Below are positions 1 through 64,000 of a stretch of 64,000 nucleotides of DNA, piece after piece. The stretch comes from Porphyridium purpureum (taxonomy: Eukaryota). The DNA lies in the NCBI GenBank assembly GCA_008690995.1, contig VRMN01000001.1, forward strand, positions 682,001-746,000. Reading direction: 5' to 3'. Within the stretch, counting starts at the first letter, position 1, and each line of letters starts with the position of its first letter. The translations under genes were made by a program, and so were the position numbers. The notes under the pieces were generated by a model. It worked only from the letters and a program-made list of their open reading frames with translations. It was not told where the DNA came from and ran no database searches.

Positions 1-877
1 GTACAGGGGCTTTTTCGCCCGCGTGGTTTTTTACCCTGTACCTCTGGTTTGTGCATTGTTGTCTTTCGCCCCGAGGAGCCGAAGTCGCGTGTCCGAGGGA
101 AGCAGGAGCCGCTTGGCGGCCGGCCAGCACCCATTGAGCCGCTTGCTGACGTGGCTGGCTGTGGCTTCGTTCTGTGGAACGAACGGAGGAAAGCCCAGCC
201 TTTGGGAGAAATAATTTCTCCCTTCCGCGTCAAGGACAGCAAGGACGGCGGGGTATATAATGGGCGCGGGCCCGTGCGGTTCCCCGGATTTCTAGAGAGA
301 AGAAGAAGAAGAGGCAAGGGAGTACGACACAGAGAATAAAGGAAGAGTTGTTCTTTGGTGTCGGGTGCCTGGGCGTGGTCGTCGGAAGGCGTGGGGCCTT
401 TTGCTGAGCCTGTGTAGCAGAGCCAGCAGCACATCGTGTCTGGGGGGTTTCGGTGCTCTTGGAGCACTGAAGGCAGACGGCGGCTTTGTCCGTTACGACA
501 CCCTGCCCCTGTCGAGACCGGTGCTGTCTGTGCCGACGCGAAGGGCAATAGTAGAGGCCCTATACGTTGGATTTTCCACGCCCCGGGTATTCGTCGTCTG
601 TGTTGTGTGCGTCGTGTGGTTGTGTTCTCTGTGCTGTGTGCGTCGTGTTGCTGGGGTTCGGTCATCTGAGAAGGGTTGTGTCATCCGGGTTCGTGCGCTT
701 GTCATCATCAAGCGTGCGAGAATTTAAAGCAGGGTTTAAACTGTACCTCCACTGTTGGGTGTTCTGTATTTTCACCAGCAGGGCAACGCGGCTGAGAAGT
801 TGGCGATGGATGGAGGGATAGGGCAGGGGAAGAAGGGCGAGAAGGGTGAGTGTTGTGAATCGTTGGTCGGAGTCAAG

Positions 878-1543
878 ATGAGCGCGGAGCTCATGGAGCT
901 GGCCAGCATGGACTGGACAAACACAGAGCACATGATGGGAACGACGATCATGGCGACGGCGTTCGACGGCGGTGTGGTGATGGGTGCGGACTCCCGGACA
1001 ACAACTGGCTCGTACATTGCGAATCGCGTCAGCGATAAAATCACCCCGATCACAGACAAGGTGTGGTGCTGCCGTTCCGGATCAGCAGCCGATACCCAGG
1101 CGATCTCGGATTACGTGCGGCTCTACACCGCCCAGCACGCCATCGAGCTGGGCCAGGAGCCGCGCGTCAAGACGGTGGCAAATTTATTCAGAGAAATCTG
1201 CTACTCAAATAAGGCGAATCTGATGGCCGGGATCATCTGCGCCGGCTGGGACCAGTTCAGCGGCGGCCAGGTCTACAACATTACGCTCGGGGGTAGCTGC
1301 GTGCAGCAGCCATTCTCGATTGGCGGCTCTGGTTCGACCTACATCTACGGGTACTGCGACTCGAACTTTCGCGAGAATATGACGCGCGACGAGTGCGTCG
1401 AGTTTGTTAAGCACGCTCTCGCGCTCGCTATGGCGCGCGATGGCTCAAGCGGCGGTGTGATCCGCATGGTGATCATTGACTCGTCCGGTGTGCAAAAAGT
1501 GTTTATTCCAGGAGACAAGCTCCCGATGGCATGGCAGGGATAA
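878..1543 (+). CDS. PSMB6: 20S proteasome subunit beta1 (beta type-6)
   Basis: Propeptide then G/TTIMA catalytic Thr, [52 protein letters not shown] at 878 is in frame with ORF 755..1543. Confidence 0.96.
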
Positions 1544-1796
1544 GATGCGGCTCGTATTTAGAGCTCAGAAGTGTCACGTAAAGAAGCAACTCGGTTTTTC
1601 TGACGAATTCAGGCGCAGGAAATGATACTCTGTGCGTCATGACTTGTTTTCGGAAGCACCACCGCTACTGATCAAGAACTGGACCACGGTCGAGATGTCC
1701 ATCCTCACTGAAGGGACAACGAGACACGCACGGCGGAAGCGGATCAAGCCTGTACCTTCTTGAAATGATGATTCGGTTGAGCAAAGCGGCCTGGCA

Positions 1797-3599
1797 TTAA
1801 AAACATTCGCGCGGTCGGATGGGCATGCACAAGTTGTAAAACGAATTAGGTACAAAAAGGTCTGCTGTCTTCCAGCCGCACCAGCCCTTCTCAAGGATCA
1901 CTTTCTCATCCTCCTGCCCGATGTAATGCGGATCCAAGATCAGAAATTGTGTCTTTCCCGTCGTGTGGTCAAAGCTGACACCAAGAAGCGTGTACGCAAG
2001 CACACCGCCGCCTATCATGACGGGTGTTCCCTGCTGCTGAAAATGCTGCATCAACTCGCGGCCTTTGGACTCCATTTCTGCGCCCGCGCTAACGTGCATG
2101 ATTCGACTCGAAATGCCGGTCAGTTCGTTCAGCACGTAGCACACTTCGTTGGCCCCGATCCATTCCTTACTGCCGAGGAACGCGGAGGGTTTATCACCTA
2201 TTCGTACCAGCGTCTGCTGGATCTCTTCGTGCGTGGGCACGCTGATCGACGTATAGTTCTGGTAGCGGCACCACGACACAATCGCCATCAAAGAGCGGTA
2301 CGCGCAGCCCCAACCTTTGTCATCGACTTTGTCCTGCATGTAGTGAAAGTAGTCGTAGCTTCCTTGCACCAAGAATTGTTCGGCCGTGGCTTGCACCGCG
2401 CCGCGGTACTCTGGGATGCGCAAATGGACATTCTTCAAGTACTTGGAAGTTTCTGGCATACACGACTCACAGTCTCGCTCAAGGTCGTACTCACAGGCCG
2501 CGCGGAATACGGGTCGATCAAAAGGTAGCATCAGCGCAAGGTGCGCAGACCTGCGCAGCTCGATGAACGAGCTTTCGTGCTCCTGTTGGTCCGTCGCCGC
2601 GCACAAACACGTCACTGGACATGACATGTCTGGTGGTTTGAAGTGGATGGGCCGCAGCTGCTCCGTACTCGACACCAATGAGGTCAACTGTATCAGCTGG
2701 TGTTTCAGCGCCTGAACCAAGGACTGCACCAACTGGGTTCCGGTCGAGGTAGTGCTTGTGCACAAAAGCACGTCTAATCCCATCGGATAACACTGACTTT
2801 GCAGAGGTTCAAGTACCCGAACGTACGGAGCATCCACAGAAGCACCAGACGTGTTTGGCATTGCGCCAGTACATTTATACAGCAAAGAGAGCCGATACAC
2901 CGCTTTACGCGCGCTCTGTGCCTGTTTGGCGGTTGGATGTCGGGTTTGCCCAACAACAGGCTTCCCCTTCCGCTTGGGTTGCTGTGTCCTTTGGGGAAGC
3001 TCACCGCCGACATTGCGTAAGCTTCCATTCCTCTCGTTACCTTTCAAGTGGAGAACGGTCTCTGACAAGGGCGCATCCATGGCCTGGCCGCCTACAATGA
3101 ACTGTGCGTCTGCCAGCTGGAACGCATTTGAGAGACTCAGTTCTGCTACCCACTCATCCCAATCTTTCTTGCTTCCGTGCATACTGATCAGACGGGACGC
3201 ATGAACCCGGAAAATTAGCGTCGATGAAATCGAGCTCTGCACGGCCGCGTCGTCCACCACGAAGCGTGTGGTCCCGTGCTCGACGCCACACCGCGCCAGA
3301 CCGAACGGTAACGACATCACTTTGCAGTCCACATCGGCCAAAGTCACGCACCAGGCAACGAACGGCGGCCGACCTTGCGCGTTGCTCTGCGAGACGTCTT
3401 TTGATTCAAAGCCGTGACATAGATATCGGACCGATGCTGCGGTGTCCTGAAGCGCGGCCGCATGCTGGATGATCCGCCGGTGCGTCGCACTTGACACGAG
3501 CACCGCCGTCATATCTGCACCATCATGTAAGCGCGCTGCGTGCGCATCGGGTTTTTTCTCATCGTCTCGAGGCGTGCTCGGGCCATCCTTGTTCTCCAT
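1797..3599 (-). CDS. UFSP2: Ufm1-specific protease 2 (peptidase C78)
   Basis: YFHYMQD..DDKGWGCAYRSL (catalytic Cys), GSKEWIG, PVMIGGGVLAYT, LILDPHY (Asp-Pro-His), GWCGWK, FYNLCMP. Confidence 0.95.
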   Translation of the reverse strand: MENKDGPSTPRDDEKKPDAHAARLHDGADMTAVLVSSATHRRIIQHAAALQDTAASVRYLCHGFESKDVSQSNAQGRPPFVAWCVTLADVDCKVMSLPFGLARCGVEHGTTRFVVDDAAVQSSISSTLIFRVHASRLISMHGSKKDWDEWVAELSLSNAFQLADAQFIVGGQAMDAPLSETVLHLKGNERNGSLRNVGGELPQRTQQPKRKGKPVVGQTRHPTAKQAQSARKAVYRLSLLYKCTGAMPNTSGASVDAPYVRVLEPLQSQCYPMGLDVLLCTSTTSTGTQLVQSLVQALKHQLIQLTSLVSSTEQLRPIHFKPPDMSCPVTCLCAATDQQEHESSFIELRRSAHLALMLPFDRPVFRAACEYDLERDCESCMPETSKYLKNVHLRIPEYRGAVQATAEQFLVQGSYDYFHYMQDKVDDKGWGCAYRSLMAIVSWCRYQNYTSISVPTHEEIQQTLVRIGDKPSAFLGSKEWIGANEVCYVLNELTGISSRIMHVSAGAEMESKGRELMQHFQQQGTPVMIGGGVLAYTLLGVSFDHTTGKTQFLILDPHYIGQEDEKVILEKGWCGWKTADLFVPNSFYNLCMPIRPRECF

Positions 3600-3750
3600 C
3601 ACCCCTCAGCATACTTCCGCGCCAGACTGGAGAAGCCACACACACTCAAAAGTGTTCGCGGTCGGTGTGTCAAGCGAGAACAATTTAGGTTGAGCAAGGT
3701 TGGCGCGGGGAAGAGGTGCTCCAGCGTGAATCTGCGGGCGAGGGGACGGG

Positions 3751-4358
3751 ATGGCGAGTGCACAGGGCCTGCAGCCCGATCGGGCGCAGATGGAGCAGCT
3801 CATGGAGCTTCAGACGCGCGCCATGGAAATGCGGCAGCACGTCACAAGGGTATGTCGTGTTTTGACTTGCTCGGTTCGGTGGACGCCTGCGACTCGCGCG
3901 AGCTGGGCGTCTACTTGCTTGTTTCGATTTTCTTTCGACCGCATCGGACGTGAAGTTAGGTTGACTGACTTGCTCACTTTGTGACTTTGCACCTTATTTT
4001 TATTTCTTTTTGTCTGCATGCTCTATTTTTGGATGACGCCGGATTGGTGGTCGTGCCGCCTCAACAGCTTGCCAACCAGATTGCCAACTTGGAGCGCGAC
4101 CAAGCCGTGGCTCGCATCACGATTAACCATATCCAGAGCCTGCCGCCCGGCACGCAGACGTACCGTCCGTTGGGTAAGTGCTTCACGCTCGACAGCCCTG
4201 AGGCGCTGAAAGATCGCCTCTCGTCTGCCACGCAGAAGCAGGCGCTCGAAATTCAGTCCAAGACGACTCTTCGTGAACAGTTTTTTGTGAAACTCAAAGA
4301 GAATGAGCGCCAGCTCGAAGACCTGATGGACACGATCGAGCGCGGTGCGGGCAAGTAG
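3751..4358 (+). CDS. PFDN1: Prefoldin subunit 1 (two exons: 3751-3849, 4068-4358)
   Basis: Phase-0 GTATGT...CAACAG intron 3850-4067 joins MASAQ...QHVTR to LANQIA.... The beta-prefoldin hairpin TYRPLGKCF lies between coiled coils. Head-to-head with UFSP2 (about 150 bp apart). Confidence 0.85.
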
Positions 4359-4765
4359 ATGTGGCTCGGTGGCGAGCCTTGGGTCTCGTGCAGAGCCACG
4401 CCGACAGAAGGCCTACACGCAATGAGTTTTCAAGTTTAATTTCTTCTCTTTTCAATATTGTCTTTCTCTGCAACAAGTCACCCGCTCACTCTACATCTGA
4501 GCGAATCTCCTCGATTTTCCAAGTGCTCTATCAACTAGCCAACGTTCCCACCATACTCACACGAAGCGCGCGAAAGTCGCTGCGCCGACGCCACACTCAC
4601 GCGCCAGCAAAAGCGATTCACGCTGTTGTTCCCAGTAATCAATCTATTCACACAAACTCGCCCACTCTCGGTGCAACATTTGCAAGGCATCCTCGCTCAG
4701 AAGATCCCCGACGCAAATCGCCCAAAGCCATGAATCGAGTAAAAAGGAAGGGATTCGTGCGAGAC

Positions 4766-5239
4766 TTAGAAAAAGGAACCTCGATGAAAGTTGTTCATGT
4801 TGTGGTACTCGAACATGGCGTTCTCGTTTTCCCTGTCCTCAACGACCACTGGCAGTGCTTCTGAGCGCGCCGTACCAGATGCACGCAGCCCAGCCATGAC
4901 ATCGGGGCGCGCCTTTAGCGCGGCTTCGGCATGCAGCATGACATGCGGCGGGTCTGCGCGCAGTGATGACTCCAGGTGGTGCTCGTGCTCCGGCGCGGGT
5001 GAATTAGCCTCCTGCTTTGCGACGCGTAGCTTCCTGCGCACGCCTGCGGCCGGCCGCCGCCCGCCGCCGAGCATGACGGACCAGCGGCAATTTTGGCCGC
5101 AGTACCTGCCGCCCTTCTCGTCGACGAGCGGTGCCGAGTCTGAGGCGCTGAGCTGCTGCTCCACCCACACGACGCGCCCGCAGTTGACGCAGCGCTCGTC
5201 CATGCCTACTTCAGCACCCAACACTGTCTCCATGATCAT
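4766..5239 (-). CDS. Small hypothetical protein with a CxxC...YCxxxC (FCS/TRASH-like) zinc finger
   Basis: 157-aa ATG ORF. CVNC-x25-YCGQNCRW; C-terminus ends MFEYHNMNNFHRGSFF. Confidence 0.55.
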   Translation of the reverse strand: MIMETVLGAEVGMDERCVNCGRVVWVEQQLSASDSAPLVDEKGGRYCGQNCRWSVMLGGGRRPAAGVRRKLRVAKQEANSPAPEHEHHLESSLRADPPHVMLHAEAALKARPDVMAGLRASGTARSEALPVVVEDRENENAMFEYHNMNNFHRGSFF

Positions 5240-5577
5240 GAGTCACGCCTCAGCACACGACGCCAGCCGCTATCCAATGCCAAGCTCCACTCTTCTTCCC
5301 AACCTCGCGGCGTTCCGGCTCGACACAATGTGCAGACTGCTGCGCTCACTATGCTGGTCTCGGAATGTCTGCGTGTTTGCGTGCCTCTTCGTGGCCAACT
5401 GAGTCCGTCCCACACCGTGATGCTAGTGCCGCGCGGCGGATTTTATACTCCACGCTTGCGGTGCATGGCCGCAAGAATGCCATCCAACAGCGCGCGGGCA
5501 ACAACCCAGCGCCCCGAAATCGATCGATGACCGACCGTCATCATCTGGTGGACGTGCGCAAACACAAACACATGAGG

Positions 5578-5580
<3 letters not shown>

Positions 5581-5612
<32 letters not shown>
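5581..5612. repeat. (GT)16 microsatellite
   Basis: Perfect GT run read directly. Confidence 0.95.
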
Positions 5613-5615
<3 letters not shown>

Positions 5616-6543
5616 TGTGCTTGTGATTCGCCTTGATTGCACCAGTGGGGCGCGATAGAAACCCGCACAGTGGGATAGTGCGGCCGCTGCAAGTACCAAA
5701 CGGCCCTGTTTGAGGCAAGCGAAAGGACAGGCACAAGGCGACGCTTACAGTTGATTTGCTGCTTGCATTAATTAAAAGGCTCGAGGATCGGAGTCGAAAC
5801 CCCAACACTGCGAGCGCTGTGGGTGTGAGTGCGCGCGAGTCTAGTGGGAACGCCTGGAAAAGAAGGGACGGTGGGTCGAATCGGCCACATTCTACGCGGC
5901 GTGAGTGCGTGGCTTGGAAGCAGGACGTGCGGTTGTGACGTGGCCGCTCGAGATCTCGCGCGGCGCGAAATCTGCGCGGGGCTGGAATCAAATTCTCATT
6001 CAAACGGGCGTGTGCGCCAGGCGTCGCGCGCCGCGTTGGCACCGCCAGCGACGAGGATTGGTAGGGTTTTGGCGGCGTGGGCTCATATCTCCACGTGTCT
6101 CGATTCGGACACTCGCGCTGTGCACGCGCCGTATCGCATCGACGACGGCGCGCCTTTGCAGCGCAAACATGCTAATTGCGTCATCGCTTACACACGCGCG
6201 CCGACGGCGACGGCCAGACTTTATTCGTGAGGCAAGGGAGGGGGCTCGGATCGGCCTGACGCGAACACGTCGAAATGTTGGTGGGTTATCTCACCGGAGC
6301 CCCATGGATGACCACGCTCCAACATTCGCGTCCCAGAATAAATGGAATGTGCGTGAGGCGAGCCGCAGCGTCCCAAACACAACATGCCAGTGCGCCGCCG
6401 GCTGATACGCCAGTATCGATCAGTGAGAACGGCACGAGCAAAGATGACGAGGACAACAAGACTCAACAGCGAGCGTCAATCACGTCGCAGGGAAGGGGGA
6501 GCACAATACAAAACACCACGGACAGAAAAAAGACGACCCACCC

Positions 6544-9500
6544 TCATTCGCTCATATCCTCCAGTTCGCGGCACAGCGCCTGCGATAATTGCAAGAGGCG
6601 ATTCGTTACAGATGCCGCGGCACAGCTTTCCTCTGTTGTGGACAGCAGCGCCGCATCTAGGTCAGCCAGATGACGATGGCATGCCACGTGAGCGTCTTGG
6701 ACAAGGGACGCAGCATTATGCTGCCAAGAGGACGTAACGTTGGCAACGACTGACGCGGCCTCATCCTCGTCTGCACTACTGGCGCGCAGCTTGCGGATGC
6801 CTGCGGCAATGTCGCTGGCCCACTGCGCGCCGGCTGAAACAGATTCGCGGAATGCACGATCCTCGCGCTGCACGTCGGCGACCAGTGTAGCAAGATGTGC
6901 CCGATGGTCTGCGTCAAGCTTCTGCATGCGCTGCTTCGCACGAGCTTCAAAGTCAATCAAAAGTCCGTGCGCACGCCGTTTCATAGCCGCTTCCCGAGCT
7001 GCCTGTTCTTTGCGGATGCCTGATTGCTTCTTGGCCAGAATGTGCTTCACGCGTTGCAGCAAAAGATTAGACAATCGCTCCGAGCCCGCAGCGGCGCCAG
7101 GGCGTTTGTCCGCGCGCGACCCAGTAGCGGCATTCAAAAGTTGCTCCACGCCCTCCAAATGCGTGTCGTTTTCGAAGCCCACGAGCTCTGATCGCACGCT
7201 CTGCCACTCGCGTGCTTGAGCGAGCATCAGGCTACCCTTACCATCATGCGCCCCCGTGGCACGGGCAGCCGCTGAGAATCCAGACGTCCTGGGCGTCTGT
7301 GCCACCACTCGCCGTTTCTCGACATCATCCTCTCCACCACATTCTGGTCTTGGTCTTGTCTGGGCCGCCCTGTTTCGTTCGCAACGCTTGGATATGCCCA
7401 CGTCCTTGTCTTCCCATCCCAAAGACCGCAGAAAACCAAAAACATCCTCGCTCTTTTCCTTGGACGCACGCGACGGCGAAGATGCTGCCGCAGCGTTCGG
7501 ACTCAGCGGAAGAGTGAGGGACCTGGCCTTCGACGGACTCGCTGTTTCGGCGGCTCCTAGTGTCGAAAGACCCAAACTGTGACAAAGCGGTGGTTGCGAC
7601 GGGCCTTCTGCCTTGAGACGAGAGACCGCCGCGCTCTCCTTGTGTACACTGTCATGGCCAAGGCTCAAGGTATCACAGTGCTGAACCCGGCTTGCGCGCG
7701 CCTCATCGAGGTCTTTCGAAGGACGCACCAACCTCTTCGGACACTGTCGCTCCGTTTCGGTCGTCACGCCTGCCGTCCTTCCGACTGCATCAATGCTGCT
7801 CCTTTCCATGACCTGCGAGCCCTCCCACTGGGGTCGTGCAGTCGAACGAGTGACTGTAGCACCGGCATCCTCTTCCTTTTCTTCGTCGTAAGACGGTTTC
7901 CGACCAACAAACTTGGCGCTCTCAGAACACAAGCCGGCTGAATGAGTTCCTGGTCCCTGCCGGACAGGCTTCAGCGACCTCGCCGGCCCGGATGAGTGTG
8001 CAGGCGTCATCTTACCATTGCCCAATACCAAATCAGACAGCGTTGGTACATCCAAAACGGAACTTTTGCTTCGCGGAAGCGACTTTGCTCGCCGCTTGGC
8101 TTGGCTTGGCACCGTGGCTACCAGAGATGCCTTGTTTTGCCTGTCCTTGCGACTTCGGGAATCCGAGTGTGCACTGCGATCGCGACCATTGTCAGACTTC
8201 TCAGGTGTGATCCACTCCACCTCGCGCACAGCGGCAGCAACGGTGGCGGCACCAAGTTCTGTGGATGACTTTGGTTGAGGATCCTTACTTTGCTGTGCCT
8301 TCATCGCAGAGGATCCTTCACCATCTTGCTCGTCTCCGTGGGTTTCTTTGTAGAACACGGATTTGCTCCTAGGCCGCAAACTCGAACGGCGGTGTCCTGC
8401 GAGGCGAGCCGTAGACGCTTCCTCCTCGCAAGGGCTTTTGCCTTCCAGATGCTTGTGTCGCTTTTCTACAGGCTCTGAATCTCGTTCAGCATCTCTGCGA
8501 ACCGCACGATCATTCGGAGCACTCGCGCGTTTTCTGCTTCCCTTTGCTTTCCGTGCACTTGGCTTCTCTGACTCCAAAAGTGCGTGTCTGGCCTTCGTCT
8601 CTGACTCTGTGACCTTTGACTTCAATGCGGGGGGCGTTGCAAGATCGTTTGAGATCGGCTTCTTGGTTTTGTTCTTCTCCACACCTGTCCTCGCAGGCGG
8701 CTGATGATCCGAGGGCTCTGCTCCACGAACACGCGGTACCTGCTTTGCCCCGATGGGACCTCCTTCGAAGAAAGTGGCTATCGACGCTCGCCGTTCAGCG
8801 AAACCTGCGAGGCGGTGTCCTCTGTCTACGCGGGACGACGGACATCGCTCATCCAGCTCTGCCGTCGTCACTTTGCTCTTGGGATCAGACATGGATACGC
8901 TGTGATGATTGTCGGCATCATCGCCGCATCTAGCCTCCGTATTGTCACCGCCGAGATGGACAATGCTCATCTTTCTTGCACCTGTTGGAGCAGACCCCGG
9001 ACGTCCAAAGCCCCCTCCGGCGTCCGTCTTGCCCTTCACCGCACCAAGGATACTGGAGATCAGCTCAACAAATTCATCCCGGGCGCGGTCTGTGCGGAAC
9101 TGGAGCGTACAGGTGTGAGCCGCGCTACATGTATCTCTGCTTTCATTCCCAAGACGGTATTTGACTGTGGCTGCAAGCTCAGAGAAAACAAGTGTGGCGC
9201 AAGCTGAGACGGATGCAGGCTCTGTCTGAACGCCCACAAGGTCGACGACATGAATCCGCACCTGAGCAAAGTCCTCTGCGTCGCAATCAAAAGAAAGCAG
9301 AAAAGAGTTGACATCGAGCCAAAAGGTGCAACGAACGCCGTCCAAAATGGTTCTTGCCCGGAAAGACGCCGGGCGACCAAGACTCCCAGTCACTCTCTCG
9401 CCGATAATCTCTGACGCAAGTTCTCGCATGCGTTGCCGATTTCCAAGTTCTATGCCAAGAATTTTGGCCGCAATCGCATCACCAAACTCGGAGCGCAGCA

Positions 9501-10576
9501 GGGCTTGCATTTTCGACTTGCTTTGTGAGGGTGCTGTCACAACTGTGCCGTCTGAGTTTGCGGCGCATCGAAAACATCCAATTACAGCAAGAAGCGCGCG
9601 CCGGTCTGCAATGCTTACACACCTCTCGCGAAGGCCGCGTCCCTTTTCTGCAATGGCTGCACACATACGGTCAAAGTTAATGGGGCAACCCTCCACTAGG
9701 TTGAACAATGCTCCAGCTGCCTCGCGATGCACGTCCAGCCACTTCATACCCGTGCTCAATGGCAGCGATGACGTGCCGGATGCTGCAAGTACCTCAGCCT
9801 CTCCCCACATCGCCAGCTCGGTACACAGAGGCACCATGCCAATCATGGCGCCCTGCCAGCGCTCATTTACCGCAAGATCGATCGCAATACCTAAGAGCTG
9901 GCCCAGAAGAAGCACGCAGTCATCGTTCTCTTTCGCATGGGGACGAAGAATTTCAAAGGCGGAGGCGAGCGATTCGCACATTCCTTGACCTGCGCGAGCA
10001 CAAGAAAAAGGAAAGACGACGAAGAGATGAGCCAACGTACACCATGGCATGTTACAGCTGTTAGTCAACCCTGAACTTACAAACATCCCTGTGTCTCTTG
10101 CAAAGTGGTACTGGGCGTGCGAAACCGGGAGCAAATGACTCGATCACTTACATGCACAATCGAGAAATACCAAGTTTTCAAGCCGCTTCTTTAGGGCATC
10201 GAGCAGTCGACGAGCGCGCTCAAAGTCGCGACTGGCGACCAAGTCCATAAAAAGCTTCCAACTTTCGGATACAAGCATCTGCATGTACTTTGCGTGCGAC
10301 CCGTCCTCTGACTTCATCTAGAAGAATTATAATTTCGCCTCGAAGCAGATAGGTTAGCATCTGCATGCATCCTGTCGATCCCGGAACTCAACGTGTGCAT
10401 CCGCAAAAGGTGTGTATTGAGATGCATGTATTCCTCCCGCGCGATTTTGACATCCGGCAGGTCAAACGCAAGCAGTTCTCCAAGCCTACCTTGCCCTCTG
10501 GATCGCACTGCAATGCATTCAGTACACGATCGGCGCTCCATCGCGGCACAACCTGTGCCTCTCGCTTCTCCACCAT
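6544..10576 (-). CDS. Large protein with helical N-terminus, PH-like domain, long disordered region and C-terminal coiled coil; candidate SYCP2/Red1/ASY3-type meiotic axis protein. Exons about 10576-10490, 10317-10152, 9989-6544
   Basis: Phase-0 intron 10489-10318 (GTAGGC...CTAAC...TTCTAG) and phase-1 intron 10151-9990 (GTAAGT...GCAG) give one open frame. FWLDVNSFLLSF recalls the SYCP2 PH-domain FWIDFN motif. Coiled-coil C-terminus. Confidence 0.6.
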
Positions 10577-11098
10577 CACGAAAGGAAATCTACCGCGGCA
10601 GTGTGGAGCACACCGCCATTCATGTCCAAGCCTCTCACGTGCACAAGTTTATGCACACGATATGCACACCTTGCAGTGCACCCGCGTCGGGTGCATACAT
10701 GCAGTGCTATACAAATCGTTTCCTGAATTCGTTTCTCTCTCTTGGCTCTTCACAAACATTCCATGTCCCGTCTCCTCTGCTCTTCTCTCTCCTTGCGTGC
10801 CTCTCTCGTCTCCCTCGCAAGAAGACTCGAACTTATTTACGTAGTAAATCAAGCTCGTTTATTGATAATTTGGCCAATGTTCTGGCAAGCAGTCATGGAG
10901 GCTAAGCTTCTCCAGCCCGGCACGTAGCGCACGCGGGTGTCGTTCAAGCACACATGCAGTTTGTCATCTAGAGATGATCAGTTCCGCACTCCCAACTTTC
11001 CCCGTGCCTGCCTCACTGACAGACACGCACAAAAGCTTGCCCAGAGTTTCCCCGTGTTGTCGAATGTGGTACAATGGTACTCTATTCCTAACTTGTGA

Positions 11099-11566
11099 TC
11101 AGGTTGGATTTGTCTTGTCTTCGTCTGCCAGGTCAGACTTTCTCGAATCAACAAAGCAATCGCTGATCCATCCGTCCAGGGCCTTTGCCGGCTCGAAACC
11201 TTCCCCTGTTCCAGAATCAATGTCATTCGGGCTTGATTCACCAGAGCCCGATTGCTCAAAAAACGAACGCATCTCGAAATAGTCACCCCGAATGCGTTGT
11301 ATCGCGTTTTCATTCGCCGCTGATAAGGCATCGCGATCGGCTTGCGCCGCACTCAACTCCAAATCGAGCTCCTTCATCGTATTTTTGTGCGCCATTAATC
11401 GTTTCACCACCCAGCCATTCAGTCCAAACATCAAGAACGCCAGTGCAATGTCCGACTTGTGAAAGTACATGGAGCCCGGGACCGCGCGGGTCCGCCTGCC
11501 TGGACCCATTCTGAAACCTCCCGCCACCCGCCTTAACACCGAATTTCGCCAGCTAGAAGAGGCCAT
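11099..11566 (-). CDS. Hypothetical single-TM coiled-coil protein, possibly mitochondrial
   Basis: Arg-rich presequence-like N-terminus (MASSSWRNSVLRR), one hydrophobic helix (IALAFLMFGLNGWVV), short coiled coil. Confidence 0.55.
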   Translation of the reverse strand: MASSSWRNSVLRRVAGGFRMGPGRRTRAVPGSMYFHKSDIALAFLMFGLNGWVVKRLMAHKNTMKELDLELSAAQADRDALSAANENAIQRIRGDYFEMRSFFEQSGSGESSPNDIDSGTGEGFEPAKALDGWISDCFVDSRKSDLADEDKTNPT

Positions 11567-11677
11567 CTTATATCGAGTTTTTCCCCACAGTTCCAGTTCG
11601 TGCTGCTCTCCCACGCGCTTTCTGCCGCGCGCAAGGTTTCCCTTCTGCTTTTACTGTTTCTAGTTGAATAAGACCTG

Positions 11678-12529
11678 CTATTCTGGAGCGTGGAGTTCCT
11701 GTTCCGGAGATACTTTAGATAACATTTCGATACCATCAGAGGGCCCGCAACGCTCCAGCCACGGTCTTATTTGCTGCTCGAGTCGCGAAACCCAGCGCTC
11801 ACCGTGCGCTTCCAGATGCACGTACCGCGATTCGTCGGAATCCAGCTCGCCTGTCTCCAGCATCCTGTCCAGGTCCGGTAGCTCTTCTGCAAAGCTCAAT
11901 TTCACATGCAGCCTTTGCTCCGGCAGCATCTTGGGATCCAGGCGGTCCGGCCACTCAATCAGACTGATTTCGCGCTTGAAGATTGTGTCCAAGTCCGCAA
12001 AGGTGCGGTTCACGGGTGCTTCTAACCGCCACAAGTCCATGTGATGAATCACAATAGAGTCTTGCACCGGGTTTCCGGCCGTCGCCGCGTCGTGCGTCAC
12101 GTCGAGCAAAAATGTCGGTGATGTTACGCTCCAGCTCGGGTCGCGCATGAAAGCACGAATATAGCAGCGCACAAACGCGGTCTTTCCGCATCCCATTTCG
12201 CCCTCCACTAGAAAGCAGTCGCCGGCAACAGAGAGGGACGCCAAGTGAGCGGCAAGGGCCTCCATCGCGTTCAAGTTGGCCACTCGCACTCCGCGAGTGG
12301 CAACTTGGCCAGACGACTGAAGTGGTCCATTCAATTCAGCACTCGTGTCCAAATCCGAACTACCTGACCTGCCGAGAATGAGACTCCGAGCCATGCGGCG
12401 CTTATGAACGCGCAAGATCGACCACGCCGCATGTCTGGTACTATGGATACTTGTCATGGCGCCACACCTGAGGGGCGCCAGGAGAGATGGCAGCGGCCGC
12501 AGCGAGGCAAGCACCGCGAAGGCTGCCAT
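11678..12529 (-). CDS. tsaE: tRNA t6A biosynthesis ATPase TsaE (YjeE), organelle-targeted
   Basis: GEMGCGKT P-loop, VTSPTF, HMDLWRL, LIEWPDRL; MAAF-type transit peptide. Confidence 0.92.
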   Translation of the reverse strand: MAAFAVLASLRPLPSLLAPLRCGAMTSIHSTRHAAWSILRVHKRRMARSLILGRSGSSDLDTSAELNGPLQSSGQVATRGVRVANLNAMEALAAHLASLSVAGDCFLVEGEMGCGKTAFVRCYIRAFMRDPSWSVTSPTFLLDVTHDAATAGNPVQDSIVIHHMDLWRLEAPVNRTFADLDTIFKREISLIEWPDRLDPKMLPEQRLHVKLSFAEELPDLDRMLETGELDSDESRYVHLEAHGERWVSRLEQQIRPWLERCGPSDGIEMLSKVSPEQELHAPE

Positions 12530-13065
12530 GGAATATTCGCGGCCAGCAAGAAAGAAGTTGCAGCTCTGTTTGTCTTCTGTGGCCCAGCTGTGGCAAACGC
12601 GAAACCCCAGGATTGCCTTTTTGTGGCGCCGACAACTTACCTGCGAAAGCCCAAAGAGTCAACCTGTTGTCCCTTCAAAGAGAAGGTCGTGAACGAGAAG
12701 AGAAGCGCAGAGCCTTCGGCAGTGAGCCGAATTGCCTGGTGTGTTCCAGATCGGCGGGTCCACGCAATGCCGCAGAGTCTGCGCGCTTCTTGTGGACACG
12801 CATGCGGCACCGAGCCAGACACGCGCACGCACGCGATTCGGAGGGACGTTTAAGAAGACAGTTTAAATATGGAGAAATTTAGACGCGTTTTTTAAGAAGG
12901 CCCGGCGCGGCACGAACGGGCAGCGCGAAGCGTACCGCAGACGGAGCGGCGCATTCAGCGTGGAGGTGTGTGTGGTTCTGGCGTGCGTGCGTGCGTTGTC
13001 GAGTGCCGCTGCATACTGCAGGGGGACTGGCCGCGTGCTGCACGCGCGCTCGCTTGAAACGAAAC

Positions 13066-15183
13066 ATGTCGCCAACAGGAGGCGCCGTTGCCGCGACAAA
13101 AGTGGGCAAGTTCGTGGTGGGTGACGTGCTGGGCGAAGGGAGTTACAGCGTCGTGAAGCGGTGTATTCATGAGGATACCAAGGAGCAGTACGCGCTTAAG
13201 ATTGTGTCGAAAGATAAGCTGCCCACCAGTAACCTCGAAAAGCAGGTGCGCAAAGAGGTCAAAATCATGCAGTACTTGCGCCACCCATGTGTGGTCACAG
13301 TGCACGATGTGCTCATGAGTGAACGCAATATGTACATAGTCATGGAACTAGTCAAAGGGAGAGAGCTGTTTGAGGAGCTTACCGCGCGCGGCCGCTTTGC
13401 AGAAAATGATGCGCGTAGAATTTTCCAACAGCTTGTGGATACGGTCCAGTACTGCCACCAGAAGGGTGTTTACCACCGCGACCTCAAGCCCGAAAATGTG
13501 CTCGTGGATGTGGTCACGTTAAATATCAAAGTGCTGGACTTTGGCATGGGTTGGATCAATGATCAGGAGCACAAGAATATGCTCGACGCAAAAAATATTA
13601 TGCACACGCAAGTCGGAACGCCTCAGTACATGGCGCCAGAACTACTGCGGCCTAGCGCTGAGGGTTATCGCGGCGACCAGGTCGACGTGTGGTCGCTTGG
13701 AATGATTTTGTACGTGTTACTTTCAGGAAGTTTACCATTTCCCGGCGAAGATATTGACACAGTCACGCGACTTGTGCACTCGCGCAAGAAGATGCGGTAC
13801 CCATCCTTTGTGAAAAAGCCAGCCAAGGATCTGCTGGACTGCATGTTGGAAAAGTCATCAGAAAAGCGTGCGACACTAGCCGAGGTGCGTAATCACCCGT
13901 GGTTCCTGATCAACTACGTGCCCGTGGTTCAGAAATCATACACTCCTCCTGCGCGGACCACTTCTTGGCAGCGGCGGGACGAAACAAAGAACAGCCTCCC
14001 GGTGCTCGATAGACCCGACTCTTCACTTGCTCTGCTGCGCCAAAGAAGTTCGGTCAGCAAGAAAAAACTGGGGAGGGTTTTCCGGGACATGATCGGCGAG
14101 GCGGAAGCTGCCACCACGGTGAAAAAGAATCAGTCAGGCAAGGGGCTCATCAGCAAGTCATCAAGCCGCACTTTCAAACACCAAAACTCGAGCAACCGGC
14201 GAATGAGCGTGGGCTCGAACGACGGGACGGACGGGAGTTCACGGCATGCGCACGGTTTATCGCCTCAGCCGCGGGTGGAACGCGAGCTGTCACGAAGTAG
14301 TAGGAGCAGTGCGGCGATGGTGAATCTCGAGCTAGCTGTCTACGAGGAAGACACGAACGGAATCGCGAACGACTTGGACATGCTGGATCTTGTGGATTCT
14401 GTCATCAGCGAGCAAGTGGTGGACGCGCCAGCCATCATTCCCAGGAACGACAGTCCACTTTCACCGCGGAAATACAGATTTGGAACCGTCGGTGGCAATG
14501 CAATGCGCAAATCCCACTCAAAAGGTCGGCCTGTGCGCAATCCCAGGCACAGCATCCGCCCGGCGGCTCCTTCAGCAAGTGGCCTTTCATCGGTTCCCAG
14601 TTTTCACCAGAATGGTACCGTGGCGGGTGGAAGCGCTGACTTGAGGGAGGAAGATGAGTCTGAAGAAATGTTTCTTTCTGAAGAAGCGTTTGAACGCGTC
14701 AAATCCTTCTTTGTCAAGGACACGAGCAAAATGTTCAATGAGCTAGTAAGCATGCGAGAAAAACGGGCATCACAAGATCAGTCGGGCAACGTAGACGACG
14801 ATGGCACCGAGGAAGCGCTTTTGCTACCGTCAGAGGTCGCAAAAATGAATGTATCGGAGAATAAGGAACGCAAGCACTTCCGGATTCTGAGTTCTCGCCG
14901 GCAGAGCAGCGTCAGCGTCAAAGACATGCGTAGTGTGCTCGAGTCCCGCTTACGATACAATAGCACCGATTCGCGAGTGACAGACGAGTCAAATAACTCG
15001 AATCATACATCCATGAATGGCATGACCTCGGTTCAGAGCCCGCGTGAACAAGCTTCCTCGTCAGAAAGTCGCGGAGTGCGCAGACTATCTAGTGCAGAGA
15101 AAGGATTCGACCTCAACGAGGTTGCTCAGGTCGCGGTGCAAAAAAAGAAAGACAGCGGTAGTCGCGCAGGCCAATCCAAGTAG
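13066..15183 (+). CDS. CAMK-group Ser/Thr kinase (SnRK/CIPK-like)
   Basis: LGEGSYSVV, YALK, YHRDLKPEN, DFG, GTPQYMAPE, DVWSLG; long low-complexity C-terminal tail. Confidence 0.93.
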   Translation: MSPTGGAVAATKVGKFVVGDVLGEGSYSVVKRCIHEDTKEQYALKIVSKDKLPTSNLEKQVRKEVKIMQYLRHPCVVTVHDVLMSERNMYIVMELVKGRELFEELTARGRFAENDARRIFQQLVDTVQYCHQKGVYHRDLKPENVLVDVVTLNIKVLDFGMGWINDQEHKNMLDAKNIMHTQVGTPQYMAPELLRPSAEGYRGDQVDVWSLGMILYVLLSGSLPFPGEDIDTVTRLVHSRKKMRYPSFVKKPAKDLLDCMLEKSSEKRATLAEVRNHPWFLINYVPVVQKSYTPPARTTSWQRRDETKNSLPVLDRPDSSLALLRQRSSVSKKKLGRVFRDMIGEAEAATTVKKNQSGKGLISKSSSRTFKHQNSSNRRMSVGSNDGTDGSSRHAHGLSPQPRVERELSRSSRSSAAMVNLELAVYEEDTNGIANDLDMLDLVDSVISEQVVDAPAIIPRNDSPLSPRKYRFGTVGGNAMRKSHSKGRPVRNPRHSIRPAAPSASGLSSVPSFHQNGTVAGGSADLREEDESEEMFLSEEAFERVKSFFVKDTSKMFNELVSMREKRASQDQSGNVDDDGTEEALLLPSEVAKMNVSENKERKHFRILSSRRQSSVSVKDMRSVLESRLRYNSTDSRVTDESNNSNHTSMNGMTSVQSPREQASSSESRGVRRLSSAEKGFDLNEVAQVAVQKKKDSGSRAGQSK

Positions 15184-15737
15184 CCGGGGCCGAGCTCATA
15201 TCGAACAAACCGTTGGAATCTCTGAGCGATTGATGTCCTTCTGGACGAGATCCTGGGCTGTTTTGTGTGTCATCGTTCTGATATGATGAGTTGGAAACCC
15301 GAGTCCTTAGGAGAGCAATGAGGCCACGTCCCCCGCCGCCTGGCAACGGGAGTTCTCATGCACGGGATGGCGTACGGAGCGCCATTGTACAAAGAAAAAA
15401 AAAGGAAAAAAACGAAAAAAGGGCTGATCGCAGCGAATGCATCGTCAAGTGTGAAATACTAATGTGCCTTCTCCCGAAGTCTACACCTTTACTTAGCGCC
15501 CATGCTTCGCCATATCACAGATTTAAGCCAAGGGTTGATCGACTGCCTCGTTTCTAACAAAGGACCTGGAAGGAGCATGAAAAGTGTGCGAGTTTGCACA
15601 ATTGGAACAGCCTCCTCGCATCCCGCAGCAGGGACGCCGAGCTCCACTCACCTACGCGAGTGTGGCTCATCGATGCCAGCGAGACAGAGAACAAATCAGA
15701 CTCAGTGAGAGTGCGAAAGGACTTGAGCATGCTTCGA

Positions 15738-16436
<699 letters not shown>

Positions 16437-17270
16437 TCACTCCAGCACGAGCACGCCGCGTGTCGCGTTTATCCCACTTGCTAATTTCCTCACCTGCGAA
16501 CGCAACCCAAGTAACAAAACCCAACGCGCTCAATTACTTCGAGCGTCTACCCAGGCGGCACGCGCTTGCTGCCGCAGAATCCGCCACGCGTTTCACAAGC
16601 TCTCCCCTTTGTCTCCTTGTCACCAGCTGCATATATCGCCCTTCTCTTCCTCGGCCAGAAGCACAGTGACGAACGCGGACATAAGACAACAGCGCGTGCG
16701 GTGCTGGTTGAACAGCCGATTCTGCACCGCGCTGATCAACAGCGCGCATTCCCACGATGATAAGGGGCAATGAACCGATAAGCCGTGAAACCGAACCGCT
16801 CTTCATGTGTCTTGCAGGTCATTCGGTGTCACATCGAGTTTTATGAGGAGGAATAAACGTGGACGGAAGTACAGTTCGACAAAAGCGTCAAGCGCGTGTG
16901 ATCGATTGGCGTGATTTACCAAAAAGTGTGGGAAGTACTGTAATTTGGGGAGAAGAGGGGGCTGATGATGGCGTGCGGTTGGTGTGTGGCGAGGACGGGA
17001 TGGGTAGGATGCATGTCAGGAGACTTGATCCGCATCTGCTCCATTGTGGAGAAGAACCGGACTGGTAAGTTTGCGTCACAGAGTGCGACGAGAAGTGTCA
17101 TGCGGGTTGAGATGTCGTTCAGGGAAGCGTATGAGGAGAACTACACATAGAGAGATCCCTGGAAGATAAGCGCAACGGCGTGCCGCGCGGTCTCGTGTGA
17201 CGCTTCGTCGTGCACGGTCTACATAGTGACGATGACTGGAGTGGCTTGGAAAAGCTGATACCGCCAATCG

Positions 17271-18035
17271 GTGTTGTACTCTCCGCGTAAATCTGCTTTG
17301 CTAGCTCCTTGGTCTTGCAACGAGCGACACCGCCACCGTCCGGAAGTGCCCAAGCCCGCACTGGACATGCTCAACCGCAAAGAGCTTTTCGAGCCCGAGA
17401 CCAGAGTTTTTCACTTGCTCAACTACCAAAACGGTCTTCACTTTTTGCATTCTGCTCGTCCGCGTTCCGAACAGTGGCCAGCGCGTTCGCGCTGCGCCAG
17501 GATATCAGAAAAGCAGCCCATACCCATGACCTACCTTGAGATCGCACGGTCTACCACATGGCGCAATGTGCGCTTCGAGCGCAGCATCCGTGGCGACGAG
17601 CGCGTTCCAGAAAGTACCGCTTTATCCACTGGCCGCCGGCGAGAAGTTTCTGCAAACAGCGCATTGGCCGCCCGCCAATTTGGTTCGTGCCACCGTTGCT
17701 CCGAAGAACGGCTGTCGCCCCGACTGGCCTTGAGCAACCTGCAGAACTTCTAGGCGACCCCAAAGCTGTCAGACTTGCCCTCAAACGCTCACGACACGCG
17801 CAGCTCAGCAGGTCTGAACATTCACCAGTGCGTGACAGCCGGTGAATTTGTATTGCTCCACAGTCGCGAACGGGGCATGCGGAACGGAAGCCTCGCGTGC
17901 AACGAGCAAAGCATCAAGGGCTACGCCGCTCGATGTGAATGCCCTAGTCGCTATCTGGTCGGAGCCCGTTTCCCGGTGCAATCTGAGGAGCCCAAGGCCT
18001 GGCACATGTACGCCTTCAACTTTCTCCGGAACTGA
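17271..18035 (+). pseudogene. Possible degraded or fragmented coding sequence (SGNH/PC-esterase-like?)
   Basis: Protein-like fragments (LLNYQNGLHFLH, TTWRN, ending AFNFLRN*) split by stops and frame changes inside an otherwise gene-free 2.5 kb. Confidence 0.2.
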
Positions 18036-19032
18036 ACCATTTTGCTCGGCGGCAATAGTACGGCACCTTTTGTCCCAGTTGCGCGGAAGTTAAAATCTGA
18101 ACCTAGACGAATTGAATGCTCGAACTCCGCATTTGCTGTTCTTATGACAGAGTGCGAGTTTCTCACAACAACATTCGTTGCGTTGCTGCGTGTCTGCCGC
18201 GAGTGGCTGCTCTTTGCTCGCCATGCGGTCGACCGACCCGGGTTGGCAAGCCAGAGCCGCGCCAGGCGGGGAGACTACATTCGATAGTTGGGACCAGCAC
18301 ATTCATTGGAGTACACGTGCACCTCACTCTCTTTTGCCATGTATCACAATGCAAGAACTCCGAACACGTGCACAATCGCATGCGTAGAGCTCCTCACGAG
18401 CACCTGTGCCACGGCGACCTCGCGTGGCACTGGACAACTCGATTTCAGCCCAAGCGCCCTGTACTGATACGCTGTTCACTGCACGAACCCGGCACCGGAA
18501 TCACTGGCGCAACCTGCTCAGCAAATCGCGGCGGCACGGATCTGCACCCTAGCATCCAGCACATGTGCATTTGTCAGTTTTCGTGTACAAGCTGATGTTC
18601 TTCTCTCGCGTATCGCACGGCGGGTGCACACTTTGCCGAGCACTTCGCGCTTCTTGAGCATCGTACGCAAGCATGCAGACAGGCATGTCTGATGTCGCTG
18701 CAATGGCGGCATCCGGGCGCCAAAATGCGTCGAGGCCAGCCAAGCGCAGTTCAAGTCGTAAGCTTAGCGTGTCGCGGCCTGCGTAGCCATCGTGGTCAAC
18801 CCGTCGGTTCCGCCAGACGTGCAACGAAGCTAGCTGCTCAAGTGCTCGCGCAAGATGGTTGTGCCACACATGCCATCGACCGCAAGAAGGTACGCTGTGT
18901 CTGGACTGTACCCACAATGTACAGTGATGACTGTCTCCAGGTCGTCAGCAAGCGTTGGTTGATGACGCTGAGCTGGTGCGGACTCTGACAAACGCGAACA
19001 ATCGAGACTGCGCGCCGGATCGTTGTGCCGCC

Positions 19033-20364
19033 ATGGAGCGCGGTACGCTGCGGCAGCGGTCTGCTCGTGTGTGCCAGGGGTGGGTAGTGTATCCGTGGTG
19101 CGGACGACACGGCGTCCGAGTCGCGCAACAAAGTGTATCAAACCGTCTGTGCGTATGGCGTGTGCCCAAGGCGGCTCATCGCACGTGCGTTAAGAGGGCC
19201 AGCTTATGCATGACGTCGTCGACGGCGGGGACGCCCGCTGGGAATGGGAAACCCAGCTCGTCTCCGGCACGAACGATGGTTGGCGGGATTGGCGTGGTGC
19301 CGCTGGGCGCGAATTCAAGGAAGCTAAAAATGCGCCGAGAGGCAATGACGGTACCGGCAGATTACTCGATCCAAGAATGCGTCGACTTTTTGCGATCAAT
19401 GCGAGATTCAGATATTCACGACCAGACCGTTTCAGACTCAGAGTCGTCCGTGCCCGTCAAGGCCGGAATTTGGAGCGAGCCACTCGCCAACTTGTACGTG
19501 CTGGAAAGCAGTAGCGGCTCTTTACTGGGTTATGTACATATCGAGGACCTCTTACTAGCGAAAGACCGTTCAAGAGCAATGGTAACAATGCTGCGCCCAT
19601 GCCAGCTGTTACTGCAGGAGGTTGACAGTCTGGAATCTGCAGCGCGCAAAATGCGTTCAAGTAATGTCACGATTGCGCCTGTGGTGGACGACGAAAACCG
19701 CATCATTGGTGTTCTGACCGCAGATGATCTCGTGCAAGAAATGGAGCTCGAAGCCTCTGAGGAATTTTACAGATTCGGTGGTGTAAGTTCCGGGCTTGAC
19801 CAGGATACTGGATCGGAGGCGTACCTGGACGTGCCCGTCTTGACTTTTGTGAAAAAGCGAACAATGTGGTTGTGTGGACTGCTGCTGTTACAATCTTTAT
19901 CCAGCGTTGTTCTTCGGAATTACCAGCCGCTGATCGAGGCAAACGTTATATTAGCCATTTTTCTTACAACAGTGTCCGGTACAGGCGGAAATGCAGGTAA
20001 TCAAAGCTCAGCGCTGATCATCAGAGGTCTCGCGACGGGCGAAATCACGCGAGATATGGGAAAGTCGGTGCTTCTGCGAGAAGTTCTGGTCGGGTTTTTG
20101 ATGAGCGCGGTGCTTGGGCTCGTCGCCTTCATGCGGGTATTTTTTACCTCGGGAATGACCCTCCAGGCGTTAGGCTCGGCCTTGACGATCAGCTTTGCGC
20201 TGATGATCACGGTTGTTTTTTCGACATTTTTCGGCTCAGCCATGCCCCTGCTATTTGAGCGCATCGGGGTAGATCCGGCTTGGGCTGGCTCGGTATGTAG
20301 CGTTTGCGTAGATATCGCAGGTGCCCTTATACTGTGCCAAACGGCTGCTGCCATGCTGCGGTAA
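19033..20364 (+). CDS. mgtE: MgtE-family Mg2+ transporter (CBS pair plus MgtE membrane domain) with transit peptide
   Basis: APVVDDENRIIGVLTADDL, SGTGGNAGNQSSALIIRGLATGEI, GVDPA, VDIAG. Start codon uncertain. Confidence 0.92.
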   Translation: MERGTLRQRSARVCQGWVVYPWCGRHGVRVAQQSVSNRLCVWRVPKAAHRTCVKRASLCMTSSTAGTPAGNGKPSSSPARTMVGGIGVVPLGANSRKLKMRREAMTVPADYSIQECVDFLRSMRDSDIHDQTVSDSESSVPVKAGIWSEPLANLYVLESSSGSLLGYVHIEDLLLAKDRSRAMVTMLRPCQLLLQEVDSLESAARKMRSSNVTIAPVVDDENRIIGVLTADDLVQEMELEASEEFYRFGGVSSGLDQDTGSEAYLDVPVLTFVKKRTMWLCGLLLLQSLSSVVLRNYQPLIEANVILAIFLTTVSGTGGNAGNQSSALIIRGLATGEITRDMGKSVLLREVLVGFLMSAVLGLVAFMRVFFTSGMTLQALGSALTISFALMITVVFSTFFGSAMPLLFERIGVDPAWAGSVCSVCVDIAGALILCQTAAAMLR

Positions 20365-20976
20365 GCGTTGACCCATAATAGAACAGAAACCGGCACGATC
20401 GGGGGATCGACACACGCCATCGAAACGTACACGAATAATTTAAGGATATTAGGATTTTCCGTGCTAAGCGTTTCCGGGTCTTCGAGCCAATCTACACTCT
20501 AGTCACCATCAGCACCGTTCACATGATTTTCTTCTCCATCACTTGGCGCATACATTCCTTCATCCATGGCTGATGTGCACAGACAATGATCTCTGCAGCA
20601 GGGACTGCGTCCTTGCGCGAAAGGCCCATAAGTAACATAAAGTGTAAACGCTGAGCCGCATCTTGTTTGCACAAATGGACATAGCAGTGGTCCTTCAGGC
20701 CGCTCAACTCGTTCTGGCCCGAAGGAAAGCACGTGATGCTGACATTGCGATCATGTAGATAGAGTACGAAACTAAACAGTCGCTTTTCGATCTGCACTTC
20801 TGATGAAGCCGCTGACGAGATGCAAATATACTTTGAACGACGCACGAGCGCCTGCTCAATACACAGACGACGTCACTCCTCGAGCAGTGCTTCCACCTGA
20901 AGCCAAAACGCGACGATCGCGAGGAAACACAAACGGCGTCCTGCGCCAACACACGCACCCCACCAGCACGCCGGCA

Positions 20977-21147
20977 CTACCGCAGCTTCTGCTCCACAAA
21001 GAGCACGTGCTTATTGACAATCGGGTCGTGCTTCATGAGCTTGAGTTTCTGCGGCACATTCTTCGGGTTTCTGCGCGCCACGTACGAGTACCCCGTGCCT
21101 GCCAAACTCACGAGTTTCACGAGAAACGTCTTTCGCTTCGGCGCCAT
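20977..21147 (-). CDS. rpl33: Mitochondrial-type ribosomal protein bL33
   Basis: LVKLVSLAGTGYSY...KLKLMKHDPIVNKHVLFVE; 56 aa. Confidence 0.93.
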   Translation of the reverse strand: MAPKRKTFLVKLVSLAGTGYSYVARRNPKNVPQKLKLMKHDPIVNKHVLFVEQKLR

Positions 21148-21518
21148 TCTTGTCCCCGCACTCCCCGCTCGCTTCCCTGCGACCCCACTGCCGCGCAACC
21201 CAAGCGCCCGTGCCACACTTTTGATGTCACGCTTCAGTCGTTCTTGCCAAAGCCTTTTCTCGTCTTGTCGAGACAAAAAGACCTTGACGATTAAACCCTC
21301 AATCTAACCGTACCCATTTACAACGTGGGTTAGCATCAGGGTCGAGACGCCGACGGGTCCTCTAAGAAGAGATGGCGGGAAAATGAGACAATGAGGTCTT
21401 TTTATTATGAAGAGCTATGAGAACTGCAGAAGTAAAGTCTTTGTGGGCAAGCGGGTTGGCGGCGGGAGACGGTGGTAAGGAAGAGAGTAAGGTTAGCGCG
21501 TCAGGAGCAGGAGAAAAG

Positions 21519-22346
21519 ATGGCAGACGCAAAGCCAAGCGAGGGCGCCGCGGGTACGCGCGGCGATTTTCCAGGTGGATTCGGTGGCGCGCCACGGCGCG
21601 AGGGAGGCGCCCCTCGCGGTGACCGCGAACGCCGTGATCGCAAGCCGCGACAGGGCGCTCGTGGCGCCGATGAGGCAAAGGAGTGGGTGCCATGCACCAA
21701 GCTGGGTCGCTTGGTAAAGGATGGCAAGATTGCCTCGCTGGAGCACATCTTTCTGTTCTCCATCCCGATTAAGGAGTCGCAGATTGTGGACCACTTTTTG
21801 GGCAAGTCCCTGCAGGACGAGGTGCTCAAGATCATGCCGGTGCAGAAGCAGACGCGCGCTGGTCAGCGCACGCGTTTCAAGGCGTTCGTCGTGGTAGGTG
21901 ATTCGAACGGTCATGTTGGCCTCGGTGTTAAGTCAGCCAAGGAAGTCGCGACCGCCATCCGCGGAGCAATTATTGCAGCGAAGCTTGAAATTGTACCGGT
22001 GCGACGTGGCTTCTGGGGAAACAAGCTTGGAAATCCGCACACGGTACCATGCAAGGTCACCGGGAAGTGCGGGTCTGTTTCGCTTCGTCTGATTCCGGCG
22101 CCGCGTGGAACAGGCATTGTAGCTGCCCGTGTACCCAAGAAACTGCTCCAGATGGCTGGATATGAAGATTGCTTCACCAGCTCGGACGGACACGCTCGAA
22201 CGCTGGGTAACTTTGCGTTCGCGACTTTCCACGCCATTGCCGCGACGTACGGCTTCCTGACTCCGGATCTCTGGAAGGAGACCAAGTTTAGCCAGAATCC
22301 GTTCCAACTGTATTCAGAGTATCTTGCTTATCCAAAGAAGCACTGA
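21519..22346 (+). CDS. RPS2: 40S ribosomal protein S2 (uS5)
   Basis: [40 protein letters not shown]. Confidence 0.98.
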
Positions 22347-22475
22347 GCTGGTGTGTCAGTTAAAGAATTTTCGCACGGCCATCCAATTGTCATTCTCTTC
22401 GTTACAATCCGAGTGTGCGTGCACTTTCGAGCATAATAAGAGAAACCCGTGTCTTCCAGGATGCGCCCAGTGAGC

Positions 22476-22511
22476 AAAGAGAGAGAAAGAGAGAGAGAGA
22501 GTGAGAGAGAG
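22476..22511. repeat. Imperfect (GA)n microsatellite
   Basis: GA-rich run read directly. Confidence 0.8.
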
Positions 22512-22930
22512 GAGATGCGGACGAGGAGAAGACAGTGCGCTTCTGCACCTGATCATCTGCTTGCCATCTCATTGGCGGACGAAAAGTCACTGGGTGTCTC
22601 GCTCGCATGCGCCACCCGAGTCTGTCCGCGCGCGCTGTACTCATGGAGCGTGACAAGGTACAGTCAACTGACCCGAGCTGACATTGAAATTCGATTCGTC
22701 ATCAGAATTCGCGCCGCCGAAATGCCAGGGCTCCCGCAGCCAGTCATCCACCCATTCGTGCATGCCATCGGACACTTGATCGGGCGGTACGTTAATTGGC
22801 GTGTTGATGACACGGACCTGTCCGCGCCACACAGAAGCGCGCCCACGGCGCGAACGCGCAGCCTTCACTAGGCCGTGCTCTGCATGAGCGCGTGCGCTTT
22901 TTGACGGCTCCCAGCGAGAGTCCAGCAGCC

Positions 22931-25900
22931 ATGCCGTACGCATTCGTACATCCAGGCTACGTGCTGTGTTGTCCGGCGCGCGCGACTCTGGATTGGCCGT
23001 GCACCGGGCCGCGGCACGCAGCTATCGGCAGGATAGGACGGTCTCCGTGCGATGGGCAGGGCTCGGCGTCTACGCGGCCTCGAGGCCGCCAAAGACGCGC
23101 GCGCTCGTCCGTTGTCTTTTGTCTGGCGGTACGATGCGGTGACTTTCAGAGCGGCGAGTTGCGTCCTCTTTGCGTCGCGTTCTCGCAATCGCCGAGCGAG
23201 GTAAGACATCCACGTCGGCATGGAGGGCGGCGGCGGCGGCGGCCCTGCGACGAACGGAGAAGACAGGGCACAGTGGGGTGCACATCCGCAGCGCCGGTCC
23301 ACAATCATTCTTTTGTGTCCCGAACGCGAGAGCAGCTCGCCTCGGCACTCGGTGTGGTGGTACTGGCATTCTCATTGGTCTTACCGTTGTCCGCTCCAGC
23401 GAATGCGTCGCCTGCTCGACAAACTGATCTTTCTCCAGTCCAATCGCGTTCGTGCGCAGACTCTTCGCGCCATACAGCGTGGCGTGATTCAAAGGCGTCC
23501 AGAAGAGGCAGACGGTCGGTCATCGCACATGTAGCGCGCTGGAAAGCATTGGGCGCTCAGGAAGCCATGGGAGTAGAATTGAAAGGAAGCGAAGATACAG
23601 GCAACTGGGGATCACTCATGACCAAATACCAGATACCATCAGGTGGCGGACTGTGGAACACTCCAAGTGCGAGAGGAGCGACACTTCAAAACACCGACAC
23701 TTCAGAAGCGGCCAGCTTGGGTTTGTTTGAGCGTGTGCGGTACAAGCTGGACTTGTGGCTGGAATGTGATCGCCGCGCATATCTTGTGTTGCTCGCGATA
23801 TTTACAGTGACATGGGTGTTCATCGCAGCCTTCATCTGGTGGTTGATCGCGCGCATCATGCCCCGCCTGATGTATAAAAGCCGTCAGTCCGAAAGCGCAG
23901 CCGGGATCACAAAGCCGGTTGAAATGCCTTTCCATGAAGCCATCTGGAAAGCGTGGAGCTGCTTGGCGTCTGCAAGCACGCACACTAAGGAGAAGACTGC
24001 GCTCAACCGGTTTGTCGCTTTGTTGCTGACACTGTCTGGGCTGGCGAGTTACTCCATCATGACTGCCAGCATTTCGGCGTCCATGAAGGAACGCTTTGAG
24101 GTGCTGCGACATGGTCAGCTTGCGCATCCCGTGCTCGAATCTGGCCACGTGCTGGTCGTTGGATCCAATTCGCACTTGGTCCCGTTGTTACGAGAACTAG
24201 ATGACTCACATTCGTTTGCCCTGCGTGAGCGACGAGTAACATCGAAGAAGCTCAAGGTCGTCCTTCTATCTGACACGCTATCTCCTGTTCGCAAGGCGAT
24301 GCTTACGAGAATTCGGACAGCGATGCAGGCGGGACAATTGCCACGGCTTCTGGTGCTCACCCGGCGGGGGCCGACCAACGACGCCGAGACTTTTCGATTA
24401 GTGAGCGCGGACAAGGCGAAGCAAGTCATCATACTGTCAGATGATGAGCAAGCTCAGGTTTCGCCAGACTCCAAGGCGCTGCGAAGCGTGCTTGCCCTGC
24501 AGAACGCCACGCGCACGGGAGAAGTGATTGTGGAAGTGTCCAAGGCTTCTACCGCAGGATTACTGAAATCACTCGCATCGCACAACGGCATCGACATGCC
24601 TCTTTGGGTAGATAACCGGAGTGCTCACCCGAGTGGTCTACAGGTCACGCCAGTGGTTCAGAACGTGGCTGCCAAAGTGTTTGTGCGCTCAGCTCGCAAG
24701 CGCTCATTGTCTGCAATCTATGCGGAATTGCTTTCACACAAGGGTACGGTCATAAACGTCCGCGAGTTCCCGACCCTGGCCGGCTTATACTACAAGGACC
24801 TGTTCGAGCAGTTTCCGTCGGCCGTCGTTCTTGGCCTCATCAAGTCCGGGGGGAGAGTTACGTTCAATCCCAAAGGTCGCTACGTCATCCAGAGCAATGA
24901 TCGGATCATGCTCCTGGGCAAAAAGCGATGCAACTTGGTTCCTCCGCCGGCTCTTGAAATATTAGCTCAGAATCGTCGTATTGAACGCGCTGCTCTTGTG
25001 GAAGCGACCACACTGAAAGAGGCCGTCGCGAATGGCAACGGTGCAAATCAGATGAATGTCTCCTCGCTGAAGACATGGAAGGAGCCAAATGGCACTGGCA
25101 ATGGTAACGGGTCTCGAGCAACAGCGCCCCTTTCGAGCAGCGTTCACTCGCGCTCCAAGCCGAGCGCTCCGCGACTCAAGAAAGACGGTAGCGACCGCGA
25201 AGTCTTTCTGTGGGAGACGGCGAGGAGCGACCCCACAAAACAGCCCAGTGAATTTGTACTCATGTCTGGATGGAACGAAGAGGCTGCAGATGTGCTCATA
25301 GAACTGGATCAGTATGTGGGACTACACTCGTCTGTAGTTGTTGTTAGCAAGGTGCCGATTGCGGAGCGCGAGCATGTGATCACGCGCAAGCTGCGTCGCG
25401 AATCGCGCCATGCGCGGCTGAAAAATCTGCGCGTGCATCACGTGTACGGGAACCCGCTGAGCCGCACCGACCTGTGGGAAGCTGTAAACGTGTCCGACAG
25501 CAAGCGCAAGTCATTGAGCTCGATTATGGTAATGCCGGAAAGTGGTTGGCGAAGTCTCCCGGGCGACTCTGATGACCACTGTGTGATGGCCGCGCTGCTC
25601 GCGGAGCACGTTTTTGAAGACGCCGGGCTAAGCGCAAGATCGATCACTGCATTGCTTGAGGATGGGCGCCTGTGCAGCCAGCTGAAGCGTGCGCACCCAA
25701 AAATTTGCTTTGTGAGCGTTTCGGAGCTCATGGGTCTGTATACAGCCCAGTGCAGCGAGCACAGCGAAATGGGCTGGATCTGGAGCGACATTTTCACTTC
25801 GGACGGCTGGGAAATCAGCCTCAAGTCGCCCAAGTCGTACCCTGCGTTTTCGGCGACCACGTCGCGGACCATAAGCGCCATGCGTAAAATGGCGCGCAAG

Positions 25901-26047
25901 TGCAGCAACGACGTGGTGATTGGGGTGTGCAAGAGTTGTGGCTCGGACGACTTCAACGGATCGGAGGAGTTTGTGCTCAATCCCGAAGACCCCGACCTCA
26001 TCGTGTCGCCCGACGACCGCCTCATCATCGTCTCGGCGTACTTCTAG
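22931..26047 (+). CDS. CASTOR/POLLUX-family cation channel, POLLUX-like/PEC subgroup
   Basis: Two TM helices around the pore WKAWSCLASASTHTKE, then PVLESGHVLVVG, RCK domains with TFNP, GWN, GNPLSRTDL, and the C-terminal NP...DRLIIVS. Long N-terminal targeting region; start uncertain. Confidence 0.85.
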   Translation: MPYAFVHPGYVLCCPARATLDWPCTGPRHAAIGRIGRSPCDGQGSASTRPRGRQRRARSSVVFCLAVRCGDFQSGELRPLCVAFSQSPSEVRHPRRHGGRRRRRPCDERRRQGTVGCTSAAPVHNHSFVSRTREQLASALGVVVLAFSLVLPLSAPANASPARQTDLSPVQSRSCADSSRHTAWRDSKASRRGRRSVIAHVARWKALGAQEAMGVELKGSEDTGNWGSLMTKYQIPSGGGLWNTPSARGATLQNTDTSEAASLGLFERVRYKLDLWLECDRRAYLVLLAIFTVTWVFIAAFIWWLIARIMPRLMYKSRQSESAAGITKPVEMPFHEAIWKAWSCLASASTHTKEKTALNRFVALLLTLSGLASYSIMTASISASMKERFEVLRHGQLAHPVLESGHVLVVGSNSHLVPLLRELDDSHSFALRERRVTSKKLKVVLLSDTLSPVRKAMLTRIRTAMQAGQLPRLLVLTRRGPTNDAETFRLVSADKAKQVIILSDDEQAQVSPDSKALRSVLALQNATRTGEVIVEVSKASTAGLLKSLASHNGIDMPLWVDNRSAHPSGLQVTPVVQNVAAKVFVRSARKRSLSAIYAELLSHKGTVINVREFPTLAGLYYKDLFEQFPSAVVLGLIKSGGRVTFNPKGRYVIQSNDRIMLLGKKRCNLVPPPALEILAQNRRIERAALVEATTLKEAVANGNGANQMNVSSLKTWKEPNGTGNGNGSRATAPLSSSVHSRSKPSAPRLKKDGSDREVFLWETARSDPTKQPSEFVLMSGWNEEAADVLIELDQYVGLHSSVVVVSKVPIAEREHVITRKLRRESRHARLKNLRVHHVYGNPLSRTDLWEAVNVSDSKRKSLSSIMVMPESGWRSLPGDSDDHCVMAALLAEHVFEDAGLSARSITALLEDGRLCSQLKRAHPKICFVSVSELMGLYTAQCSEHSEMGWIWSDIFTSDGWEISLKSPKSYPAFSATTSRTISAMRKMARKCSNDVVIGVCKSCGSDDFNGSEEFVLNPEDPDLIVSPDDRLIIVSAYF

Positions 26048-26364
26048 CAGCATAGCGTTAATATCTTTTGTATCTCCACAAAACATTTCCCGGTGTCTGT
26101 TTGTTGCCGGTCTGTGTGCTGCTTGAACCAGGGACCTCCCCGCTTTCTGCTTTGCCATCCCAACATCTGCAGCAGCAAACAGCCGTGTCGCTCCGCCGTG
26201 CAAGCAACATCGTGAGAGAGTACAGTGCCAGGTGGCGTCATTTGGATAGTGTACAGTGGACAGCATGGCGGAATTGGCGAACGTGCAGCGAGCGAGAGTA
26301 GCGTGGTTGAGAACAACATTCGTCGAGCACACGCAACGCTAAAAGTGTCAAGTGTTGTGGCGCC

Positions 26365-27258
26365 ATGGATCGATTCACACAGCTCGTGGACTCTAACTTC
26401 CTGGTCTCGCGCGCGTATGACGATGAGGAGTATGAGCAGGATGCAAAGGGGCTGGCAGACGTCATGTTGCCGCTGGAGTGGCGCGGCAACGCAGGCGAGG
26501 CACAACAAGCAGATAAGGAACGCCAGCGCGTGAATGCGACGGCCGTGAGGAGTCTGGTCGTGTGCTGCTGTCGCGAATCCGCGGCGCTAGCGCGCAAGTT
26601 GGTCCAGGCGCACCCACATGCTTTTGTGCACATAGGCGACGTGGTCTCGCAGCGCGCGTTCCCAACTGTCGCAGTTTACACAGCGGCACTGGCGGCAGAT
26701 TCGAATAGGCCGAGTGACTCACGTTCTGTTGTGCTTATCCCTGACGGTCAGGTTCCTGCGGAGAGATCGGTGATGCTTGAGCAATTTGTACACGAGCGTA
26801 TTGAGCTGACAGATGTCTCGTTCACCGCTACGATCGGCACAATGTCACCTACTCAATACCTGCTACCTTGGGAGGGGGAGCTGATCTGCCGGACGCTGCG
26901 CTCGTCCGCTCTGCAGGAGGATTCTGCGCTCGTGGCCGCGCTGTGCGGGAGTGAAGGGCAGGACTTGGACGGCGACCGTTCCAAGTTGTCGTGGAGTCGC
27001 CCATTGGAAGTACCAGCGATGCTCCAAGGGACAGATGCCGCGTTTTTATCTGGCGCCGAGTTCAGAGGCCGCAGTGCAATTGGATACGTCGCTATTGATG
27101 ATCCGAGTTTTCGCTCTATGCAGCTCCTCGCTGCGTTGCATGAGGCATTTTGTCTCGCGGTATTTGGCAGACAACATGCGTTGGAACTTGCCAAGCCTCT
27201 TTTGGTCAGTGTTCAGCAGAGCCTCAACAGCCTCATGGCAAACGCGTTGTACTTGTAG
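26365..27258 (+). CDS. PSMG1: Proteasome assembly chaperone 1 (PAC1/PSMG1)-like
   Basis: N-terminal SRAYDDEE, plus LEVPAMLQGTDAAFLS resembling PAC1 LEQPN...AAVLS; short hydrophobic C-terminus LYL. Confidence 0.6.
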   Translation: MDRFTQLVDSNFLVSRAYDDEEYEQDAKGLADVMLPLEWRGNAGEAQQADKERQRVNATAVRSLVVCCCRESAALARKLVQAHPHAFVHIGDVVSQRAFPTVAVYTAALAADSNRPSDSRSVVLIPDGQVPAERSVMLEQFVHERIELTDVSFTATIGTMSPTQYLLPWEGELICRTLRSSALQEDSALVAALCGSEGQDLDGDRSKLSWSRPLEVPAMLQGTDAAFLSGAEFRGRSAIGYVAIDDPSFRSMQLLAALHEAFCLAVFGRQHALELAKPLLVSVQQSLNSLMANALYL

Positions 27259-27374
27259 CAGAGAAAGCAGAGAATCGCAAGAAAATAAAGTGCGTCGAAG
27301 CGAGGGGCTGAGGCATTAGCGCTGATTTTGCCCGTTCGGTGTTGCGCCTTTCCGCGTCGCATGACGCTGCGGAG

Positions 27375-29396
27375 ATGCGCCATGCGCCAGACCAATGGTG
27401 GGTTGTGCTGCTCTGCACGCTCGCCGCGTGGGTCGGCTTCCGTGTGGCGTGGACGATGTGCGATGTACTCCAGCAGTCGGATCGCGACTTTGGATTTGGC
27501 GGCACGGACGGCGACGTCATGGCGTTCGTTCGGGACCCGCGTCATGTTTTCCAGCTCCATGAGCAGTCTGTGATGAAAACCATCCATCCGAATACGCTTG
27601 AAAAAGTTCGGCTTGTGTGGATTCTGGAATGGAAGCAACGAGAGACGCAGAGCACGCAAGCGCATGACGTACTGAAAGATATAAGATCGTTTGCGCTCAC
27701 TTTAGATGAAGAGCTTGTTTCGGTCTGGGGCTCGTTCGCTGGTCGTGAAGCCTTGCGAGTTGATGTATGGATTAGTGGCTTGGAAGATCACGATGAGTCC
27801 ATGCGTACGGCGGTAGTTGACGCGTTTGGCCAGACACCTGTGGCCTTGTCGTTTACCACAAGAGTGGATGCAACCCACCCGGCGTGGAACTGGCCATCGT
27901 ATGTGGCGCACTTTATGGTGATGCAAACATTTGCTGGTGATGCATACGGATCCGGACAAGATAGCCTGCAGGCATTACGTCATGCGCGGGAGTGGTTGCG
28001 ATCGTCGTGCAAGGGCTCGGAATCCCTGCTAGCGGTTGTCTTGAATCACCAGAAGGACTCGCGTCTCTCGTGCCACCTTTTGGACCCATCGGAAGGGGGA
28101 TTTGAGTACAAAGCAGACGGGATATTGTCCTCGATAGGTGACGAAGAACTAAGGATTTGGTACCCTGTTTCACGAACACTCTGGCAGAACTTTCGTTCCT
28201 GGGCGGTCCTCAGAAAACACCGGCATCAAAAGCCAGCAAGTGCACTGGCCTCGTTCGTAGCAGATGCTCGTGTTTCTGTGCTAGCAGTTTCCGGTCCCAA
28301 CGGATGTATAGCGGAAGCAGGTTCGAGCAACATTTCCTGTCCGATCAAGCTGGTTTCTAGTGGCATAACAGGTTCGGATGGCTGCTTGGGGGGCTCGAAG
28401 TGCATGCTCGACGAAAGCACTCGCCTCAAGTTGATGTCGTACGCCGCTCAGAACGAAAACGTACTCACATTAACTGTTGTGACAGCTCCATTTCTACCAT
28501 TTGCGCATTCATGGCTGTGCAATGTTGATTTTCTTGGTATTCGCCCTCCGGGTATTGTGTGGTTGACGCAAGATGCGAAAAGTGCTGCTGCCTTATCGCT
28601 TCGAGCTACGAATTTCCACTCAGATTTCTTGACTCTTGATCTTTCCGAGATGCACGGAGCTGCTGGCAATCACGCTAAAGGCGATGCCTCGGGTCTGCCA
28701 TACGGGTCGGAGGATTACTGGCGACTTATGCTGGCGCGCAGTATTCTCCTGGCCGAACTTGCCTTTCTCGGTGCCGATATTTTTCTGTTTGAGACGGATG
28801 CCCTTTGGACCTCGAACGCACTGGGATACGCGACCTTTGCGCGTCGTGTGGGTGCCGACGTGGTCGGTGCACTGGACACGCGCAAGGAGATTGGCGGGAA
28901 CTTCTTGTTCATCAGGAATAATCTCAACACCAAACGGCTGATGCATCAGGTAGCAAGCGAGTTTTTCAAGACATTTCAGGACGCATACAAGGACAGGAGC
29001 AGAAAGAAGCAACAGCGACACAGGTACTTGCCCAACGACCAAAGCACTATCACACGGTTGGCACTGTTCACGCCAAGTGTGCGTGAACACGATCCTGTGT
29101 CCTTTTTTGCACTTGATTCACGAAGTATAGCTGACGGAGTATGGTATAATTCATCCAAGCCCGGACGTATACCTGACCCGCGATTCACGCTTCTCATTAA
29201 CAATAACTTCATCAAGGGCGTCGACGCCAAAGTTGCTCGCGCCAAGCTGTTCAGTCATTGGTTCTGGGACGAGCGCACAAATTCATGCAATCAAACTGCT
29301 CTTTCGCGCTCATTGCAGGTTGTCACACCGGCGGCCACATCCGACCGCGCATTCGCGGAACAGTTGAACCGTCATTGCAGAGCTGAGACGCGATGA
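27375..29396 (+). CDS. Type II membrane glycosyltransferase with C-terminal nucleotide-diphospho-sugar transferase (GT77-like) domain
   Basis: N-terminal TM; SWLCN, YGSEDYWRLMLAR, LFETDALW (DxD-like), NDQ, NNNFIKGVDAKVARAK..HWF. Confidence 0.8.
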   Translation: MRHAPDQWWVVLLCTLAAWVGFRVAWTMCDVLQQSDRDFGFGGTDGDVMAFVRDPRHVFQLHEQSVMKTIHPNTLEKVRLVWILEWKQRETQSTQAHDVLKDIRSFALTLDEELVSVWGSFAGREALRVDVWISGLEDHDESMRTAVVDAFGQTPVALSFTTRVDATHPAWNWPSYVAHFMVMQTFAGDAYGSGQDSLQALRHAREWLRSSCKGSESLLAVVLNHQKDSRLSCHLLDPSEGGFEYKADGILSSIGDEELRIWYPVSRTLWQNFRSWAVLRKHRHQKPASALASFVADARVSVLAVSGPNGCIAEAGSSNISCPIKLVSSGITGSDGCLGGSKCMLDESTRLKLMSYAAQNENVLTLTVVTAPFLPFAHSWLCNVDFLGIRPPGIVWLTQDAKSAAALSLRATNFHSDFLTLDLSEMHGAAGNHAKGDASGLPYGSEDYWRLMLARSILLAELAFLGADIFLFETDALWTSNALGYATFARRVGADVVGALDTRKEIGGNFLFIRNNLNTKRLMHQVASEFFKTFQDAYKDRSRKKQQRHRYLPNDQSTITRLALFTPSVREHDPVSFFALDSRSIADGVWYNSSKPGRIPDPRFTLLINNNFIKGVDAKVARAKLFSHWFWDERTNSCNQTALSRSLQVVTPAATSDRAFAEQLNRHCRAETR

Positions 29397-29446
29397 ATGC
29401 GACGAGCTAACTATCTGTCGGAGGAATGCTGAACCATTGTTGATCA

Positions 29447-30258
29447 TTGAGATATGACGTGCCATGGCGTTTCTCTGTCGAAGCTAGATGTTTTGGGGCC
29501 GAGATGTCAATTGCTGAGGATCGTCTGCGGCACAGCAATGTTCCGTGCATGCCTGAAATGGCGTCATCACTGCTTGGGCGGCAGAATCTGGCATTGTCTC
29601 TTATCGGATTGTTGCTTCGAGGCCGGATTCCTCCTGGACCGTTGCTCACCCGGAAAGCCCAAACCATCAATTGTAACTTGGCACGCATGTGTTTGTCCCT
29701 TTGTGTGGGGATTACGGAGGACATATCGACATGCACTTCGTGTTTGGACGTGCTGCATTGAAGCCCTTTACCGGCACGTACATGCGCTCCAAATTACGTC
29801 CGGGCGATAAGCGACACGTGCAGCTCATGATGCGAACGAGCCAAATCGACCCACGAGAAGCAAGCGTGTCACAATGGCTTCAGCAGGACTCGGGAGTCAT
29901 GAGGGGGCGATTTATCACTTTTGATACCATTGCGTGCAATGCCATGCTCGCCTCACACTTGGCCTTCAAAGGAGGCTCGGATCCTATCAGAAAGAATGGC
30001 TGCAACCCATTTTACATGAATCAGTCTGCGATACCCGAACACCCGCAGCTCTGGGAAGATTCGCTTTGGGACAGAATCCGTGTCCGCAAGCGCACTGAGG
30101 CGACCCACCTTGGCGAGCTTTATGAAAGAATTTCGAAACCAGCGTTCATGCTGGTCTCTTGCCCGCAAGGACAGCTAGCGTGCCACCATACATTAGAGTC
30201 CCGGCTTCGTCCTTTCAACGGCAAAATGGAAAGGTGCGCGGAAAGTGAGTACCTGTGA
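29447..30258 (+). pseudogene. Possible degraded glycosyltransferase-like fragment
   Basis: ORF 29689-30258 begins VFVPLCGDYGGHIDMH with no clear start. Upstream frames carry LRYDV but are broken. Confidence 0.25.
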
Positions 30259-30350
30259 GTGACAAGGTTGAGTTTACTCCATTGAAACACTGAGGAGACT
30301 TCTGCATGTTCTAGTACGCAAACGAGCGGCGGCAAATCTTGCACGACACG

Positions 30351-31418
30351 ATGAAGGCAGCGCTGGTGTCAGCATGTGGCGAGGTTGATGAAGTGCTAAA
30401 CGTGGGAACGGCCGAGGCGCCCACGCGAAGCGCGAATGCCGCGGCCTCCGGCGAGCTGCTTGTGAAAGTGCATGCTTGCAGCATCAGTCCGTCCGAGTGG
30501 CGTTTGATTTCCGGCGACGCTGATATCATCAAGAAGCCGCCGGGCTTCCCATACATTCCGAGCCTCGATGTGAGCGGCACCGTTCTCGAGAGTGACACGC
30601 CCGAGTTTGCCGTTGGTGCCGAAATTGTTGCGACGTGGGATAATGTGGGAGGCTTCGGAGGGATGGCGGAGCAGTGTATCGTAAAGGCGTCTCTCACGGC
30701 GATCCGGCCGGAGCAGATATCGCCTGTGGACGCTGCCGCGCTCGCAAACTCGGCTGGCCACGCCTTGTTGGCGGTGAAAAGTCAACGCATCGCCCCGGCA
30801 GATCGCGTGCTGGTGCTCGGCGCCGCGGGTGGAGTTGGGTCTTGCATTGTGCAGTTGCTGAAAGTGCCAGGCGTCGGGGGCTCAGACTCCACGCATGTCA
30901 CCGCGACGAGCGCGACCAAGGAAGGCAAGGACCTGCTCATGTCGCTTGGCGTGGATCGCGTCATCGACTATTCATTGGAGAAATGGTGGGAGACGAGCGA
31001 CCTGCCGTTCGATGTGATCGTTGACTGTGCTGAGGGTACCTCTGCTTGGCAGCACGCGTGCGACGGGGCTCTAAAGCCTGGAAAGGATGGCGGGCGCTTT
31101 CTTGCGCTCGTTCAGAAGGAACACCGCATTATCATGAAAAGCTACTGGGATTTTACGGCATTTCTGGTCCCGGTGTTCTTCCGTCAGCTATGGACCACGT
31201 TTCGGACGTCTTTGCCCAAGTACCAAACTTCCATGACAATGGGCGACGTTACAGGGCTAGTCCTTCGTGACGTATTGGATCTTGTGGTTGACGGCAAGCT
31301 CAAAGCAATCGTCGATCCACATTGCCCGCTTCCGTTCACGACAGAAGGCGTACGTACGGCCTTCAAGCTGCTTGCGGAGCGCAAAGCACACGGGAAACTT
31401 GTCGTCCAGATCGATTGA
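30351..31418 (+). CDS. NADPH:quinone oxidoreductase-like MDR (RTN4IP1/ceQORH-like)
   Basis: LLVKVHACSISP, PYIPSLDVSGTV, GGMAE, VLVLGAAGGVGS, LGVDRVIDY, AHGKLVV. Confidence 0.9.
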   Translation: MKAALVSACGEVDEVLNVGTAEAPTRSANAAASGELLVKVHACSISPSEWRLISGDADIIKKPPGFPYIPSLDVSGTVLESDTPEFAVGAEIVATWDNVGGFGGMAEQCIVKASLTAIRPEQISPVDAAALANSAGHALLAVKSQRIAPADRVLVLGAAGGVGSCIVQLLKVPGVGGSDSTHVTATSATKEGKDLLMSLGVDRVIDYSLEKWWETSDLPFDVIVDCAEGTSAWQHACDGALKPGKDGGRFLALVQKEHRIIMKSYWDFTAFLVPVFFRQLWTTFRTSLPKYQTSMTMGDVTGLVLRDVLDLVVDGKLKAIVDPHCPLPFTTEGVRTAFKLLAERKAHGKLVVQID

Positions 31419-31481
31419 TCCTCCTATATATATACCTCTTTTCCAAAGCGGGAACCTGTCCACGCTTGCACTTCATTCACA

Positions 31482-33266
31482 TCATCTCAGGAACAATGAG
31501 TACGCAGGATTCTTTGATTCGTCCTCGTAAGGATACCCTAGCGATTGCACAAAGTTCTGGAACTCGTCCCTTTCATGGAGAGGTACGCGTATTCCAACAA
31601 ACACGCGCCCGCGATCAGCGCCGTGATTGCGGTAGTGAAACATGCTGATGCTCCAATCACTCTTCATTCGCAACAAAAAGGTCATGAGCGCGCCAGGACG
31701 CTCGGGAAACTCGAAGCGGTACGCCACTTCGTCGTCCAACTCGTGGCCCTGCACCCGCCCACCTACGAGGTGCCGCAAGTGCAGTTTGGCCATTTCGTCT
31801 TGCGTGAGATCGAGCACACCAAATCCTGCTTCGCGCAACGAGTCGATCTTTTTCGCAATCTGTGCCTTATTTCTGACTGCAAAGGCAACGAACACAACCG
31901 CCTTGTCAGGTCCGCTGTAACGATAATTGAACTCTGTGACGCTGGTCCCCGCGCCCAGCGCGGCTAACATTTCACGGAACGAACCTGGCTTTTCAGGAAT
32001 CGTGACTGCGAGTACTGCCTCGCGACCTTCTCCAATTTCTGCGCGCTCCGAAACATGCCGCAAACGGTCAAAGTTCGTATTTGCGCCGGACGTGACCGCA
32101 ATGTACGCGCCGTCCTCGTCGACGCCACGCTCTTCGGCATAACGCTTGACCGCGGCCACGGCAAGCGCCCCAGAGGGCTCCAGAATGCTGCGTGTGTCTT
32201 CAAAGACGTCTTTCATGGCCGCACAAATTTCGTCGTTCGTCACGCGAATGACTTCATCCACGAGCACCGAGCACAGACGCCACGTCTCCTCGCCGACTTC
32301 AATCACCGCCGTCCCGTCCGCGAATGTGCCCACACTCGCGAGCTTGACACGTTTGCCGGCTTGCATGGATTGGTACAGCGCGTCGGATTCGAATGCTTCT
32401 ACACCAATCACGCGCACGCCGGGCAAGAGCCGCTTGATGACCACGGCCACACCGGCTATCAATCCCCCACCGCCCACAGGTACGAAGACGGCCTTGAGCT
32501 GCTTGTTTTCCAGTTCCCACGCCTTCGACTGACGCACAATCTCCGTGCCTACAGTGCCCTGTCCCGCAATGATGTCTGGATGGTCAAAGGGCGGCACAAA
32601 TAAACGGCCGTCCTTTTCCGACAGTTCCAGCGCGAGCTTCTTCGCAGCGTCAAAATTATCACCATGCAGCACGACTTCGGCCCCGCGGCTCCTCACCGCG
32701 TCCACTTTGATCTGTGGGGTGGCGAGCGGCATGACAATTGTGGCATGAACGCCCAATTTACTGGCGGCCATCGCGACGCCTTGGGCATGATTGCCTGCGG
32801 ACGCCGCGACCACTCCGGCAGCAATGCGAGACTTGGGCACACTCGCCATCATGTTGTAGGCGCCTCGCAGCTTGAACGAAAACACAGGCTGAGTGTCCTC
32901 ACGTTTGAGCAGAACAAGAGCGCCGACCCGGGCCGAGAGCAACGGCGCGGCCTCGAGCGCGGTCTCGATCGCCACGTCATACACCTTGGACGTCAGCACG
33001 CGCTCCAAGTAGTCATTCTTGAGCGGTGTACACGGCACATAGCAATACAGCTCGCCCTCCTGTTGCCGCATCTGCTCCTGCTCCTGCGCCTTCAGTGCAG
33101 CCGCCTCTCCGGTGGCCGTCACGCCCTTTTCGGGCGACTGCACACATCGAACGACCGCACGCCGCCGGTTTGCGCACGCACGCTTCTGCGCGCTTCTGGA
33201 ACCACTCGACCTTTCCATCCATTGCGCCGTGCCGAACACGCCAGGCGCGAACGAAAAGCACAGCAT
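31482..33266 (-). CDS. ilvA: Biosynthetic threonine deaminase, plastid-targeted
   Basis: KREDTQPVFSFKLRGAYN (PLP Lys), ASAGNHAQG, VGGGGL, two ACT-like domains (IPEKPGSF, FPERPGAL), FHYRNHG. Confidence 0.97.
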   Translation of the reverse strand: MLCFSFAPGVFGTAQWMERSSGSRSAQKRACANRRRAVVRCVQSPEKGVTATGEAAALKAQEQEQMRQQEGELYCYVPCTPLKNDYLERVLTSKVYDVAIETALEAAPLLSARVGALVLLKREDTQPVFSFKLRGAYNMMASVPKSRIAAGVVAASAGNHAQGVAMAASKLGVHATIVMPLATPQIKVDAVRSRGAEVVLHGDNFDAAKKLALELSEKDGRLFVPPFDHPDIIAGQGTVGTEIVRQSKAWELENKQLKAVFVPVGGGGLIAGVAVVIKRLLPGVRVIGVEAFESDALYQSMQAGKRVKLASVGTFADGTAVIEVGEETWRLCSVLVDEVIRVTNDEICAAMKDVFEDTRSILEPSGALAVAAVKRYAEERGVDEDGAYIAVTSGANTNFDRLRHVSERAEIGEGREAVLAVTIPEKPGSFREMLAALGAGTSVTEFNYRYSGPDKAVVFVAFAVRNKAQIAKKIDSLREAGFGVLDLTQDEMAKLHLRHLVGGRVQGHELDDEVAYRFEFPERPGALMTFLLRMKSDWSISMFHYRNHGADRGRVFVGIRVPLHERDEFQNFVQSLGYPYEDESKNPAYSLFLR

Positions 33267-33919
33267 GATCGAGCCGCTCTTCTCACTCACACTCCTCCAC
33301 TCCCACACCACTTCCGACCTCCCCCACCACTCCTCCACACAAAAACCCCCCCAACTCGCCGCGCACAACCCATCGCACGCAGTGTACTCACAGTACAGCC
33401 CATTCACTGCTGTACCCCGGGGAAAGCTCAAAGTACAGTTAGTCGAAGAGGTTCAGTGTGCGGTTCAGTATGAAGTACAGTATATGGTTCAGTTCTATCA
33501 GTGTACTCTTTCGTTTTTTGTCGCAGGGTACGGAGCGGCATGGTGGAGCGGTGCGAGCGCCAAGCGGGAGGTTGAACTTTTGGGTGTTTTATGCATGACA
33601 AACAGCGCTGGATTAGTAGGACTTGCGCTCGTGAAATCTGCAGCAGAGATCATATCCGCGCGCGTCTAGTAAAAAACGCGCTTGTTTGTATGGAGCGTCC
33701 CGCCCGCCCCGCGCTGGTGAGAAAACGGAGGCGAGAGTCAATAGAACGAGGTTAGCGCGTTATTATTGAAATAGAGGGAGGAGGGAAGAGCGCGTTAGGG
33801 GTGGGGGGAAAGAAGGAGGGGAGCATCGTCGCGGGGAGGAGGCAATTGGGTGTGTCGGTCAGTCTCGAAGAAGGGGTGGGGACTTGAGAGAGATTAGGGG
33901 ATAGGGACGAAAAGCAAAC

Positions 33920-34906
33920 ATGGCCTTTGTTGGAGGATTCGCGGGCGTGAGCCGCGCGTCGGTCGCGCGCAAGGAGGTCAGCGTGCAGATGGGGCTCGGC
34001 GAGCAGGTGGCGCAGCGCGCGCGCGCCGACCTGGCCAAGGTCATGGAGGTTGTGGGAAAGGACTCGAAGGCTAAGAGCGCACTTGCCGCGCTGGCGGTCA
34101 GCGCGGCCGTCATGGGCACCCAGATGACCCCCGTGCAGGCATTCACAGAGGAGGACTTCCGACAGCTGTCCTACGAGCAGGTCAAGGGAACCGGCCTGGC
34201 CAACAGGTGCCCGGAGGTGGACGGCACCAAGGGATCCATCAAGATCGAGAAGGGAAAGAAGTACAAGATCGTCGACATGTGCATCGAACCAAAGAGCTTC
34301 CAGGTTGAGGACGAGGTCGGCAAGGGCAAGCAGGCGCGCAAGGAGTTTGTCGACACCAAGCTCATGACGCGTGCGACTTACACGCTGACCGGCATTGAGG
34401 GTCCGCTCACCGTGAACGCCAACGGTGACTTGGAGTTCCAGGAGAAGGACGGCATCGACTATGCCGCAACCACGGTGCAGCTGCCGGGAGGCGAGCGCGT
34501 GCCGTTCCTGTTCACGGTCAAGGAGCTCGTGGCGACGGCCAAGGGCGACTCGATTGGCTCAGGAACCGAGTTTGGCGGCGAGTTCACAGTGCCTTCGTAC
34601 CGAACGGGTCTGTTCCTGGACCCCAAGGGCCGTGGCGGTGTGACGGGCTACGACATGGCCGTTGCGCTGCCGGGCATGATGGCTGACGGTGCCGAAGGAC
34701 AGGACGAGCTGTTCAAGGAGACGAACAAGGTGTTCCAGGTGACGAAGGGCGAGATCGAGATGGGCGTGCAAAAGGTGGACCCCTCCACGAACGAGATTGC
34801 CGGCGTGTTTGTGTCGGAGCAGCTGACCGACACGGACATGGGTGCCAAGGCGCCGAAGAACATCCTGCTCAAGGGTGTGTTCTACGCTCGCATTGTTGAG
34901 GAATGA
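33920..34906 (+). CDS. psbO: Photosystem II Mn-stabilising protein PsbO
   Basis: MAFV bipartite transit peptide; VKGTGLANRCP, GIDYAATTVQLPGGERVPFLFTVK, FLDPKGRG. Confidence 0.98.
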   Translation: MAFVGGFAGVSRASVARKEVSVQMGLGEQVAQRARADLAKVMEVVGKDSKAKSALAALAVSAAVMGTQMTPVQAFTEEDFRQLSYEQVKGTGLANRCPEVDGTKGSIKIEKGKKYKIVDMCIEPKSFQVEDEVGKGKQARKEFVDTKLMTRATYTLTGIEGPLTVNANGDLEFQEKDGIDYAATTVQLPGGERVPFLFTVKELVATAKGDSIGSGTEFGGEFTVPSYRTGLFLDPKGRGGVTGYDMAVALPGMMADGAEGQDELFKETNKVFQVTKGEIEMGVQKVDPSTNEIAGVFVSEQLTDTDMGAKAPKNILLKGVFYARIVEE

Positions 34907-35288
34907 TATTGTGCGAGCTGAAGCGCATTTCCCCCCCTGAAGCAGCGACATCGAGTAACAGCTTGTGTAAGTTTGACATGCATTCCCCCCGCCTGACCCA
35001 AAGCTTTCGGCAGTAAACACCTCGAGTGTGCATAAACCGCCGCCGCACCCGGCATCTCGGCCAAGTCGTCACCCGCACTTTATGCGCCAGAGCTCCGCGC
35101 TGAACCTGCTTGCCACGCGTCGCATGGCAGCTGTACCTCCAGACCCTCTCTGCGTTCGCCCCCGGCGGGCCTGCACGAATGGATCGACGCGCCAGGTTGG
35201 CCAGGAAACGCGAAAGCGCGGCAGCAGATATCTTCTGCGTGACAAAAGGGGTGACTTGGTCGCGGTTGATTGCGTCGCAGCCGTCGAA

Positions 35289-36023
35289 ATGGAGCACGCG
35301 TTCGTGGGAGTCGCGCCTCGCGCTGGAGCGAGAGCGCAAGACGCCGTTGCCGCGGCAGCAATGTGTCGCCGCGGCGCGCGCGCGGTGGCGCCGCGTGGCC
35401 GCCTCGCCAGAAACGTCAAGGCGCTCCGGCACCGTCGAGCACAGGCCAATAGCATGACTGTGGTGTCGTGCTCGGACGAGGAGTGGGCCCCAGTCCAGAG
35501 CAGCAACCCGCTAGAAGATGAGCGCGTCGGGCTCACCGACGTTTCGGAAGAGGACGACGCCGATATCCTCAAGTTTGCCATTGCGTGCGCGAAAGCAGGG
35601 GACGAGCGCAAGGCGAGCGATATTGTTGCCATGCGGGTGTCGCATCTTACCGTTATCACTTCGTTCTTTGTGTTCATGAGCGCAAATAGTCCGCCACAGC
35701 TGCGCGCCATCGCCAACAATGTCGAGGGCTGTTTGGCAAAGGAGTTCAAGCTCAATCCGCGCCGCGTGTCCGGGACGCATGAAAGCGGTTGGATGCTTCT
35801 TGACTACGGTGACCTCATGGTGCACGTCTTTGACCGCGAAAGCCGCAAGTTCTACGACGTGGAGAGCCGCTGGGCGGCTGGCGAGCGAATCGATCTCTCT
35901 GAGCATTTGCTTCCAGGCAGCACCCTGCCCTTCAGTTCCAGTGCCCGTTCGATGCCGCTGAGGGATGAGAGTAAGCCAGAAGACTGGGAACGCGCGTCTC
36001 CACTCGATCAGGATTGGTTGTGA
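35289..36023 (+). CDS. rsfS: Plastid Iojap / ribosome silencing factor RsfS
   Basis: DERKASDI, SGWMLLDYGDLMVHVF, FYDVESRW; transit peptide MEHAFV. Confidence 0.93.
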   Translation: MEHAFVGVAPRAGARAQDAVAAAAMCRRGARAVAPRGRLARNVKALRHRRAQANSMTVVSCSDEEWAPVQSSNPLEDERVGLTDVSEEDDADILKFAIACAKAGDERKASDIVAMRVSHLTVITSFFVFMSANSPPQLRAIANNVEGCLAKEFKLNPRRVSGTHESGWMLLDYGDLMVHVFDRESRKFYDVESRWAAGERIDLSEHLLPGSTLPFSSSARSMPLRDESKPEDWERASPLDQDWL

Positions 36024-36257
36024 TTGCAATGAGGAGAAATATTTATTTCCGTGAGAGATATTCCGGGCTTGCTTTGCTTTGTTTTTCATTGTTCTGTTCC
36101 TCCTTTCTTTCGGTTTTTTTTTCTTTTTTTCTTTTTTCTTTCTTCTTTATAAAAGAACCCTCCTTACATTTGCACGACGCCAGGTGGCTTTCCAGGAGAT
36201 CAACAGATGTCCGCTTCGTCGTGGTGAAAACAAATGGGTCAGGAAAACGCCGCAGCA

Positions 36258-37034
36258 TTACGCCCAGCCAAGAAGCTTCCCGACGATGTCCATGCCTGTC
36301 TTGGCCTGCCAAGCAAACAACCCGATCACAAACACGCCCGCCGCCAAGTGAGCGTCGCGCGCAGGCTTGCTGCTCTTTTGCATGGCAGGAACAAGCGATG
36401 CCATGAAGGTCATCGTGGCGACGAGGCCCAATCCTGCGTACAGATGCGGGCCAGGGAAGAGCTTGCCCGCTCGTGAAAAGGTGTTGGCCATACCTTCAAA
36501 CGTGACGAGAGTCACGACCGCCATGAGCGACGAGGACATGGCGAAGTGCTTCTGGCCCGGCTTTTCCTTGGCGAGCTCCTTCTTCTTCTCAGCATCGTCG
36601 GTGGTCTTGAGCTCGCGCACCTGCCAACCCAAGTATCCCGTGTAAGCGCACGTGCCGAACAGAATCCACATGGTGATGGGGTGGACGAGCGAGGCCGGCT
36701 TGGTCTTCATCAGCTCAGTGAGTCCATCTGCGGCGTTGGCCGCGTCCGGCGCGCCCACCATGACCAAGGCGAGCGCGAGCGCGGCCGCCGTGACCATGGT
36801 CTGGTCAAACTCCTGCGCGTGTGCCAGATCCTGCTGCACAGACGGCTCTTCGCGCGCCTGCACGAGCGCGTGCTTTGACGCCTCGCTGTCCTCCCGATCC
36901 ACGCTGCAGCAAATCCGAGCTCGCGAGGAGGTCGCTGCGGGCACGGCCGACGCGGCCCGCTTCTGCACCTTCAAGCCGGTGCCGGCCGTCGCGGCCGCGG
37001 GAAGCGCATTGATTCCATACACAAACGCCGCCAT
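36258..37034 (-). CDS. Plastid membrane protein, DUF4079-like
   Basis: LVHPITM, YLGWQ, GKLFPGPHLYAGL, ARDAH, WQAKTG; MAAFV transit peptide. Confidence 0.8.
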   Translation of the reverse strand: MAAFVYGINALPAAATAGTGLKVQKRAASAVPAATSSRARICCSVDREDSEASKHALVQAREEPSVQQDLAHAQEFDQTMVTAAALALALVMVGAPDAANAADGLTELMKTKPASLVHPITMWILFGTCAYTGYLGWQVRELKTTDDAEKKKELAKEKPGQKHFAMSSSLMAVVTLVTFEGMANTFSRAGKLFPGPHLYAGLGLVATMTFMASLVPAMQKSSKPARDAHLAAGVFVIGLFAWQAKTGMDIVGKLLGWA

Positions 37035-37325
37035 GATGAAGTCTACCACTGCTGAAGCACCGAACCAATAGCTATGACCGTTCCGCACACCCACCACTTC
37101 ACGTCTGTACCGCTACTAGGACAACGGTCTCGTGTGCGACTCTTCCCATGTTCGTTTATGCCTTCACGTGGAAATGCCTCCAGCTGTGAATCACATTTGG
37201 GGCGAGGTACAGTTGCGCCTCTAATGATAACTGAACCCTACTGGAATGAGATCTCCCGTTCTTCTTTAGCACAGGCGGAATGGAGCAACTATCGACACTT
37301 GCGTTTCGCGCTGGGTGCAACTCGT

Positions 37326-39599
37326 TCACGTCGGCTCATTTTGCTGCTGTTGCTGCCGACGCAGCTGCGCCTGTTTGGGATTGCGCGCTGTGTAATGGGT
37401 ATGCAGCAGTTCGTGAGACTTGTGGCCCAACGGTTTGCCCAGAAAGTCGTCGTACAGCTGAAGGATCTCCGAGTTCTCGTGGCTCGTGCGCAGCGGAAGA
37501 TCCGCGTCGCCCTTGTACACGGCCGCAAACCGTTTTTGCAGAAGCTCCGTGTCCACTGCATCCTTCGGGTTGCCTGCACCTCCAATGCATCCTCCCCGGC
37601 ACGCCATCATCTCGACAAAGTGGTAAGGCGGAGCCGTCCCGGCCCGGATTTTGTCCACCAGCTCGCGCAGATTCGAGCCTTGGTGCGCAATGGCTACCTG
37701 CAGCGCGGTACCGTGTAGGTCTACCGTCGCTTCGCGGATCCCGTTCAAACCGCGCACCTCTTCGAAATTGAGGCGCGGCATGCTCCCTCCGCCAGGCGGC
37801 GCAGTCACCGCGTACGCAGTGCGCAGCGCGGCCTCCATCACACCACCGGTTGTTCCGAACAGCAGCGCCGCACCGCTCGACTTGCCCAGCGGTGAGTCAT
37901 ATTTCGAATCTGGCAATGTCTGGAAACTGATCTTCGGACGGTGCATCTTGATGAGTCGTGCCAGCTCGCGTGTCGTCAATACGTAGTCGACGTCACGTCC
38001 TCCGGCTTCTGTCCTGAAATTCTCGCGACTGGCTTCGTCCTTTTTCGCCACGCATGGCATGATACTTACTACTTTCACCTCGCTCGGATGTCGCCCAATC
38101 TTTTGCGCAAAGTACGACTTTGCGATGCTGCCGAACATTTGCTGGGGGCTTTTGCAGCTGCTTACGTGTGGAATGAGGTCTGGGTACACCTTCTCGACCA
38201 TGTTGATCCAGCCTGGACAGCAACTTGTAAACATGGGGAACGGTCCGCCGTTCGCGATGCGCTGCAGCAGCTCATTGCCTTCTTCGAGAATGGTCAGGTC
38301 AGCGGTGAAATTAGTATCAAACACATAGTCAAAGCCCAGCATTTTCAGCACGGTCACCAGCTGACCCGGCGTCGTTGCGCCCGGTGGAAGGCCAAACGCT
38401 TCTGAAATTGTTATTCTCACAGCCGGGGCCGTCTGCACGACCGAGACATACTTGCGAAGGTCATTTAGCTTCTTCTCCAGCGCATCGTCCTCGCCAAACT
38501 GAACTGGCCCGGCAGACACGGTATTCTTCGTACTCTGGCTCACTTCCTCCTGGGGTGGCACGAGCTCCTGTTCCTCGAGACGTGCATAGTCGATATTATT
38601 CTCCAGAAGATCTTGTACATCCTGCAAGGCGTCCTTTTCGGTGATCGCTGCCACTGGGCAGCTCGCCACACACGCGCCACACGAAATGCACTCTGTTTCC
38701 TTCATATCCAGGTTGTATACGGGCGCTACAACTTCCTCATTGCCGCGCGCTACGACGCCCAGAATGTCCATGCCTTGGAGCTCTGAGCACGCGCGCACGC
38801 AGCGCAAACACAAAACGCACATCTCAAAGTCGAGGTCAAGGGCCGGTGATGTGCGATCATTCGCATGCGCACGTCCGTCCTTCTCCAGGGACGGCTTTAC
38901 GCGTGGCTTGACAAATGGCGGGGGCGGCACGTCGTACCGGCCGACCAGATCTTGGAACTCGCACTGGCCGTTTGCTGCGCACGTCTGGCACCGGTCTGGA
39001 TGCCGGTAGCGCTGCATCGCGATCTGGGAGCGCACGTGGTCCTTGAGTTCTGGCGTATTTGTTAGCACGACCATCCCCTCCGCCGCAGGAGTCGCGCACG
39101 ACGCGACCTTCTTGCCGCGCGATGGGTTGTTTCTCAAAATGTCCACCAGACACAGCCTGCACGTTCCGGCAGGCTCAAGGTTTGGGTGGTAGCATAGCGC
39201 GGGCACGTACACGCCTGCTTTGCGCGCCGCCTCGAGAACCGAAGCCCCTTCAGGCACCTCGACCGAGCGCCCATTGATCATTAATCTCACCATTTTCACC
39301 GCGTGCTGTGCGTGCAGCGCTTGCGCGGCCGCTGTGGAGGTCGCCACATTGGGCACCCAGTCCCACGGCCGCCGATGCTGCGCGAGTGTCAGTTCACTGA
39401 ATGGCTTCGAACTGCCCAACCATGACGTCCTGCCACCTCGCGCCGTCGACGAAGTCATGCGGAGCTGCGTGACGCGCGACACGATAGCCGTCGTGCCCAT
39501 GGCCATCATCGACACCGCACACGAGTGCAGCACGGCTGGCACTTGCGCGTGCAGCATCCATGGCGCCAGCACACTGCTGCCGATCTGCAATGCCTGCAT
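37326..39599 (-). CDS. hydA: [FeFe]-hydrogenase with full F-domain (2Fe-2S, His-ligated 4Fe-4S, 2x4Fe-4S) and N-terminal presequence
   Basis: H-cluster motifs FTSCCPGW, IMPCVAKKDE, EMMACRGGCIGGAG; QTAPAVR, ADLTILEE, TTGGVMEAALRT, SHELLHTHY. F-domain LCYHP..GTCRLC..ASC, HPDRCQTC....QC, CVLCLRCVRAC, CISCGACVASCP. Confidence 0.95.
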   Translation of the reverse strand: MQALQIGSSVLAPWMLHAQVPAVLHSCAVSMMAMGTTAIVSRVTQLRMTSSTARGGRTSWLGSSKPFSELTLAQHRRPWDWVPNVATSTAAAQALHAQHAVKMVRLMINGRSVEVPEGASVLEAARKAGVYVPALCYHPNLEPAGTCRLCLVDILRNNPSRGKKVASCATPAAEGMVVLTNTPELKDHVRSQIAMQRYRHPDRCQTCAANGQCEFQDLVGRYDVPPPPFVKPRVKPSLEKDGRAHANDRTSPALDLDFEMCVLCLRCVRACSELQGMDILGVVARGNEEVVAPVYNLDMKETECISCGACVASCPVAAITEKDALQDVQDLLENNIDYARLEEQELVPPQEEVSQSTKNTVSAGPVQFGEDDALEKKLNDLRKYVSVVQTAPAVRITISEAFGLPPGATTPGQLVTVLKMLGFDYVFDTNFTADLTILEEGNELLQRIANGGPFPMFTSCCPGWINMVEKVYPDLIPHVSSCKSPQQMFGSIAKSYFAQKIGRHPSEVKVVSIMPCVAKKDEASRENFRTEAGGRDVDYVLTTRELARLIKMHRPKISFQTLPDSKYDSPLGKSSGAALLFGTTGGVMEAALRTAYAVTAPPGGGSMPRLNFEEVRGLNGIREATVDLHGTALQVAIAHQGSNLRELVDKIRAGTAPPYHFVEMMACRGGCIGGAGNPKDAVDTELLQKRFAAVYKGDADLPLRTSHENSEILQLYDDFLGKPLGHKSHELLHTHYTARNPKQAQLRRQQQQQNEPT

Positions 39600-39864
39600 G
39601 GTCGTCTCTTTCTCTCCTTCTGTGTGTCTCTACGCCAATTCCCCTCGTTTGTCTCCTTCTTTGCCTCTCGCCGCACGGAACGGCTTGCCTCTTCTCCCGT
39701 CCTAGTGACTCGTCGTTATGCGCCCTTGAGCCGTCAATCCATATCGTGCACGCAGACGCTCTCTTTGAATCCTCATGTGCGTTGCCAGTACAAACTACCG
39801 CTCTTTTCTGTCGGCTGGCACATCCAGCCACCGCGCTTTTATACCGCGCGCACCATCACCGCAA

Positions 39865-40000
39865 GCGTGCGCGCGCGCGCGCGCATGCCCGTTCCACATG
39901 CAAACTCAGCCCTACGCATTGCCTCTGGCGCTGACAAATCCCATGCCGATTCACTCGCCTCCCGCAACACACACACACACACTCTCTCTCTCTCTCTCTC
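39865..40000. repeat. (GC)8 alternating purine-pyrimidine tract and compound (AC)8(TC)9 microsatellite upstream of hydA
   Basis: Read directly at 39865-39888 and 39967-40000. Confidence 0.85.
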
Positions 40001-40187
40001 TTTTGGCACCAACGTCTCTCCTATCGTACTAGTAAACCAGCTATGCGTTGTCATCATTATGCCTTTCCCTCTTACACTTTACGTACAGATTCACAACAAC
40101 CAACAAAATGCACTCAACTTGCAAGCGCTCATCCACCAACTGTACTCACACAGAACACAATCCACCCCCGTTTTTTCATCTTTTATA

Positions 40188-41730
40188 CAGTCCTGGCCAA
40201 GATGTTTGCAACACCCTCATAAAAAGAGAAATTCGTGTAAAAGTGAAGAATCTTGATAGACAAGGGTATGTTTTGAGCACGCCAATCGATCGCACGTCCC
40301 AAGAAACACTGGGGAGCGTCCAACGGGAGGAAAAGGCAAGGAAAGAGCACATGGGCAATGGAGACACCGAAAAGGGGTATTGGCGAGAGGCGCAAGTTTT
40401 GGAACGTAAGAAAGAAACACGAAGATCAAGAAGGATGAGACTTTAGTACTTGGTGTGGTGGCCGCGCACGTCTAGTACAGCTTGAAGACGGCGAGGCATG
40501 GACTCCAACAGTGGAACTACGTACTTTTGGGCCTCGGTCGCCCACGCCGCAAGGACGGCAGCCTTAAGTTCTGCGACGCGTGCGAACTGGCGGCATTTTC
40601 GGTAAACCACGCGCGACAAGACGCCCCAAATGTTTTCAATTGGGTTAAGGTCCGGAGACCTTGCAGGCCACGGCAGCACAGTGACGCCGAGTGCGTCGAG
40701 CCACGCCTTGGTCGAGTTGGCCGTATGTGCCGGGGCATTGTCTTGCTGGAAAGTGAAATTGAAGTCATACATTTCCAGGCCGAACGGAAGCAAGGCTTCC
40801 AGCAAGACTTGTTGATACTTCACGGCATTCAAGCCACCCTCGACGAAGACGGCCATTGTTAGGCCGCGCAGGGACATACCGGCCCACATGTGAACCTTGC
40901 CACCTCCAGAGTGCTGACGCCTGGCGTACGAACTTGACTTAGCGCGACAGTCGACCCATCGCTGCGAGGAGCCGAATGGGCCATCGCAGCTCCAAATCTT
41001 CTCGTCTGAAAAGACCACTTGATGCCAGAAAGCCATTGGTTTCGCAATGAATGCGGTGGCAAACGCCAAACGCTTCCTGATGTTGTCAGACGACAGCGAA
41101 GGTTTCCGCGAGACTCGCTTGTAGCGAAGAAAGCCTGCTGCTTGAAGCGTCCGACGCACTGTCCTGGCCGAGCACTGCAAGTGCAGCTCGTGAACCACCT
41201 GTCCGGACGTCAGTGCATCAACAGATACGAAGCGAATGATGCGGCGTTCCGATTTGCGACTCAAAAGCCGTTTCGGACCTGGCTTCTTGCGGACAATTCG
41301 GCGCCCCCTTGACGCCAGATAACGGCTCACAGTTGCATAGGACGGTCGCGAGCGATCTGGGCGAGGCTTCAGAGCCTTCGCAATGGCTCGCACCGACAGC
41401 TCCTGGCCCGCAAGGGCGTCGATCTGCCCTTTTTCGTGTTCCGACAGCCACGGCGCCATTGTTCGGCCGTCGCGCGCTCAATTTCGATCTGGAGACTCTC
41501 CGCTTGCGCACGACGAGATGGATCAGCGAGCGAAGATCCTTTGAGCACCTTCTGATGGTCTGGGGAAAACAAAAACGCGCGCGCCGCGCCTTGGTTCATC
41601 GTCATGCTCGATGTTGACAATGTTAAAAAAAGAGTTAAAAGTAAGTTTTCTATTAAAATGGGCTATTTCACGATAAGATCCAATTTTTTGGACCAAAATG
41701 CAGGTGTTGCAAACATCTTGGCCAGGACTG
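40188..41730 (-). mobile_element. Intact Tc1/mariner DNA transposon (1543 bp)
   Basis: Perfect 28-bp TIRs CAGTCCTGGCCAAGATGTTTGCAACACC (40188-40215 and reverse complement 41703-41730), flanked by TA duplications (40186-40187, 41731-41732). Confidence 0.97.
40443..41459 (-). CDS. Tc1-family DD34E transposase
   Basis: N-terminal HTH regions, VVFSDEK, FQQDNAPAH, WPARSPDLNPIENIW; 34 residues between the second D and E. Confidence 0.96.
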   Translation of the reverse strand: MAPWLSEHEKGQIDALAGQELSVRAIAKALKPRPDRSRPSYATVSRYLASRGRRIVRKKPGPKRLLSRKSERRIIRFVSVDALTSGQVVHELHLQCSARTVRRTLQAAGFLRYKRVSRKPSLSSDNIRKRLAFATAFIAKPMAFWHQVVFSDEKIWSCDGPFGSSQRWVDCRAKSSSYARRQHSGGGKVHMWAGMSLRGLTMAVFVEGGLNAVKYQQVLLEALLPFGLEMYDFNFTFQQDNAPAHTANSTKAWLDALGVTVLPWPARSPDLNPIENIWGVLSRVVYRKCRQFARVAELKAAVLAAWATEAQKYVVPLLESMPRRLQAVLDVRGHHTKY

Positions 41731-42054
41731 TACATACAAATTGAACATCAAAAATTAAAATTAGAGTTAAAGTTGACGAAGTTCGTCTAGTGATGTGGCG
41801 TGTGACTGTACCTTCTACCAGAATGCCTTTTTTCCCATTGTGGTGGTGCGTCAATTTCTTCTTGCGGTGGGTGTACAGCTGAAATCTCCACACACACACA
41901 AACAAGCGTATCACAATAAATATCGTGCGCGCGCTGGGTCATGAAGTTGTTCTTTCCTTTTAGGCTCGACCCGATCACCATATCAACGCGCATCACACCA
42001 CTACACTAAAACACAACTAATCCCAGTACTAGTGCCAGTCATAATAGTAGTAGT

Positions 42055-42851
42055 CGTGGAATTTTAGGGTTCCGCCCCGAGAGACGCCGTAGGGTTTTGA
42101 GTACAAAACCCTAGAAAGTTCTATGATGAAAGATTGTTCGAGAAGCGTGATGATCTCGGACCTGCGAAATGTTTGTCATTGTCGTTTTGTGTGACCTTGT
42201 GCAAAGGTCAAAGGCCGGCCGAAGCTTCTGGATTCGTTCTTGACGCGCCCTCCCGGCCATTTTCCGGATACGTGGCCGGCTGTGGTTGCGAGTTGTGGAA
42301 CGAATCAAAACCTGTGGTGGAAATTCGTCCTGTTGGAGAAATTTGTTCTCCCGTCCTTGCTGGAAAGAGCAAGGACGAAGGGTATAAAAGGACGAAGGGG
42401 CAAGCTGGTTCCCAGGAATTTCCAGGTCAAGGTAGAAGAAGAGGTAAGGGCAAATAGAATAAAAAGAGAATTGGTTAGTTGGATTGAGGCAGTCGTTGGA
42501 AGACTTGGGTTGGATTTGCGGGAGAGGCACGCTAGCGTGTTGTGCGAGCGGATATCGGTCTGGAGTGTTTTTAAAAAGGCAGCTGGGGTTTAAACGTACC
42601 TTCCATCACCCTTCACTTGTCAAGACCGGTCCACTCCCTCTCGTAGTCCCCTATAAGTTGAATTTTCTGTCCTCTCTTCCTTTCTAGCCACTTTTCTCTG
42701 ATTGTCCTGCTTGTCCTTCCGTTCGTTTCGGTGTGTCGGTTCGTCGTCGGTTTGTCAGTTTCCGGGGTGTGGCGGTTTCCAGTTCCTGTTATCGGTGAAG
42801 CGATCCGGTTTTGTTGATTCGGTTACAAAGCAGAAAGGGAGAAATTCCAAG
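42055..42851 (+). repeat. 5' LTR (CG-TGGAATTT...AAATTCCA-AG)
   Basis: Matches 47019-47815 with one difference noticed (A42194/G47158). TATAAAA at 42383 and AATAAA at 42458. Confidence 0.96.
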
Positions 42852-42869
42852 TGGTATCATCGCCCGGTT
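42852..42869 (+). promoter_or_regulatory. Primer-binding site, probably for initiator tRNA-Met
   Basis: TGGTATCATCGCCCGGTT directly after the LTR. Its reverse complement parses as AA|CCGGG|CGATGAT|A|CCA, a tRNA 3' end. Confidence 0.85.
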
Positions 42870-42880
42870 GTTTGGAGAAA

Positions 42881-43828
42881 ATGGAAAGCCATGAAATGGA
42901 AATGAATGTCCCGCAGGAGAATGCGGCATGGATTGAGGCAGCTAATCAGCTGCATGCGCGCATTGCGGGACAGGAGATGATGATGGCACAAGTGCAGGAA
43001 GCGAATCGTAACCTCCATGAAATGATGCAAGTTTTGTTGCGCCAGCAGACCGTGGCGTCTGGGTCTGGTGACAACGATCGTGCCATGGCCGCGTTAATTG
43101 GGCGCAGTTTGAGAAAGTTTGATGGTCAGCGTGACAAGCTCGTTGTCAATGAATGGCTGATGCGAATGAAGAGCGACCTGGATATCTGCATGCCCGCAGG
43201 TGCTTTGGACTCGCAGAAAGTGATTGTTGCAAGTCGCTTTTTCGAGAGGGACGCAGCGCTGCTTTGGGCAGCTCGTCCGGAGGAGCAGAGAAAGGGCCTT
43301 GCAGAGGCCGGATGGGATGCGTTCGCAAACTTCGTGCGCACAGCGTTTGAGCCGCCGCAGGCGCATTTGACAGCGCGCACCAATCTGTATCAGTTGAAGC
43401 AAGGGAAAATGACGGTCGCAGAATTTGAGCAGAATCTCAGGATGACAGCGTTGTCAGTTGAAGATGTGACAGATGCAGAACTGAACACCATCTTCACGCT
43501 GGGCTTGAAGGAGAAACTGCGTATTGAGGTGGCCCGTCAGGACACAAGGACCTTGGAAGAATCACTGAAAGTTGCGTTGGCAGCTGAGCAGGTTGCAAAG
43601 TTCGGAGGAGATATGAGTCAAGTGATCAAGAACTCGTCATCGACTCATAGCAGGGCGTTCTCGTCGCATTCTGGTAGCGCACCAATGGATTTGGGAGCCA
43701 TGGACAAGCGGAAGTCTGGCAAGACCAAAGTGAAGTGTTACCATTGTGGAGAACGTGGACACATTAAGCCCAAATGCCCTAAATTGAAGGAGCGCTTGGC
43801 AGGTGGTCCGCCAGAGCCGGAAAACTAA
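42881..43828 (+). CDS. gag: Gag (Ty3/gypsy-type capsid plus CCHC zinc knuckle)
   Basis: KFDG...WL, LKQGKMTVAEF, FTLGLK, APMDLG, CYHCGERGHIKPKC. Confidence 0.92.
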   Translation: MESHEMEMNVPQENAAWIEAANQLHARIAGQEMMMAQVQEANRNLHEMMQVLLRQQTVASGSGDNDRAMAALIGRSLRKFDGQRDKLVVNEWLMRMKSDLDICMPAGALDSQKVIVASRFFERDAALLWAARPEEQRKGLAEAGWDAFANFVRTAFEPPQAHLTARTNLYQLKQGKMTVAEFEQNLRMTALSVEDVTDAELNTIFTLGLKEKLRIEVARQDTRTLEESLKVALAAEQVAKFGGDMSQVIKNSSSTHSRAFSSHSGSAPMDLGAMDKRKSGKTKVKCYHCGERGHIKPKCPKLKERLAGGPPEPEN

Positions 43829-43880
43829 GACCTCGAGAGCCAAGACAGGAGGAGATCTCGAGGGGAATGGAGCCTCCTGT
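43819..43880 (+). promoter_or_regulatory. -1 programmed ribosomal frameshift: G_GAA_AAC slippery site plus H-type pseudoknot
   Basis: Heptamer 43819-43825 just before the gag TAA. Pol is in the -1 frame and open across the site. S1 CCTCGAGA/TCTCGAGG, S2 ACAGGAGG/CCTCCTGT. Confidence 0.85.
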
Positions 43881-46800
43881 AATGGGTGTTGTGGAAGGTG
43901 TTGCGCACGAGGGTGCGAGGTCAAGGCTCTTCTACAAACATGGGAAAGTGAGTGGTTCAAAAATCGACTTCTTGATTGACAGTGGAGCGTCGCATAATTT
44001 CCTGGGGTCCCGATTCTTGGACGCAAGCGTAAAGTCCAGTTGCGATGAATGCATGGTCGAGCTTGCGGGAGGACAGAGAATGAAGGTGCACGGCCCCATT
44101 GTGCTTGCGGTGGACCTCGGTTTCTGGATAGGGAACGTCGAGTTTTATATCGGTCCCATTCGTATGGATGCCATCTTAGGGTGGAAATGGCTCAAGATGG
44201 TGAATCCTAAGATTGATTGGCAGAAGGGACTGATGGAAACGAGGCCCGAGGGGAAGGAAATATGCACGTTGGAAAATGTTGAAGAAGTGGTTCCCGAGCT
44301 TGACGGGAAAAATCAGAGCGTGGCTGCTTCGGAACACGAGTTGACTCACATGCCTATGCAAAGAGACTGTGAGACGTGTGTCGTGGCGAAGATAAAGCGA
44401 CGCCCGGCCCGAAGGCTGGAGAAAGATGTCAGTGCATTGTCATTCAATGATGAAGTCGGAATTGACTTGGTGGAGCCTGGGCGAAATGTGAAGTCGGTAG
44501 ATGGTTCAAAGTTTATTTTGACGCATATCGACAGAGCCACAGGATGGGTGACATTGGCGGGGCTACGTGCGAAAACCCACACGGCGGTTGCGGACGCTTG
44601 GAAAAGTGTGCAAGCCGGGAGAGGATGGCCGAAGGTTTTGCGAACGGATGATGGGAATGAGTTCAAGGGAGATGTGGGGAGACTGGTGCGTGAACACCTC
44701 ATAAAGCACGAGGTGGGGATTCCGTACAGGCCAAACAGTCATGCTGAACAGGAGCGGTTTCACCACACGCTGAATCAGGGAATCCGTGCGAATCTTGTGC
44801 AGGCCGGACTCGGGAAGCGTTGGTTCATGCACGCCGCGCAGCATTTTGCGTTCATGACGAATAGACTTCACGTGGGCAGGAAGTCTGGAAAGACGCCGTT
44901 TGAATTACGACATGGTGAAAAATGGTCGCCGAGAAATCTTAGTTTGCCATTCGGGTGCAAGGTGGTCTACAAAGATGATCAGCCTGACAATAAGTATGCA
45001 CCGCGAGGAAAAGTTGGCATTCTCGTCGGCGTTGGAGAGCATCCGATGGCAATTTTGGTGCTTCCTCGGGATGACTGGACGAGTGAGACCCCAAAAGTAA
45101 TTCGCACTCAGGATTTTAAGGCATTTACCCATGAGTTCCCTTTAAAGGGAATTGAACGAGAGGTGGTGAGCCTGAGCCAGCAGGAAGAGTTGCCAGAAGT
45201 GGACGAACCATCCGCGGTTGAAGCGGTGCAGGACTTGGATCGTCGTATCGATGCTCTCAGAGCTAGAGAAGCGGAGCTTGAGAAAGAGATCGAGGCATTG
45301 AAAGTGAGAGTGGTTGACGAAGAACGGGCAGCAGGCACGGGTGGTCCAGTGACGATCCCACAGTTGAACTTAACGACTTTGCTGAAAACTGGAGCGGCGT
45401 TGGCGTCTGAGCAAGGACGAGCCGCGATGGAAAAAGAAGTCAAATCCATGCTGAAATTTGGGGTATGGGATGAGAGTCCCTTGACGCTGGAGGAGGCCCG
45501 GAGGCAACCTGGTGCTCGTTTCGTACGCACACATTTCATTTTCGGTCTGAAATTTGCTGAGATGCCGGAAGAATTTCGCAAGGTGAAGTGCCGCTTGGTG
45601 GCCGGGGGAAACAGGATATGGGGGTCCGATGGAGCTGCGACGAATGACATTTTTGATTATGAGACGCCTGCTGGTTTGTCAGCTATCCGAATGATAATAG
45701 CTGTGGCTGCAATTCTGGGCCTTCAGATTGTTAGTTTCGACATCAGCTCGGCATACCTCCATGCGGACCTGTCTGGGCCACCTACGTTTGCATACTTACC
45801 GCGTGAAATTTGTGATTCAAAAGACACAGTAGTCAGGCTGAGAAAGGCGCTGTATGGCTTGCCCAGGAGCGGCTCGGATTTCTCACAAGATGCTCGGAGG
45901 AGATTGCAAAAGTTCCAGTGGAAGCTCGTGCATGGTGAAAAGAATGTGTACGTCCGGAGAAATGCTGCAAGTTCGTCAGTTGCGTTGTTGGCTCTGTACG
46001 TGGATGATGGTCTATTAGCCTGTCGAGAGGAGGAACGCCCAGGAATCATCGAAGAATTGAAACAAGAGTTTCTCATAGAAAAAGCACCAGAACTATTGAC
46101 GGAAGGAGGATCCTTGAGATTCCTGGGGACGAGCATTTCCCTCAAAAATGGGAGCGTGAGTTTGGCGAATCAAGAGTATCAAGATGTGGTCATTCGGGAA
46201 TTTGAGCAGGATATTAGACGCGTATTGCGTGCCGTGAAGTCACCATCTGAGAAGCTAGATGGCGAGGAAGTTCTGAATTATCAAGTCATCTGGAAGACTT
46301 TGAAAGTAAGAGAACACGTCGGGAGGCTGATGTGGCTCGCCAGAACGGTTCGACCTGATATTGCGTATGCAGTCGGTATGATTGCCCGGTACGTTGACAA
46401 GTGGAATGTGGCAGCAGAAAGGCTGCTCGTACGAGTCGTGCAGTATTTGAAAACACCTCGGGAAGCATTGGAGTATCACGTGTTGGGGAATCTCAAGGAA
46501 GGCATCAGAGGGGTGAACATTCTTGGATACACGGATGCTGACTTTGCTGGTTGTCCAGAGAGTCGTGTGTCGACTTCTGGAAGAGCAACGTACTTAGTTG
46601 CTGGAGATTACAAGTACCTAGTGGATTGGTCTTCGAGAAAGCAGCGTTTCGTGAGCTCGTCGACTTCAGAGTCGGAGTTGGCTGCCCTAGAGGAAACTGT
46701 GCAACTCTCGTTGTTTCCTGCATTGTCTTTCTTGCGAAGTATACGTGACGGAGAGTTCTCGGTGATTTTGATGTGTGACAATCAAGCTGTGATGCGAGCA

Positions 46801-47031
46801 ATAGAGATGGGGTACTCGCCAAAGTTGCATCATATGGCGATAACCCGAGCAACAGATTTGGCCTGGTTGCATCAGGTGTGCGAAAAGCAGAAACTTGTGA
46901 AACTGGCATTTGTGAAGACGGACGAAAATGTGGCGGACTTAATGACCAAGGCCTTATTTCCGGAGGGCCACATTAAGTGCTGGGAGAAGTTACGCGTCCC
47001 TCAGACCGGAAGGAGGAGCGTGGAATTTTAG
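43819..47031 (+). CDS. pol: Pol polyprotein: protease - integrase - reverse transcriptase - RNase H (reached by -1 frameshift)
   Basis: PR LIDSGASHNF, DAILGWKWL. IN HELTH..CETC, IDLV, RTDDGNEF, QERF, PFGC..KYAPRG..GILVG. RT KCRLVAGG, FDISSAYL, KALYGL, LYVDDGL. RH YTDADFAG, STSESEL, CDNQA, ENVADLMTK. Confidence 0.95.
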   Translation, partial: GKLRPREPRQEEISRGMEPPVMGVVEGVAHEGARSRLFYKHGKVSGSKIDFLIDSGASHNFLGSRFLDASVKSSCDECMVELAGGQRMKVHGPIVLAVDLGFWIGNVEFYIGPIRMDAILGWKWLKMVNPKIDWQKGLMETRPEGKEICTLENVEEVVPELDGKNQSVAASEHELTHMPMQRDCETCVVAKIKRRPARRLEKDVSALSFNDEVGIDLVEPGRNVKSVDGSKFILTHIDRATGWVTLAGLRAKTHTAVADAWKSVQAGRGWPKVLRTDDGNEFKGDVGRLVREHLIKHEVGIPYRPNSHAEQERFHHTLNQGIRANLVQAGLGKRWFMHAAQHFAFMTNRLHVGRKSGKTPFELRHGEKWSPRNLSLPFGCKVVYKDDQPDNKYAPRGKVGILVGVGEHPMAILVLPRDDWTSETPKVIRTQDFKAFTHEFPLKGIEREVVSLSQQEELPEVDEPSAVEAVQDLDRRIDALRAREAELEKEIEALKVRVVDEERAAGTGGPVTIPQLNLTTLLKTGAALASEQGRAAMEKEVKSMLKFGVWDESPLTLEEARRQPGARFVRTHFIFGLKFAEMPEEFRKVKCRLVAGGNRIWGSDGAATNDIFDYETPAGLSAIRMIIAVAAILGLQIVSFDISSAYLHADLSGPPTFAYLPREICDSKDTVVRLRKALYGLPRSGSDFSQDARRRLQKFQWKLVHGEKNVYVRRNAASSSVALLALYVDDGLLACREEERPGIIEELKQEFLIEKAPELLTEGGSLRFLGTSISLKNGSVSLANQEYQDVVIREFEQDIRRVLRAVKSPSEKLDGEEVLNYQVIWKTLKVREHVGRLMWLARTVRPDIAYAVGMIARYVDKWNVAAERLLVRVVQYLKTPREALEYHVLGNLKEGIRGVNILGYTDADFAGCPESRVSTSGRATYLVAGDYKYLVDWSSRKQRFVSSSTSESELAALEETVQLSLFPALSFLRSIRDGEFSVILMCDNQAVMRAIEMGYSPKLHHMAITRATDLAWLHQVCEKQKLVKLAFVKTDENVADLMTKALFPEGHIKCWEKLRVPQTGRRSVEF
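47008..47018 (+). promoter_or_regulatory. Polypurine tract
   Basis: GGAAGGAGGAG immediately upstream of the 3' LTR. Confidence 0.88.
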
Positions 47032-47815
47032 GGTTCCGCCCCGAGAGACGCCGTAGGGTTTTGAGTACAAAACCCTAGAAAGTTCTATGATGAAAGATTG
47101 TTCGAGAAGCGTGATGATCTCGGACCTGCGAAATGTTTGTCATTGTCGTTTTGTGTGGCCTTGTGCAAAGGTCAAAGGCCGGCCGAAGCTTCTGGATTCG
47201 TTCTTGACGCGCCCTCCCGGCCATTTTCCGGATACGTGGCCGGCTGTGGTTGCGAGTTGTGGAACGAATCAAAACCTGTGGTGGAAATTCGTCCTGTTGG
47301 AGAAATTTGTTCTCCCGTCCTTGCTGGAAAGAGCAAGGACGAAGGGTATAAAAGGACGAAGGGGCAAGCTGGTTCCCAGGAATTTCCAGGTCAAGGTAGA
47401 AGAAGAGGTAAGGGCAAATAGAATAAAAAGAGAATTGGTTAGTTGGATTGAGGCAGTCGTTGGAAGACTTGGGTTGGATTTGCGGGAGAGGCACGCTAGC
47501 GTGTTGTGCGAGCGGATATCGGTCTGGAGTGTTTTTAAAAAGGCAGCTGGGGTTTAAACGTACCTTCCATCACCCTTCACTTGTCAAGACCGGTCCACTC
47601 CCTCTCGTAGTCCCCTATAAGTTGAATTTTCTGTCCTCTCTTCCTTTCTAGCCACTTTTCTCTGATTGTCCTGCTTGTCCTTCCGTTCGTTTCGGTGTGT
47701 CGGTTCGTCGTCGGTTTGTCAGTTTCCGGGGTGTGGCGGTTTCCAGTTCCTGTTATCGGTGAAGCGATCCGGTTTTGTTGATTCGGTTACAAAGCAGAAA
47801 GGGAGAAATTCCAAG
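47019..47815 (+). repeat. 3' LTR
   Basis: Direct repeat of 42055-42851 at offset 4964. Confidence 0.96.
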
Positions 47816-48607
47816 GTAGTTGTTGTTTGTTGTAGTAGTGATAGTAGTGAGAGAATGGATTCGATGAGGTACTGTCATTTTGGTGAGAGAACTAGGAAAC
47901 GTGGTGTGCGCGATGGTGGAGAAGAAGAAGGGGGTGGGTGTGGGTGTGGGTGAGGGGGGGATGAGTGAGTGTCTGTGTGGATGGTAAAGGGGTTCACGGT
48001 GAGCTGAATCGACGGCGCGGCGTGCGGCAGGGGGAAAGGTGGGGTGGGAACTGTCCGGCGGGTGTGGCATTCACGCAGCCCGCGGGCTCCGGCGTCGCGC
48101 AGATCTACAGCGTGAGGTAATGCGCCACGTGCGTGCAGCGGCGTTCGTGTGACCAAAGCGGTTCGCCCGCGCGGCTTCGGGAAAAAGAGGGCAGAACAGT
48201 AAAGGCGTCTGGTGAGGCTTACGCGGTACAAACGTGCATCAGACTGAGAGAAGGAGCCTGGCGCGGGGGTTTGTGGGGGTTCCAGACGTCTGCGTTGAGA
48301 CGAGGAAGCGCTGACTTCATCGGCTGCTCGCGGGGACCGCAGTTCTAGGAGCTTCGGTTCATGCAGGCCAGGGGGTGCCTTGTGTTTCCGTGCATCGGCG
48401 TGCAGAACAAGGATTTGAAGGTTACCGCTCAGAAGTGAGGAGATAGGCCTCGTTGGCTCCACCAGGAGCGTAGGACGCTCGTGCTGACTGACTTGCGAGG
48501 AGGGCTGCTCTCCAGGCTTTTTGAACTTTACTCGGCGCATCATCTGTTTTGGACAAATCAAATTCAGGTGGAAGGCCCACAATAAGTTTCTTCAAGAGAG
48601 AAGAGCG

Positions 48608-51028
48608 ATGAGTCATTATGCTAAACAGCCCGACGCTGTTGCAGATTCGCAGTGCGAAACGGAAACAGCGATCAGTGCGCACAAGGAAAAGAATGCCGCC
48701 GCGGAACAGGCGGACGAGCATCATGAACAAAACCGTCTTTCCCATAACCAAGCTTGCTTTGGAGCAAGCGGCGCCTCTTCTGTCGAGGAAGTTGGGCACA
48801 AGCCTCAAAGTAATGGGGAAATGTCGACTGCCGTGGGCACAGATGAAACGGCCGATATAGAGGAGCACGAGAACGGAACGGTCTCGGGGGCCCCGGCAAA
48901 AGTGCCGTCCCCAAAGCAAGAGCGGGCTCTTGAAACGCTGGTGGAAGAGCAACGGCCTTTCTCGGCCGTGACACCAGATAAGGCCTCGAGTCCTGCGACG
49001 GTACCGACCGACGTAGTTGGGGGCCAGCAGGACCTCGAGGCACATGGCAGTGGAGCTCGCATGAAAGTTTGGATTCCTATTGACAGAGTCGGTCTTTTGA
49101 TCGGCCAAAAGGGCTGCATGATACGAACCCTGCAGGAGCGCTCTGGTGCGGTGATCACGGTGCATAATGATCGCGTGGACGAGGTGAACAGAATGAAACT
49201 TGTCACAATCTCTGGCGCGCGGGCGAGTGTCAATACAGCGCGCGGTCTGATCGACAATATAATGTCGCGCCCGGCTCCGCTCGGCGTGCGGTCAACACCT
49301 CAAGGTATTGTTCCATCGAGCCCTTCTGCTGCCTCGTTGATGTCACCATATCCTGGCATGGCGACACCGGTTCCGATTTTGCCTCCGTTCTATCTGCAAC
49401 CGCCGGAAGATACAACCAGCGCTTCGCCCGGTATGCCAATGAATGAGGGAGGGAGAAGAAGACCGCACCAGCCTCAGCAGCACGTTCAGCAATGGATGGA
49501 TCCAATGATGCATGCATATTATGGGGCGGTTGCAGCCGCGCCGAGCGGGTTTCCCAGTGCGCCTTACGCGGCCTACACAAATGCGCTATATGGAGGAATG
49601 GCGTACCCGGGGATGGGGATGAGCTTGGGGATGCCTGGTGGTGAGTCAAGGACAGGGTCAAGCCCGGGCATGCGTGCAAGGTCTTATACGGGATTGTCTG
49701 GAAACATGAGTTCAGCTGCTCAGTCGCCACATATGGCATTAACCTCGCGGCAAGTGCTGATACCAAATTCATCCGTAGGCGTGGTTATAGGCAAGGGCGG
49801 TGAGGCCATCAAAACGCTTCAGAACCGATCTCGCGCGTTGATCAAAGTCACTCCCGATAGTCGCGCGGATAAGAGCATCAGTGAGCGTGTCGTGACGATT
49901 TGCGGGACAGCAGAAGCAATCGAGGCGGCTGAGCGAATGCTGATGGAATTAATTTCCGAGCACGTCCAGCGGAAGCAGCAGCGCGGCTGGAGAAAGGGGA
50001 CCGCCGATCTTGGAGGGGATGATGAGCGTTTGGAGGCAGATGTCCGCGACTTGTCGCTCTCGGAACGGAATCTGTCCGACACGAGTGCAACAAACACAGT
50101 CGGGACACCTGCAAGTCCATCAGCGCCTGGTTTGCAGCAGCAGCAGCAGCAGCAACAACAACAACAACAACAACAGCAACAGCAGCAGGAGTACCAGGAG
50201 CAGCAGTTGCAAGATCCTGATGCTGCTCATGCTCAGCAGTGGTACTACCACAATGCAATGAATAATCAAGGTTTTGATCCAGGCACACCGGCCAGTGTTG
50301 AACAGCTTGAGCAGTTCCAGCTCCAACAGCAGGCAAACATGTACTACGGGTTCATGCCATACTATGGGGGCGGCGGTGCAGCATCGCAAGTGCTCCCTGC
50401 CAGTATGCTGGTCCCGAGCGACAAGGTCGGTTTGATCATCGGTCGCGGAGGCGCGACTATTCGAGACATTCAACAACGCGCACAAGTCCGTGTTGTAGTA
50501 GGCAGGGAAGGGGAGTCGCGTGATCCGCGCTTTCGAATTCTTTCTATATCAGGCTCGGTGCCCGCAGTAGAGTATGCGAAGCACCTAATCATGGAAGCGC
50601 TTCACGGAGCTCGGGATGGTTCATTGAATGCCGCGAAGCGTTTTCACGAAGAGGAGACCAAGTATCAGACAGGCGGCGGCGGAAGCAGCAGAGGAGGAGC
50701 ATATGAGGGCGGCGGCGGTCCGCAGGGCGGAGAAACGCACTACATGGGAGCGCCGGGGTACATGGGATTTTCATCAGAGTATTCCGGCTTGATCCCACCG
50801 GCAACTGGTGCTGCCGGCGGTGATCCGTCTGATCCGTCTCATGCTAGATTTTTGCCTGGCGGTATGATGATGTACCCGCCACAGGAATACATGCAGTACA
50901 TGTATGGTTACATCCCGACCATGCCACCAGTTACGCACAGCAGCGGCGGGGAAATGAAGTATCCTTCCGAGGTCATCGAGGGCTTCGCCTCTGCACCGCA
51001 GTCGGAGCTCGGTCAAGACGATGAATGA
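48608..51028 (+). CDS. KH-domain RNA-binding protein (3 KH domains, FUBP-like)
   Basis: VGLLIGQKG, VGVVIGKGGEAIK, VGLIIGRGGATIR; Tyr/Gly/Pro-rich linkers. Confidence 0.92.
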   Translation: MSHYAKQPDAVADSQCETETAISAHKEKNAAAEQADEHHEQNRLSHNQACFGASGASSVEEVGHKPQSNGEMSTAVGTDETADIEEHENGTVSGAPAKVPSPKQERALETLVEEQRPFSAVTPDKASSPATVPTDVVGGQQDLEAHGSGARMKVWIPIDRVGLLIGQKGCMIRTLQERSGAVITVHNDRVDEVNRMKLVTISGARASVNTARGLIDNIMSRPAPLGVRSTPQGIVPSSPSAASLMSPYPGMATPVPILPPFYLQPPEDTTSASPGMPMNEGGRRRPHQPQQHVQQWMDPMMHAYYGAVAAAPSGFPSAPYAAYTNALYGGMAYPGMGMSLGMPGGESRTGSSPGMRARSYTGLSGNMSSAAQSPHMALTSRQVLIPNSSVGVVIGKGGEAIKTLQNRSRALIKVTPDSRADKSISERVVTICGTAEAIEAAERMLMELISEHVQRKQQRGWRKGTADLGGDDERLEADVRDLSLSERNLSDTSATNTVGTPASPSAPGLQQQQQQQQQQQQQQQQQQEYQEQQLQDPDAAHAQQWYYHNAMNNQGFDPGTPASVEQLEQFQLQQQANMYYGFMPYYGGGGAASQVLPASMLVPSDKVGLIIGRGGATIRDIQQRAQVRVVVGREGESRDPRFRILSISGSVPAVEYAKHLIMEALHGARDGSLNAAKRFHEEETKYQTGGGGSSRGGAYEGGGGPQGGETHYMGAPGYMGFSSEYSGLIPPATGAAGGDPSDPSHARFLPGGMMMYPPQEYMQYMYGYIPTMPPVTHSSGGEMKYPSEVIEGFASAPQSELGQDDE
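50135..50188 (+). repeat. CAG/CAA repeat encoding Q18
   Basis: Read directly inside the KH protein. Confidence 0.95.
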
Positions 51029-51291
51029 GAAATTCAGGGTTCAAAGTTGTATGGGGACGTGTGATCTCGCGGGTGTGTGTGCCTGTGTGTAGATGTAAGT
51101 ACTCATGCATAAGCACGCTACGCACATGCGCCCGCCGTCTCACAGGAGCCGTGTACATAGAGACAAAAGGCGGGCTACTGGCTAGCAGTAGCTGCATGAA
51201 CAGGAATTTAATAGAGGTACTAGTACAGTAGAATTAATCATTTGAACGGAGTTGCTCCAGGACCAAGTGTGCACGACTTTTGAGGGTCTCA

Positions 51292-52572
51292 TCAAAACGA
51301 TGTGCCAGTGGACGCTTTGTCTGCTGGCAGCTGCTCCGTCATTTTGAGTGCCTCATCAAGGGTGCACTCCTTTTGAAAATCGGCAGGGATCACATCGCAG
51401 ACGCGTCGCTCGAACGACGCGAAGTCTTCAAGCAGCTGCTCCTCACCGTTGTACACGACCCGTACAAAGAATGAACCGCGATTCTGCTGGTTTTCCAGCA
51501 ATTCAATTGCGACGTATGCAGCAAAGGGCGGCCACTTTCCGTCAAAAACACGGAGCGCGACCAGGATTGGCACCAAAGTCGTGTCGTGTGCGGAGTACAG
51601 ATACATGGACTTGGCGTCACTCATCGCGGTGATCTTTTCCCGCATGTTTTCCAGGAATTCGCGTATCTGCCTGCCGATCGCAAGACGCACTGTCTCGCGC
51701 TGGTTCTCGGTCTCTGCGACAAACAGCTCCTCGAGCTGCCACTCTGCCAAGCGCGCGACCTTATTGCTCAGCTCATGGTCCCAGCCTTCAGGCAGCGGAA
51801 TACCATGAGTCATTCGAGCAACAAGGCTATCACGAAGTTTAATATGGCGCACGTCCAAATCGTGCTCCATGCGATTCGCCATCATCTTGCGCACCTCTTC
51901 TTCGTCTGGATGCTGATTGAACCTTTGCTTGGCGCGCTTGAAGAGCAAGCGCAATTTGTCGCATGTCTTTTCGTGTGGAATCAGCGTTTCATGCTCCGGC
52001 TGATGCACAAATACTTCCGCAACACACTGACCCGTACTGTCGTCGTCGAACAATCCTCGGAGCACGCCCTGGGCAGACTGCACTGCGCGAGTCATGAACG
52101 TAGAACGCACGCGCACCTGCTGCGGGTCGTAGCGCGCCGAAATGAGAGCGTGTTTCTCGACATACTCCTTCCGCAAAGTATAACCGAGCTCATACGTTTG
52201 CAAGGCGCCTAGGACCGTCAACTGGCCAGGCTTGCAGTTGCCCACGATGGACGTGACGTCGGTATCGATGGACCTGGACGACCTTGACTTCCAGACATTT
52301 GGCGGCGGATGACCATCTACGCCGCAGATCTTGACGGGAGCAAACAGCTCGTGGTACTTATGCTCGTGGCACTCGTCCCAGCGCACGTGGAAATCGTGGT
52401 GATGCGGACTGCCCATCGGCTGCAATGGCGTGCGCGCGCCATGGCGAAACACGACATTGGCCTGCACGACTTTGAGCTGCTCGCGCGGCGGCAGTGCCTC
52501 CAGACACGTGACGCGGTCTTGGTACACCGTGCCGCTGGCCAGTATACAAATCACACCAAGTCTTCGCTTCAT
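51292..52572 (-). CDS. ACP6: Histidine acid phosphatase, ACP6-like
   Basis: VFRHGARTP, GQLT..G, RST...RAVQSA, LYSAHDTT, WPPFAA. N-terminus uncertain. Confidence 0.88.
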   Translation of the reverse strand: MKRRLGVICILASGTVYQDRVTCLEALPPREQLKVVQANVVFRHGARTPLQPMGSPHHHDFHVRWDECHEHKYHELFAPVKICGVDGHPPPNVWKSRSSRSIDTDVTSIVGNCKPGQLTVLGALQTYELGYTLRKEYVEKHALISARYDPQQVRVRSTFMTRAVQSAQGVLRGLFDDDSTGQCVAEVFVHQPEHETLIPHEKTCDKLRLLFKRAKQRFNQHPDEEEVRKMMANRMEHDLDVRHIKLRDSLVARMTHGIPLPEGWDHELSNKVARLAEWQLEELFVAETENQRETVRLAIGRQIREFLENMREKITAMSDAKSMYLYSAHDTTLVPILVALRVFDGKWPPFAAYVAIELLENQQNRGSFFVRVVYNGEEQLLEDFASFERRVCDVIPADFQKECTLDEALKMTEQLPADKASTGTSF

Positions 52573-52832
52573 GACCGCTCACCGCTTGCCCTTCGTCCGC
52601 GATCACAATCCTCGTCCACTGCCGCCACGGCCGACCACAAACCCGCGGCAATGCGGTACAGTGCACAGAACATCAACGGTACGTACTGTACTTCAGGTTC
52701 TGCGGCTGTCATTTTGGGAATGGCTTCCACACCAGTGGCTGTGTGGCGAAGGAGATTGCGCGATGTGGTTTTGGGGGGGGGGGGCACAAAGAGACGCGAG
52801 GCGAGGAGGACGGCGGCAAAGGACGTCTGAGC

Positions 52833-53609
52833 ATGGAGGCGCGGGACGCGAGAACGAGAGCACCAGCTGCATTTCTTGGAGCGCACGCAGGCGTGGCTCT
52901 GCGCTCAATCCAGGATGAGCGCGCAGCGCCGCGTGATGCTGGCAAACGCGCTACGCGCGCCGGCGTGAGAAGGGATGGTGTGAAGATGCAGAGTGGCAGC
53001 AGGAGTCGCGTGGACTGTGCAGAACGCGTGAGTAGGAGGCGCTTCATAGACGCGCTGGTCGTGGTGCCGGCGGCGATTCTCGCCGGCGGTGGAGGAGCGA
53101 TAGGACGTCCAGCGTATGCCGCCACAAAGGACGCGAACAAGGAGCTGCTCGAGTGCTTGACCAATGTGGTACAAAGCCAGCGCTCTCTGAAAAAGGCCTC
53201 TGTGTATCTTGACAAGGCAAATTGGGACAAGGCGCGCACGTACGTCGTCTACTGCACGCGCAAGCTGCGGTTGCGCTCGAGCATGAAGAAGGGCGCAGAA
53301 CTGATGGCGGACCAGAGCAAGTTTGTCGACGCCATGGAATGCGCTGCAGAGCTGGATAACATCCTCACACAGCTGGATGCGTCCATCTATACCGCGATCT
53401 TCATCCCGCCTGGGCTGGACGACGACGGCTTTGAGATCCTCGCACCGGAGGCGCTTCGATACCAAGCCGAAGGTCGCGCATACTACGCCGAGGCCATGTC
53501 GTTTCTGGACACGTATGTCTCGCTGTTCCCCGCGGAGCTCGTGAGCAGCGCGCGCGAGCGCGCGCGCACGCGCCAGGAGGTCATCGACATGACGGAGCTA
53601 ACGGCTTAA
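52833..53609 (+). CDS. Thylakoid lumen protein with Tat signal, possibly PsbQ-like helical bundle
   Basis: MEA..AAFL transit peptide, SRRRF, hydrophobic stretch, AYA cleavage site; helical mature part with WDKARTYV. Confidence 0.65.
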   Translation: MEARDARTRAPAAFLGAHAGVALRSIQDERAAPRDAGKRATRAGVRRDGVKMQSGSRSRVDCAERVSRRRFIDALVVVPAAILAGGGGAIGRPAYAATKDANKELLECLTNVVQSQRSLKKASVYLDKANWDKARTYVVYCTRKLRLRSSMKKGAELMADQSKFVDAMECAAELDNILTQLDASIYTAIFIPPGLDDDGFEILAPEALRYQAEGRAYYAEAMSFLDTYVSLFPAELVSSARERARTRQEVIDMTELTA

Positions 53610-53810
53610 CAGCTAAACGGCGCGCCGAATAAAAATCACAATAAACATCCACTGTACCTGACGTACAGCCAGAAATGTTTCAAGAAGGGAGCGCGCGCGC
53701 GAGTGAAAGGATTTCGTGTGCGGAGCGCGCTTGAAGAGCCGCTTATAGTGTGGCGGTGTTTGTTTCGTGTCTTGCGTCTTGATTGAAGGCGGCGTGGAGT
53801 CAAATGCTCG

Positions 53811-56276
53811 ATGGCGCACAGACCGAAAGACAATGCCTCTTCATTCCCGCCCGCGCAAGGCGGCGTGTCCGAGGATAGCGTGATTGCGGGGCCGGTGCGA
53901 GGCGTCATGTCCATGGATCACCGCGAGTCGGGGCGCGCCACAAGCAAGGCTGACTCCGAGACAAGCAAGCAGGAGCAATATACAGCGCATTACTCGCAAC
54001 CTCATTCCCACCTTATGCAGCAGCAAGAAAAGCAACAAGGACAGCAAAGCGTAGAGCAGCAGCAACGGCCGTGGGATCTAAATTTGTCCAGAAGCCTCAG
54101 ACAGATGTTTCTCAGCGACAAGGCGTCTGGTATGTCCCAACGGTCGTCCGCAGATGCGCCAGGGACACGTTCAAATTCATTAGATGCACCAGGTGCAAAA
54201 AAGCAGACTACGGCTGCTCATGAGGCGTCGGGCGACGCGGACTACGAGAGGGCCAAGTCGCCCAGCAGCTTGTCCGGGAACACGACCCTTCGCGACGCCG
54301 TAGACGATATTTCTTCGCCATCCGGCTCAGGAACAAGAAGATTGAGGCGGTGGAGTACGTTCAGCTCGCGAATGAGAGGCTCCTGGGATGGCATCGAGGA
54401 CTATGAGCGCGAACGATCTTCGTTTAGTTCACGTAGGACCGGCTCGGGAAAAGATCCCAAGCTGGGCCGCACGCGGCGCAGCTCAACGTCAAGATTTCAG
54501 TCGCTGCGTCGTATGGCAGGCATGTCGCAGCCCCGGTCTACCGTCGTCACGAATGGCAAACATTTCGTGTTCGAGTCCGGCCTAGATCTTGATCCACTGC
54601 TCCTTCTGTCCAAGATGCCTGCCGAACTCAGCGGCGAGGTCCTCTTGCGACGAACTACGCCTGTCTCGAGCTCATGGGTCCCTTATTGGGCCGAGCTTCG
54701 CGGTCATATGCTGATTTTGTTCCACAGCTCGAAAGTGTCTGATTCTTTGGCTTCAGGCTCGCATCGAGCGGTGCCGTCTTCTGCGTCCTCCTTGGAACTG
54801 CCCATAGTGGGTATTTGTTCTCTGATTGGCACACATATTTCAACAAAACTCGAAAGGACGAGCCTCAGCTCGCGCAGTTTGCCCAGAGAGCGATTTATTC
54901 GTATTTCGAGACCACATTTTGGCTCGTCCATGGTCAGCTTGGGGGCAGGATCGGCATCGCACATTGACTTGCGTTGTCGCGAGCGGCAATTCACGGATGA
55001 GTGGGAATTTGCAATTGCAGAAAAGGCTTCCATGCGCCTGGTGAATGTGAACACGTTTCAAGTCGTGTCAGCGGTCGCCAGTGGAGCGAGTGGAAAAGTA
55101 TTTATTGTGCGTGACAGAATGACCGGCGAATACCTGGCAATGAAGGTGATGTCTAAGGATCGCATATTCAACAGCAAAGGTGAGTATCGCGCGTACTGTG
55201 ACGAGCGTCTGCTTTTACAGCTGTGCAGGGATTGCCCCTTCGTCATCAAACTCCGGTACGCTTTCCAAACAGAACGAAAGATATACCTGGTCACCGAATT
55301 TTGCGAGGGTGGCGATTTGCACTTTTTCCTCCGCTCGAAGAGTATAGACAAGGCGACACTGAGTGAGCCTCAAGTCAGACGACTAGCCGCAGAAATTATT
55401 GAGGCGCTAGCTTATGTGCATGGAAAGGGCGCCGTATACAGAGATCTCAAGCTCGAAAATGTGCTGCTCGACGCAAATGGCCACGTGCAATTAGCGGATT
55501 TCGGGCTCGCGAAATTGCTGGATGAAAACGCCGGTCAAGGTCGCACTCGATCCATCTGCGGAACGCTGGAGTACTGCGCCCCCGAGATGCTTGCGCTCCA
55601 AAGCGAAGATGGTGTCGATACGGGCGCACAGCCCTACGGAATTTCGGTGGACTTTTGGTCGCTTGGTGTGCTTCTGTACCGTCTCGTTCGAGGCACTTTG
55701 CCCTACGATGGCAGCACCACCCGCGAAATGCAGAGTGCAATTCTGGAAACGCCACTGAAATTTTCCAAGAAAATGTCGCCAGAGCTTATTAATCTGATCC
55801 AGCAGCTGCTTGATCGAAACCCAGCTACAAGGCTCGGCTGTGGTCGTGGTAGAAGCCATGCCTCGGCTGCAGAATCGGCTACATCTGCAATGGCATTGAG
55901 TCGGATGTCAGATCTTCGAGAACATCCGTTCTTTGCGTCGTGCGACTGGGTTGGCGTGCGCGCCAAGGAGGACCATCCAGAGGGCGTGTCAGTGTTCCAT
56001 GACCAAGAGCATAGCAAGCGTCTCAGGCCACGACTGCGCCGCGAGAGTCGCGAGCAGCGCGTGAGCCGTGAATACATCGAGTTGCAGAATGAGCTCCCCA
56101 ACTTTGCACTCAGCGAGGCAGCTCACCTCAAACTCGAGCCGGACCACGAGAACGTGGAGTACTCAGACACGTCAATATGGCCATTCATATTTGCGGATAA
56201 GGACACGATTCGTGATTATATGGTCTTGGGGAACTACTTTTGCGCTGCCCGTGTCGTCACAACTTGCCTACTATGA
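53811..56276 (+). CDS. AGC-family Ser/Thr kinase with PH-like domain
   Basis: SWVPYWAELRG (PH); SGASGKV, LAMK, YAFQT, YRDLKLEN, DFG, CGTLEYCAPE, DFWSLG. Confidence 0.92.
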   Translation: MAHRPKDNASSFPPAQGGVSEDSVIAGPVRGVMSMDHRESGRATSKADSETSKQEQYTAHYSQPHSHLMQQQEKQQGQQSVEQQQRPWDLNLSRSLRQMFLSDKASGMSQRSSADAPGTRSNSLDAPGAKKQTTAAHEASGDADYERAKSPSSLSGNTTLRDAVDDISSPSGSGTRRLRRWSTFSSRMRGSWDGIEDYERERSSFSSRRTGSGKDPKLGRTRRSSTSRFQSLRRMAGMSQPRSTVVTNGKHFVFESGLDLDPLLLLSKMPAELSGEVLLRRTTPVSSSWVPYWAELRGHMLILFHSSKVSDSLASGSHRAVPSSASSLELPIVGICSLIGTHISTKLERTSLSSRSLPRERFIRISRPHFGSSMVSLGAGSASHIDLRCRERQFTDEWEFAIAEKASMRLVNVNTFQVVSAVASGASGKVFIVRDRMTGEYLAMKVMSKDRIFNSKGEYRAYCDERLLLQLCRDCPFVIKLRYAFQTERKIYLVTEFCEGGDLHFFLRSKSIDKATLSEPQVRRLAAEIIEALAYVHGKGAVYRDLKLENVLLDANGHVQLADFGLAKLLDENAGQGRTRSICGTLEYCAPEMLALQSEDGVDTGAQPYGISVDFWSLGVLLYRLVRGTLPYDGSTTREMQSAILETPLKFSKKMSPELINLIQQLLDRNPATRLGCGRGRSHASAAESATSAMALSRMSDLREHPFFASCDWVGVRAKEDHPEGVSVFHDQEHSKRLRPRLRRESREQRVSREYIELQNELPNFALSEAAHLKLEPDHENVEYSDTSIWPFIFADKDTIRDYMVLGNYFCAARVVTTCLL

Positions 56277-56623
56277 AAAGTGGAACGGCCCGGTCCACCG
56301 GCCTCAGAATTTTCCGGCGCAGCTGCATGTCAGCGAAAAGGTCTGCGAGACGAAAGTGGAAGTTGGACGCGGTGCGTGTGAAATTTCCGGCATCTACAGC
56401 TAGGAGTTTGCTGTTCTCAGAAGCATGGGTGGAGTCTTTTCTTGTGCTAAATTGAAGGAGAGGAAAACAAAAAAAAGTATCCACCGTACACGGGCCACAT
56501 CTAGGAAGGGGCAGTTTGTAAATCATATTCCGGGGGGGCAAGCTTGGCGCAATAAATGAGAGATTGGATCGCATTCTATTTAGCTACACGCCTCAACCAT
56601 TACCCACGGTCCTTCGCATTTGC

Positions 56624-59542
56624 CTAGAAAGTCGCCACCGGATACGGCTCTCCACGCCCATGCTTGACATTCATTTTCTTCACACGGGCCAAGAACTCGG
56701 ATTGCTTCAAGATCTCGTCTAGGTCGAGATGCACACGAAAGCGCCAGTAGTGATTCGGATTCGCAGGGTTGTTCACTTGCTCTTCGCTCGCGATCTCACG
56801 CCGCAGATTCGCGTCTATTCCCAGGAGGTCCTGCAGGGGATGCACATTCCAGATCGATGGTGCAGCGAGCACGTGATCGAGCGCGCGCTCCACCACCGCA
56901 GTTGTGCAAGTCTCCGGCGCCTCCCCTTCCATTTTCAACATGGTTTGGTAGTACCGTTGTCGAGCGTCTGGCGCAAGGCTCTCGTACCAGCCCCGCAACG
57001 TAGACGTATCGTGCGAGCTCAGACTTGCTACCGATGCCCACGGGTACTTTGCTGGGTCGCCAAACTCGTCCGTGGTCTCCGGCATGCGCTGTACGCGCAG
57101 TCCAATGATTGAAGTGGCTTCCATTACTTCAGGGACACATGCGGGGATAAAGCCGAGGTCCTCACCACAGACCAGCATGTTTGAGCTCTGCTTCATCATG
57201 GGCAGCTTCTCCATCGCCTTTTCTCGCCAAAGATCATCTTGACGATGGAAAAAGTAATCATCGTACAGTTCCATGAACGCGCGCTTCCACTCGTCCGACA
57301 GTTCCTGGAAAGATGACGTCTTTTGCATCATGTAGCGAGGGTGGTATACATCTGGATCTTCGACATCTTGAAGCAGTAGCACGTTCGAGTGCAGCTTGAG
57401 CAATGATTCCTTCAAAGATTCCAAGAACTGCTTGTCTTCTGAATCCAAGTTCAAACCGGAAATTGCGCTGCCTACTGCCCCGGCCGCGGCTGAACCCGTC
57501 GCGGGTGTCAGCGCATCCACGGTCTGCCTTTCGGTCTTGTACTCATCCTTGAACTTTAGACGACCGCCCCATGAAGGCTCGAAAAAGCGCTCTTTGATCT
57601 GACCCCAGTAGTTTCCGAACATTTGCTGCAGCAGTCCGTCGTGCACGTAGGGGCTCAAAAAGCGGTCCATGTCCCACAATCCTTTCATGTCGAGCTCCAT
57701 TTTTTTCAGCGGGATCGCTGGTTTGTAGCGGCCACATGCGCCGGACACATACCCTTGCGGCATGCCCCAGATGCGGAAGAATCCGAGGATGTGGTCGATG
57801 CGATATGCATGGAAGAACTTGGACATGCTACCAAGTCGACTTCGCCACCACGCGTAGTCGTCTGACGACATGACCTCCCAGTTATAAGTTGGGAAGCCCC
57901 AATTTTGTCCAAACTCAGCAAAGTAATCGGCGGGCGCACCTGCTTGCATGTCAAGATGGAAAAGATGCGGGTTCACCCACGTATCTGTACAGTACCGATT
58001 CACGCCGATCGGAAGGTCACCTTTAAAAATCACAGAGCGCAAGGCCGCGTATTCGGCAGCCTCCTTCAGCTGCTTGTGCAGATGAAACTGGGTGTAGTAT
58101 GCGACACCAAGATAGTCAAAATGGAACGTGTCCGGTGAGGCAAGCTCCTCGAGCTCCGCAAGCGTGACATGTGCGCGGGCCCCCCACAGATCAAATTTTG
58201 AGCTGCCGTTCAATTCGGTGAACATACGGAACAACGCATAAGGCACAAGCCAGTCCTGATTCGACTTGAAAAAGTCCAGGAATTCGCGGAGTTTGAGAAA
58301 TTCGCCCTTTTGCAGGGCATACATTTTGCTGATGAGCGCGGTCTTTGCCTTCATCATTTTCTCATAATCAATTTCCTTCAGCGCATTTAGCTCGCTCTTT
58401 GCCGCCTCCAGCTCAGACTGAATGAAGCTCGGCAGCGGCCCCAGTGCGTCAATGTTCAAATATTGTGGATGCAACGCGAAACATGAATTTGCAGAGTACG
58501 GGTATGAATCCCTCCATGAATTATACACAGTCGTGTCATTCACGGGCAGCAGTTGAAGCATTTGAAATCCGCCCGCCAAACAGACGTCCACCATTTTCTT
58601 GAGATCCAGGAACTCACCCACGCCGCACGAAGATGCCGTTCGAAGCGAAAAGACAGGAATCGCAATCCCAGATCCACGCCACGGCGTAGTGAAGTGAAAG
58701 CTCTCCTCTTGGCCGGTAAACAGTATCACAGCACGGGAGCGAGCCTCGTTGATCAAGCTGGAGTCACTTTCATTCATCTCAATCGAACGATAGTCTTCCG
58801 GCTCCGCGGCGCGCACGTCGCTCTCCTCCGTGGAGCCTTTCTTGCGAATCAGGAAACGATACTTGACTGCGTGATCGTCTGCACCCATTGGAACACACAT
58901 GGACCACCCTGGAAAATGCGTGTCCGCAAGGGGCACCGCCTTGGCCAGGTCATTCTGGCCCAGGAATTCCGTCGATCCACTGACACAAACCTCATCGTCA
59001 GGCATGACGCGGGCACAAAACACCGAAAATCTGGCGACATACGCGCCCTTACCCAGAACCAGCGCCTTGGTGATCGCCGTGGACTCCTGCGCTTCCAACA
59101 TTTTCTGCGCCATCCGTGTACCGATCTCGCGCCTGAACACGACGTCTGCAAATGCGGCGGTGCTGAAGATTTCCTTGTCAGCATCTGGCTTATTTCTGAA
59201 GACGTCCTTGAGCAGGAGATCTCCCTCGAGCGAGCCAAAGTTGGCCTTGATCACTCGCGGCGAGCCGGCCTCCCACTTGTACGTCTTGGAGCTCTCCTCG
59301 AAGAGCACGTACTTGTACTCTAGTGGCTCGTCGAGCTCCTCTGTGGCGTCATAGTCTGGATACTTGATCTTCAAGTCAGCAGTCCACACGCCCGGGTGCT
59401 CGTAGCGCAGCGGCAGCGCGCGCTCGGGCTGGAACTCGCCCAGCTCTGGCGCGCTGCCGGACAGCAGGATGATCTGTCCATACACAGAGTTGAACTCGAC
59501 GCTGAAGCGGACATGCACCTCGCCTCCGCGCCCCTCTGCCAT
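56624..59542 (-). CDS. DPE2: Cytosolic 4-alpha-glucanotransferase DPE2 (2x CBM20 plus GH77)
   Basis: GIAIPVFSLR, QLLPVND, DSYPY, KGDLPIGV, GQNWGFPTYNW, RIDHILGFFRIW, GEDLG, SSHDTSTLRGW. Confidence 0.97.
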   Translation of the reverse strand: MAEGRGGEVHVRFSVEFNSVYGQIILLSGSAPELGEFQPERALPLRYEHPGVWTADLKIKYPDYDATEELDEPLEYKYVLFEESSKTYKWEAGSPRVIKANFGSLEGDLLLKDVFRNKPDADKEIFSTAAFADVVFRREIGTRMAQKMLEAQESTAITKALVLGKGAYVARFSVFCARVMPDDEVCVSGSTEFLGQNDLAKAVPLADTHFPGWSMCVPMGADDHAVKYRFLIRKKGSTEESDVRAAEPEDYRSIEMNESDSSLINEARSRAVILFTGQEESFHFTTPWRGSGIAIPVFSLRTASSCGVGEFLDLKKMVDVCLAGGFQMLQLLPVNDTTVYNSWRDSYPYSANSCFALHPQYLNIDALGPLPSFIQSELEAAKSELNALKEIDYEKMMKAKTALISKMYALQKGEFLKLREFLDFFKSNQDWLVPYALFRMFTELNGSSKFDLWGARAHVTLAELEELASPDTFHFDYLGVAYYTQFHLHKQLKEAAEYAALRSVIFKGDLPIGVNRYCTDTWVNPHLFHLDMQAGAPADYFAEFGQNWGFPTYNWEVMSSDDYAWWRSRLGSMSKFFHAYRIDHILGFFRIWGMPQGYVSGACGRYKPAIPLKKMELDMKGLWDMDRFLSPYVHDGLLQQMFGNYWGQIKERFFEPSWGGRLKFKDEYKTERQTVDALTPATGSAAAGAVGSAISGLNLDSEDKQFLESLKESLLKLHSNVLLLQDVEDPDVYHPRYMMQKTSSFQELSDEWKRAFMELYDDYFFHRQDDLWREKAMEKLPMMKQSSNMLVCGEDLGFIPACVPEVMEATSIIGLRVQRMPETTDEFGDPAKYPWASVASLSSHDTSTLRGWYESLAPDARQRYYQTMLKMEGEAPETCTTAVVERALDHVLAAPSIWNVHPLQDLLGIDANLRREIASEEQVNNPANPNHYWRFRVHLDLDEILKQSEFLARVKKMNVKHGRGEPYPVATF

Positions 59543-59770
59543 CCCGCCCACGTTCTTCGCGATCCTCTACGGCGTGCCACCCACCGGCCCCCCATCCACT
59601 CCTTCGCCCTCACTCCCGTCCCACCCTCTCTCACCACAGCAGCAGATTTCTAATCGCGCCGCGTTTGCTATCAAGTTGCGTGCGTTTTCTTATGAAAAAA
59701 AGTCCGTTGACGCTGAGCGCGTACGCTGTACACTTTCGTTAATCTTATTGGAATCCGCGAGTGGCCAAAG

Positions 59771-61690
59771 TTAGTGCTGGGTGGCGCGGCTGCTCGGACG
59801 CACGCAGCGGCCGGCCTTGCGCCGCACGTGCTTGACCAGGTTGGACCGCTCCGAGAAGCGCCGGTCGCACGTCTCGCATTGGAAGTCCCTGCGCCGCTCG
59901 TGAACCGTCTTGATGTGCGACATCAGGTGCGGCGACTGCGAGAACGCCTTGCCGCACAGCTTGCACGCAAACGGCTTCTCGCCCTCGTGCACGGTGCGCA
60001 CGTGTCTCTGCAGCTCTGTGCGCCGCGAGAAGTGCTTCCCGCACAGCTCACATTCGGACGCTCCCGGTGCCGCCCCGGACGCGCTACCCATCCCGCCTGC
60101 ATGTCCCTGCGACTCGTTCGAGACTCCACCGATTGAAGCATTGACCGACCCAGGACCCCAAGACGGAATTGAACTCAAGGCATACTCCGGCACTGGCCCA
60201 AGCACTGGTCTTCCGATACTGCTTTCCACGTTCCGCTTCCACTTTGGTACAGTCGCAGTGAACGAGACGGCCCCTGCCGGCCCTTGTGATTGCCAAATGG
60301 GGTCTAATCTGTGCCCTGCACCACTGCATGTCTCGAGAAAAGCGTGCGGCACTTCAAAATACTTGCGGCAACTTCCGATCTTGTTTACCGCTTCCCGCTT
60401 GTCCATTTCCTCGATCTGTTGATCCGCCTCCAGGCCGAGACGCAGGCTGCGCCTTGGTGATGAAACTGCGCTAATCTTGTCCATGTACATTGCGAGCAGT
60501 TTGCTCATGTGAATATAATTACGGCCCAGAAGAGAAACCACTGCGGAAGGCCCGGCGAGTGACAGCAACTCATCACCCGCCACACTTCTCACCGACAATT
60601 TAAAGGAAGGCCAGTTCATCTTCATGATGTGCTTTCGTGCGGCAGTTATAAAGTTCGAATACGCATCCCAACATATTGGCTCCGCCAGTTGCACGTCCGT
60701 GAATGTGCCTGCAGCGCGTACTTGAAGGGCTTCCTCATCTAGCACAAGATGGCTCTCCACAAGGTCGCGCGTACTTGACAGCGATGGTGACCTTGCCCCC
60801 GCCGCCATTCCATCAACCTGTGATTGAGAACTTGAGGATGAAGCGCGGCCATCATCCTCGGCCGAGACCTGCACTGGTAAAAAGGTTGATTCGATGGACG
60901 CGTGTAAATCAAACGTGACACTCCCATTCTCGTAGCGCAAATTATAGAATTGGTCCAAGCTCTCTTTGCCGGACGCTAGGATACGGCCAAGCATGCTGAT
61001 GGGCACGCCTTCGGAATCCTGACCCTGGCAAACGTACCCGTACCCATTGCGCATTCGAAAGCCCACGAAGCGGTGCGCTGGCCACGGCGTGACGCCCGAC
61101 TTGAGCGGGAAGAAGACTTTTGTGGACAGAAAAATACCCATCACGAACCTGCCGACCTGTCCTTGTGGCACATGTGCAGCGGCGAGATCGGGCCGAAACG
61201 AAGTACCCAGGTCTGCGTCCGTCACCATGGACGCGTCAAGCTCGAACTGTGTCGGCACATGCGCCATGCGCGAATCGAAACCATCGTGGTCATGACAGAG
61301 CGCGCGCGCTCGACCAAACATTCGCTTGGCGAGCTCCTCGCCCGCGCCATCGCCGAAGAGCCACTCATACACGAGCTCGCTCTCTGCAATTTTCAGCAAG
61401 CGCTCGGCTGTCCTCAACGTCGCCGAGGCCATCTCGACGGCATTGGCGCAACGCACCGTCCCACCGGTGTCCACACCACTCCCGCGCGGCGCAGCCACTT
61501 TGACAACGGCGCGCACAAGCGTGACACGCTTCCCACTCAGTTCGTGCTTTCTTTTTCGCAGACGATAGCTCCCCCCTTCTACGCGCGCATTCGTCGCGTT
61601 CGGCAATGAACCATGACCCGGCAACGTGACCACGACGTATGCGACTGAGTGTTCTTGACCGAGTGGGAGCTGGAGCAATTCCTTCCTCAA
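59771..61690 (-). CDS. C2H2 zinc-finger transcription factor (3 C-terminal fingers); 5' end unresolved
   Basis: CELC..H....H-EGEKPF-ACKLC..H....H-..CETC..H. The ORF has no early ATG, so an upstream exon is likely. Confidence 0.85.
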   Translation of the reverse strand: MRKELLQLPLGQEHSVAYVVVTLPGHGSLPNATNARVEGGSYRLRKRKHELSGKRVTLVRAVVKVAAPRGSGVDTGGTVRCANAVEMASATLRTAERLLKIAESELVYEWLFGDGAGEELAKRMFGRARALCHDHDGFDSRMAHVPTQFELDASMVTDADLGTSFRPDLAAAHVPQGQVGRFVMGIFLSTKVFFPLKSGVTPWPAHRFVGFRMRNGYGYVCQGQDSEGVPISMLGRILASGKESLDQFYNLRYENGSVTFDLHASIESTFLPVQVSAEDDGRASSSSSQSQVDGMAAGARSPSLSSTRDLVESHLVLDEEALQVRAAGTFTDVQLAEPICWDAYSNFITAARKHIMKMNWPSFKLSVRSVAGDELLSLAGPSAVVSLLGRNYIHMSKLLAMYMDKISAVSSPRRSLRLGLEADQQIEEMDKREAVNKIGSCRKYFEVPHAFLETCSGAGHRLDPIWQSQGPAGAVSFTATVPKWKRNVESSIGRPVLGPVPEYALSSIPSWGPGSVNASIGGVSNESQGHAGGMGSASGAAPGASECELCGKHFSRRTELQRHVRTVHEGEKPFACKLCGKAFSQSPHLMSHIKTVHERRRDFQCETCDRRFSERSNLVKHVRRKAGRCVRPSSRATQH

Positions 61691-62256
61691 CCTAATTTCA
61701 ATAGAAGCGAACCGCGTTCCGTGCGTTAATCACTGTACACACAGGCAAACATACAAAAACGCACAAAATTCATTAGTAAGCGTGGTCCGAGGTACAGCGC
61801 TGTAAAGCGTAGCTCAAATCACGTATCAAAGTGACTCGAAATTATGAGACGGATTCACAGCGGCGCAGCGTTGGGAGGAACAGGCGCAGTGTAAGTGAAC
61901 CTGCGAAAGGGTGCGTGTACAGTGTACATGTCAAGGTGTACAGCGCACGCAGGGAGCGGTTGGTGCATGAGCGGTTGAAATGAACGGACCGATAAACCGA
62001 ACTGCACGGTTGCTCGCCGTGGACGAGCGATGGAGCTCGGAAAGAAGGTTGAAAGTTGGGCAGGGAGATTCAAGGGGTGGGTGGGAAGGGGAGAGACCAG
62101 GAGAGCGAGGAGACTGCCATTGCGGGTGGGAATCCTTGGCTTGCGGTGGTGTGTGTTTTTGATTTTGGGTTTATTTTCCGCGCTTCAGAATCTTGGGAGG
62201 AATCGGAGGGAATGGGGTTAGAAAGTCACGTGGGCGGCGTGAAGCCTGTCGCAGTC

Positions 62257-64000
62257 ATGGCGTTTCTGGTCGGCCATGCGCCGCGCATTGGCGTGCACCG
62301 CATCTCGCACACGCGCATCGGCGCGCAAAGAACGCACGCGCGCGGTTATGCTCATCAAAGGCGATGCTCGCTCAGAATGCAGCAGCAGGACGAATCTGAA
62401 TCGGATTCTGGCTTGAATGCGTCGGCAGGTCCGGCGCTGGCTTACGATCACATCAAGGTTGAGGCCCATTGGCAGCAATACTGGCAGCAGCATGGGACGT
62501 TTCGCACAGAGCCAATGGAAGCATTGGACATGTCCAAACCCAAATACTATGTTCTCGATATGTTTCCGTACCCTTCAGGCGCAGGTTTGCACGTCGGGCA
62601 CCCTGAAGGTTATACTGCCACCGATATTATGGCGCGGTACAAGCGCATGCAAGGGTTCAATGTAATGCATCCCATGGGATGGGACGCTTTCGGCCTTCCC
62701 GCCGAACAGTATGCTATCCAAACCGGGACGCACCCAGCGGTCACCACCAAGAAGAACATTGACCGCTTTCGCTCGCAATTGCAGGCGCTTGGCTTTAGCT
62801 ATGACTGGCAGCGCGAGCTCAGCACCACAGACGTGTCTTATTACAAATGGACGCAATGGATCTTCCTCCAGCTGTTCAAGCGCGGGCTTGCATACCAGGA
62901 TGACGTACCCGTCAATTGGTGTCCCGCCCTGGGTACGGTCCTTGCGAACGAAGAGGTCATTGACGGCAAGTCCGAGCGCGGCGGATACCCTGTGGAGCGC
63001 AGGCCAATGCGTCAATGGGTTTTGAAAATCACCGAATACGCCGACCGCCTGCTCGCGGATCTGGATGAGCTCGACTGGCCAGAGTCTATCAAGGACATGC
63101 AGCGAAACTGGATCGGGCGCTCTGAAGGCGCCGAAATTGTGTTTCCTGTCGCCAGCACGGGAGAGGAGAAATCTCAGTCGACGTCGACATCTATTACCGT
63201 TTTCACTACCCGCCCGGAGACCATCGCGGGCGTGTCCTATCTGAGTGTGGCGCCAGAATACGGCGAGCTCGAGCAGCTCGTAACGCCCGATCAGCGCGAA
63301 GCAGTAAACGCATACTGCGAGGCGGCGCGAAATCGCAGCGATCGTGAGCGTAACGAAGCATCGAACAAGACTGGCGTTTGGACAGGGAGCTATGCAGTCA
63401 ACCCCTTCACGAAAGCGCAAGTCCCGATTTGGGTTGCTGATTATGTCTTGGGTGGATACGGCACCGGAGCCGTCATGGCGGTGCCCGCGCATGATCAGCG
63501 TGACTGGGCCTTTGCCAACGCGTTTGATCTGCCCGTCATTCGGGTGATTACGGGTGGTGGAGACTTGAGTGAGGGGGCTTATACCGGGTACGAAGGCGAG
63601 CTAGTGAACTGGAATGGTGCCGCGGGCTTGAATCTGGATGGCACAGGCGTTGCGTCTGCCAAAGCACAAATTTTAGAGCATCTAGAGGCAAATGCTTCGC
63701 TGGGCACCAAGAAGGTCAACTATAAGCTGCGCGATTGGCTGTTCTCGCGCCAGCGGTATTGGGGCGAGCCTTTCCCGATTGTTTTTGTGGATGGCGAGGC
63801 ACGAGCTGTACCCGAAGACGAGTTGCCAGTGCAACTTCCGAACATGGACAATTTTGAGCCGGCAGGCACGGGCGAATCGCCGCTCGCAAAGGCGACCGAC
63901 TGGCTGAAAGCGCCGGGCGGCGGCACGCGAGAAACTAACACCATGCCACAGTGGGCCGGATCTTGCTGGTACTATCTGCGCTTTATTGACCCGGACAACG
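62257..64000 (+). CDS. leuS: Organellar (bacterial-type) leucyl-tRNA synthetase, truncated by window end
   Basis: MAFLVG transit peptide; [82 protein letters not shown]. Absent from the ORF track because no stop falls in the window. Confidence 0.97.

What the first reader, a model, noticed from the sequence alone, without database searches (positions are those of the whole stretch)
37326..39599. Complete clostridial-type [FeFe]-hydrogenase in an apparent red-algal nuclear genome
Seen: all three H-cluster motifs are intact, including the proton-transfer Cys (TSCCPGW), the Met and Lys of MPCVAKK and the Met of EMMAC, plus ligands for four accessory clusters. The gene is intronless and directly adjoins plastid-targeted host genes. 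Established: this is the CpI-like (M3) architecture. Nar1/NARF lacks TSCCP and the 2Fe-2S domain, and Chlamydomonas HYDA lacks the F-domain. Inference: capacity for anaerobic H2 metabolism in a lineage not known to me for it, by retention or lateral transfer. The maturases HydE/F/G are not in this window.
Basis: partly seen in the sequence, partly recalled or inferred. Interest (0 to 1): 0.8.

Follow-up and report, generated by a model that had tools for sequence, protein, structure and literature searches.

The report
Red algal hydrogenase, likely mitochondrial
This is an intact nuclear gene for an iron-only hydrogenase, shared by several single-celled red algae of the Porphyridium group and already listed for Porphyridium purpureum in a 2019 supplement; it is unrelated to the chloroplast hydrogenases of green algae and likely works in the mitochondrion, where it would vent surplus electrons as hydrogen when oxygen runs out.

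Summary
Observation confirmed. 37326-39599 (-) is an intronless 757-aa group A [FeFe]-hydrogenase with all H-cluster, proton-relay and accessory-cluster ligands. It is a host gene: single contigs join it to its neighbours, codon use is host-like, and orthologues occur in Porphyridium aerugineum (two), Erythrolobus and Timspurckia. It is not new for the lineage: Gould et al. 2019 (Table S4) list HydA, HydF and HydG as expressed in P. purpureum, the likely species here. 'Clostridial' fits the architecture only. The tree puts the six red algal proteins (100/100) with Chara and two choanoflagellates (100/99), and AU tests reject grouping with the Chlorella/Chlamydomonas clade. The ~100-residue basic, Ser/Thr-rich extension lacks the red algal plastid Phe, so mitochondrial targeting is likeliest (about 0.6; Naegleria shows such extensions can mislead). 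No PFO or PFL is listed for the species, so the electron partner is open. HydE, activity and location are untested. The scan noted similar enzymes before in Naegleria and bacteria, not in a red alga.

The parts
37326..39599 (-). hydA: intronless [FeFe]-hydrogenase gene, 757 aa (true start codon not fixed; six in-frame Met in the extension)
39297..39599 (-). N-terminal extension, residues 1-101: 6 Arg, 1 Lys, 2 acidic, 21 Ser/Thr, no Phe in the first six residues from any of six Met; likely mitochondrial presequence
   Evidence: pLDDT under 50 over 1-99; present in relatives
39054..39296 (-). [2Fe-2S] domain, residues 102-182
   Evidence: Pfam Fer2_4 1.3e-19; four Cys
38928..39005 (-). His-ligated [4Fe-4S] site, H-x3-C-x2-C-x5-C, residues 199-224
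   Evidence: Pfam PF10588; conserved in 12 of 12 aligned rows
38640..38846 (-). two ferredoxin-type [4Fe-4S] sites, residues 252-320
   Evidence: eight Cys conserved in 12 of 12 rows
38484..38576 (-). low-complexity linker insertion between F- and H-domain (about residues 342-372); an insertion at this place, of varied length and sequence, occurs in the red algal, Chara and choanoflagellate rows and not in the P0009, Anaeramoeba or Pseudothermotoga rows
   Evidence: alignment A1; pLDDT under 50 at 347-372
37575..38441 (-). H-domain, residues 387-675
   Evidence: Pfam PF02906 1.5e-93
38208..38228 (-). H-cluster motif L1 TSCCPGW
38034..38060 (-). H-cluster motif L2 MPCVAKKDE
37578..37613 (-). 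H-cluster motif L3 EMMACRGGCIGG
37383..37547 (-). fused small-subunit domain, residues 685-739
   Evidence: Pfam PF02256 3.5e-24
36258..37034 (-). neighbour: DUF4079 gene with MAAF start (host anchor, not part of the system)
   Evidence: on one contig with hydA in 4 of 4 runs laid
33920..34906 (+). neighbour: PsbO (host anchor, not part of the system)
   Evidence: on one 6.7-kb contig with hydA in 1 of 4 runs, X8

Best explanation
This is an intact nuclear gene for a long-form group A [FeFe]-hydrogenase shared by Porphyridiales red algae, whose product is likely imported into the mitochondrion, is predicted to be armed there by the HydE/F/G maturases, and would pass surplus electrons to protons as H2 during dark anoxia. 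Shown: sequence, ligands, host linkage, conservation across the order, clade. From print: HydF and HydG are expressed in P. purpureum. Inferred: the species, the compartment, HydE, activity and direction. Electrons would enter at the outer [2Fe-2S] or His-ligated cluster, run along the two [4Fe-4S] clusters to the H-cluster and meet protons from the Cys-Glu-Ser-Glu-Arg relay. As no PFO is listed for the species, the donor is more likely a mitochondrial ferredoxin and/or NADH through NuoE/NuoF-type subunits than the classical PFO chain. The gene is old in the order and came by descent or by an ancient transfer between eukaryotes, not by a recent bacterial transfer.
For: All ligands and relay residues kept in 12 of 12 aligned proteins ([2Fe-2S] Cys). 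hydA and DUF4079 lie on one contig in 4 of 4 runs from 3 studies, one contig also carrying PsbO. Codon score ranks 4th of 25 ORFs, GC3 0.70 within the range 0.55-0.84. Red algal orthologues at 61-69% identity. IQ-TREE C20: six red algal rows 100/100; with Chara and P0036 98/92; with two choanoflagellates 100/99; inside a 17-row set with Stygiella hydrogenosomal enzymes 98/93. AU rejects red + chlorophyte-containing clade (p 4.9e-55) and red + Chara + P0036 + that clade (p 5.7e-06). All 10 of 10 clade-side rows in A1 carry a net-positive extension (+2 to +10), including plastid-free choanoflagellates; 0 of 6 red algal rows have Phe in residues 1-6, the usual rhodophyte plastid signal (PMC7038456). 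The P. purpureum HydF transcript starts with an Arg-rich, Phe-poor extension ending in a ...RCKYAT... motif of mitochondrial look (read by eye). HydA/F/G expressed in air-grown P. purpureum. Precedent: mitochondrial HydA with H2 evolution in Acanthamoeba.
Against: No localisation or activity data. Naegleria HydA has a presequence-like extension yet is cytosolic (PMC4007538), and a heterolobosean HydA (Willaertia) sits next to the 17-row set in my tree (94/74). The Phe control is imperfect: 4 of 7 window ORFs that I took as plastid candidates have Phe in residues 1-6; Timspurckia has Tyr3; the hydrophobic moment (0.41) does not separate from controls (0.28-0.53). P0036, the nearest non-red row, begins with a short charged stretch unlike a presequence (may be partial). 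No PFO or PFL entry for P. purpureum in Gould's tables, so no low-potential donor is known. HydE was not among Gould's queries. All four laid runs are flagged as possible sources of this DNA, and their contigs stop at 39938-39957. The AU groups were set after the tree was seen.
Confidence: 0.5

Rival explanations
1. Active hydrogenase in the plastid stroma, working like Chlamydomonas HYDA as a photosystem I/ferredoxin valve or for H2 uptake.
For: Gould 2019 argue that algal HydA was moved to plastids in the cases studied. A plastid ferredoxin would solve the missing-donor problem. The extension is basic and Ser/Thr-rich, as transit peptides are; Timspurckia has an aromatic at position 3. Old reports of H2-linked photoreduction in Porphyridium are recalled, not verified; a 2025 review lists P. 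cruentum as an H2 producer citing only another review.
Against: 0 of 6 red algal rows with Phe in residues 1-6, from any of six Met in the window protein. Separate origin from chlorophyte plastid HydA. Plastid-free choanoflagellates carry the same kind of extension.
Confidence: 0.2
2. Active but cytosolic hydrogenase with a vestigial extension, as reported for Naegleria gruberi, where PFO is also absent.
For: Naegleria precedent with long extension, maturases and no PFO. The window extension is long (101 aa) and poorly conserved.
Against: Extensions are kept, net-positive, in 10 of 10 clade-side rows; HydF also seems to carry one; nearer relatives include Stygiella and Anaeramoeba organellar-type enzymes.
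Confidence: 0.18
3. The protein is kept for a role other than H2 turnover (O2/redox sensing or Fe-S handling), or is not matured.
For: No known donor; HydE not shown; transcripts present in air.
Against: Every catalytic residue is conserved; HydF and HydG, which have no other known job (own knowledge), are retained and expressed; TIGR02512 cut-off passed.
Confidence: 0.09
4. Bacterial contaminant or very recent bacterial transfer.
For: Intronless; most of the 120 listed hits are bacterial or unnamed, at 43-49% identity.
Against: Contigs join it to host genes; host-like codons; orthologues in four other red algal data sets; eukaryotic extension; the neighbouring genes read as single uninterrupted ORFs too.
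Confidence: 0.02

Closest known systems
Porphyridium purpureum [Fe]-hydrogenase listed by Gould et al. 2019 (PMC6732389, Table S4: evm.model.contig_2663.1, with HydF contig_3384.19 and HydG contig_2123.4)
   Same: Same architecture; their transcript differs at 13 of about 227 F-domain residues from the window protein (counted by eye).
   Different: Their N-terminal extension and linker differ clearly, so it is another strain or a paralogue; that the window gene is the named gene model is likely but not shown. The main text read does not discuss its location, clade or donor.
Chara braunii CBR_g26339 and choanoflagellate (Microstomoeca roanoka, Salpingoeca infusionum) HydA
   Same: One clade, 100/99; long form; basic extensions; Chara has HYDA/E/F/G and no PFO (PMC8003979 Table 4).
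   Different: 48-55% identity overall (67% in the Chara H-domain); none studied experimentally in the papers found.
Acanthamoeba castellanii mitochondrial HydA (PMC13632651) and the predicted mitochondrial HydA set of Chen et al. 2026 (PMC13777428)
   Same: HydA plus maturases in an aerobic mitochondrion, anoxia-induced H2 evolution: the model proposed here.
   Different: Acanthamoeba has PFOR and proven location; its sequence was not identified in my tree. P. purpureum is among Chen's 203 species and may be one of their eight, which I could not see.
Clostridium pasteurianum CpI (PDB 1feh, 4xdc) and bifurcating HydA of Thermoanaerobacter kivui / Acetobacterium woodii (8a6t, 7q4v)
   Same: M3 cluster layout, all ligands and relay residues.
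   Different: 33-39% identity; better match to bifurcating HydA (498 bits) than to CpI (410); no hydB/hydC neighbours; eukaryotic extension and linker.
Chlorophyte plastid HydA (Chlorella variabilis F-domain form; Chlamydomonas short form)
   Same: Algal nuclear [FeFe]-hydrogenase; Chlorella shares the F-domain.
   Different: Separate clade (97/96); joint monophyly rejected.

Membership tests
Group A [FeFe]-hydrogenase (HydA) | H-cluster motifs L1, L2, L3 with four Cys ligands | tested here: met
Group A [FeFe]-hydrogenase (HydA) | Proton relay and cofactor pocket residues equivalent to CpI | tested here: met
   alignment to CpI, conservation in 12 of 12 rows
Group A [FeFe]-hydrogenase (HydA) | Score above the curated TIGR02512 cut-off | tested here: met
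   483.4 against 405.95
Group A [FeFe]-hydrogenase (HydA) | Maturases HydE, HydF, HydG in the genome | tested here: inconclusive
   No genome held; none among 34 window ORFs; HydF and HydG listed for P. purpureum in print; HydE not seen
Group A [FeFe]-hydrogenase (HydA) | H2 evolution or uptake | not testable with these tools
   needs assay
M3 (CpI-like) architecture | [2Fe-2S] + His-[4Fe-4S] + 2x[4Fe-4S] F-domain and fused small subunit | tested here: met
Clostridial ferredoxin hydrogenase (NF040762) | Model cut-off and clade | tested here: not met
   512 against 900; eukaryotic clade
Electron-bifurcating HydABC (NF040763, group A3/A6) | Model cut-off | tested here: not met
   719.7 against 765, the best-scoring model
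Electron-bifurcating HydABC (NF040763, group A3/A6) | Dedicated HydB/HydC partner subunits | tested here: inconclusive
   none in the window; rest of genome not searchable
Nar1/NARF/CIAO3 | Loss of the relay Cys motif and of the 2Fe-2S/His-cluster domains (definition recalled) | tested here: not met
   TSCCPGW and full F-domain present; no Nar1 sequence was in my tree
Chlorophyte plastid HydA | One clade with Chlorella/Chlamydomonas enzymes | tested here: not met
Rhodophyte plastid-targeted protein | Phe (or bulky aromatic) at the very N-terminus | tested here: not met
   0 of 6 rows with Phe in 1-6, one with Tyr3; control 4 of 7
Mitochondrial HydA | Cleavable presequence and matrix location | tested here: inconclusive
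   composition fits, hydrophobic moment uninformative, no trained predictor on hand

The most novel reading that the evidence does not exclude
Porphyridiales red algae (and Chara) make or use H2 inside fully aerobic mitochondria with an ancient eukaryotic hydrogenase that runs without PFO, coupled to NADH through complex I N-module subunits or a mitochondrial ferredoxin: the first oxygenic phototroph with a working mitochondrial hydrogenase, independent of the green algal chloroplast enzyme.
Probability: 0.35. Interest if true: 0.72.

Novelty: already known. Interest (0 to 1): 0.38.

Why it matters
All algal hydrogenases studied so far are chloroplast enzymes of green algae (list in PMC13632651), and the published reading is that algae moved HydA to the plastid. 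A separate lineage of HydA in red algae and Chara, nearer to choanoflagellate and protist organellar enzymes, would mean that Archaeplastida hold two hydrogenase lines in two compartments. It bears on the open question whether early mitochondria were facultatively anaerobic, and on what feeds eukaryotic hydrogenases where PFO is missing. P. purpureum is easy to grow, so location, activity and donor can be tested directly. The gene's presence is not news; these three points are.

Tried and rejected
Genome-wide search for hydE/F/G, PFO and PFL: no genome is held, so this rests on Gould's tables. Search among shorter proteins: none of the 120 listed exceeds 58% identity or is named as a red alga; only the 7997 best-sharing candidates were scored, so absence from other red algal classes is not shown. 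Hydrophobic moment did not separate organellar from other N-termini. The AlphaFold model from a 12-row alignment is weak in the F-domain (mean pLDDT 65, rmsd about 20 A to full-length templates, 3.6-3.7 A to H-domain-only HydA1) and adds nothing beyond the fold. The Atlas search gave only bacterial group A clusters. The subject range 103-747 in Gould's table fits both the window protein and their transcript, so it does not prove identity. Chen 2026 supplements: the table of predicted mitoproteomes is cut and keyed by accession; the Chara accession was not found in the part held; the PDF and three large tables could not be read. Three older papers asked for by recalled id were not held. Term searches in PMC10349137, PMC8781833, PMC4989108 and PMC3785491 gave nothing on a red algal hydrogenase. 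No complex prediction was run: no partner sequence was on hand.

Full report
1. Observation. The stretch 37326-39599 on the minus strand is one open frame of 757 codons. Pfam finds a [2Fe-2S] domain (102-182), the His-ligated cluster region (199-224), a double [4Fe-4S] region (252-320), the H-domain (387-675, 1.5e-93) and a fused small subunit (685-739). It passes the group A cut-off (483 against 406) and fails the clostridial (512 against 900) and the NADH-dependent A6 cut-offs (720 against 765). All three H-cluster motifs are intact. Against CpI the relay residues C460, E440, S480, E443, R447 and M514, K519, M665, F581 are kept, and they are invariant in 12 of 12 aligned proteins. The best solved matches are bifurcating HydA (498 and 486 bits), then CpI (410).

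2. Host gene or contaminant. The window is gene-dense and eukaryotic, with PsbO, a proteasome subunit, Rab, RPS2 and a starch-type glucanotransferase among 34 ORFs scanned. In 4 of 4 runs laid (3 studies) one contig carries both hydA and the DUF4079 gene; in X8 one 6.7-kb contig runs from before PsbO to 39957. The contigs stop at a microsatellite before the transposons, and all four runs are flagged as possible sources of this DNA, so they are not independent. The codon score ranks 4th of 25 ORFs and GC3 is 0.70. The exact protein is on record on a 5.7-Mb contig.

3. Relatives. The top hits among 7999 scored candidates are red algal: two paralogues in Porphyridium aerugineum, Erythrolobus australicus, a further MMETSP transcript and Timspurckia oligopyrenoides (61-69%), then Chara braunii, the choanoflagellates Microstomoeca roanoka and Salpingoeca infusionum, then Thermotogae, Anaeramoeba and Firmicutes at 43-49%. 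A full HMMER scan of 50% representatives added diverse rows. A FastTree of 147 rows (42 of 120 first hits after dereplication, plus representatives with near-full cover and nine shorter ones) and an IQ-TREE LG+C20 tree of 49 of those rows, rooted on seven rows of my choice from the mainly bacterial side, agree: six red algal rows 100/100; plus Chara and the unnamed P0036 98/92; plus the choanoflagellates 100/99; within a 17-row set that holds Stygiella enzymes 98/93. Chlorella variabilis, Chlamydomonas moewusii and a pedinophyte fall in a separate 7-row clade, 97/96 (names; four of the seven are unnamed). Holding the red rows with that clade is rejected (p-AU 4.9e-55), also when Chara and P0036 are added (5.7e-06); the groups were set after the tree was seen. 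Thermotogae sit unresolved among the eukaryotic rows, so no donor can be named. The gene predates the spread of Porphyridiales; descent with many losses and old eukaryote-to-eukaryote transfer both remain open.

4. Species and prior record. The protein lies inside Porphyridiales and is about 94% identical over the F-domain to the P. purpureum transcript in Gould et al. 2019 (13 differences in about 227 residues, by eye), so the window is likely P. purpureum; the differing extension suggests another strain or a paralogue. Their Table S4 lists HydA, HydF and HydG as expressed in air-grown P. purpureum; Table S1 holds P. purpureum entries for HydF, HydG and acetate kinase but none in the visible eukaryote lists for PFO or PFL (code APU fixed), and none of the 4 PFO BLAST rows is P. 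purpureum. HydE was not queried. So the lineage is on record, though only in a figure and tables; ten literature searches found no paper on its activity, location or clade. The library lacks most subscription papers. Chen et al. 2026 include P. purpureum among 203 species and report eight eukaryotes with predicted mitochondrial HydA and all maturases; the files that name them could not be read, so the mitochondrial reading may already be in print there.

5. Compartment. All 10 of 10 clade-side rows in alignment A1 have such an extension (23-121 residues, net charge +2 to +10), the bacterial row none. Rhodophyte plastid signals mostly carry an N-terminal Phe (PMC7038456). None of the six red algal proteins has Phe in residues 1-6, nor does the window protein from any of six in-frame Met; Timspurckia has Tyr3. 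Four of seven window ORFs taken as plastid candidates have it; the other three may have miscalled starts. Plastid-free choanoflagellates share the extension, and the P. purpureum HydF transcript begins with an Arg-rich stretch of mitochondrial look (by eye). Against this, Naegleria HydA has a similar extension and is cytosolic, the hydrophobic moment was uninformative, and P0036 lacks a clear presequence. My odds, given an active enzyme: mitochondrion 0.6, plastid 0.2, cytosol 0.2.

6. Mechanism. Shown: a complete electron wire and catalytic site. Inferred: import, maturation by HydE/F/G, and use as a redox valve in dark anoxia, as shown for Acanthamoeba mitochondria. The donor is the gap. P. 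purpureum has no PFO on record, and Chara has HYDA/E/F/G without PFO. A ferredoxin or NuoE/NuoF-type NADH link is the likeliest input, in line with the best match to bifurcating HydA, but H2 uptake cannot be excluded.

7. Verdict. Real, intact, host-encoded, of a known kind and already tabulated for the likely species; uncharacterised. What is added here is conservation across the order, separate origin from green algal HydA, and a likely mitochondrial address. Interest 0.38.

Papers seen: PMC6732389, text parts 1-3 of 6, Table S4 whole, Table S1 part 1 of 3, search hits in other supplements, no figures; PMC8003979, passages with Table 4; PMC13632651, passages and Discussion; PMC13777428, passages, one section, supplement searches; PMC4007538, abstract and passages; PMC7038456, PMC11216029, passages; PMC11314055, passages and one section, which says streptophytes lost hydrogenase, at odds with Chara; PMC12304615, abstract, one passage and part of the reference list; PMC10349137, PMC8781833, PMC4989108, PMC3785491, term searches only. 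CpI residue roles, the Nar1 definition and old photoreduction reports are recalled.

Noticed in passing
window 40186-41732: Tc1/mariner element with 35-nt terminal inverted repeats (94% complementary), TA flanks and an intact 338-aa transposase ORF (40443-41459, -); its inner repeat end lies 586 bp upstream of the hydA ATG; much deeper than single-copy DNA in 3 of 4 runs laid.
   Followed up: partly
window 42055-47815: Young LTR retrotransposon: 797-nt repeats differing at 1 position, separate gag (42881-43828, Ty3-like capsid and zinc knuckle by Pfam) and pol (43867-47031) ORFs with protease, an integrase-like stretch without Pfam hit, and a copia-type RT; the repeats begin CGTGG rather than the usual TG.
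   Followed up: partly
window 22931-26047 (+): 1038-aa ORF with a Castor/Pollux ion-channel domain (3.1e-23).
   Followed up: no
window 6544-10086 (-): 1180-aa ORF without any Pfam match at 0.001.
   Followed up: no
proteins P0002/P0121 and P0005/P0122: Porphyridium aerugineum has two hydA paralogues that group together (100/99), a duplication after its split.
   Followed up: partly
protein P0007: Chara braunii HydA groups with the red algal enzymes, not with chlorophyte HydA, and has a strongly basic amphipathic extension.
   Followed up: partly
protein P0244: Unnamed 4122-aa protein with seven hydrogenase-like stretches repeated about every 444 residues; may be an assembly artefact.
   Followed up: no
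PMC6732389 supplementary file 3: A hydrogenase transcript labelled Guillardia theta matches the P. purpureum transcript letter for letter over the part shown, likely cross-contamination; it is not in their Table S4.
   Followed up: no

What the first reader, a model, noticed from the sequence alone, without database searches (positions are those of the whole stretch)
42050..47820. Non-canonical integrated ends: extra dinucleotides CG/AG kept outside TG...CA, suggesting integration without 3' processing
Seen: both LTRs hold a TGGAATTT...AAATTCCA inverted repeat, but the shared repeat runs 2 bp further each side (CG-TG...CA-AG). The 5-bp duplication GTAGT abuts the CG and AG. With TG...CA boundaries the flanks (AGTCG vs AGGTA) do not match. 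CG is the spacer between PPT and TG; AG is the spacer between CA and PBS. Established: retroviral and Ty3 integrases trim such terminal dinucleotides, while Ty1 integrase joins blunt ends. Inference: this integrase inserted the unprocessed cDNA ends, which fits a non-processing copia-type IN acting on LTRs built for processing. TG..CA-based LTR finders would mis-call this family.
Basis: partly seen in the sequence, partly recalled or inferred. Interest (0 to 1): 0.8.

Follow-up and report, generated by a model that had tools for sequence, protein, structure and literature searches.

The report
Algal retrotransposon inserting with untrimmed ends
A young jumping-gene family in the red alga Porphyridium sits in the genome with CG…AG ends, two bases outside the near-universal TG…CA ends, likely because its integrase joins the DNA copy without the usual trimming step.

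Summary
Observation confirmed and family-wide. The element (42055-47815) is an intact, recently inserted LTR retrotransposon of Porphyridium purpureum: 797-bp LTRs (1 mismatch), Ty3-type gag/protease, copia-order IN-RT-RH. The only 5-bp duplication that fits the repeat boundary (GTAGT) abuts CG and AG. In public assemblies the LTR graph branches exactly at CG and AG (797-nt contig in 2 of 4 runs, one study). At least three other left and four other right junctions keep CG or AG. Two studies hold the empty site, with no CG; the length of one contig fits one GTAGT exactly. A sister family's LTR at window 1-729 probably also ends in AG but has lost the inner CA. So the joined 3' ends are AG and CG, not CA. 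Blunt joining of cDNA ends set by the polypurine tract and tRNA primer is the likeliest mechanism (about 0.65). Trimming at a shifted register cannot be excluded from DNA alone. No second complete TSD pair was read. Non-TG…CA ends are known, but I found no paper on this pattern. New variant of a known kind.

The parts
42050..42054 (.). Left target-site duplication GTAGT
   Evidence: contigs of the empty allele match up to 42054 and then leave
42055..42851 (+). 5' LTR, 797 bp: terminal CG (42055-56), inner TGGAATTT (42057-64), inner AAATTCCA (42842-49), terminal AG (42850-51)
   Evidence: contig of exactly 42055-42851 in runs X4 and X6
42852..42869 (+). Primer-binding site, 18 nt, directly after terminal AG; fits the 3' end of an initiator-Met-like tRNA (identity inferred from recalled tRNA architecture; no tRNA gene in window)
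42881..43828 (+). gag, 315 aa, Ty3/gypsy-type capsid plus one CCHC knuckle; ends in G GAA AAC TAA, a likely -1 frameshift site into pol
   Evidence: Pfam Retrotrans_gag 2e-9, Ty3_capsid 1.5e-8, zf-CCHC
43783..47031 (+). pol, open frame of 1082 codons: protease (43972), integrase (compact HHCC 44335; D 44458-75, D 44641-64, E 44743-66), RT (YVDD 45997), RNase H (46528-46950); reads through the PPT into the 3' LTR
47008..47018 (+). Polypurine tract, directly before terminal CG of the 3' LTR
47019..47815 (+). 3' LTR, 797 bp, CG…AG
47816..47820 (.). Right target-site duplication GTAGT
1..729 (+). Left-truncated LTR of the sister family (pol about 70% identical); colinear with the focal LTR, probably ends …AATTTAA-AG at 729, without the inner CA

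Best explanation
This is an intact LTR retrotransposon family whose copies are inserted with CG…AG ends and a 5-bp duplication, likely because its integrase joins the reverse-transcribed DNA blunt, without removing two bases. Shown: the inserted ends, the duplication at this locus, the same ends in other copies, an empty allele without CG, intact DDE and RT motifs. Inferred: RNase H leaves the plus-strand primer just before CG and removes the tRNA just after AG, so the cDNA is CG-TG…CA-AG; the integrase attacks the target with G-3'OH on both strands (…AAG and …ACG) at a 5-bp stagger. Inferred history: an ancestor trimmed to TG…CA; once trimming was lost the spacers became the ends, and the inner CA was free to decay, as in the sister family.
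For: Repeat boundary, TSD, PPT and PBS all meet at the same two points. 797-nt LTR contig in 2 of 4 runs and a 4227-nt internal contig (4167+30+30) in X6. Other junctions keeping CG: X6/X4 flank, one X2 flank, X2 row at 42062; keeping AG: two X2 contigs, one X1, one X4 (decomposition). None of the 24 loose-end rows shown (of 49) lies at 42057 or 42849. Empty allele in X1 and X2: match stops at 42054; the 2692-nt X1 contig would end at 50163, the first 30-mer wholly inside a polyQ repeat, only if it resumes at 47821. Sister LTR ends at 729 in 10 of 30 alignment settings, 730 in 5; another copy's gene model diverges right after. 13 of 15 listed family proteins keep HHCC and DDE motifs. Precedent for joining without trimming: Ty1 (PMC8487063) and the foamy virus U3 end (PMC3738965), passages.
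Against: No cDNA end and no enzyme assay was seen. No second complete left-plus-right TSD pair was read; the X2 pair (left NACNC, right minimum AACAC) is only compatible. X4 and X6 are one study and show one other left flank. 25 loose-end rows and 177 pieces were not displayed. Ty1 integrase needs CA at the blunt end under physiological metal (PMC8487063), so an enzyme using NG-3' needs changed specificity. Retroviral RNase H can leave a tRNA base on the cDNA (recalled), which would give something to trim. 15 of 30 alignment settings did not place the sister end at 729-730.
Confidence: 0.66

Rival explanations
1. Trimming at a shifted register: the cDNA is longer than CG…AG (PPT cut inside the purine run, one or two tRNA-derived bases kept), and the integrase still trims, but after AG/CG instead of after CA.
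For: Gives exactly the same inserted sequence. The DDE site is intact and uses one active site for both reactions (mechanism in PMC12789967, passages). Two right junctions continue TGG after AG (X1, X4), which could be kept primer bases.
Against: Needs both primer cuts and the recognition site to move together by two bases; the ends coincide with the PPT and PBS borders to the base. The TGG rows are as well explained by targets beginning TGGAT.
Confidence: 0.24
2. Ordinary drift of terminal sequence in an always-blunt, Ty1-like lineage; the inner TG…CA is only part of a terminal inverted repeat and never was a trimming site.
For: The inverted repeat extends to the outermost base (C-G/T-TGGAATTT). 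Non-TGCA ends arise repeatedly by mutation in plant copia (PMC9804982, passages). The sister lacks the inner CA.
Against: TG and CA sit exactly two bases in at both ends, the spacing of trimmed elements; the sister pol C-terminus (RRSMD) implies YA-TG-GA at the same register (inferred from codons).
Confidence: 0.07
3. One-off event or artefact: a single untrimmed cDNA captured by repair, a chance TSD in a low-complexity flank, or mis-assembly.
For: Flanks are GTA/GTT-rich (chance 0.3-1.8%); repair captures Ty1 cDNA with extra bases (PMC11372161, passages).
Against: Same ends at several other loci in three studies; clean empty allele; sister family probably alike.
Confidence: 0.03

Closest known systems
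Ty1 of Saccharomyces cerevisiae
   Same: Copia-order pol; cDNA joined without 3' processing; (PMC8487063, passages).
   Different: Ty1 ends are TG…CA with no spacers and its integrase needs CA; here the joined ends are AG-3' and CG-3', with TG…CA buried two bases in. Gag and protease here are Ty3-type.
Plant copia elements with spacers (Sireviruses; Tnt1)
   Same: Dinucleotide between PPT and TG and between CA and PBS (PMC2829016, passages; Tnt1 seen only as a reference title).
   Different: There the spacers are trimmed and absent from insertions; here they are kept.
Non-TGCA plant copia (Tos17 TG…GA, TARE1 TA…CA, lotus TGCT etc., Rosaceae TGTT and AACA)
   Same: Families with non-CA joined ends and normal TSDs (bioRxiv 10.1101/137141 and PMC9804982, passages; PMC5659011, first part).
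   Different: Described as point changes of TG…CA, nearly always starting with T; none is reported as an intact TG…CA with two extra bases outside, and CG…AG is not among the listed motifs.
Drosophila errantiviruses (gypsy, ZAM, Idefix groups)
   Same: Whole group without TG…CA (AGT…AnT; PMC5408687, section 4); joined ends A-n-T, formally like A-n-G here.
   Different: Ty3/gypsy pol with env; different terminal bases; target-site specific.
Foamy virus
   Same: One end (U3) joined without trimming (PMC3738965, passages); top structural matches of the model.
   Different: Still joins CA; U5 end is trimmed.
GalEa / CoDi / PyRE copia of red algae, diatoms and marine animals
   Same: Copia in red algae incl. 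Porphyridium cruentum; two-ORF layout in CoRex1; three CoDi families lack TG/CA (PMC3587641, PMC5445492, PMC2806351, passages).
   Different: GalEa has TG…CA, PBS TGGTAGCAGAGC and HX4HX30CX2C; this element has none of these. No named references were in my tree.

Membership tests
Ty1/copia superfamily | pol order PR-IN-RT-RH | tested here: met
   motif coordinates; Pfam
Ty1/copia superfamily | copia-type RT (RVT_2) | tested here: met
   E 1.7e-18; all best relatives are copia-type
Ty1/copia superfamily | LTRs, PBS, PPT, 5-bp TSD | tested here: met
Canonical copia lineages | inserted ends TG…CA | tested here: not met
   CG…AG
Canonical copia lineages | long HHCC spacing and NG-x-x-ER loop in integrase | tested here: not met
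   compact H-x3-H-x6-C-x2-C; Gly at HIV-149 position in 40 of 42 outside vs 7 of 42 inside the clade
Canonical copia lineages | copia-type gag | tested here: not met
   Retrotrans_gag and Ty3_capsid only; same in P0003, P0045, P0047
Ty3/gypsy | pol order PR-RT-RH-IN and gypsy RT | tested here: not met
GalEa clade | PBS TGGTAGCAGAGC, TG…CA ends, HX4HX30CX2C | tested here: not met
   features; sequence
GalEa / CoDi clades | RT-RH grouping with named members | not tested
   no named reference sequences in the tree
Ty1-type blunt integrators | cDNA ends equal inserted ends, no 3' processing | not testable with these tools
   needs cDNA ends or enzyme assay; only contigs were served
Errantiviruses | AGT…AnT ends, gypsy pol, env | tested here: not met

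The most novel reading that the evidence does not exclude
A wide protist clade of copia-order elements (compact zinc finger, changed integrase loop; 55 of 100 tree tips, support 1.0) has given up both 3' processing and the CA rule. The Porphyridium pair would then be a caught intermediate showing how non-TG…CA termini arise: trimming is lost, spacers become ends, the old CA decays. Such families would be missed or mis-bounded by TG…CA-based finders across algae and dinoflagellates.
Probability: 0.25. Interest if true: 0.8.

Novelty: new variant of a known kind. Interest (0 to 1): 0.6.

Why it matters
Joining at CA-3' is treated as nearly invariant for retroviral and LTR integrases, and even blunt-joining Ty1 needs CA. 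An active, intact family that joins G-3' ends with the old TG…CA still visible two bases inside gives a natural, culturable system to ask what couples CA recognition to 3' processing, and offers a route to non-canonical termini other than point mutation. It also predicts boundary errors in repeat annotation: a TG…CA call finds no TSD here.

Tried and rejected
No whole genome is held, so copies could not be listed. Only 41700-43100 was laid on contigs (4 of 24 runs); the right flank and the empty-site joint were not displayed. Contig depths were not used as copy numbers. Viral contigs: LTR start 0 matches; alignments gave 25 and 13 pattern hits, none confirmed; the 23-sequence alignment was too diverse to search with. 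Metagenome scan with an RT motif: 53 loci, 16 with pol hits, none with both LTRs and flanks, so ends of distant relatives are untested. The protein atlas gave no answer. Earlier findings: nothing. Gag search among longer proteins found only Porphyridium (2 hits), so the source of the Ty3-type gag is open. The AlphaFold model (pLDDT 83) matches intasomes and RTs but says nothing on processing. A 10%-diverged copy with CG-AG before the PBS (42849 A>G) is one contig per run and was given little weight. An end at 731 (…GCA) for the sister LTR was considered and disfavoured: 2 of 10 vs 7 of 10 terminal matches, and P0041 has Gly where it would have Ala. Literature: ten searches; none listed a paper on Porphyridium LTR termini or on kept spacers; the Tnt1 paper was not held; no supplements or Repbase entries were seen, and these may describe the family.

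Full report
Observation. The direct repeat runs 42055-42851 and 47019-47815, 797 bp with one mismatch; the bases just outside differ at both ends. Each LTR starts CG-TGGAATTT and ends AAATTCCA-AG. GTAGT lies immediately outside CG and AG. Of 6 duplications found over all nearby boundary pairs, none has TG or CA as boundary. The flanks are low in complexity, so a 5-mer match has a 0.3-1.8% chance. The LTR ends occur nowhere else in the window.

What the element is. gag (42881-43828) hits Retrotrans_gag, Ty3_capsid and zf-CCHC; pol (43783-47031, -1 frame) has a gypsy-like aspartic protease, then integrase, an RVT_2 RT and RNase H. The integrase core aligns with HIV-1 integrase over the second Asp and the Glu, and the model matches intasomes and RTs. 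Near-identical proteins are named Porphyridium purpureum; the cluster has 16 members, and 13 of the 15 listed keep HHCC and DDE motifs. A sister family is about 70% identical (17 members). In an RT-RH tree of 100 of 103 sequences tried, the element falls in a 55-tip clade (support 1.0) apart from canonical copia. The clade has a compact H-x3-H…C-x2-C finger and mostly lacks the Gly of the NG-x-x-ER loop (7 of 42 vs 40 of 42). It includes several more Porphyridium families, a Prorocentrum protein and unnamed environmental proteins. The tree held no named GalEa, CoDi or Ty1 references.

Other copies. Twenty of 24 listed runs hold the stretch; four were laid on 41700-43100, all as contigs. In X4 and X6 (one study) a contig is exactly 42055-42851. 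Assembly graphs break where neighbours differ, so a trimmed family would break at 42057 and 42849. X6 also has a 4227-nt contig, the 4167-bp interior plus 30 bases of LTR each side. Loose ends lie before 42055 (X2 two contigs, X4 two, X6 one) and after 42851 (X2 two) or 42854 (X1, X4; flank begins TGG). One X2 row shows a flank followed by CG-TGGAAT in a copy with an extra T. The two-contig rows could be decomposed: in X4 they are the PPT side plus the X6 flank, and in X2 probably the PPT side plus a new flank. That leaves three other left and four other right junctions, all keeping CG or AG. Only 24 of 49 loose-end rows and 32 of 209 pieces were shown. No complete second TSD pair was read; the X2 left (NACNC) and right (minimum AACAC) letters are compatible with one.

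Empty allele. In X1 and X2 (two studies) a contig matches 41706-42054 without differences and then runs on for 2343 and 364 bases without LTR sequence. The match stops before CG, so the target did not hold CG. If the X1 contig resumes at 47821 it ends at 50163, the first 30-mer lying wholly inside a CAG/CAA repeat, where such an assembly is expected to break; resuming at 47814 or 47816 does not hit that point. That the 30-mer recurs elsewhere in the genome is assumed. This fits one GTAGT and no CG or AG, and shows the insertion is recent and polymorphic.

Sister family. Window 1-729 is a left-truncated LTR of the sister family, colinear with the focal LTR (score 251, shuffles at most 65). Its end aligns at 729 in 10 of 30 settings and 730 in 5; 9 settings were degenerate, 5 gave 808, 1 gave 717. 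It reads …GAATTTAA-AG against …AAATTCCA-AG. The gene model P0041 of another copy agrees up to that G and then diverges; a splice there cannot be excluded. The sister pol ends RRSMD where this one ends RRSVEF, which implies YA-TG-GA after the PPT (inferred from codons). So terminal AG is probably shared and the inner CA is not.

Mechanism. Established: PPT and tRNA primer set the cDNA ends, spacers are copied onto them, and integrase normally trims them to CA (PMC2829016 and PMC12789967, passages). Ty1 joins blunt TG…CA ends and needs the CA (PMC8487063, passages); foamy virus leaves U3 untrimmed (PMC3738965, passages). Here the inserted ends coincide to the base with the PPT and PBS borders. 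The simplest reading is blunt strand transfer with G-3'OH on both strands (0.66). Trimming at a shifted register gives the same insertion and stays open (0.24). An always-blunt lineage with a chance inner TG…CA (0.07) and a one-off or artefact (0.03) are weak. The changed integrase loop is a clade-wide correlate, not evidence of cause.

Comparison. Non-TG…CA ends are known: plant copia motifs that nearly always start with T (bioRxiv 10.1101/137141 and PMC9804982, passages), TGTT and AACA (PMC5659011, first part), errantivirus AGT…AnT (PMC5408687, section 4), GyRex2 CT…AA (PMC3587641, passages) and three CoDi families (PMC2806351, passages). None of what I read describes an intact TG…CA with both spacers kept. 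Ten searches listed no paper on Porphyridium LTR ends; subscription papers, Repbase and supplements were not seen.

Verdict. Real, family-wide, and probably shared with the sister family. It belongs to the copia superfamily by pol order and RT but not to the canonical lineages. New variant of a known kind; interest 0.6.

Noticed in passing
window 42881-44001: Ty3/gypsy-type gag and protease on a copia-order IN-RT-RH, with a likely -1 frameshift; shared by at least three other Porphyridium families. Possible old chimera.
   Followed up: partly
window 40186-41732 (-): Intact Tc1/mariner element: 35-nt TIRs, TA at both ends, 338-aa transposase; many copies in runs. It lies 320 bp from the LTR element in the same divergent intergenic region.
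   Followed up: partly
window 37326-39599 (-): Long-type [FeFe]-hydrogenase-like gene with N-terminal 2Fe-2S and 4Fe-4S domains in a red alga; whether it is a true hydrogenase or already reported was not settled (search listing only).
   Followed up: partly
window 729-880 and 47816-48608; flanks: Both LTR insertions in the window lie upstream of genes (proteasome beta-like subunit, name recalled from the translation; KH-domain protein). Left flanks seen are C/A-rich and most right flanks G/T-rich, hinting at promoter-proximal targeting.
   Followed up: no
window 42852-42854 (runs X1, X4): Two contigs continue TGG-AT after the terminal AG: either targets beginning TGGAT or kept primer bases.
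   Followed up: no
L044 3440-6580: Relative with permuted pol: RT C-terminal half and RNase H upstream of integrase, RT palm downstream in another frame. Real permutation or mis-assembly.
   Followed up: partly
P0003 residues 860-909: Sister-family pol carries a Myb-like domain between integrase and RT, a possible targeting module absent from the focal family's Pfam hits.
   Followed up: no
L014 after RNase H; L043/L006 after RNase H: Purine tracts followed by CA-TG (L014) or CA-GG (L043, L006) in distant relatives; LTR ends could not be fixed.
   Followed up: partly

Follow-up and report, generated by a model that had tools for sequence, protein, structure and literature searches.

The Ty1/copia and Ty3/gypsy LTR retrotransposons are treated as separate virus families with domains that travel together. 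A −1 frameshift is typical of gypsy elements and rare in copia. In the available text, Llorens et al. 2009 contrast an ILG protease motif with LLS, which almost all proteases of copia elements carry (PMC2774666). Neumann et al. describe recombination within copia, and the part of their work at hand states that chimeric-looking elements were removed from the plant reference set (PMC6317226). LTR elements account for 8% of the genome of the red alga Porphyridium purpureum and have expanded recently; the accessible portion of the genome paper, with one supplementary table, lists both LTR/Copia and LTR/Gypsy, and element structure is not described there (PMC6811547).

We analysed a 64,000-nt stretch of P. 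purpureum DNA (the window), in which positions 42055–47815 form a complete LTR element. A previous reading made from the sequence alone had proposed an inter-superfamily recombinant, and the claim is supported by discordant domain identities and by trees that reject a shared history in both directions. It needs two refinements: the join is old and common to two families, and is not particular to this copy, and the copia half comes from a divergent lineage. Domain trees, profile scores and Pfam scans, of the kind that reading had called for, together put Gag and protease (PR) with gypsy and integrase (IN), reverse transcriptase (RT) and RNase H (RH) on the copia side. Very probably, the family joins a Ty3/gypsy Gag-PR to a copia IN-RT-RH through one old inter-superfamily recombination and is likely mobile; we infer the recombination route itself from sequence.

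Architecture and insertion site

The general features of an LTR retrotransposon are all present: LTRs, primer-binding site, polypurine tract and a target-site duplication of the 4–6 bp class, here 5 bp (Table 1). The two LTRs are identical at 796 of 797 bases. We take the primer-binding site to be of the initiator-Met tRNA type, going by the general architecture of that tRNA. Every motif quoted in the sequence-only reading was found in the two ORFs: LKQG, FTLGL, APMDLG and the CCHC knuckle in gag, and LIDSGASHNF, DAILGW, HHCC, D-D-E, PFGC, KYAPRG, KCRLVAGG, FDISSAYL, KALYGL, YVDD, YTDADFAG and ADLMTK in pol. The motif positions confirm the order PR-IN-RT-RH, and the pol frame is indeed −1 relative to gag.

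Table 1 Features of the element, with positions counted from the first base of the window.
Feature	Position	Strand	Remarks
Left target-site duplication, GTAGT	42050..42054	+	Within TAG/TTG-rich tract
5' LTR, 797 bp	42055..42851	+	CG-TG start, CA-AG end; 10-bp terminal inverted repeat, 1 mismatch
Primer-binding site	42852..42869	+	First bases TGGTATCA; abuts 5' LTR
gag ORF, 315 aa	42881..43828	+	Coiled N-terminal helix, Ty3/gypsy-type capsid, PMDL motif, CCHC knuckle
gag capsid	~43103-43594	+	
gag CCHC knuckle	~43733-43783	+	
pol reading frame, PR-IN-RT-RH	43783..47031	+	Uninterrupted; stop codon within 3' LTR
Predicted −1 slippery heptamer, G GAA AAC	43819..43825	+	Immediately before gag stop
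Predicted H-type pseudoknot	43831..43879	+	Stem 1 43831-37/43857-63; stem 2 43846-52/43873-79
Aspartic protease, Ty3/gypsy (chromovirus-like)	43924..44270	+	DSG at 43978; ILG motif ~44173
Gypsy/copia join interval	44225..44331	+	
Integrase, divergent copia-side lineage	44332..45150	+	Short HHCC; D 44464, D ~44647, E ~44752; copia-type SH3
Predicted coiled coil, IN C-terminus	45232..45310	+	Weak Pfam coiled-coil matches; alignment with family B
Ty1/copia reverse transcriptase (RVT_2)	45361..46470	+	Pfam, profiles, trees
Ty1/copia RNase H	46516..46970	+	Profiles, trees
Polypurine tract, 11 bases	47008..47018	+	Abuts 3' LTR
3' LTR, 797 bp	47019..47815	+	
Right target-site duplication, GTAGT	47816..47820	+	

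Pol is predicted to be made by a −1 frameshift at GGAAAAC. The gag ORF ends in GAA AAC TAA, and a slip on G GAA AAC into the pol frame leaves a single mismatch in the P site; no heptamer came up when only strict XXXYYYZ sites were allowed. Five bases after the putative slippery site begins a candidate pseudoknot with two perfect 7-bp crossing stems. None of 5000 shuffled sequences contained the pattern; among 12787 background windows it occurred in 11, four of which are the same site. A pseudoknot-free fold uses stem 2 (z −2.3). In each of the three related Gags, the last two residues before the stop are EN.

The insertion site (42030–42054 and 47816–47850), a low-complexity tract rich in TAG and TTG, lies upstream of a KH-domain gene, at a distance of about 670 bp from its open frame (48488–51028). 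A DNA transposon of the Tc1/mariner type occupies 40186–41732, some 320 bp away from the LTR element, and is bounded by terminal inverted repeats of 35 nt. Its transposase ORF (40443–41477, minus strand; DDE_3, HTH_Tnp_Tc3_2) is intact, and further copies are visible in contigs.

Domain affinities and the join

The proteins closest to those of the element come from P. purpureum and fall into two families. Family A, which includes the studied element, has a pol cluster of 16 members (15 listed), and its 315-aa Gag has three recorded variants, found on 4, 7 and 2 contigs. Family B comprises a pol cluster of 17 members (15 listed) and a 3-member cluster. A third related Gag is 57% identical, and no pol was seen with it. 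Two gene models, P0001 and P0122, contain two or three tandem family-A IN-RT-RH units, which suggests that the assembly contains tandem or nested arrays.

Gag matches Retrotrans_gag (E 2e-9) and Ty3_capsid (E 1.5e-8) above the Pfam cut-offs and scores 77 bits on a gypsy capsid profile against 0.5 bits on a copia capsid profile (built from 16 and 28 proteins, respectively). Neither Pfam nor profile scoring assigned it to the copia-type Retrotran_gag_2. The family B Gag and the third Gag likewise favour the gypsy over the copia profile, and those Atlas Gag matches that have any capsid family have Retrotrans_gag/Ty3_capsid. A structure model of Gag was poor (pLDDT 56), and its best fold matches in the PDB were dArc1, dArc2 and the Ty3 capsid, with E of at least 0.004. 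The top match in a PDB sequence search was the Drosophila Copia VLP protein (E 3e-4), which covers the C-terminal linker and zinc knuckle of Gag. A scan with an alignment of the three Gags found no relative in viral or metagenome contigs. With Pfam and the capsid profiles in agreement, Gag is, on sequence criteria, of the Ty3/gypsy side, as had been claimed.

The gypsy-type protease of the sequence-only reading is likewise borne out by profiles, tree and motif. Alone, it matches Asp_protease_2 at 25.6 bits (Pfam cut-off 24.3), and no Pol_BBD match was seen in Pfam at E<=0.5. It scores 106 bits on the gypsy profile and 13 on the copia profile, carries the non-copia ILG motif and lacks the copia LLS motif. 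In a 39-row tree, the proteases of A and B group with 16 gypsy proteases (support 100/99). The best 150 of 329 protease matches were kept save for the top one, P0166, a spurious repeat protein whose removal left 149. Among these, 40 of 149 have a recognisable RT, in all 40 cases gypsy, and none scored best as copia in any domain. The RT-linked neighbours include the chromodomain-bearing elements P0121 and P0185, and the protease shares an ILG..WL...NP.IDW block with chromovirus proteases. As the nearest genuine matches are only 29–42% identical, the parent gypsy element was not found. P0208, a fused copia-plus-gypsy gene model, was excluded from the profiles, and a single-sequence protease model (pLDDT 33) was too poor for use. 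In P0188, a gypsy-type protease is followed directly by a gypsy-type integrase, which represents either a Gmr1-like order or an internal deletion.

Downstream of the protease, Pol matches RVT_2 (Pfam, E 2e-18), and the domains score higher on copia than on gypsy profiles built without the studied sequences (RT 117/−1, RH 90/1 and IN 100/39 bits). No RT (RVT_1) or RNase H of gypsy type was found by Pfam, profiles or AU tests, and IN precedes RT rather than lying downstream of RH as in the gypsy order. In the RT tree, the element groups within copia with environmental elements and with Porphyridium families C and D (support 100%), and the RNase H tree gives the same group (support 91). IN is nearest to family D (support 82) and branches apart from the IN clade of classical copia; its match to SH3 stays under the Pfam cut-off. 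All three domains are on long branches. Their trees agree with RVT_2 and the profiles on the copia-type IN-RT-RNase H that had been proposed, refined in one respect: the copia half, as these trees place it, is a divergent lineage that belongs to none of the classical copia clades of plants or fungi.

The closest IN and RT relatives have LLS-like protease ends and a non-gypsy Gag. The family C Gag is clearly copia, two environmental Gags score at most 10.5 bits on either profile, and the proteases and Gags of the sister lineage are weak on both gypsy and copia profiles (0–16 bits). A gypsy-type protease was present in 0 of the 116 other RT/RH matches examined. Scanning with a pol alignment found no relative in viral contigs and 11 distant loci in metagenomes; in ORFs from these loci, no Ty3-type Gag was seen by eye, and the two Gags that were scored are not gypsy. 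Two sister-lineage metagenome records, P0019 and P0335, encode in a single ORF Gag-PR, the C-terminal part of RT with RNase H, IN and the N-terminal part of RT, and this permuted order, either a real rearrangement or an artefact of assembly, is present in both. Family C (P0153, P0009) has a classical copia Gag-PR-IN with RT and RH in the divergent clade of A and B. The trees suggest that it is a second, within-copia recombinant, which the AU tests did not support significantly (p = 0.15 and 0.33).

Clustering of Gag and PR with copia, which had been named as counting against the recombinant, was seen in none of the profiles, trees or AU tests. In AU tests of shared descent, for which groups were picked after the trees had been seen, PR was rejected as a companion of its IN relatives (p = 0.017), of the RT sisters (p = 0.001) and of classical copia (p = 0.020), and RT, IN and RH were rejected as companions of the three nearest gypsy neighbours of PR (p = 3e-35, 8e-31 and 4e-9, respectively). 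Looser tests, in which A and B had only to fall outside a group and could be placed at its base, were not significant (PR p = 0.40, RT 0.28, IN 0.25, RH 0.51). Gypsy references were selected by similarity to the PR of the element and copia references by similarity to its RT/RH, without curated GyDB or REXdb sequences, so that neither a named clade nor a donor can be given; in view of this selection and the post-hoc groups, Pfam is the more independent line of evidence. A deep-branching relic that retained an ancestral gypsy-like Gag-PR and a copia-like pol from before the superfamilies split would be compatible with the loose test, which does not reject PR at the base of gypsy, and with the long branches of IN, RT and RH. 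We nevertheless regard such a relic as quite improbable. The RT is nested in copia, in its fully supported clade, alongside elements with copia-type or non-gypsy PR and Gag, and the PR is specifically chromovirus-like; a relic would require several independent PR/Gag replacements among the sister elements.

The recombinant reading places the join between PR and IN. Most alignments to gypsy proteases stop at Pol residues 118–136 and IN starts at residue 156 (nt 44332), in agreement with the interval proposed earlier (about 44230–44330). The linker at the join is not conserved between A and B; a candidate remnant of a copia protease within it scored 5.0, inside the range of gypsy controls (maximum 9.75), and was rejected. 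A search for further copies of the junction had been suggested, and many gene models have the same PR-then-IN build: 14 of the 15 listed for family A (one being the studied element itself) and 14 of the 16 checked for family B. Because this build is common to both families, the join is older than their split, and the identities between A and B (87/61/76/73/78% in CA/PR/IN/RT/RH) show that both halves have diverged together. Fused gene models do exist among the matches (P0108, P0208), which could favour a recent or dead chimera, produced by nested insertion and deletion, or an assembly or gene-model artefact. We give this only a very slight chance: pol is a single open frame between near-identical LTRs flanked by a target-site duplication, the PR-IN spacing is constant (56 aa in 14/14 family-A models, 70 aa in 13/14 family-B models), and the two families have diverged together. 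Single contigs cross the junction in six of eight runs (X1, X6, X15, X2, X4 and X17), from five study codes, one of which may be the source of the studied sequence; this excludes an assembly chimera, which the sequence-only reading had named as a possible refutation. In runs X19 and X20 the junction is covered in pieces, without a bridging contig. It is also unlikely that the hybrid already counts as a known copia clade, catalogued in Repbase or GyDB or in a subscription paper. For copia proteases, Llorens et al. do mention "a very few exceptions" to LLS in the text at hand (PMC2774666). Against this, the available part of the genome paper gives only LTR/Copia and LTR/Gypsy totals (PMC6811547), and REXdb, according to the accessible text, excluded chimeric-looking elements (PMC6317226), so that RT-based pipelines would call the element plain copia. 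Our search of openly accessible literature found no published description of a gypsy Gag-PR on a copia pol or of this family, which agrees with the earlier suggestion of an undescribed lineage.

The element is a real, intact and probably active inter-superfamily hybrid, and its near-identical LTRs and many copies make it likely that it is still mobile. Between IN and RT, family B (P0141/P0140) has a Myb-like domain (Pfam E 8e-5, just below the cut-off) where family A has the predicted coiled coil. Copia family C (P0153, P0009) shows weaker Myb-like matches or look-alikes at the IN-RT position.

Unusual ends and a proposed cycle

Retroviruses and Ty3 trim their cDNA ends, and Ty1 needs no trimming because its cDNA already ends at CA, according to the portion available of PMC8487063. 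The element ends in CG...AG, with the usual TG...CA two bases inside and the GTAGT duplication outside CG and AG. These CG...AG copy ends, absent from the sequence-only reading, are a new finding here. In the junction alignments (best 18 of 20 and best 24 of 37), all seven right-end junctions of other copies among the matches listed continue through the final AG and none of the seven stops at CA; both left-end junctions among the matches listed start at C and have a common flank, representing one insertion. A 797-nt contig in run X15 corresponds exactly to the LTR at 42055–42851. As the copy ends run through CG and AG, the integrated unit is the whole stretch from polypurine tract to primer site. 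The simplest reading suggests that integrase joins untrimmed cDNA ends that extend two bases past CA; alternatively, the inner TG and CA could be part of the diverged 10-bp inverted repeat. At L006, a sister-lineage locus (480–510, 1350–1380), TG directly follows a similar polypurine tract, which fits extra end bases that are absent from the relatives of the copia half. The putative primer site of L006 lacks a TGG start. A survey that covered 50 plant genomes found, in the text available, that non-canonical LTR termini always keep their first T; CG...AG ends lie outside this rule, and filters for TG...CA would miss them (10.1101/137141).

In the cycle that we propose, an LTR transcript would be translated into Gag, and a pseudoknot-stimulated −1 slip at GGAAAAC would give a minority of Gag-Pol. 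The gypsy capsid would package the RNA, and the gypsy protease would release the copia enzymes by cleavage. RT, primed from the tRNA and the polypurine tract, would produce cDNA ending two bases past CA on each strand, and integrase would insert it untrimmed, resulting in CG...AG ends and the 5-bp duplication. We see an even chance that the family represents a working hybrid class outside Metaviridae and Pseudoviridae, in which Gag, frameshift and PR, possibly with the LTR ends, were swapped onto copia enzymes, and in which untrimmed ends of foreign style gave rise to a new CG...AG type.

A young, intact, multi-copy hybrid indicates that copia enzymes can work with a capsid and protease of gypsy type, and makes Gag-Pol compatibility, cleavage-site adaptation and end recognition by integrase testable. 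Porphyridium is reportedly a transformable alga (PMC10866757).

Comparison with described elements

The element falls outside Ty1/copia by its PR and Gag, and outside Ty3/gypsy by its RT, RH and the position of IN. With Ty1/copia elements, including Porphyridium families C (P0153) and D (P0155), it shares the PR-IN-RT-RH order, an RVT_2 RT, a copia RNase H, an SH3-type IN tail and a 5-bp target-site duplication, and its RT and RH are ~33–36% identical to those of families C and D. In contrast to these elements, its Gag is Ty3-type and not Retrotran_gag_2, its PR has ILG and not LLS, gag and pol are in separate frames, and it ends in CG...AG. Ty3/gypsy chromoviruses (P0121, P0185) have the same capsid family, PMDL motif with knuckle, protease type and pair of ORFs in −1 frame. 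They differ from the element, whose RT, RH and IN are not gypsy, whose IN precedes RT and which has no chromodomain.

PyRE1G1 of the red alga Porphyra is reportedly a copia element with a gypsy-like integrase and would thus be another red-algal copia with a cross-superfamily domain. Its reported foreign part is the integrase, whereas here Gag and protease are foreign. Gmr1-like gypsy elements, as covered by the available text of PMC2774666, resemble the element in having a gypsy Gag-PR followed directly by IN and then RT-RH; Gmr1 itself is gypsy, with its domains rearranged, whereas the RT, RH and IN of our element are themselves copia. Yeast Ty1 is similar to the proposed route in that blunt cDNA is inserted without 3' processing, but its cDNA ends at CA, according to the portion at hand of PMC8487063, whereas copies of the element end two bases beyond, with G on both strands.
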